From positions 1 to 25,341 of the forward strand of contig ONWP01000017.1 of assembly GCA_900321595.1 (NCBI GenBank): a DNA stretch of 25,341 bases. Reading direction: 5' to 3'. Positions within the stretch are counted from its first letter, which is position 1. Every line of letters starts with the position of its first letter. The notes below the pieces were generated by a model, which saw only the letters and a list, made by a program, of their open reading frames with translations, was not told the origin of the DNA and ran no database searches. This document shows positions 1 through 25,341 of the stretch, in pieces. The position numbers and the translations under genes were made by a program. Source of the stretch: an uncultured Eubacteriales bacterium. Lineage in GTDB: Bacteria > Bacillota > Clostridia > Oscillospirales > Acutalibacteraceae.

Positions 1-1
1 C

Positions 2-1624
2 GACTACGACACCGCCTATCTCGTCGCCGACGAGTTCGGCGCGAAGATCACAAAGGAGGTCGTCGTCTCCATTGAGCACCGCCTCTTCGGCGAGGACGAG
101 GAACACGCGGAGGATCTTGTCACCCGCGCGCCGGTCGTGTGCGTCATGGGCCATGTTGACCACGGCAAGACCTCCCTGCTCGACGCGATCCGCCACACGA
201 ACGTCACCGGCGGCGAGGCCGGCGGCATCACGCAGCACATCGGCGCCTACCGCGTCAACATCGACGGCCGCGACATCACCTTCCTCGATACGCCCGGCCA
301 CGAAGCCTTCACCGCCATGCGCGCCCGCGGCGCGCAGGCGACGGACATCGCGATCCTGGTCGTCGCCGCCGACGACGGCATCATGCCGCAGACCATCGAG
401 GCGATCAACCACGCCAAGGCCGCCGGCGTCACCGTCATCGTCGCCGTAAACAAGATGGACAAGCCCGGCGTCAGCGTCGACCGCGTGCTGCAGCAGCTCA
501 CCGAATATGAGCTGGTGCCCGAGGAGTGGGGCGGCGACACCATCGTGGTGCCCGTCTCCGCGAAGACCGGTATGGGCATCGATCAGCTGCTTGAGTCCAT
601 CCTGCTGGTCGCCGAGGTCAAGGAGCTCAAGGCCAACCCGAACCGCGCGGCGAGAGGCATCGTCATCGAGGCGCGTCTGGACAAGGGCAGAGGCCCCATC
701 GCCACGCTGCTCGTGCAGAACGGCACGCTGCGCACCGGCGACATCATCGTCGCGGGCACCGCGGTCGGCCGCGTCCGCGTCATGACCGACTACAACGGCA
801 ACCCGATCAAGGAGGCCGGACCCAGCGTCCCCGTCGAGGTCGCGGGCCTTGCCGAGGCGCCGGGCGCGGGCGACGCGTTCGACGCGGTCAGCGATGAGCG
901 TCTTGCCCGCGATCTGGTCGAACAGCGCAAGCAGGAGGCCAAGGACGCCGCGTTCAACGCCCGTCAGAAGGTCACGCTGCAGAACCTGTTCTCCACGCTG
1001 GCGCAGGGCTCCGTGAAGGAGCTGAACATCATCGTCAAGGCCGACGTGCAGGGCTCCGTCGAGGCCGTCACCCAGTCGCTGGAGAAGCTCTCCAACGACG
1101 AGGTGCGCGTCAAGGTCATCCACGGCGGCGTGGGCGCCGTCAACGAGTCGGACGTCATGCTGGCCAACGCCTCCGGCGCGATCATCATCGGCTTCCACGT
1201 GCGTCCCGATTCCATGGCCGAGGCGGCCGCCGAGCGCGACAACGTGGAAATGCGCATGTACATGGTCATCTACGACTGCATCGAAGACGTGCAGGCCGCG
1301 ATCAAGGGCATGCTCGCCCCGAAGGTGCGCGACGTGGAGCTGGGCAAGCTCGAGGTGCGCAAGACCATCAAGGTCTCCTCGATCGGCACCATCGCCGGCT
1401 GCTACGTGCTCACCGGCAAGGTCACCCGCGGCGCGAAGATCCGCGTGGTGCGCGACGGCATCGTGGTGGCAGAGGACGAGCTGTCCTCCCTCAAGCGCTT
1501 CAAGGACGATGTGAAGGAAGTCGCGCAGGGCTACGAGTGCGGCATCACTCTCAACAAGTTCGGCGACATCAAGGAGGGCGACATTTTCGAGGCCTACGCC
1601 ACAGAGGAGTACACGGAGGATTGA
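2..1624 (+). CDS. infB: Translation initiation factor IF-2, 5'-truncated by the window edge
   Basis: The frame is open from nt 2 ([13 protein letters not shown]...). G-domain motifs [20 protein letters not shown] and NKMD are present, plus IF-2 C-terminal motifs [12 protein letters not shown] and [11 protein letters not shown]...ECGI. The provided start at 137 is internal. Confidence 0.99.
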
Positions 1625-1630
1625 TCCCCT

Positions 1631-2008
1631 ATGTCAGTATATAAAAAAGACCGCATGGCGGAGGACGTCCGGCGGGAGATCACGGCCATCATCGGGGAGC
1701 TGAAGGATCCCCGGGTGGCGGGCAAGCTCCTGACGGTCGTCCGCATCGAGCTGGCGCACGACCTGTCCTACGGCAAGGTCTACGTCAGCGCCTACGACGG
1801 GCTGGAGACCGCGAAGACCGCCGTGGAGGGCATCACCCACGCGACGGGACTGATCCGGCGGGAGCTCAGCGCCCGTCTTCGCATCCGCAAGAGCCCGGAG
1901 CTCAAGTTCATCGCGGACGACAGCGTCCGCGCCGGGATCGAGCTCTGGCAGAATTTCGAAAAGAACAATACCGCGGGCGGAGGAGACGATGGATCTGACG
2001 AGAAGTGA
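1631..2008 (+). CDS. rbfA: 30S ribosome-binding factor A
   Basis: Sequence shows RMAEDVRREI...LKDPRV...DLSYGKVYVS...RIRKSPELKFIAD, and the gene sits directly after infB. Confidence 0.97.
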   Translation: MSVYKKDRMAEDVRREITAIIGELKDPRVAGKLLTVVRIELAHDLSYGKVYVSAYDGLETAKTAVEGITHATGLIRRELSARLRIRKSPELKFIADDSVRAGIELWQNFEKNNTAGGGDDGSDEK

Positions 2009-2954
2009 GGCGGCCGCGCTTCTGCGCGATATGGACGACGTTCTGGTCCTGGCGCATGAGAATCCGGACGGCGACGCCGTGGGCAGCGTGTATGCCCTTG
2101 CGCTGGCGCTGCAGGCGATGGACAAGCGTGTCCGGCCGTGTCTGGACACGCTGCCGCACACCATGGAGGGCCTTGCCGAGGGGCTGTCCTTCCCGGATTT
2201 TACGCCCCGGTACATCGTGGCCGTGGACGTCTCCGACCGGAAGATCCTCGGCGTGACAGGCGCGGGGCTCGCGCGGGACTGCCGGGTGGATCTGTGCGTC
2301 GATCATCACGTTTCCAACACGCATTACGCGCAGGAAACCTGTCTGGACGCGTCCGCCGCTGCCGCCGCGGAGATCGTCTATGATCTGGTGAAGCTGCTGA
2401 ACGTCCCGCTGACGCGGCGGCTGGCGGACTGTCTGTACACCGGCGTCTCCACCGACACGGGCTGCTTCCGCTACGGCAACACGACCGCCAGAAGCTTCGA
2501 GATCGCGGCGGAGCTCGTCCGCGCCGGCGCGGACATCGCCCGGATCAACAAGATCCATTTTGAGACAAAGACGCGGCAGTACGCGGCGCTCGAACGCGAG
2601 GCGCTCGCCAATCTGACGCTTTATGATGACGGACGATGCGCGCTGATGACCGTGACGCATGAGATGATCGAGCGTTCCGGCGTGCAGGAGACCGAGATGC
2701 AGGCGCTCTCCGCGCTGCCGCGGCAGATCGAGGGCGTCCTGACCGCGGCGACGCTCAAGGAGCGCGACCCCGGCGAGTTCCGGGTGAGCATCCGCACCAA
2801 TGAAAACGCCGACGCGCAGGCGATGGCATCGCTGCTGGGCGGCGGCGGTCACCGGGCGGCGGCCGGCTGCAACGCGTACGGCACGCGCGCCGAGGCCGAA
2901 GCCGCCGTTCTCGCGGCGATGCGGACGGTCCTGCGCGATCAGGGGCTGTTATGA
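1989..2954 (+). CDS. nrnA: DHH/DHHA1 bifunctional oligoribonuclease/pAp phosphatase (NrnA-like)
   Basis: Motifs HENPDGDAVGS, VDHH, TDTGCFRY and GGGHRAAAG are present. It occupies the usual rbfA-DHH-truB position in Firmicutes. RBS GGAG precedes the ATG. Confidence 0.92.
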   Translation: MDLTRSEAAALLRDMDDVLVLAHENPDGDAVGSVYALALALQAMDKRVRPCLDTLPHTMEGLAEGLSFPDFTPRYIVAVDVSDRKILGVTGAGLARDCRVDLCVDHHVSNTHYAQETCLDASAAAAAEIVYDLVKLLNVPLTRRLADCLYTGVSTDTGCFRYGNTTARSFEIAAELVRAGADIARINKIHFETKTRQYAALEREALANLTLYDDGRCALMTVTHEMIERSGVQETEMQALSALPRQIEGVLTAATLKERDPGEFRVSIRTNENADAQAMASLLGGGGHRAAAGCNAYGTRAEAEAAVLAAMRTVLRDQGLL

Positions 2955-3811
2955 ACGGATTTTTGATTTTGGACAAGCCGGCGGAGATCACATCGTTCTC
3001 CGCCGTGCGGCATGTCCGGCGCTGTTTATCGGAAAAGAAGGTCGGGCACAGCGGAACGCTGGATCCGATGGCGACCGGCGTCCTGACCGTGGCGGTCGGA
3101 CGCGCGACGGCCTTTCTCGAGCTGCTGCCGGATCACGACAAATCGTACGAAAGCGTATTCCGCCTCGGGCTGACGACCGATACGCTGGACATCACCGGCA
3201 CGATCCTGTCGCGCAGCGACGATATCCCTGACGAGGCGGCCGTGCGAAGCGCGCTCGACGCGTTCCGCGGCGAGATCACCCAGCTGCCGCCGATGTATTC
3301 CGCCGTCAAGGTGAACGGGCAGCGGCTGTATGAGCTGGCGCGGCAGGGCCGTGAGGCGGCGCGTCAGCCCCGGCAGGCGACCGTCTGCGCGCTCGACTGC
3401 GAACGGCTGTCCGAACGGGAGTACGCGCTCCGGCTGTCGTGCTCCTCCGGCACCTACGTGCGCTCGATCATCGACGATCTGGGACGGGCGCTCGGCTGCG
3501 GCGCGGTGATGACGTACCTGCGCAGGACGCGGGCCAACGGCTTCGCGCTCTCGGACGCGGTGCGGCTCGACGAGCTGTCGCCGGATACGCCGCTGCTGCC
3601 GGTCGAACGCGCCATGGAGACGTACCCGGCTGTATACGTGACCGAAAAGCAGGCCGTGCGCTTCTCCAACGGCGGCAGTCTGGACCGGGAGCGGCTGCGC
3701 TTTGAGGGGGAAGACGGGCTCGTCCGTGTCTACGGCCCGAAAAACGCCTTTCTGGGCGTGGGAACGATGGGCGGCGACGCGCTTTCCGTGAAAAAACTGT
3801 ATTTGGTATGA
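2951..3811 (+). CDS. truB: tRNA pseudouridine(55) synthase
   Basis: Motifs KVGHSGTLDPMATGVL, QLPPMYSAVKVNGQRLYELAR and CSSGTYVRS are present. ATGA overlap with the upstream stop codon. Confidence 0.98.
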   Translation: MNGFLILDKPAEITSFSAVRHVRRCLSEKKVGHSGTLDPMATGVLTVAVGRATAFLELLPDHDKSYESVFRLGLTTDTLDITGTILSRSDDIPDEAAVRSALDAFRGEITQLPPMYSAVKVNGQRLYELARQGREAARQPRQATVCALDCERLSEREYALRLSCSSGTYVRSIIDDLGRALGCGAVMTYLRRTRANGFALSDAVRLDELSPDTPLLPVERAMETYPAVYVTEKQAVRFSNGGSLDRERLRFEGEDGLVRVYGPKNAFLGVGTMGGDALSVKKLYLV

Positions 3812-4704
3812 AGCATGATATGACACCGGCCGCCGTGGCGCTCGGCACCTTCGACGGTCTGCATCTGGGACATATGGCGGTGATCAGGGCCGCGCTGGCC
3901 GCGTCGGGGACAACGCCCGAGGCGCTGCTTTTTGATACGCATCCGCTGGAGGCGCTGCGCGGACAGGCGCCGCCCGCGCTTCTGACGGCGGCGCAGCGGC
4001 TCGACATGCTCGAGGCGCTCGGCGTGCGCGGTGTGACCGTGCGGTTTGCCGAGATCCGGGATATGTCGCCGGAGACCTTCGTGCGGGCGATCCTGCGCGA
4101 CAGGCTCGGCGCGAGCCGCGTCTTCTGCGGCGGCAATTACCGGTTCGGCCGCGGCGGCGCGGGCACCGCGGAAACGCTGACGGCGCTCTGCGCCCGCGAG
4201 GGGATCGCCGTTTCGACGGTGCCCGCCGTGCTTTGGGGCGGCGCGCTCATCAGCTCGACGCGGATCCGCGAGGCGCTCTCGCGCGGCGACGTGCCGGAGG
4301 CGAACGCCATGCTGGGGCGGCGCTTCGGCTATGCCTTCCCGGTGGCGCACGGCGACGCCAGAGGACATTCGCTGGGCTTCCCGACGGCTAATCAGCATTT
4401 CCCCGCCGGCTTCTGCATTCCGCGGCACGGCGTTTACGCGTCGACGGCGACCGTCGGCGGCCGGCTGTATCCGGCCATGACCAATATCGGCGTGCGTCCG
4501 ACCGTGGACGGGACGCGGGCGCGCAGCGAGACGCACATCTTCGGGTTCTCCGGCGACCTGTACGGTATATCCGTTCCCGTGGCGCTGCTGCGCTTCGTGC
4601 GGGACGAGCGGCGGTTTGACTCGCTGGACGCGCTCATACGGCAGATGACCTGTGATCGGGCCGTCTGCGAACAGATCTGTAAGGAGGAAGGCGTATGTCT
4701 TTGA
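3808..4704 (+). CDS. ribF: Bifunctional riboflavin kinase/FAD synthetase
   Basis: Motifs ALGTFDGLHLGH, GGNYRFG, ISSTRIR, GHSLGFPTAN, NIGVRPT and ETHI are present. ATGA overlap with truB. Confidence 0.97.
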   Translation: MKHDMTPAAVALGTFDGLHLGHMAVIRAALAASGTTPEALLFDTHPLEALRGQAPPALLTAAQRLDMLEALGVRGVTVRFAEIRDMSPETFVRAILRDRLGASRVFCGGNYRFGRGGAGTAETLTALCAREGIAVSTVPAVLWGGALISSTRIREALSRGDVPEANAMLGRRFGYAFPVAHGDARGHSLGFPTANQHFPAGFCIPRHGVYASTATVGGRLYPAMTNIGVRPTVDGTRARSETHIFGFSGDLYGISVPVALLRFVRDERRFDSLDALIRQMTCDRAVCEQICKEEGVCL

Positions 4705-5258
4705 TTCTGGCGTCGGGGTCGCCCCGCAGACGGGAGCTGCTGGCGATGGCGGGCTTTGATTTTACCGTCGTCACCTCTGACTGCGACGAGTCTCTGCCGG
4801 CGGGGATCGACCCGGAAAACGCCGTGCTGACGCTCAGCCGCCGCAAGGGGGACGCCGTGCGGGCGCATCACCCGGAGATCGCGGCGGATGACGCCGTCCT
4901 CGCCGCCGACACCGTCGTGGCCGTGGACGGGCTGATCCTGGGCAAGCCCGCCGACCGGGCGGACGCGAAGCGGATGCTGCGCCTGCTCTCGGGAAAGACG
5001 CATCAGGTCTACACCGGCGTCTGCATCACGAAGGGGGACCGGACGGCGCACTTCGCGGTCTGCTCCGACGTGACGTTCTACGCGCTGACGGACGCGGAGA
5101 TCGACGCTTACGCCGACACCGGCGAATGCGACGACAAGGCCGGCGCCTACGGTATTCAGGAAAAGGGCGGCCTGCTGGTCGAGTCGATCAGCGGCGACTG
5201 GTACAATATCGTCGGACTGCCTGTCGCGCGCGTGGCGCGCGCGCTGCGGGCGCTCTGA
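4695..5258 (+). CDS. maf: Maf family nucleoside triphosphate pyrophosphatase (YhdE-like)
   Basis: Motifs LILASGSPRRRELL, ADTVV, GKP and DKAGAYGIQ...NIVGLP are present. RBS AAGGAGG lies upstream. Confidence 0.96.
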   Translation: MSLILASGSPRRRELLAMAGFDFTVVTSDCDESLPAGIDPENAVLTLSRRKGDAVRAHHPEIAADDAVLAADTVVAVDGLILGKPADRADAKRMLRLLSGKTHQVYTGVCITKGDRTAHFAVCSDVTFYALTDAEIDAYADTGECDDKAGAYGIQEKGGLLVESISGDWYNIVGLPVARVARALRAL

Positions 5259-5307
5259 CGCGTTTTATACCCTGAACGGACAAACAGCGAAAAAAGGAAG
5301 TGGTCAA

Positions 5308-6825
5308 ATGGTCGAGATGACAACGAAAATCACGAGCGCGCGCATTTTTCGCAGAGGCGCGGAGGTGACGCGGCGCGGGACGGCGCGGCTTGAGGCCGGC
5401 GAGCAGGAGCTGTGCGTTTTCGGGCTGAGCGACACCGCGAACGAGGACACCTGCCGGCTGTTCAGCGAGGCGGGGATCCGCTGCACCGGGATCCGCTTCG
5501 GCATGGCGAAGACCGCGCGTACGAACAATGCGGACGTCGAACGCATCGACGCCGAGATCGACGGTCTGAACAGACAGCTGCAGATCAAGGACCTTCAGCG
5601 CAGGATGCTCGAATCGTACGGCACCGGCGCCGATCTCGACGGGGCCGCGTTCCTCGCCTATCTGGACGAGCAGGGCGTCCGGCTGCAGAAGCTCTACGAG
5701 GAGACGACCGCGCTGCAGGCGCAGATCAGGAAGCTTCAGCGGCAGCGCGCGGATCAGGCGAAACAGGACGAGCGGTATGTGATGCTGGTCAGCGTCACCG
5801 CCGCCGAAGCCGGCGAATACGCCTTCGATCTGCAGTATTTCGAGCCCGCCGCCAACTGGGAATCCATCTATGAGATCTATTCGGACGCGGTGAATCCGCT
5901 GGAGCTGCGCGTGCGCGGGCAGATCATACAGGAAACGGAGGAGGACTGGGAGGACGTGGCGATCAGCCTGTTTTCCGGGAATCCCACGACGTTTACGGAT
6001 CTGCCGAGGCTGGATCCGATCCGTCTGCGCTTTGAGGATCCGTATCAGTCTTCCTATGCGATGCCCGCGCCGATGATGGCCATGCCCTCCATGCCTATGG
6101 CGGCAGACTCCGCCTTCTCAGGCGGGGCCAAAAAGAAGCCCGGACGCACCCGTTCCGTGGAGGATACGAGTGAGCCGATGCTCAGCCGCGTCGAAACCGC
6201 GCCGGTGACGCAGCAGCAGGATGAGACGATGACCGCGTACACGCTGCCCGGCACGCGGAACATCCCGCGCGGCGCGCATGGGATCCAGGCTGATCTGGAG
6301 ACGATCCGCGTGCAGGCGCGGTATCAGATCATCTGCGCCGCGAAGGCGTCGCCGACCGCTTTCCTGATCGCCAATCTCGGCGAGGGGCTGCCGAACGTGA
6401 AATCCGGCACGGCGGGCGTTTACCTGAACGGGCGGTACTCCGGCAGCGCGAACCTGGATACGGACGATACCGACGACGTGACGATCACGCTCGGCCGGAT
6501 CGAGGGCTTGCGTATCAGCCGGGCGGAGATCTACAGGAAGCGCTCGAAAAAGGCGATCCGCGGCAAGACGGTCGAGGAATCCGTCTATGAGATCAAGATC
6601 GTCAACCCGACGGCGCAGAATATCAGCATGGAGGTCCGCGATCAGGTGCCGGTCCCGCAGGAAAAGGATATCCAGGTCGAGGTGCTCGAGCTCAGCGGCG
6701 GTCAGCTGGAACAGAAGACCGGCGTCGTCAGCTGGAACATCCGGATCCCGGCCGGACAGGGCTTTGCCCTGCGGCTCGGGTACCGTGTGACCTATCCGGA
6801 CGATAAGACGCTGACCGATTATTGA
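5308..6825 (+). CDS. DUF4140/DUF4139 (MuiA-like) protein
   Basis: N-terminal ITSARIFRRGAEVTR resembles DUF4140 and is followed by a coiled-coil-like segment. QETEEDWEDVAISLFSGNP and the C-terminal VRDQVPV...IQVEV...GVVSWNIRI...LGYRVTYP resemble DUF4139. Confidence 0.8.
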   Translation: MVEMTTKITSARIFRRGAEVTRRGTARLEAGEQELCVFGLSDTANEDTCRLFSEAGIRCTGIRFGMAKTARTNNADVERIDAEIDGLNRQLQIKDLQRRMLESYGTGADLDGAAFLAYLDEQGVRLQKLYEETTALQAQIRKLQRQRADQAKQDERYVMLVSVTAAEAGEYAFDLQYFEPAANWESIYEIYSDAVNPLELRVRGQIIQETEEDWEDVAISLFSGNPTTFTDLPRLDPIRLRFEDPYQSSYAMPAPMMAMPSMPMAADSAFSGGAKKKPGRTRSVEDTSEPMLSRVETAPVTQQQDETMTAYTLPGTRNIPRGAHGIQADLETIRVQARYQIICAAKASPTAFLIANLGEGLPNVKSGTAGVYLNGRYSGSANLDTDDTDDVTITLGRIEGLRISRAEIYRKRSKKAIRGKTVEESVYEIKIVNPTAQNISMEVRDQVPVPQEKDIQVEVLELSGGQLEQKTGVVSWNIRIPAGQGFALRLGYRVTYPDDKTLTDY

Positions 6826-6838
6826 CGCGCATTTTGAA

Positions 6839-6864
6839 GAGCAGTCCCGCGGGGCTGCTTTTTT
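6839..6864 (+). terminator. Rho-independent terminator
   Basis: Hairpin AGCAGTCCC-GC-GGGGCTGCT followed by a T run, just after the DUF4139 stop codon. Confidence 0.85.
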
Positions 6865-6882
6865 GTCTTGATTCTTCCGATA

Positions 6883-6911
6883 TTGACATATAACGGGCTT
6901 TGTGATACGAT
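6883..6911 (+). promoter_or_regulatory. Sigma70/SigA promoter for the aldo/keto reductase
   Basis: TTGACA at 6883-6888, 17-bp spacer, then TG-n-TACGAT at 6906-6911. Confidence 0.75.
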
Positions 6912-6951
6912 GAGGCGGAAAACGACCGGCAAAGAGGGGAGAGCGGATCCT

Positions 6952-7860
6952 ATGAAACAGGTATTATTCGGCGGTGAAAGCGTTTCGGCGGTGGCGATGG
7001 GCTGTATGCGCCTGACGGACGCGGCTTCGGTCGACCGGACGATCGGGACGGCGCTTGAATGCGGCGTCAGCTTTTTCGATCACGCGGATATCTACGGCGG
7101 CGGCGAATGCGAACGGCTGTTCGGCGCGTATCTCGCCGCGCACAAGGCGCTGCGCGACAAAATCTTCATCCAGACGAAGTGCGGCATCCGCAAGGGCTGC
7201 TACGACTTTTCCCGCGATCACATCATCGAGGCCGCGGAGGGCTCGCTGCGGCGGCTGGGCGTCGATCACGCGGACGCGCTCCTGCTGCATCGGCCGGATA
7301 CGCTGATGGAGCCGGAGGAGGTCGCCGAGGCGTTCGACCGGCTCGCGCAAAGCGGCAAGGTACGGCATTTCGGCGTGTCAAACCACAGCCCCATGCAGAT
7401 CGAGCTGCTGAAGACGGCGGTGCGGCAGCCCGTCGTCGCGGATCAGCTGCAGTTCTCCCTGACGGAATCCGGCATGGTCGCGTCCGGTCTGAACGTCAAC
7501 ATGAAAAACGACGAGTCGGTCATGCATGACGGCGCGCTGCTGGAGTACTGCCGGATCCGGGGGATCACGATCCAGACCTGGTCGCCGTTCCAGCGCGGCT
7601 TCTTCGGCGGCTCATTCATCGGCGACGAGGAAAACTATCCGGCGCTCAACGCGAAGCTGCGGATGCTGGCGGAAAAATACGGCGTCACGCCCACGGGCGT
7701 CGCCGCGGCGTGGATCCTGCGCCATCCGGCGCGGATGCAGCTGATCTCCGGGTCAATGGATCCCGCGCGGATCCGGGAGATCACGGCGGGCGCGGCGGTC
7801 GAGCTGTCCCGGGAGGACTGGTACAGCCTGTACCTGGCCGCCGGGTACCGTCTGCCCTGA
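6952..7860 (+). CDS. Aldo/keto reductase (YdhF/YcsN-like)
   Basis: Motifs MGCMRL, FDHADIYGGG, QTKCGI, LLLHRPD, GKVRHFGVSN and AWILRHP are present. The start is placed at ATG 6952 because it has an RBS (GAGGGGAG) and lies downstream of the promoter; the provided start at 6868 lies upstream of the promoter. Confidence 0.92.
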   Translation: MKQVLFGGESVSAVAMGCMRLTDAASVDRTIGTALECGVSFFDHADIYGGGECERLFGAYLAAHKALRDKIFIQTKCGIRKGCYDFSRDHIIEAAEGSLRRLGVDHADALLLHRPDTLMEPEEVAEAFDRLAQSGKVRHFGVSNHSPMQIELLKTAVRQPVVADQLQFSLTESGMVASGLNVNMKNDESVMHDGALLEYCRIRGITIQTWSPFQRGFFGGSFIGDEENYPALNAKLRMLAEKYGVTPTGVAAAWILRHPARMQLISGSMDPARIREITAGAAVELSREDWYSLYLAAGYRLP

Positions 7861-7871
7861 CATTTAAAAGG

Positions 7872-7906
7872 AAAAAACGGCCTCGGGGACTGACCCCGGG
7901 GCCGTT
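7872..7906. terminator. Hairpin terminator between convergent genes, T-tract on the minus strand
   Basis: AACGGCCTCGGGG-ACTGA-CCCCGGGGCCGTT preceded by an A run. Confidence 0.75.
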
Positions 7907-7918
7907 GACGCGCTGTTG

Positions 7919-9175
7919 TCAGCTGATCGTCGGTTCCTGCGCGAAGGCGTCGCGCACCGCGTAGTACGCGGGCTTCGGATTGCCCTCGCCGTCCACGATG
8001 CCCCAGCCGGTCTCCACGGGACAGTCGCTCTGCCCGCAGACGTAGCAGTGCTCGGAGTCGTTCCACATATAGAGGAACGCGCCGATGACGAAGCCGCAGT
8101 TTTTGAGCTTCGGGATCAGGTCGGCGTAGAATTTCGCCTGTCCCTCGGGGGAGTGCTCATAGCCGCGCAGACCGGTGCCCTCGGCCAGCTCCCGGTAGAT
8201 GTGGTTCGCGTACTCGCCGTCGAAGACCAGCGACGCGACCTCCGCGTCGGAGCGGTCCGCGTAGTTTTCGTTGATCTCCTCCGCCAGATCCTTCGGCAGC
8301 CTGTTCACAAAGGTCCAGATGTCCGCTCTGGCGGCCGCTTCGCTCTCAAAGCCGTAGGAGCGCAGGATCTCGGTCTTTTCCGCCTGCGTCTTGGGCTCGC
8401 CGAAGCCGATGTAGCCGAATTCCTGCATGATGATCGGCTTGTGGGTGACCAGCCGCACCAGCTGCAGGATCGCCATGTGCAGGTTGATGTCCTTGACGAT
8501 GTTCTCGAAGGAGCCCAGATACAGGTCCACGCCGATGTAATCGCAGTATTTGTGGTACTTCATCATGCGGAAGGGCAGCTGCAGGAAGCCGAGCCCGCCG
8601 AGATTGTAGCCCAGCAGCACGTCCCCGCGCAGGGGGTACATGGCCTCGAGCTGCACGCCGATGAACTTCGCGGCCTCATCCATGGTCAGGGGCAGGGTGA
8701 AGCGGTCCACGCCCATCTCGTTGGTCACCTGGATGCCGCCGGCGATGCCCTGCAGGTCCTCGATGATGAACCGCGCGATGGCCTGGATGCCGGGGATATC
8801 CGCCTCATTGCGGATATCCAGCCCGATCGCCCGGTAGTCGTCGGGGTAGGGGGTGACCGTCATGAGCTTGATGCCGTGGTCGGCGTACGCCTGCATTTCG
8901 GCCTTCCAGCGCTCCCAGCGGTCGGTCACATTGCCGTCCGCGTCAACGGGCATGGGCATATCCTCGCGGATCCAGCCGATGTTCGCGCCGGTGATCATGT
9001 CGTACTCGGGCTCTGGGTGGCAGACGCCGGCCATGAAGCCGCCGGCCTTTTCCAGCGCTTCGGGGATCGCCTTGTCGAATCGCGCCGTCAGGTCGAGCGT
9101 CATCACGCAGGCGACCGGCGTGATGATCGACAGCAGGACGGCGAGGAATTTGGTAAGAAATTTCGGCAGATGCAT
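7919..9175 (-). CDS. Secreted clan GH-A-like (TIM-barrel) glycoside hydrolase, family unassigned
   Basis: Hydrophobic N-terminal signal or anchor. Candidate acid/base QVTNEMG, DYIGVDLY, candidate nucleophile IIMQEFGY, and the C-terminal WGIVDGEGNPKPAYY typical of GH39/GH53/GH5-like enzymes. RBS GGAGGGA. Confidence 0.65.
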   Translation of the reverse strand: MHLPKFLTKFLAVLLSIITPVACVMTLDLTARFDKAIPEALEKAGGFMAGVCHPEPEYDMITGANIGWIREDMPMPVDADGNVTDRWERWKAEMQAYADHGIKLMTVTPYPDDYRAIGLDIRNEADIPGIQAIARFIIEDLQGIAGGIQVTNEMGVDRFTLPLTMDEAAKFIGVQLEAMYPLRGDVLLGYNLGGLGFLQLPFRMMKYHKYCDYIGVDLYLGSFENIVKDINLHMAILQLVRLVTHKPIIMQEFGYIGFGEPKTQAEKTEILRSYGFESEAAARADIWTFVNRLPKDLAEEINENYADRSDAEVASLVFDGEYANHIYRELAEGTGLRGYEHSPEGQAKFYADLIPKLKNCGFVIGAFLYMWNDSEHCYVCGQSDCPVETGWGIVDGEGNPKPAYYAVRDAFAQEPTIS

Positions 9176-9196
9176 AATCGTCCCTCCGTTCGCGTT

Positions 9197-10546
9197 TTAT
9201 CGCATTTTCCCGACGCGGTGCCAGAGCACGTCAGCCTTGAGCACCCAGGCGTAGTAGCCCGCGGTCGTCGGGGGAAAGTCCAGATAGTGCGCTTTGATCT
9301 CCAGCGCGTTTTTGAGCGCCCGGGCGGCGGCCTTCAGCGTATCGCGCGAGAGCCGTCCTGTCGCGATCCCCTTCAGGAACGCCGTCAGGACCGGCATGAC
9401 CATCGCCGGGGTGAGCTTTGGCTCCGCTCCGGCGGAGACGGCGTCCATCAGGCCGTCCGTGATCGCGCCGCTCGCGAAGACGTATTTGAATTCGTCAAAG
9501 GTCGCCGCGTTGATCACGCCGGTGAGCAGCGCCCGCAGAAAGGCGAAATCAGCGCCCTGCGCGTCGTTGTATCGCTTGTTGACGTTCCAGAGCAGTTCCT
9601 TCGACGCGTCGCCGAGCGTCAGCGCCCGGTCGAGCGCGTCAGCGGCGATTCGGATCTGCGTCATGGCGGAGGTGACGCCCTCGCCGCTCTCGGATTTCGT
9701 CAGGCAGGCGGCGTCGCCGCAGGCGATGAACCGGTCCGCGACCAGCGTGTAGGGCGGCCGCCGGTAGGGTGTGGCGCCGCGCTCAACGCGCTCGACCGTA
9801 TGCGTCGGCAGATCGATGTGACGGCACATGTCCTCGTAGATCTCGTCGCAGTGTTCGAAGCTCGTCACCGCGCCCACGCCGATGATCGCGCCCTTCGGAT
9901 CGGCGCAGGGGGCGATCCAGCTCTTGTAGTACGCCCAGAAGGTGGAGCCGTCCAGATAATCCTTCTCGTCGAGGAGCTTCACGTAGCGCAGCGTCACGTA
10001 GAACATATCGTCGCCGCCCAGCGGGAACGTCTCCATACCGTAGGTCGGGGGCAGCTGCGTCCTGCCGACGGCCGGGATGCCGGAGCAGTCGACGACGCAC
10101 CGGGCGTTCAGGCTCGTGCGCCGGCCGCGCCTTTTATAGCGCAGACCGCTGATCTTCCCGTCCTCAAAGAGGAAGCTGTCAAAGCTCGCGTCGAAGACGA
10201 ATTTCGCGCCGGCCTTTTCAGCCGCTTCGACGAGTAAAAGCGTGTATTCGCGCAGATGCAGTCCCACGGTCGGGTTCATCGCCGTCACGGGGCTGCGGTT
10301 TTCTGGATCCGCGTTGCGGTTCTTCGCGAACTCGAACGCCCACGCCGGGTCGCCCTCGACGGGGCGGGGGATCTCGAAGCGCGCGAAATCCCGCTCCGCG
10401 ATGTGGAAAATGTCGTATTTCGTGCCGATCTTGTCGCGGGGCAGCGCGTCGATCACCGTGACGGCGTACCCCCTGCGCGCCATCTCCCGGGCGAAATACG
10501 CTCCGCTCGTGCCGCCGCCGATGATCGCAACGTCGCAGACAGCCAA
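9197..10546 (-). CDS. FAD-dependent oxidoreductase, geranylgeranyl reductase/FixC-like
   Basis: Rossmann motif DVAIIGGGTSG, VVDCSG and IACGDAACLTKSESGEGVTSAM are present. The start is placed at TTG 10546 (RBS GGGAGG; alternative ATG 10564) because a consensus promoter lies at 10578-10606. The provided start at 10783 runs through that promoter. Confidence 0.8.
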   Translation of the reverse strand: MAVCDVAIIGGGTSGAYFAREMARRGYAVTVIDALPRDKIGTKYDIFHIAERDFARFEIPRPVEGDPAWAFEFAKNRNADPENRSPVTAMNPTVGLHLREYTLLLVEAAEKAGAKFVFDASFDSFLFEDGKISGLRYKRRGRRTSLNARCVVDCSGIPAVGRTQLPPTYGMETFPLGGDDMFYVTLRYVKLLDEKDYLDGSTFWAYYKSWIAPCADPKGAIIGVGAVTSFEHCDEIYEDMCRHIDLPTHTVERVERGATPYRRPPYTLVADRFIACGDAACLTKSESGEGVTSAMTQIRIAADALDRALTLGDASKELLWNVNKRYNDAQGADFAFLRALLTGVINAATFDEFKYVFASGAITDGLMDAVSAGAEPKLTPAMVMPVLTAFLKGIATGRLSRDTLKAAARALKNALEIKAHYLDFPPTTAGYYAWVLKADVLWHRVGKMR

Positions 10547-10577
10547 GGGAACCCCTCCCTTCATAATTCTGCTTTCA

Positions 10578-10606
10578 ATTATATGCGGAAGACGCAAAAG
10601 TGTCAA
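10578..10606 (-). promoter_or_regulatory. Consensus SigA promoter for the flavoprotein-GH pair
   Basis: Reverse complement reads TTGACA (10606-10601), 17-bp spacer, TATAAT (10583-10578). Confidence 0.85.
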
Positions 10607-10710
10607 CGAATTACGGGACAAAAAATGTAAATATTGTGTAAAATCGTCCCGCGTCAGGAGGAACCGTTCTGAATTGTGGTGTTCGTATTGCGAATACGGA
10701 AAGTTTTGTA

Positions 10711-10755
10711 AATATTCTGATACGAAATAAAAAAGTATGAAAATTGTGATAAAAT
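10711..10755 (+). promoter_or_regulatory. Extended -10 promoter with a conserved upstream 24-bp motif, for hydrolase 1
   Basis: TG-a-TAAAAT with the -10 at 10750-10755 and no -35 consensus. AATATTCTGATACGAAATAAAAAA at 10711-10734 recurs upstream of the paralog. Confidence 0.6.
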
Positions 10756-10806
10756 GACAATATAACATTATGGTCGGTTTCATCCGGTGAAACGGGAGGT
10801 CTTTTT

Positions 10807-12393
10807 GTGAGTCATATAAAAAAGGCGATCGGCGTCCTGCTGACGATGGCGCTGCTGATCCTGCCGCTGGGCGCCGCGTTCCCGGCGCAGGCCGCGTCAG
10901 ACGCGCCGATCCTGCGCATCCGCGGGGAGAATACGCTGTTCTGGGCTTCGCCCGAAGGCGTCGCGACGCCGCTGTATGACGACGGGGAATACGTCTCCGC
11001 CGTCGCGAAGGCCGCGCTGCCGCTGGCGATCCCGGCGCTGATCACCGGCAACTGGGACAAGTGGAGCGACGCCGCCTGGGAGCAGCTCAAGCCCGCCTAC
11101 GATCACTATAAGCCCGACGCCGAGGGCAACGTCCCGGCGGACACGTGGATCAATTTCAGCGAGCTCAACAGCGTGCCTTACCGGATGTCCTGTGACACCG
11201 TGGAGTTTTCGTATGAATTCTTCCCGGATATGCGCGTTTCGCCGATGGACGCGGCGGACGAGATCCACGAGACGGTCGAGCGCATCAAGGCGCTGCACGG
11301 CGCAGACAAGATCACGCTGATCGGCCAGTGCATGGGCAACGCCTATATGCTCGCCTACCTGAACAAGTACGAGGCTCCGCGCGGCTACGCGGGGATCGAG
11401 GCGGTCGTCTATTCCACCACCACCGCCAACGGTCTGCCCGACGAGGATCGGCTGTTCAGCGGTACGATCCGGTTGGAGCTGGCATCGGCTTACCGCGCGC
11501 TGGGCAACTACGAGCTGCCGGCGGAGCTTGCCGGCATGGCGGGCGGCATGCTGCTCGACCTCATTTACGATACGCTCGATCTGGCCTATCAGGCGAAGGG
11601 GCTCGGCAAGCTGACGGTCGGCGTCGTGCAGAACGTCTACGACAAGGTCAAGGTCCCGTTCATCGCGCGCGTCCTGCGCGAGTACTACGGCCGCTGCGGC
11701 GGATACGTCAGCTCCGTGACTGAGCACTACGAGGAATATAAGGACTACGTCTTCCCGACGGAGCAGGACCGGCAGACCTACGAGACGCAGATCGCGAAAT
11801 TTGACGACTATTACTACAACGTCCAGCAGCGCCAGCCGGAGATGATCCGCGACATGCAGGCCGCCGGCGTCACCGTCGCCTCCATCGCCGAGTACGGCGT
11901 GCAGAACGGCTATCCCACCGGCGGCGAGGCCGCGCTGGAGACCAGCGACGGGCGCGTGCCCGTGAGTCGAAGCTCCTTCGGCGCGACGGGCTGCCGCATC
12001 GGGCAGACGCTGCCGGAGGACTACGTCGCCTCGCGCGTTTCCTACGGCTTTGCGGATTATATCTCGCCGGACGGGCAGGTCGACGCGAGCACCGGGCTGC
12101 TGCCGGAAACGACCTGGTACATCAAAAACGCGCCGCACGCCTTCGACAGGCCGGTGATGGCGCTGGCCACGGCGATCGTCAAAACGCCCGGCGCGACGGT
12201 CGAGCGGCTGCGCGAACAGGGCTGGGCGCGCTTCCTGTGGTACACCGACGGGGACACGCCGCTGCGGCCGCTCACGGCGGAGGACACCGACGCGGCGCAG
12301 GTCGTGACGCCGAAGACGCCCAACGCGTTCCGGGCGTTCTTCCGCTGGATCAAAACGCTGTTCCGGCTTATCGGACAGTTGCTCAAGCGCTGA
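10807..12393 (+). CDS. Secreted LCAT/lipase-like alpha/beta hydrolase, Cys nucleophile (paralog 1)
   Basis: GTG start with RBS GGGAGG and a Sec signal peptide ending PAQA. Elbow ITLIGQCMGN (11323-11337), SDGRVP and NAPH are present, plus an amphipathic C-terminal tail. Confidence 0.75.
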   Translation: MSHIKKAIGVLLTMALLILPLGAAFPAQAASDAPILRIRGENTLFWASPEGVATPLYDDGEYVSAVAKAALPLAIPALITGNWDKWSDAAWEQLKPAYDHYKPDAEGNVPADTWINFSELNSVPYRMSCDTVEFSYEFFPDMRVSPMDAADEIHETVERIKALHGADKITLIGQCMGNAYMLAYLNKYEAPRGYAGIEAVVYSTTTANGLPDEDRLFSGTIRLELASAYRALGNYELPAELAGMAGGMLLDLIYDTLDLAYQAKGLGKLTVGVVQNVYDKVKVPFIARVLREYYGRCGGYVSSVTEHYEEYKDYVFPTEQDRQTYETQIAKFDDYYYNVQQRQPEMIRDMQAAGVTVASIAEYGVQNGYPTGGEAALETSDGRVPVSRSSFGATGCRIGQTLPEDYVASRVSYGFADYISPDGQVDASTGLLPETTWYIKNAPHAFDRPVMALATAIVKTPGATVERLREQGWARFLWYTDGDTPLRPLTAEDTDAAQVVTPKTPNAFRAFFRWIKTLFRLIGQLLKR

Positions 12394-12410
12394 AACGGAG
12401 CATACAATAC

Positions 12411-12436
12411 GGGGCTGTCTCAAACGAGGCAGCCTC
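12411..12436 (+). terminator. Palindromic hairpin after hydrolase 1 (terminator or REP-like)
   Basis: GGGGCTGTCTC-AAAC-GAGGCAGCCTC followed by ATTTT. Confidence 0.55.
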
Positions 12437-12618
12437 ATTTTCGCGGGGCCGACGCTGTGCGGCAGATCTGTCCGCGGCGCGAATGAAAGCTCGAAGCGCA
12501 CGGGCTTTTGCTTTTTTTCATTCGGCGAGCCGTGTTCGGGGTGCTTTTTGTGCTTTTCGACGGGTGACGAATACTTGATGTTTATTTCTTTCAAACATAT
12601 ATTAAACTTATTGTACTG

Positions 12619-12648
12619 TTGACATTGTTTGCGTTTTTTTGTTAAATA
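12619..12648 (+). promoter_or_regulatory. Probable promoter upstream of the small ORF
   Basis: TTGACA at 12619-12624 followed by an imperfect -10 region (TGTTAAATA, 12640-12648) in AT-rich DNA. Confidence 0.5.
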
Positions 12649-12656
12649 ACAATTAA

Positions 12657-12929
12657 GTGGTGAACAAGTCCCTGCGGGAGGGGCGGCTGGTGCGGCTCGA
12701 GGATCCGGACGACGTCGTCCCGAAGCTGAGCATGGCGATGTTCACGGCAAGAGCCGACTATACCGGCGCGACCAAGCGCACCGCCGGCTACGGCGTTGAC
12801 AAGAGCGGCGCGCACAACATCAGCTACAAGCGGACCGATGTGTGGGGCGCCTTTGACGCGCTGGGGACCGAAAACGGCGGCGCGGTACTGCGTCTGAACC
12901 TCGCCTCGCTCGTCACGCTCGATATCTGA
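12657..12929 (+). CDS. Small hypothetical protein (90 aa from GTG 12657 or 79 aa from GTG 12690), possibly a gene remnant
   Basis: High-GC3 codon usage contrasts with the AT-rich flanks. GGGAGG at 12676-12681 lies 8 nt before the in-frame GTG at 12690. A clean terminator follows the stop. Confidence 0.55.
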   Translation: MVNKSLREGRLVRLEDPDDVVPKLSMAMFTARADYTGATKRTAGYGVDKSGAHNISYKRTDVWGAFDALGTENGGAVLRLNLASLVTLDI

Positions 12930-12933
12930 AAAT

Positions 12934-12960
12934 AAGCGGCTTCGGCCGCTTTTTCTTTTT
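12934..12960 (+). terminator. Rho-independent terminator with a UUCG tetraloop
   Basis: AAGCGGC-TTCG-GCCGCTT followed by T-rich sequence. Confidence 0.9.
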
Positions 12961-12975
12961 TGAATAATCGCATTT

Positions 12976-13020
12976 AATATTCTGATATAAAATAAAAAAC
13001 TGTGATAACCATGCTATAAT
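12976..13020 (+). promoter_or_regulatory. Extended -10 promoter with the conserved upstream 24-bp motif, for hydrolase 2
   Basis: TG-c-TATAAT with the -10 at 13015-13020 and no -35 consensus. AATATTCTGATATAAAATAAAAAA lies at 12976-12999. Confidence 0.7.
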
Positions 13021-13104
13021 CCTATTGAGAACGATCTGTACCCCGCGTATTTCTTTACCGGATCACGGATCGTTTTTGAGCCTTGCGCGAAAGGGAATGG
13101 GATT

Positions 13105-14694
13105 ATGAGGAAAATTACAAAGATCACGGCCTTCTGTCTCGCGTTCGTCCTGTTTGTCCTGACCTTCGGCGCGGCGTTCGCCGCGGGAGAGCGGGCGCAG
13201 AATATCCCGGTGCTGCGGATCCACGGCGACAGCGATATCTATTTCATCGGCGACGACGGCGAGCGGCATACGCTGTACGACGACGGCGAATACGTATCCG
13301 CCATCGTGAAGGCCGCGCTGCCCTACGCGTTCCCGGCGCTGGTCACCGGCAATTGGGAAAAGTGGAGCGAAAAGGCCTGGGAGCAGCTGCAGCCGGCTTA
13401 TACGCACATCAAACCCGACGCCGAAGGAAACGTCCCGCCGGAGTCCTGGTCGGAGGACAAGATCCCGGCGGAGGAATACGCGTTCCGCGACACGCGCGGG
13501 GTTGACGAGGCGTACGAGCTGTTCCCGGATATGCGGATCTCCCCGATGGACGAGGCGGATTACATCCGCGACGTGATCGAACGGATCAAGGCCGTCACGG
13601 GACACGACAAAATCATCCTGATCGGACAGTGCCTCGGCAACGCGTACATGCTCGCCTATCTGGAAAAGTACGAGGCGCCCCGGAACTACGCCGGGATCGA
13701 ATCGGTCCTGATCTCGACGACCTCCGCGAACGGGCTCGACCGGGAGGACCGGCTCTTCTCCGGCAATATCGAGTTCGAGCTGGAATCGACTTACCGGACG
13801 ATGCATAAATTCGGGTATCCGGGCGCCCTTTACGACATCGCCGACGGCGTGCTGATCGATCTCATCTACGATACGCTCGACGTCGTTTACAGGAGTCATT
13901 TCGGCAAAAAAGTGACCATGGCTGTCGTCAACGACGTTTACAACAAGGTCAAGGGGCCGTTCATCTCAAAGATCCTGCGGGAGCATTACGGCCGCTGCGG
14001 CGGATTCGTCGCGCAGGTGCTCGACCATTATGAGGACTACCGGGATTACGTGTTCCCGACCGACGCGGACAAGGAGACCTACGCCGTCCAGCTCGCGAAA
14101 TTCGACGACTATTATTACAACGTCGGTTCGCGCCAGACGGAGATCATCGGCGCGCTGCAGGACGCCGGCGTGCATGTATCCTGCCTCGTTGAATACGGCT
14201 TCCAGTCGAAGTATCCCACGGCGGGCACCGCCGCGCTGGAGACGACCGACGGACGCGTGCCTGTCAGCCGCGGCTCCTTCGGCGCAGTCGGCAGGAACAT
14301 CGGCGATCCGTTCCCGGAGGAATACGTCGCCGCGCGCGCTGCCGAGGGCACGGACGGTTACATCTCTCCGGACCGCATGGTGGACGCGCTGCCCGGTCTG
14401 CTGCCGGAATCGACCTGGTACATCAAGAACGCGGATCACCGGTTCGACAGCGCCGTCATGACGCTCGCCACCGCGATCGTCCGGACGCCGGATGCCACCG
14501 TGGACAAGCTGGAGGCACAGGGCTTCACCCGTTTTATGAACTACACGGGCGCGGCCGCGCCGCTGACGCCGTTGCAGGCGGTCGAAGCCAACGACGAGGC
14601 GCCCATCGTGCCGCAGTCAAAGACCTCGATCGGCGCGTTCTTCCGCTGGCTGCGCACATTCTTCCGTCTGATCGGCGCGCTGATCCGCAAATAA
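13105..14694 (+). CDS. Secreted LCAT/lipase-like alpha/beta hydrolase, Cys nucleophile (paralog 2)
   Basis: Signal peptide ending AAFA. Elbow IILIGQCLGN (13624-13638), TDGRVP and NADH are present. It shares long blocks with paralog 1 (LYDDGEYVSA, ALVTGNWEKWS, FPDMRISPMD, YGRCGG, KFDDYYYNV, LLPESTWYIKNA). Confidence 0.75.
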   Translation: MRKITKITAFCLAFVLFVLTFGAAFAAGERAQNIPVLRIHGDSDIYFIGDDGERHTLYDDGEYVSAIVKAALPYAFPALVTGNWEKWSEKAWEQLQPAYTHIKPDAEGNVPPESWSEDKIPAEEYAFRDTRGVDEAYELFPDMRISPMDEADYIRDVIERIKAVTGHDKIILIGQCLGNAYMLAYLEKYEAPRNYAGIESVLISTTSANGLDREDRLFSGNIEFELESTYRTMHKFGYPGALYDIADGVLIDLIYDTLDVVYRSHFGKKVTMAVVNDVYNKVKGPFISKILREHYGRCGGFVAQVLDHYEDYRDYVFPTDADKETYAVQLAKFDDYYYNVGSRQTEIIGALQDAGVHVSCLVEYGFQSKYPTAGTAALETTDGRVPVSRGSFGAVGRNIGDPFPEEYVAARAAEGTDGYISPDRMVDALPGLLPESTWYIKNADHRFDSAVMTLATAIVRTPDATVDKLEAQGFTRFMNYTGAAAPLTPLQAVEANDEAPIVPQSKTSIGAFFRWLRTFFRLIGALIRK

Positions 14695-14705
14695 ACCGAA
14701 TACCG

Positions 14706-14738
14706 GCGGCTCGGACACGCTCCGGGCCGCTGTTCTTT
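14706..14738 (+). terminator. Probable terminator after hydrolase 2
   Basis: GCGGCTCGGA-CACGC-TCCGGGCCGC followed by TGTTCTTT. Confidence 0.6.
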
Positions 14739-14741
14739 GAC

Positions 14742-14770
14742 TTGAAGTTTGCTTTTCTTTGTGATAGAAT
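14742..14770 (+). promoter_or_regulatory. SigA promoter for the PHP gene (and perhaps the two downstream genes)
   Basis: TTGAAG at 14742-14747, 17-bp spacer, then TG-a-TAGAAT at 14765-14770. Confidence 0.7.
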
Positions 14771-14801
14771 CGAGACAGAACGCTTCCGGGGAGGGACCGA
14801 C

Positions 14802-16301
14802 ATGAAAAATACCGCGAAAAAACTCCTGAGTCTGCTGCTTTGCGCCTGTCTGCTGACGGGCTGTCTGACCGCCGTCGCGTGGGCGGACGACATCGAGATC
14901 ACGAGCGCCTATGATGACGTGGACTGGAGCGCCGTCCGGCAGTACAAAACCGCGCTGCACACCCACACCAACGCCACCGACGGCGATCACACGCTGCGTC
15001 AGAGCCTGCAGCGGCACGTGGAGACCGGCTTTGACATCGTGGCGATCACCGACCACGGCACTGTGGACCGCGGCTGGAAAGCCGGCGACCGGAATTTCAT
15101 CGGCAAGGCGCTCAAGCTCGTCGGCCGAAGCGAGGACGCGCTGGACTATCCGGGTGAAAGCGGCGTATTCGAGAACGGCGACGCCTACCGGCTGGAGACG
15201 CGCGGCGCGGACGATTATCTGGTGCTCGAGGACGGCCGTGAGATCCTGCGGGTGCCCTACGGCATCGAGAACAACGCCGTCTCTGTCAACGCGCACGTCA
15301 ACAGCTGGTTCGTGGAATACGAGAACAACTCCGTCTGCGATTATGAGGAGACGATGCGCGGCGTGGACAAAGCCGGCGGCCTGTGCGTCATCAACCACCC
15401 CGGCGAGTACACGCAGGCGCGCTATGAGCTTTACGGCGACGACGCGTACAACGAGGCGAACCCCGCGTACCGCTATTATATCGACAAATACTATTACCTG
15501 ATCGATCATTACGACGCCTGCATCGGCATCGACGTCAATTCCAAGGGCGACGACCGCACCCGCTACGACCGCAAGCTGTGGGACGTCCTGCTGACCAGAG
15601 CCGCGGCGAACGGCCGCAGCGTCACCGCCATCGCATCCAGCGACGCGCACCAGCTCGACAAGATCGACACCGGCTCCGTCGTGGTGCTGGCCGCCGAAAA
15701 GACGAGCGCGGCGCTGCGCGACGCGATCGAAAAGGGCCGCCTGCTGCCCCAGAGCACCTGTGTGGGCAGCTATGAGGATCTGGCGGCGTACGCGGAGGCC
15801 ATCTTCAGTCTTTACGGGCAGACCGCGCTGTACGACGAGCTCAGCGCCATCCTGGACGCGTATGACGCGGAGCGCGACGCGCTCGCGCGCACGGCGAAAA
15901 AGTCCAACGTGGGCGTGAAATACAAGGCGATCGACGACGCGGGATACTTCGCCCGCGAGACCCGTCCCGCCGTGACGAATATCGCCGTGGACGACGCGGC
16001 GAACACGATCCGCGTGGACGCGCAGAACGCGCTTCTTGTGCGCTGGATCTCCGGCGGCGAGCAGATCGCCGTGACGAAGCCCGGCGAGGCGATCGATCTG
16101 GACGAGGTCGACGGTCTGGGCGACTATGTGCGCGCCGAGATCTTCGGCGAGGGCGGCGTCATCTACACGGAGGCGTTCCTGATCAACGCCGCGGAAAAGA
16201 CCTATACGCCCGCCCGGTTCTTCAATATCGGCGCGATCGATTTCCTCTTCGCCGCGCTGGACCGGTTCTTCCGCTCCATCCTGCGCGTGTTCGGCTCCTG
16301 A
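14802..16301 (+). CDS. Secreted PHP-domain metallophosphoesterase (CehA/McbA-like)
   Basis: ATG 14802 with RBS GGGGAGGG and a signal peptide ending AVAWA. PHP motifs ALHTHT...DG, AITDHG, HVN, INHP and SSDAH are present, plus an amphipathic C-terminal tail. Confidence 0.8.
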   Translation: MKNTAKKLLSLLLCACLLTGCLTAVAWADDIEITSAYDDVDWSAVRQYKTALHTHTNATDGDHTLRQSLQRHVETGFDIVAITDHGTVDRGWKAGDRNFIGKALKLVGRSEDALDYPGESGVFENGDAYRLETRGADDYLVLEDGREILRVPYGIENNAVSVNAHVNSWFVEYENNSVCDYEETMRGVDKAGGLCVINHPGEYTQARYELYGDDAYNEANPAYRYYIDKYYYLIDHYDACIGIDVNSKGDDRTRYDRKLWDVLLTRAAANGRSVTAIASSDAHQLDKIDTGSVVVLAAEKTSAALRDAIEKGRLLPQSTCVGSYEDLAAYAEAIFSLYGQTALYDELSAILDAYDAERDALARTAKKSNVGVKYKAIDDAGYFARETRPAVTNIAVDDAANTIRVDAQNALLVRWISGGEQIAVTKPGEAIDLDEVDGLGDYVRAEIFGEGGVIYTEAFLINAAEKTYTPARFFNIGAIDFLFAALDRFFRSILRVFGS

Positions 16302-16341
16302 TTCATAGCGCTTTCATATTTGACGATCCGGGGAGGTGACA

Positions 16342-17772
16342 GTGTTGACCAATCAGGTTTCCCGTGAGATGCAGCGCATCATGCGGGCGCGCAAGTGGAC
16401 GCCCGAGGGCGTCGCGCAGGCGATGGGCCGCGAGCCCGGCCTCGTAGCCGCGTGGGAAAAGGGCGAGGCGCTGCCGGCCGTCGGCGACATCGTCGCGCTT
16501 GCCGCCGTGCTGGGGGTGACGCCGGAGTATCTGATCTACGGCGGCGACGAAATGACCGCGAAGGACGAGAAGCGCCGCAGCGTCACGACGGTGTTCGCGC
16601 TTCTGACGGCGGTCTTCATCGGCGTGGGCGCGGTGATCCTGTTCCTGGCCGGGTGGCAGAAATTCCCGGACCCGGTCAAGGTCGCGCTGTCCTTCGTGCC
16701 GATCCTCATCGGGCAGTTCGCGGGCGTTTTCACGCTGCGCCGGTACAGCGGCAGCCTGCCTGCCGGCGAGAGCGCCGCCGTCCTGTGGTGCGCCGGCTGC
16801 GCCGGAACCGTGGCCATGCTGAGCGCGTCGCTGCATCTGGGCATGGGCGTCTGGCTGTGCCTGCTGCTGGACGCGATCCTCTTCCTGAGCGTCGCCTTCG
16901 TGATGCGCTCTGCCGCCGCGCTGGCGGCCTATATCACGTCGGCGTGCGTCGCGGCGGGGCATTACATCGACCTGTACGAGACGAATCCGCTGCCGGCGCT
17001 GCTCTTCTTCCTCGCGATCGGGCTGGCCGCGCTCTTCGTTTTCATCTATCGCGAGACGCTGGGGCGGCTCCGGTTCCGCGTCGCCGTCTGGCAGTGCGTC
17101 GTCGGCTTCGTCGCCATGGTGCTGGAGAGCGCCGCGATCTACGATCTGCGCTTCGCCGCGGTCTGTACCGCGCTGTCGGTCTTCGTCTTCTGTCTGCATG
17201 ACGAGGAGCGGCGGGGCTACCCCTTCGAGGGGCTCGGAACCGTCGGCATCACGCTGACGGGGCTCATCAGCGCCTTTGACGCGCGCGGCGAGATCTACGA
17301 ACCCCGCGAAGCCGGCGTGTTCGGCCGGGAGCTGGCGACGATCATCCTGTGCTGGGTGCTCGTCGCGCTGGGCTTCGCGCTGGGCGCGAAGGGCATGCGC
17401 GGCAAGCCGATGCGCGTGGTGATCCCGTGTCTGGGCGTGGCCGCCGGCGTTCTGGAATTCCTCATCTACAGTCATCTGATCTCCGGCCTGCCGGCCATGA
17501 TCGCGCTGCTCGTGCTGATGCTGGCCATCGGCGTGCTGCTCATTCTGGACGGCGCGAACACCCGGCGGCTGCTCAAGCTCAACGCGGGCATTTTCATCGT
17601 CATCGCGGAGGTGCTGTTTCTGATCTTTGACGTCAGCGGCGCCGATATCGGACCGGTCGGGGTCGGCCTCATCCTCATTTTCGTGGGGCTTATCATGCTG
17701 GTCATCAATCTGATCCTGTCAAAACGCATGAAACGCGCCGCAGCGGAGGTGACGCCTCATGAAAAACAGTAA
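16342..17772 (+). CDS. XRE/Cro-type HTH fused to a DUF2157-like multi-pass membrane domain
   Basis: RBS GGAGGT precedes GTG 16342. The N-terminal WTPEGVAQAMG...AAWEKGEALP...LAAVLGVTPEYLIYG is a Cro/C1 HTH. FIGVGAVILFLAGWQKFPDPVK resembles DUF2157, followed by many hydrophobic segments. Confidence 0.75.
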   Translation: MLTNQVSREMQRIMRARKWTPEGVAQAMGREPGLVAAWEKGEALPAVGDIVALAAVLGVTPEYLIYGGDEMTAKDEKRRSVTTVFALLTAVFIGVGAVILFLAGWQKFPDPVKVALSFVPILIGQFAGVFTLRRYSGSLPAGESAAVLWCAGCAGTVAMLSASLHLGMGVWLCLLLDAILFLSVAFVMRSAAALAAYITSACVAAGHYIDLYETNPLPALLFFLAIGLAALFVFIYRETLGRLRFRVAVWQCVVGFVAMVLESAAIYDLRFAAVCTALSVFVFCLHDEERRGYPFEGLGTVGITLTGLISAFDARGEIYEPREAGVFGRELATIILCWVLVALGFALGAKGMRGKPMRVVIPCLGVAAGVLEFLIYSHLISGLPAMIALLVLMLAIGVLLILDGANTRRLLKLNAGIFIVIAEVLFLIFDVSGADIGPVGVGLILIFVGLIMLVINLILSKRMKRAAAEVTPHEKQ

Positions 17773-18304
17773 GCGATGGCTGGCCGCGCTGCTGGCGGCC
17801 GTGCTGCAGCTGGGACTGATCCTCGGCGTCGCCGCCGGGGTCACGTCCGGCCAAAACCGGTATCTCACCGAAGGAGAGCGGCTGGAGCTCGTCATCGACG
17901 GGCTGGATATCCGCGACGAGCAGACGCTGCGCTTCTATCTGAGCGGCGTATCCGGGGAAGGAACGTACTTCGCCGTCTATCCGGCGGGGGACTCGAGCAG
18001 CATCACGCTCACCGAGCGGGAGCCGGACGCGCCGATCTGGTTCCGGATGCGGGGAAACTATCCGGATTTCGAGTTCTATCCGGATACGCGGCTTGCTGTC
18101 GACCGGGTGTATATGATCAACGCGTTCGACGAGCCGCAGCAGGTGACGTACGACCGGCTCGAAGGTTCGCTGACCGTGAAGTACGCCGAGGCGAAGGTCG
18201 TCGCCTACGTCTATCAGCATCAGATCTACATCCACGACGTGGTGATCGACGGGATGTCGGCGAATGAATATTTTGATTATTTGAACGGGTTTGTCAGGAA
18301 TTGA
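17759..18304 (+). CDS. Membrane-anchored protein, divergent GDYXXLXY-like partner of DUF2157
   Basis: Overlaps the upstream stop codon. It has an N-terminal TM segment with LQLGLIL, then YLTEGERLEL, and a C-terminal HDVVIDG. The GDY motif itself is absent. Confidence 0.5.
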   Translation: MKNSKRWLAALLAAVLQLGLILGVAAGVTSGQNRYLTEGERLELVIDGLDIRDEQTLRFYLSGVSGEGTYFAVYPAGDSSSITLTEREPDAPIWFRMRGNYPDFEFYPDTRLAVDRVYMINAFDEPQQVTYDRLEGSLTVKYAEAKVVAYVYQHQIYIHDVVIDGMSANEYFDYLNGFVRN

Positions 18305-18315
18305 GGTCGGAAGGT

Positions 18316-18385
18316 GATAGACGTCAGAGGTCAGACGTCAGACGATAGACGATAGACGTTAGACGGGAGTCGACAGTCGACAGGG
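18316..18385. repeat. Tandem heptamer repeat array A (GWYAGAC-like, about 10 degenerate units)
   Basis: Units in order: gatagac gtcagag gtcagac gtcagac gatagac gatagac gttagac gggagtc gacagtc gacaggg. Confidence 0.9.
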
Positions 18386-18447
18386 GCTTCGCGATCCATG
18401 CAGTGAAACGCGAACCGCCTTTTCAATGGAGCGGCGATTCGCCGCGA

Positions 18448-18484
18448 CCCGAAATTCCGACTTCCGAAATCCGCATTCCGCAAT
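18448..18484. repeat. Tandem heptamer repeat array B (TTCCGMA-like, about 5 units)
   Basis: Sequence reads cccgaaa ttccgac ttccgaa atccgca ttccgca. Confidence 0.85.
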
Positions 18485-18518
18485 AAAAAACGAGCGGCGT
18501 CGGCCGCTCGTTTTATTT
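18483..18518. terminator. Bidirectional Rho-independent terminator
   Basis: AATAAAAAACGAGCGGC-GTCG-GCCGCTCGTTTTATTT lies between convergent genes and abuts the LytTR gene stop. Confidence 0.9.
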
Positions 18519-19292
18519 GCCGTCCGCCATCCATTTGTCGATGTCGGCTTTGATCTCATGATACCGTTTCGCGGGGATCGGCAGCCGCGTGCCGTCGGTC
18601 AGGATGACCTCCCGGCCTGAGATGGCGAGCACGCAGCGCAGGTTGACGATGTAGCTGGCGTGGCAGCGGTAATAATAATCCGGCAGCAGCGGCTCGATGT
18701 CCTTGAGCAGCATGCGCACGGGGTAGACGTCCCGGTCGGTGTGCACCTCGCAGAGCACCTTTTTGCCGCCGACGATATACCGGATGGAATCCTCCCGCAG
18801 ATAGACGGTGACCCGGTCCGGGCCGGGGAACGACAGTCGGCGGACTGGCATGACCTCCGCCGGCGCGGGCGCCGACGCGGGAGGGCGCGTTTTCGCGCGC
18901 GTCGGAGGCAGATTCGTCACATGAATGAAGGGACATCGCCAGATGACCTGTCCGTCCCGGTCGCGCATGCGCTGACCGCTGATGATCATGCGCTGGGCGT
19001 GCTCCCGCCGGCCGTCCGGGCGATCGACCCAGATGCGGTACGAGGCGACCATCAGGTAGTTGCTCGGCCCGTGGGTCAGAAGCCGGGTGCTGATGCCCGA
19101 CACGTTGTACCGCAGGGCGGTGTCCTGCGCGCGGTAGTTTTCGAGCAGCGCGTCCTTGCCGATGATCTGCTCACCGGCGCGGGGGCCGTACCAGATGACA
19201 TTTTCGTCCAGATAATCCAGCAGGGCGCCATAGTCTCCCGCGTAGAAGGAGACGATGGCGTCCGTAACGTGTTTCTCAAATTCGGTGATCAT
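18513..19292 (-). CDS. NTF2/SnoaL-like domain fused to a LytTR DNA-binding domain
   Basis: N-terminal AIVSFYAGDYGALLDYLDENVIWYGP...IIGKD resembles SnoaL, followed by a Pro/Ala linker. The C-terminal DSIRYI...YYRCHASYIVNL...LPIPAKRY is LytTR. No receiver domain is present. Confidence 0.8.
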   Translation of the reverse strand: MITEFEKHVTDAIVSFYAGDYGALLDYLDENVIWYGPRAGEQIIGKDALLENYRAQDTALRYNVSGISTRLLTHGPSNYLMVASYRIWVDRPDGRREHAQRMIISGQRMRDRDGQVIWRCPFIHVTNLPPTRAKTRPPASAPAPAEVMPVRRLSFPGPDRVTVYLREDSIRYIVGGKKVLCEVHTDRDVYPVRMLLKDIEPLLPDYYYRCHASYIVNLRCVLAISGREVILTDGTRLPIPAKRYHEIKADIDKWMADGK

Positions 19293-19301
19293 GCGGGGCG
19301 A

Positions 19302-19550
19302 TCAGTCCTCGTCCTGATACTCCCGGATCACTTCGATGACGTCGGCGAGCGTCTCGATGCGGCCGACCTCGCGGTCGGGGATCTCCGTCTCGAACCGGTC
19401 CTCGATGGCGACAGCCAGATTGACCAGCTCCAGCGAATTGAGCCCCAGATCGGAGCGCATATTCGTCTCGAGCGTGATGTCCTCCGGTTTCAGCTCCACA
19501 AATTCGGTGATGACCTCTCTGAGCGCTTGCAGCATGGTTTCGTTATCCAT
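19302..19550 (-). CDS. Acyl/peptidyl carrier protein
   Basis: 82 aa and acidic. DLGLNSLELVNL places the phosphopantetheine site at Ser39 (codon 19434-19436); AIEDRFETEIPD is also typical. Confidence 0.93.
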   Translation of the reverse strand: MDNETMLQALREVITEFVELKPEDITLETNMRSDLGLNSLELVNLAVAIEDRFETEIPDREVGRIETLADVIEVIREYQDED

Positions 19551-19565
19551 GGTCGTTCTCCTCTC

Positions 19566-21317
19566 TTACTCGGCGTAGCGGTCGATGACCTTCTGCCGGA
19601 TGATTTTACGGGTGGAATTCTTTTCGAACTCCTCATAGGAAATGTGCACGTCGGCGATCTTCTTGTAGCGGGCGAAGCGCTTGTTGAGCTCGGCCAGATC
19701 CTTTTTCGCCTTCTCGAGCAGCTCGCTGTCGGACAGGTCGGGGAATTCGGCCTTGTCGATCCAGACGGCGACGGCGATGATCTTTTCCCGTTTGTCGAGG
19801 ATGGTCTTGTGCGTCTCGAACGCCACGACCTCCTTCATGTAGTGGATGCCGTCCTGCACGGCGAATTCCAGCTCCTCGGGGAAAATGTTCTCGCCGTTGT
19901 CCAGGATGATCAGGTTTTTCTTGCGGCCGCTGATGAACAGCTCGCCGTCGGGGGTCATCCGGCCGTAGTCGCCGGTCATGAACCAGCCGTCCTCTGTGAA
20001 GGACGCCTTCGTCGCGGCCTCATCCTTGTAGTAGCCGCGGGTGACGTTGTCGCCCTTGATCTGGATCTCGCCGATGCCGTCCTCGTCCGGGTCCGCGATG
20101 CGCACGGCGGTCTTCGGGAAGGGATAGCCCGCGCTGGTGGGATCCTCGTCGGCGTGCAGATTCAGCGTTACGGTTGGCGCCGCCTCGGTCAGACCGTAGC
20201 CGTTGTAGACGCAGAAGCCGAAATCGCCCATGCCCTGCACGTAGTCCGCCCGGCTGGGCGCGCCGCCGCAGGAGAATGTCATGCCCTTGCGGTCGTTGAA
20301 TTTGCCGGTAATGATCTTGAAGAGCTTCGGCCGCAGGTCGATGCCCTTTTTGCGCAGGGCGTTGCTCACCTGCATGAGCTTGCGCAGCACGTCGGCTCTG
20401 CCGCCATCCTCCGCGGTGCGCCAGATGCCGTCCCAGAAGCCCTCGAGCACCAGCGGCACGGCGGCCATGGCGTCGGGCTTGTACTCAAACAGGTTCTTCT
20501 GAATGTTTTTCAGGCTGTCGTTGATATAGATGACGGCGTTCATGTAGGTCGAGGTGAAGATATTGCAGCTCAGCTCATAGACGTGATTCATCGGCAGCAG
20601 CGAGAACGACGTGTACTCCGTCGGAATGGTGCTGATGATCCCGTCCACGTTGGTCGTGAAATTCTTGTGGGAAAGCATGACGCCCTTGTTCGCGCCGGTG
20701 GTGCCGCTGGTGAAGAAGATCGCGGCCAGATCCTCCCGGTCGAGCGCGGCCGCGGTGAACCGGTCGTCGCCCTGCGCCAGAAGCGCTTCGCCCTTTTTCA
20801 CGAGGTCGTCGAACGCGATCAGCCGCTCGTCCTTATAGGATCTGTACATGGAAAAGCCGTATTTGAAATCCGGATTGGCCTCCATGTGCTTCGTCACGGT
20901 CTTTTTGTAGCTCTTGGCGAAGAAAACGGCGTCGCAGTCGGCCTTGTCCATGAGCATGCCGAGCGTTTCGTCGTCGAGCTCCTTATCCAGCGGGACGGCC
21001 ACGCCGACGCCGCAGGAGATCGCGAAGAACGACACGATCCATTCGTAGCTGTTCTCGCCCAGCAGGGCGATGTGGCTGCCCTTGAAGCCCAGATCGATGA
21101 GCGCCGTTCCGACGGCGTTGATATTCGACACGAGCTGTCCCAGCGTGTAGGAGACGTTTTCGCCGGCGACCTTCTCCACGACCGCGAGCCTGTCGCCGAA
21201 GTGGCGGTACGCGCGGTCGTAGATATCGCGCAGCGTGACCAGATGCCCTTCGCGCAGCACGTCCTTGCGGAGCTTGTCCATGCGCTGCATCTCTTTTTTT
21301 GTCAGTTTCGTCGTCAT
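19566..21317 (-). CDS. Long-chain fatty acyl-AMP/CoA ligase-type adenylation enzyme
   Basis: Motifs FFTSGTTGANKG, LLPMNH, NGYGLTE, FMTGDYG, GRKKNLIILDNGENIFPEELE and the C-terminal KNSTRKI are present. Confidence 0.93.
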   Translation of the reverse strand: MTTKLTKKEMQRMDKLRKDVLREGHLVTLRDIYDRAYRHFGDRLAVVEKVAGENVSYTLGQLVSNINAVGTALIDLGFKGSHIALLGENSYEWIVSFFAISCGVGVAVPLDKELDDETLGMLMDKADCDAVFFAKSYKKTVTKHMEANPDFKYGFSMYRSYKDERLIAFDDLVKKGEALLAQGDDRFTAAALDREDLAAIFFTSGTTGANKGVMLSHKNFTTNVDGIISTIPTEYTSFSLLPMNHVYELSCNIFTSTYMNAVIYINDSLKNIQKNLFEYKPDAMAAVPLVLEGFWDGIWRTAEDGGRADVLRKLMQVSNALRKKGIDLRPKLFKIITGKFNDRKGMTFSCGGAPSRADYVQGMGDFGFCVYNGYGLTEAAPTVTLNLHADEDPTSAGYPFPKTAVRIADPDEDGIGEIQIKGDNVTRGYYKDEAATKASFTEDGWFMTGDYGRMTPDGELFISGRKKNLIILDNGENIFPEELEFAVQDGIHYMKEVVAFETHKTILDKREKIIAVAVWIDKAEFPDLSDSELLEKAKKDLAELNKRFARYKKIADVHISYEEFEKNSTRKIIRQKVIDRYAE

Positions 21318-21335
21318 CGAAAGCCTCCCTGCCGG

Positions 21336-22739
21336 TTACTTTGCCAGCGTGTTCACATCGACGAGCTGATCCATGATCTCATCCATCGTCAGCGCCGGGT
21401 TGTCGATGCCCAGCAGAACCGCCTTGACACAGTTGTCGTGCAGGGTGTCGATGACGGCAGGGCTGATGCGCGCGATGCGGTACAGGTAGTTGAACCGGAT
21501 GCCGTGATCGGTCACGTCCGGATAGGTGAAGGTGTACAGCGGCATGCAGTAGCGCCCCATGTTGTAGCCCTTGAAGTCGAAGCGCAGCGCCTCGTCCTCG
21601 ATCAGCGGCAGCGGCAGCCAGGTGTACATCATGAAGGACGGCGCCTGGAACATGGAAAGATTATAGATCTTGCGCTCCATGGCGTAGCTGGTCAGGTAGG
21701 GATAATTCATATGGCGGTACAGCGTGTTGCGCACGCCGTCGAGCGTCTTCAGACCCTCGGCGAAGGTCGCCGTGCCGGGGATGATGGCGCGCACGGCCAG
21801 CGGCTGGGTCATGCAGCCGCCCATCTTTTTCTGCTTATAGGTGACGCGGCGGGAGCACAGCTGCAGGCTGAAGGTGTCGTCTGTGCGGTAATTGCCCAGC
21901 GACGCGTGGGCGCGGTAGCCCAGCTCGAAAAGCGTCTCGGGCGAGACCTTTTGCTCGAGGCAGAATTTGAAGATCTTCTCGCTGGTCTCCGGGTCGATCT
22001 TTTTGTACGCCATCGCGGCCTTGTCGTGCAGCGCGTCGTACGCCGCCGGGATGCGCTCCTCGGGATCCTTTTTGCGCGCCTTGTCCAGCAGGTCGTGGCC
22101 GGTGATGCTGGCGTGGAAGGGCTTGCCGTCCTTGAGCCAGAAGTCGCGGTAGAAGTCCTCGTCGCGCTTCATCTTCTTCTCGTCGGCCAGGTAGTCCAGA
22201 TCCTTGTTGACCTGCTCCTCGAAGGAGTAGAGGGGCTCGGGCAGCTCCGCGCCGTCGACGAGCGCCTTGTAGACCTGGATCAGATCCAGATAGAAGACGG
22301 CCACAGCGTGGGCGTCCATGATCAGGTGGCTCACGTTCAGATAGATCCCGCTGCCGCCCTTGCAGTCGTAGAAAAAGCGCAACCGGAAGGTCTCGCCGTT
22401 GAAGATGCGGACGGTCCGCTGCGCGTCCGCTGCGAAATAAGCCTCCTGCTCCTCCTCGGTGGCGAAGCGCAGCACCGGCACGCGCGGGGCCTTGACCTCG
22501 TCGAGGAAATACTGCTTCCAGCCGTCTTTTTCCTTTAAGAAGCGGATGCGCAGACAGTCGTTGCGCTTGACCTCCTCCTCGAACGCCTTCTGCAGTACGG
22601 AGAAGTCAAGCTTTACCTTGAAGGTAACGCTTGACGGGATCTGCATCACGTTTTTATGGATGCTGTACTTGAGCATGGTCGCCATGCTCTCCTGTGAGGG
22701 GACGAGCGGGTAGCAGGTCTGTGTGATCGTCTGTTTCAT
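21336..22739 (-). CDS. Stand-alone NRPS-type condensation domain protein
   Basis: 467 aa. YPLVPSQES, VKRNDCLRIRF and the active-site variant SHLIMDA (22311-22331, from HHxxxDG) are present. It is adjacent to the adenylation enzyme and carrier protein genes. Confidence 0.88.
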   Translation of the reverse strand: MKQTITQTCYPLVPSQESMATMLKYSIHKNVMQIPSSVTFKVKLDFSVLQKAFEEEVKRNDCLRIRFLKEKDGWKQYFLDEVKAPRVPVLRFATEEEQEAYFAADAQRTVRIFNGETFRLRFFYDCKGGSGIYLNVSHLIMDAHAVAVFYLDLIQVYKALVDGAELPEPLYSFEEQVNKDLDYLADEKKMKRDEDFYRDFWLKDGKPFHASITGHDLLDKARKKDPEERIPAAYDALHDKAAMAYKKIDPETSEKIFKFCLEQKVSPETLFELGYRAHASLGNYRTDDTFSLQLCSRRVTYKQKKMGGCMTQPLAVRAIIPGTATFAEGLKTLDGVRNTLYRHMNYPYLTSYAMERKIYNLSMFQAPSFMMYTWLPLPLIEDEALRFDFKGYNMGRYCMPLYTFTYPDVTDHGIRFNYLYRIARISPAVIDTLHDNCVKAVLLGIDNPALTMDEIMDQLVDVNTLAK

Positions 22740-22795
22740 TGCGAAGCCTCCTGAATACGTTAGTTTATCTCACCGTATTTATTATTCGTTTGTAA

Positions 22796-23683
22796 TCAGT
22801 TCCCGGACGGAAATTCGCGCCGGATCATGCCGATCTGGGCGTAGGTGTTGGTAAGGAACGCCTGTTTCGGGTAATACGCCGCGATCTCTGGCGTGAAGTA
22901 GTCCTCGGCGATGGCGGCGGTCACGGCCTCGTCGGAGAGGCCCTCGGCGCTCATGCGCAGGATCAGCTCCTTCCGGGCGACGGCGGCGTTCCGGCTGCGG
23001 GTGAGGAACAGCCGCACGGTCTCTCTGCCGTACATGGGACCGTAGTGGGGGATGAGCATATCGTCGATCTCCATGGACAGCACCCGGTCGAGGGTGTCGA
23101 CCGTCGCGGCGTAGCTGGATACGAAGCCCGGATTGACGCTCACGTCGCTGGCCCAGGTGCCGGTCGTCTCGCAGGTGATGAGGAACCGCGCCTCCGGGCA
23201 GTACGCGCCCACGCAGCACTTCGTGTGGCCGGGCATCGCGAGCACGGCGAATTCGTATCCGCCCAGTTCGAGCGTATCCCCCTCGCCGACGGTCCGGTCC
23301 AGCCGCAGCGCGCCGGTGCGGTCCTCGTCCGGCGCGAGGCCGAAGCCCTGCGCGGCGGACACGTCCAGCTCGCGCATGAGGCGGCGGGCGCTTTCCTTGG
23401 CGAAGATCTCGCCGCAGCGCGCGGAGCCGACCACCTCGATGTCCGGGAACGCCTCCTTGATATATACGCTGCCCAGCGCGTGGTCGTAGTGCGAGTGCGT
23501 CAGCAGCAGCCTTGACGGCGTCCTGCCGTCAAGCGCGGCGCGCAGGTCGTCCAGCATCTCCCGGCCGCAGAAGCCGAAGCCGCTGTCAACCAGCAGCGCG
23601 TCGTCGCCGCAGGCGACCATAGCGCCCTCGCCGCCGACGGCGCCGCGAAATAACCTGATCTCAAACGGAAATTTCCCGCTCAT
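22796..23683 (-). CDS. MBL-fold metallo-hydrolase
   Basis: Motifs LLVDSG, LTHSHYDHALG (HxHxDH), PGHT and IPHYG are present. RBS GGGGAGGA. Confidence 0.9.
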   Translation of the reverse strand: MSGKFPFEIRLFRGAVGGEGAMVACGDDALLVDSGFGFCGREMLDDLRAALDGRTPSRLLLTHSHYDHALGSVYIKEAFPDIEVVGSARCGEIFAKESARRLMRELDVSAAQGFGLAPDEDRTGALRLDRTVGEGDTLELGGYEFAVLAMPGHTKCCVGAYCPEARFLITCETTGTWASDVSVNPGFVSSYAATVDTLDRVLSMEIDDMLIPHYGPMYGRETVRLFLTRSRNAAVARKELILRMSAEGLSDEAVTAAIAEDYFTPEIAAYYPKQAFLTNTYAQIGMIRREFPSGN

Positions 23684-23730
23684 CGTTCCTCCCCGGCCGC
23701 GATCGGCCGCATCTGTCCATGATCCTCATT

Positions 23731-23759
23731 ATTATAAAGGATGCCGGAAGAAAAATCAA
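23731..23759 (-). promoter_or_regulatory. SigA promoter heading the MBL-C-A-T-LytTR operon
   Basis: Reverse complement reads TTGATT (23759-23754), 17-bp spacer, TATAAT (23736-23731). Confidence 0.8.
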
Positions 23760-24081
23760 CCGTCAAATCAGCCCGGGTTGTCGGGCTGCGTCCGGGCGCG
23801 AGCCGGCGGTTTCCGACCGGCTGCTTCGGCGTCCTTCCGGTGAGATTTGCGATAATTCCAAGATGGCAACAAAATAATCGTCATTTTTAACAAGACGGGA
23901 ACCGTAAAATTGTGCAAACAGCAGAAATGCGGAAAAATCGAAAAAAAATCAAAAAAAACTGTCACAAATCGGACGAAAATGGAATATAGTATATAGGCGT
24001 GTATCCATGCCTGCTTTGGCGTGGAAAATAATGACGCTTGTAAGCACGATCCCAAACGATCAAACGAAAGGATGTCATGCA

Positions 24082-25341
24082 ATGAGAACAGGCAAACGAA
24101 CGAGAGCGTTTTTGGCTCTCCTTCTCTCCCTGGTGATGATCCTGTCCGTCGCGCCGCTGAGCGCTCTGGCCGATCTGAGCTTCGAACCCGACAAGCTCGA
24201 TCCGACCATGAAGCTCACCAGCAAGACGGATTACGCGCTTGCGCCGGGCATCACCGAATCCGCTATCATCACGCACGATCTGGACGGCTCCAATCAGGTT
24301 AAGAGCTGGGCTGTCGAGGTCGACCTGCAGAATTATCCCAGCACGCAGATCCTTGCCTCCTACAAGGACTACATGAACAATCTGGGACCTGCCCAGTGGG
24401 GCATGCAGAAGGTTCGCGATCAGGCCGCGAAGGCTGAAGCGTTCTATCAGGCGACTGATCCGAATTTCCGCGTTGTCGCTGCGACGAACGGCGATTTCTT
24501 CAACATGGGCAACGGCGCTCCCACGGGCACGTTCGTCATGAATACGAAGGTCTATAACGTCAACGAGGGCTGGCCGTACTTCGCCATCATGAAGGACGGC
24601 ACCGCTAAGATCGGTCAGGGCGACCTGAACCTTGACGACGCGAAGGAAGTCATCGGCGGCCCCGGCATCGTCATCAAGGACGGCGAGATCACCGACGTGG
24701 GACTTGACAGCAGCTACGGCGTCGATCCGCTGCCGCGTACCGCCGTCGGCATCAAGGCCAACGGCGCGGTCGTGCTGCTGGTGGCTGACGGCCGTCAGGC
24801 GCCCGTCTCCAACGGTCAGACCTGGAAGATGATGGCTGAAGAGCTGCTGGCCATGGGCTGCGTGGACGCGCTGGGTCTGGACGGCGGCGGCTCCACCACC
24901 ATGGTGACGCGTCATGAGGGAACCGACACCCTTGAGCTGGCGAACAGCCCCTCCGACGGCGTGGAGCGTACCGTTTCCTCCGCGATCCTCGTCTGCTCCA
25001 AGGCTGCGGCCGACGGCGTGTTCGATCACGCCTCCGTCGAGCCCAAGGGCGAGATCTTCACCCCCGGCAGCGCCGTGACGCTGACGGCGACCGGCGCGGA
25101 CGCCTCCGGCAACCCCGCCGACCTGCCTGAGAACGGTGCGTTCGAGGTGGACGATCCCGAGATGGGTTCGATCAGCGGCAGCACCTTCACCGCGCTCGAG
25201 AAAGAGGGCGAGGTGAAGATCAACTACGTGGTGGACGGCGCCGTCAAGGGCAGCACCGCCTTTGAGATCCGCACCCCCGACAAGATCACCTTCAACTCCG
25301 ACGAGGAATCCCTCGGCTTCGAGGAGGAGACCGACTTCGGC
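24082..25341 (+). CDS. Secreted phosphodiester glycosidase (NAGPA) family protein, 3'-truncated by the window edge
   Basis: Absent from the ORF track because it is open-ended. It translates as MRTGKRTRAFLALLLSLVMILSVAPLSALA (signal peptide), then VVAATNGDFFN, PRTAVGIKANG, VADGRQAPVSNG and LDGGGSTTM, followed by an Ig-like segment. RBS AAAGGA. Confidence 0.9.
   Translation, partial: MRTGKRTRAFLALLLSLVMILSVAPLSALADLSFEPDKLDPTMKLTSKTDYALAPGITESAIITHDLDGSNQVKSWAVEVDLQNYPSTQILASYKDYMNNLGPAQWGMQKVRDQAAKAEAFYQATDPNFRVVAATNGDFFNMGNGAPTGTFVMNTKVYNVNEGWPYFAIMKDGTAKIGQGDLNLDDAKEVIGGPGIVIKDGEITDVGLDSSYGVDPLPRTAVGIKANGAVVLLVADGRQAPVSNGQTWKMMAEELLAMGCVDALGLDGGGSTTMVTRHEGTDTLELANSPSDGVERTVSSAILVCSKAAADGVFDHASVEPKGEIFTPGSAVTLTATGADASGNPADLPENGAFEVDDPEMGSISGSTFTALEKEGEVKINYVVDGAVKGSTAFEIRTPDKITFNSDEESLGFEEETDFG

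What the first reader, a model, noticed from the sequence alone, without database searches (positions are those of the whole stretch)
18513..23759. NRPS-like fatty-acid-amide operon with a built-in hydrolase and ligand-sensing regulator (MBL-C-A-T-SnoaL/LytTR)
Seen: one consensus promoter (23731-23759), five co-oriented genes with gaps of 56, 18, 15 and 9 bp, and one terminator. Established: gut Clostridia carry stand-alone C, T and acyl-adenylation gene sets that join fatty acids to amines to make GPCR-active fatty acid amides (Chang et al. 2021, Nat Microbiol; cited from memory). Inference: this is such a pathway with an unknown acyl and amine pair. The flanking MBL hydrolase and SnoaL-LytTR regulator suggest a synthesis-turnover-sensing circuit, possibly signalling. 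This is the strongest candidate for a new system in the window. No PPTase or exporter gene is present here.
Basis: partly seen in the sequence, partly recalled or inferred. Interest (0 to 1): 0.8.

Follow-up and report, generated by a model that had tools for sequence, protein, structure and literature searches.

The report
Fatty-acid-amide-type C-A-T operon with extras
A rumen-type gut bacterium carries a small operon of the known "fatty acid amide" kind (separate condensation, acyl-activating and carrier proteins), here joined to a PqsE-like metallo-hydrolase and an unusual receiver-less LytTR regulator, which makes it a new variant of a known pathway rather than a new system.

Summary
Five co-oriented minus-strand genes lie at 18513-23683 with gaps of 56, 18, 15 and 9 bp. 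A 10/12 sigma-70 promoter sits upstream and a strong hairpin terminator downstream.

The C-A-T core belongs to the Clostridial fatty-acid-amide (FAA) kind:
- The free-standing C protein's best solved relative is OaaC (PDB 12KH), at E 6e-42 over its full length. The next hit is at 2.6e-6.
- It carries the non-canonical motif SHLIMDA.
- C-A-T order is kept in 48 of 80 related Oscillospirales loci.

The two extra genes are not family-wide but are not chance neighbours either:
- **Regulator:** it marks one well-supported five-species clade. Elsewhere its family sits beside FadD-like ligase genes.
- **MBL:** it recurs (71% identity, same promoter) upstream of a C gene in a second species. It was not found in 20 same-genus genomes.

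Its predicted fold matches the PqsE thioesterase (TM 0.8).

The regulator is an NTF2-like domain plus LytTR, with no receiver domain. Ligand sensing is inferred only. The acyl and amine substrates remain unknown.

Verdict: a new variant of a known kind, of moderate interest. The scan had notes only on this same window, none on other DNA.

The parts
23731..23759 (-). Sigma-70-type promoter (-35 TTGATT, 17 nt spacer, -10 TATAAT)
   Evidence: One search gives a 10/12 match. The -35 block (CGGTTGATTTTT) and -10 block (ATCCTnTATAATAA) are conserved upstream of the 71%-identical MBL gene in contig L101.
22796..23683 (-). PqsE-like MBL-fold metallo-hydrolase (295 aa); metal ligands H63, H65, D67, H68, H153, E172, H213
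   Evidence: Pfam Lactamase_B 3e-17. Best PDB sequence hits are PqsE at 2e-8, then glyoxalase II. The metal ligands are invariant in 29 homologues. The AF2 model has pLDDT 93. The top 17 Foldseek hits are all PqsE at TM 0.80-0.82 over about 290 columns, and the next best has TM 0.66 or less.
21336..22739 (-). Free-standing FAA-type condensation protein (467 aa), motif S137-H138-L-I-M-D142-A143
   Evidence: Pfam Condensation 2e-26. PDB 12KH (OaaC) matches at E 6e-42 over residues 8-457, and the next hit is the PvdL starter C at 2.6e-6. H138, D142 and A143 are invariant and S137 nearly so in 15 homologues.
19566..21317 (-). Free-standing ANL acyl-adenylating enzyme (583 aa), fatty-acyl-ligase-like
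   Evidence: Pfam AMP-binding 2e-57 plus AMP-binding_C_3. The best NCBIfam match is long-chain-fatty-acid-CoA ligase at 207 bits. The amino-acid adenylation model scores only 119 bits against a cut-off of 317. Core motifs TSGTTGxxKG, GYGLTE and TGD are present.
19302..19550 (-). Acyl carrier protein (82 aa), phosphopantetheine serine S39 in LGLNSL
   Evidence: Pfam PP-binding 3e-13. NCBIfam ACP models score 1e-17. S39 is invariant in 15 homologues.
18513..19292 (-). Receiver-less transcription factor: NTF2-like domain (1-128), disordered linker (132-148), LytTR DNA-binding domain (152-256)
   Evidence: Pfam LytTR 2e-12; DUF4440 and SnoaL_2 are sub-threshold. The AF2 model has pLDDT 86. The C-terminal half matches the AgrA LytTR domain at TM 0.85 and rmsd 1.9 A. 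The N-terminal half matches NTF2-like folds such as the CaMKII hub, Saro_3538 and Caci_6494.
18481..18514 (-). Intrinsic terminator (GC-rich hairpin with 4-nt loop, then a U-run), overlapping the stop codon
   Evidence: Sequence read. RNA fold gives -25 kcal/mol and z -3.64.

Best explanation
This is an accessory operon of a ruminant-gut Acutalibacteraceae-type bacterium. It encodes a minimal NRPS-like acyl-amide pathway of the Clostridial FAA kind.

Proposed mechanism:
- The ACP is primed by the genome's AcpS (inferred).
- The ANL enzyme adenylates a carboxylic acid, most likely a fatty acid, and loads it on the ACP (inferred from family and from conserved adjacency).
- The free-standing C protein condenses acyl-S-ACP with a freely diffusing amine and releases an N-acyl amide (inferred from homology to OaaC).
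- The first gene encodes a PqsE-like di-metal hydrolase. It most likely cleaves thioesters, acting either as a proofreading type-II-thioesterase-like enzyme on mis-acylated ACP or on acyl-CoA, so tuning flux (inferred from fold).
- The last gene encodes an NTF2-like-LytTR one-component regulator. It probably controls the operon's promoter, perhaps in response to a fatty-acid-like ligand (inferred from its recurrent pairing with fatty-acid-activating genes).

The lineage ancestor probably carried MBL, a 6-TM membrane protein, C, A, T and the regulator. This genome has lost the membrane protein gene.
For: OaaC (12KH) is the outstanding best solved relative of C over its full length. The motif SHLIMDA fits the FAA-type xHxxxD(S/A/G) described in PMC13310621.

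In 80 species-level loci, 48 are C-A-T and 16 to 17 are C-T, always in the same order and strand. There is only one carrier protein, so the acceptor must be free.

For the MBL: the fold equals PqsE at TM 0.8, far above other MBLs, and the metal site is intact. Contig L101 carries an MBL of 71% identity with the same promoter. It is followed by a 202-aa membrane protein and then the first 15 codons of a C gene, MKQSTSHTLYPLVPS, against MKQTITQTCYPLVPS in the window. That membrane protein is 51% identical to the gene directly upstream of C-A-T-R in hRUG903. The MBL was not found in 20 same-genus genomes, so it is accessory, like the cluster itself, which is present in 2 of 21.

For the regulator: regulator-bearing loci form one clade on the C tree with support 100/98. 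Relatives of 37-45% identity lie next to FadD-like ligase genes in five further contexts.

Contigs from RNA libraries bridge the C/A and A/T/R junctions. AcpS is present in the genome.
Against: No product, substrate or activity is known. Identity to OaaC is only about 30%. The first motif residue is Ser, not Asp or His. I made no tree with other C subtypes.

The MBL is only 20% identical to PqsE, and the wider MBL family (37-39% identity) is scattered in unrelated contexts. No RNA contig bridges the MBL/C junction. One RNA-library contig lies upstream of the predicted promoter, and DNA carry-over cannot be excluded.

NTF2-like domains can be pure oligomerisation modules, and the best N-terminal fold matches are CaMKII hubs. 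No convincing LytTR-type direct repeat was found at the promoter. The genome is 71% complete, so a PPTase or exporter elsewhere cannot be judged.
Confidence: 0.6

Rival explanations
1. The MBL is an amidase that degrades the N-acyl amide product (turnover). The NTF2-like domain senses that product. Together they form a synthesis-turnover-sensing signalling loop.
For: The genes share one operon with one promoter and one terminator. Some MBL-fold enzymes hydrolyse amides or lactones; there are weak NCBIfam hits to AidB lactonase and B3 lactamases. NTF2-like pockets often bind hydrophobic ligands (general knowledge).
Against: The fold match is specifically to PqsE, a thioesterase. Lactamases and lactonases score far lower. 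Regulator relatives occur with FadD-like genes and no C gene, so the pathway product cannot be the family's general ligand. Making and destroying a product from one transcript is futile without further control.
Confidence: 0.12
2. The MBL supplies or tailors a substrate rather than acting on thioesters. For example, it might open a lactam or ester to release the amine acceptor, or hydrolyse a host or dietary conjugate to free the fatty acid.
For: The MBL is the first gene of the operon, and the arrangement is conserved in a second species. A characterised FAA pathway uses an omega-amino acid acceptor, 5-aminovalerate in OAA. Secreted lipase-like genes lie nearby in the window.
Against: There is no direct evidence. 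The protein has no signal peptide features noted, and its fold is closest to an acyl-CoA thioesterase.
Confidence: 0.13
3. The MBL and/or the regulator are functionally unrelated neighbours, and only C-A-T is a pathway. The product may also not be a classic fatty acid amide; it could be an ester or an acylated cell-envelope component.
For: None of the 80 related loci has an MBL adjacent to C, and only 3 of 80 have the regulator. The wider MBL family is monocistronic in varied contexts. The C protein is only about 30% identical to OaaC.
Against: A second species keeps MBL, the membrane gene and C with the same promoter. The MBL is absent from same-genus genomes that lack the cluster. The regulator start lies 9 bp after the ACP stop, and the pairing is kept across a clade whose C proteins are only 47-61% identical.
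Confidence: 0.15

Closest known systems
OAA pathway of Coprococcus eutactus (OaaA / OaaACP / OaaC; Chang et al. 2021, as described in PMC13310621; OaaC structure PDB 12KH)
   Same: It has three free-standing proteins: an ANL fatty-acid-activating enzyme, an ACP and a condensation protein of about 465 aa. It has a single carrier protein, so the acceptor is a free amine. The catalytic motif is non-canonical, with the second His and the Asp conserved and Ser or Ala after the Asp. The window's C aligns with OaaC end to end at E 6e-42.
   Different: Identity is about 30%, and the motif starts with Ser rather than Asp or His. The host is an Oscillospirales (Acutalibacteraceae-like) bacterium from ruminant guts, not a human Lachnospiraceae. 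The substrates are unknown. The operon adds a PqsE-like MBL and an NTF2-like-LytTR regulator.
ebf / ecf FAA clusters of Enterocloster bolteae / clostridioformis (PMC10871352)
   Same: These are FAA-type clusters with stand-alone C, T and A plus accessory genes, including a 'predicted hydrolase'. A hydrolase inside an FAA cluster is therefore not new in itself.
   Different: ebf/ecf also encode a PPTase and an SCP2-like lipid-transfer protein and list the order C, T, A. The window has no PPTase or lipid-transfer gene, has the order C-A-T, and has a regulator. The paper's text does not give the fold of the ebf/ecf hydrolase, so equivalence to the MBL is untested.
PqsE of Pseudomonas aeruginosa (2-aminobenzoylacetyl-CoA thioesterase, MBL fold)
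   Same: It shares the full-length fold, including the C-terminal helical extension (TM 0.80-0.82). It has the HxHxDH motif plus distal His ligands. It is encoded inside a small-molecule biosynthetic operon that starts with an ANL enzyme and acyl-thioester chemistry.
   Different: Identity is only 20%. The bridging Asp is replaced by an invariant Glu (E172). There is no evidence of thioesterase activity or of PqsE's second role as a partner of a transcription factor (RhlR).
AgrA / ComE-type LytTR response regulators, and SnoaL_2-extended ECF sigma factors (sigma-J, SigG1; PMC5766207, PMC7730460)
   Same: The LytTR domain superposes on AgrA at rmsd 1.9 A. An NTF2/SnoaL-like domain fused to a transcription factor has precedents in ECF sigma factors.
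   Different: It has no receiver domain and no kinase gene nearby. The NTF2-like domain is N-terminal to a LytTR domain. I found no description of this fusion in the searched literature.

Membership tests
Clostridial FAA-type NRPS-like pathway (CFAA condensation clade) | Free-standing condensation protein of about 460 aa | tested here: met
   A 467-aa ORF covered by the Condensation domain alone.
Clostridial FAA-type NRPS-like pathway (CFAA condensation clade) | Non-canonical catalytic motif (D/H)HxxxD(S/A/G) with the second His and the Asp conserved | tested here: inconclusive
   The window reads S-H-L-I-M-D-A. His, Asp and Ala fit and are invariant in 15 homologues, but the first residue is Ser rather than Asp or His.
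Clostridial FAA-type NRPS-like pathway (CFAA condensation clade) | Closest characterised relative is an FAA C protein, with starter C domains next | tested here: met
   OaaC (12KH) matches at E 6e-42 over its full length. Next come PvdL at 2.6e-6 and CDA starter C at 7.6e-5.
Clostridial FAA-type NRPS-like pathway (CFAA condensation clade) | Adjacent free-standing fatty-acyl ANL enzyme and a single ACP, with no acceptor carrier | tested here: met
   C-A-T is conserved in 48 of 80 loci.
Clostridial FAA-type NRPS-like pathway (CFAA condensation clade) | Placement inside the FAA clade in a tree with all C subtypes | not tested
   No reference set of C subtypes was available as sequences. My tree covers only this family and a paralogue.
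Clostridial FAA-type NRPS-like pathway (CFAA condensation clade) | Product is an N-acyl amide of a free amine | not testable with these tools
   Needs reconstitution or heterologous expression with LC-MS.
PqsE-like MBL-fold thioesterase | MBL fold with an intact di-metal site | tested here: met
   H63, H65, D67, H68, H153 and H213 are invariant. E172 stands at the bridging position.
PqsE-like MBL-fold thioesterase | Global fold, including the C-terminal helical extension, matches PqsE better than other MBL classes | tested here: met
   The top 17 Foldseek hits are PqsE at TM 0.80-0.82. The next class has TM 0.66 or less.
PqsE-like MBL-fold thioesterase | Thioester hydrolysis | not testable with these tools
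   Needs an enzyme assay. The MBL-ACP complex prediction gave no verdict.
LytTR two-component response regulators (AgrA/ComE type) | LytTR DNA-binding domain | tested here: met
   Pfam 2e-12. TM 0.85 to AgrA.
LytTR two-component response regulators (AgrA/ComE type) | N-terminal receiver domain and a cognate histidine kinase | tested here: not met
   The N-terminal 128 residues fold as an NTF2-like cone, not a receiver. No kinase was found among the neighbouring genes examined. It is therefore not a member, but a LytTR one-component variant.

The most novel reading that the evidence does not exclude
The operon is a self-contained lipid-signal module. The NTF2-like-LytTR protein would be the founding example of a receiver-less, lipid-sensing class of LytTR regulators that control fatty-acid-activating genes in Oscillospirales. 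The PqsE-like MBL would, like PqsE, either gate the flux of the acyl-thioester intermediate or physically partner the regulator. This would give a Gram-positive gut analogue of the PqsE-RhlR arrangement, built around an N-acyl amide signal.
Probability: 0.12. Interest if true: 0.75.

Novelty: new variant of a known kind. Interest (0 to 1): 0.45.

Why it matters
FAA-type C-A-T pathways make host-active lipid amides in human gut Clostridia. This work shows a large, uncharacterised branch of the same enzyme family: 374 species-level genomes hit in one collection, mostly Acutalibacteraceae/Oscillospirales from ruminant and other animal guts.

Within that branch, a small clade has acquired two accessory genes. 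One is a PqsE-like hydrolase and the other a receiver-less NTF2-like-LytTR regulator.

If the regulator proves to be ligand-responsive, it would give a handle on when gut bacteria switch on such pathways. It would also provide a simple one-component sensor for fatty-acid-type molecules. If the MBL is a thioesterase acting on the ACP, it would be a new type of editing enzyme for minimal NRPS-like systems.

Tried and rejected
- **MBL-ACP complex prediction.** The score was 0.00, giving no verdict. It is no evidence either way.
- **Chang et al. 2021.** The paper is not held. Its content was taken second-hand from PMC13310621 and PMC10871352.
- **Membrane protein in this genome.** A search of the window's own genome for the 203-aa membrane protein of relatives found nothing (the genome is 71% complete).
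- **Membrane protein family.** It occurs in 33 of 401 family genomes, but outside the close relatives it is not next to MBL, C, A, T or the regulator. It adds nothing beyond the two linking contigs. Its Pfam search was empty, and the atlas gave only weak Frag1/DUF998-like leads.
- **Longer contigs.** Searches for longer contigs carrying the L101 arrangement, or the 61%-identical C (L103), found none.
- **LytTR-type binding sites.** A shared-word search for direct repeats in six upstream regions found only T-rich words around the -35 box. No operator is proposed.
- **Promoter scan.** Taken alone, the scan count is not above chance.
- **Rfam.** The search found no cis-regulatory RNA. One sub-threshold COG3860 hit inside the A gene is taken as chance.
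- **Literature.** A search for an NTF2/SnoaL-LytTR fusion found none.
- **MBL near C-only loci.** The MBL lying 3.5 kb upstream of C in six C-only loci is one closely related clade with shared synteny, so it is not counted as independent support.


Full report
**Observation**

Pfam assigns them as follows:
- Lactamase_B, Condensation, AMP-binding (plus AMP-binding_C_3) and PP-binding for the first four.
- LytTR for the last, preceded by sub-threshold DUF4440/SnoaL_2 matches.

The promoter TTGATT-17-TATAAT at 23759-23731 is the best of three promoter-like sites. That count is itself no more than chance. The terminator is a GC-rich hairpin followed by a U-run, starting at the stop codon of the last gene (-25 kcal/mol, z -3.6). 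Rfam finds no leader RNA.

**The C-A-T core**

Several results place the core in the FAA kind.
- *C protein.* Its best solved relative is PDB 12KH, at E 6e-42 over residues 8-457 of 467. The next hits are starter-type C domains at E 2.6e-6 and weaker. 12KH is OaaC of Coprococcus eutactus, the free-standing condensation enzyme of the oleoyl-aminovaleric-acid pathway.
- *Motif.* That paper describes FAA-type C domains as a clade nearest to starter C domains. Their motif is (D/H)HxxxD followed mostly by Ser or Ala. The window has S-H-L-I-M-D-A. His, Asp and Ala are invariant and Ser nearly invariant in 15 homologues.
- *A protein.* It scores best against long-chain-fatty-acid-CoA ligase models and poorly against the amino-acid adenylation model. 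It keeps the ANL core motifs.
- *Carrier protein.* It is ACP-like, with an invariant Ser in LGLNSL.
- *Priming.* One AcpS-type PPTase is encoded elsewhere in the genome.

The mechanism (fatty acid to acyl-AMP to acyl-S-ACP, then attack by a free amine in the C protein) is inferred from these homologies. It is not shown.

**Distribution**

The genome is a 2.19-Mb, 71%-complete MAG. Relatives of the C protein occur in 374 species-level genomes of one collection. These are mostly Acutalibacteraceae/Oscillospirales MAGs from goat, sheep, deer, horse, buffalo and human guts.

Among the 80 best loci, the arrangements are as follows:

| Arrangement | Loci |
|---|---|
| C-A-T (3 of them with the regulator) | 48 |
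| C-T | 16 to 17 |
| C alone | 10 |
| Cut by contig ends | the rest |

None of the 80 has an MBL gene adjacent to C. Within the window's genus, only 2 of 21 genomes have the cluster. In those two genomes its flanks differ, so it is an accessory element. The locus itself is present in sheep, bovine and other gut metagenomes from many studies.

**The regulator**

The AF2 model (pLDDT 86) has three parts:
- an NTF2-like cone at residues 1-128;
- a disordered Pro/Ala linker;
- a LytTR domain that superposes on AgrA (TM 0.85, rmsd 1.9 A).

The best N-terminal fold matches are CaMKII hub domains and bacterial NTF2-like proteins. There is no receiver domain and no kinase gene nearby.

On a maximum-likelihood tree of the C proteins, the loci that carry this regulator form one clade with support 100/98. 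The clade holds the window, hRUG903, RUI026 and AS08sgBPME_112, plus contig L103, whose 3' part is missing.

The regulator family is small. It has 14 clusters in the large protein collection and occurs in 12 of 401 family genomes. Outside the C-A-T clade its members recur beside FadD-like ligase genes:
- SDR, regulator, ligase in L096-L098.
- Regulator then ligase in G351.
- Ligase and regulator divergent in L100 and in three genomes of one genus.
- In G109, both contexts on one stretch: GH3-like, C, A, T, MFS transporter, regulator, FadD-like.

This recurrent pairing suggests that the family controls fatty-acid-activating genes. Whether the NTF2-like domain binds a ligand or only oligomerises is open.

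**The MBL**

All metal ligands are invariant in 29 homologues, with Glu at the bridging position. By sequence, the closest solved proteins are PqsE (2-aminobenzoylacetyl-CoA thioesterase) and then glyoxalase II. Both are thioester hydrolases. The AF2 model (pLDDT 93) matches PqsE over its full length at TM 0.80-0.82. All other MBL classes stay at 0.66 or below.

The wider family (37-39% identity, more than 1000 proteins) is scattered in unrelated contexts. The gene was not found in 20 same-genus genomes.

The decisive link comes from contig L101:
- It carries an MBL gene of 71% identity, preceded by the same -35 and -10 blocks.
- That gene overlaps by 4 bp a 202-aa six-TM protein.
- This is followed by the same ribosome-binding region and the first 15 codons of a C gene that match the window's C.
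- The membrane protein is 51% identical to the gene directly upstream of C-A-T-R in hRUG903.

Three species thus show MBL-C-A-T-R, MBL-Mem-C... and Mem-C-A-T-R. The simplest reading is an ancestral six-gene cluster with differential loss.

The MBL is therefore a real, if lineage-restricted, part of the cluster. Its fold argues for thioester rather than amide hydrolysis. An MBL-ACP complex prediction gave no verdict.

**Expression**

Short contigs from ruminant-gut RNA libraries match the locus at 95-100%. They bridge the C/A junction (21076-21376) and the A/T/R junctions (19154-19618). None bridges MBL/C. One contig covers 23682-23840, upstream of the predicted promoter. These are contigs of low depth from libraries that may hold DNA. 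They show presence only.

**Comparison and verdict**

The core is a new member of the known FAA kind. A hydrolase within an FAA cluster is already known from ebf/ecf. What is new is the particular pairing with a PqsE-like MBL and an NTF2-like-LytTR regulator. I found no description of that fusion. I rate this a new variant of a known kind, of moderate interest. The regulator family is the most promising lead.

Noticed in passing
G000 contig C362 (locus L135: 593-5502, minus strand): A second, distant NRPS-like set lies in the same genome: AMP-binding (539 aa), Condensation (485 aa, 24% identical to the window's C), a 75-aa ORF with no Pfam hit (possibly a carrier protein), and AMP-binding with the same C_3 tail (536 aa).
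   Followed up: partly
window 23935-23980 and 23747-23759: The word TTGATTTTT (minus strand) forms the -35 box and recurs about 190 bp upstream in a run of three direct repeats (AAATCGAAAAAAAAT family, spacing 11 and 20). The same word sits at the -35 of the related promoters in L101 and hRUG903. It might be an operator, or it may simply be T-rich sequence.
   Followed up: partly
window 23682-23840: A 159-nt contig from a bovine-gut RNA library covers the start of the MBL gene and 80 bp upstream of the predicted -35. This would not be expected if the promoter at 23731-23759 were the only start. It could be DNA carry-over or an upstream or antisense transcript.
   Followed up: no
L010 5360-5971 and L101 2029-2637: A roughly 200-aa six-TM protein with no Pfam family (weak Frag1/DUF998/DUF7103-like leads) sits between the MBL and C, or directly upstream of C, in the closest relatives. 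It is missing from the window. It is a candidate export or membrane-handling component of the cluster.
   Followed up: partly
L154 (G109:C12), 4784-13927: An extended cluster in a related species: GH3-family (acyl-acid amido synthetase-like) gene, C, A, T, MFS_2 transporter, NTF2-like-LytTR regulator, FadD-like ligase, all on one strand.
   Followed up: partly
L013, L020, L023, L025-L027, L030: One clade of C-only loci shares the synteny MBL (32% identical to the window's), aldo-keto reductase on the opposite strand, GDPD phosphodiesterase, a 374-aa unknown protein, then C. No A or T lies nearby.
   Followed up: no
window 24007-25341 (+) and L164 580-3138: A NAGPA-family phosphodiester glycosidase gene lies divergently upstream of the MBL gene. 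Another lies about 2 kb from an MBL homologue in Caproiciproducens sp. NJN-50. This is probably coincidence.
   Followed up: no
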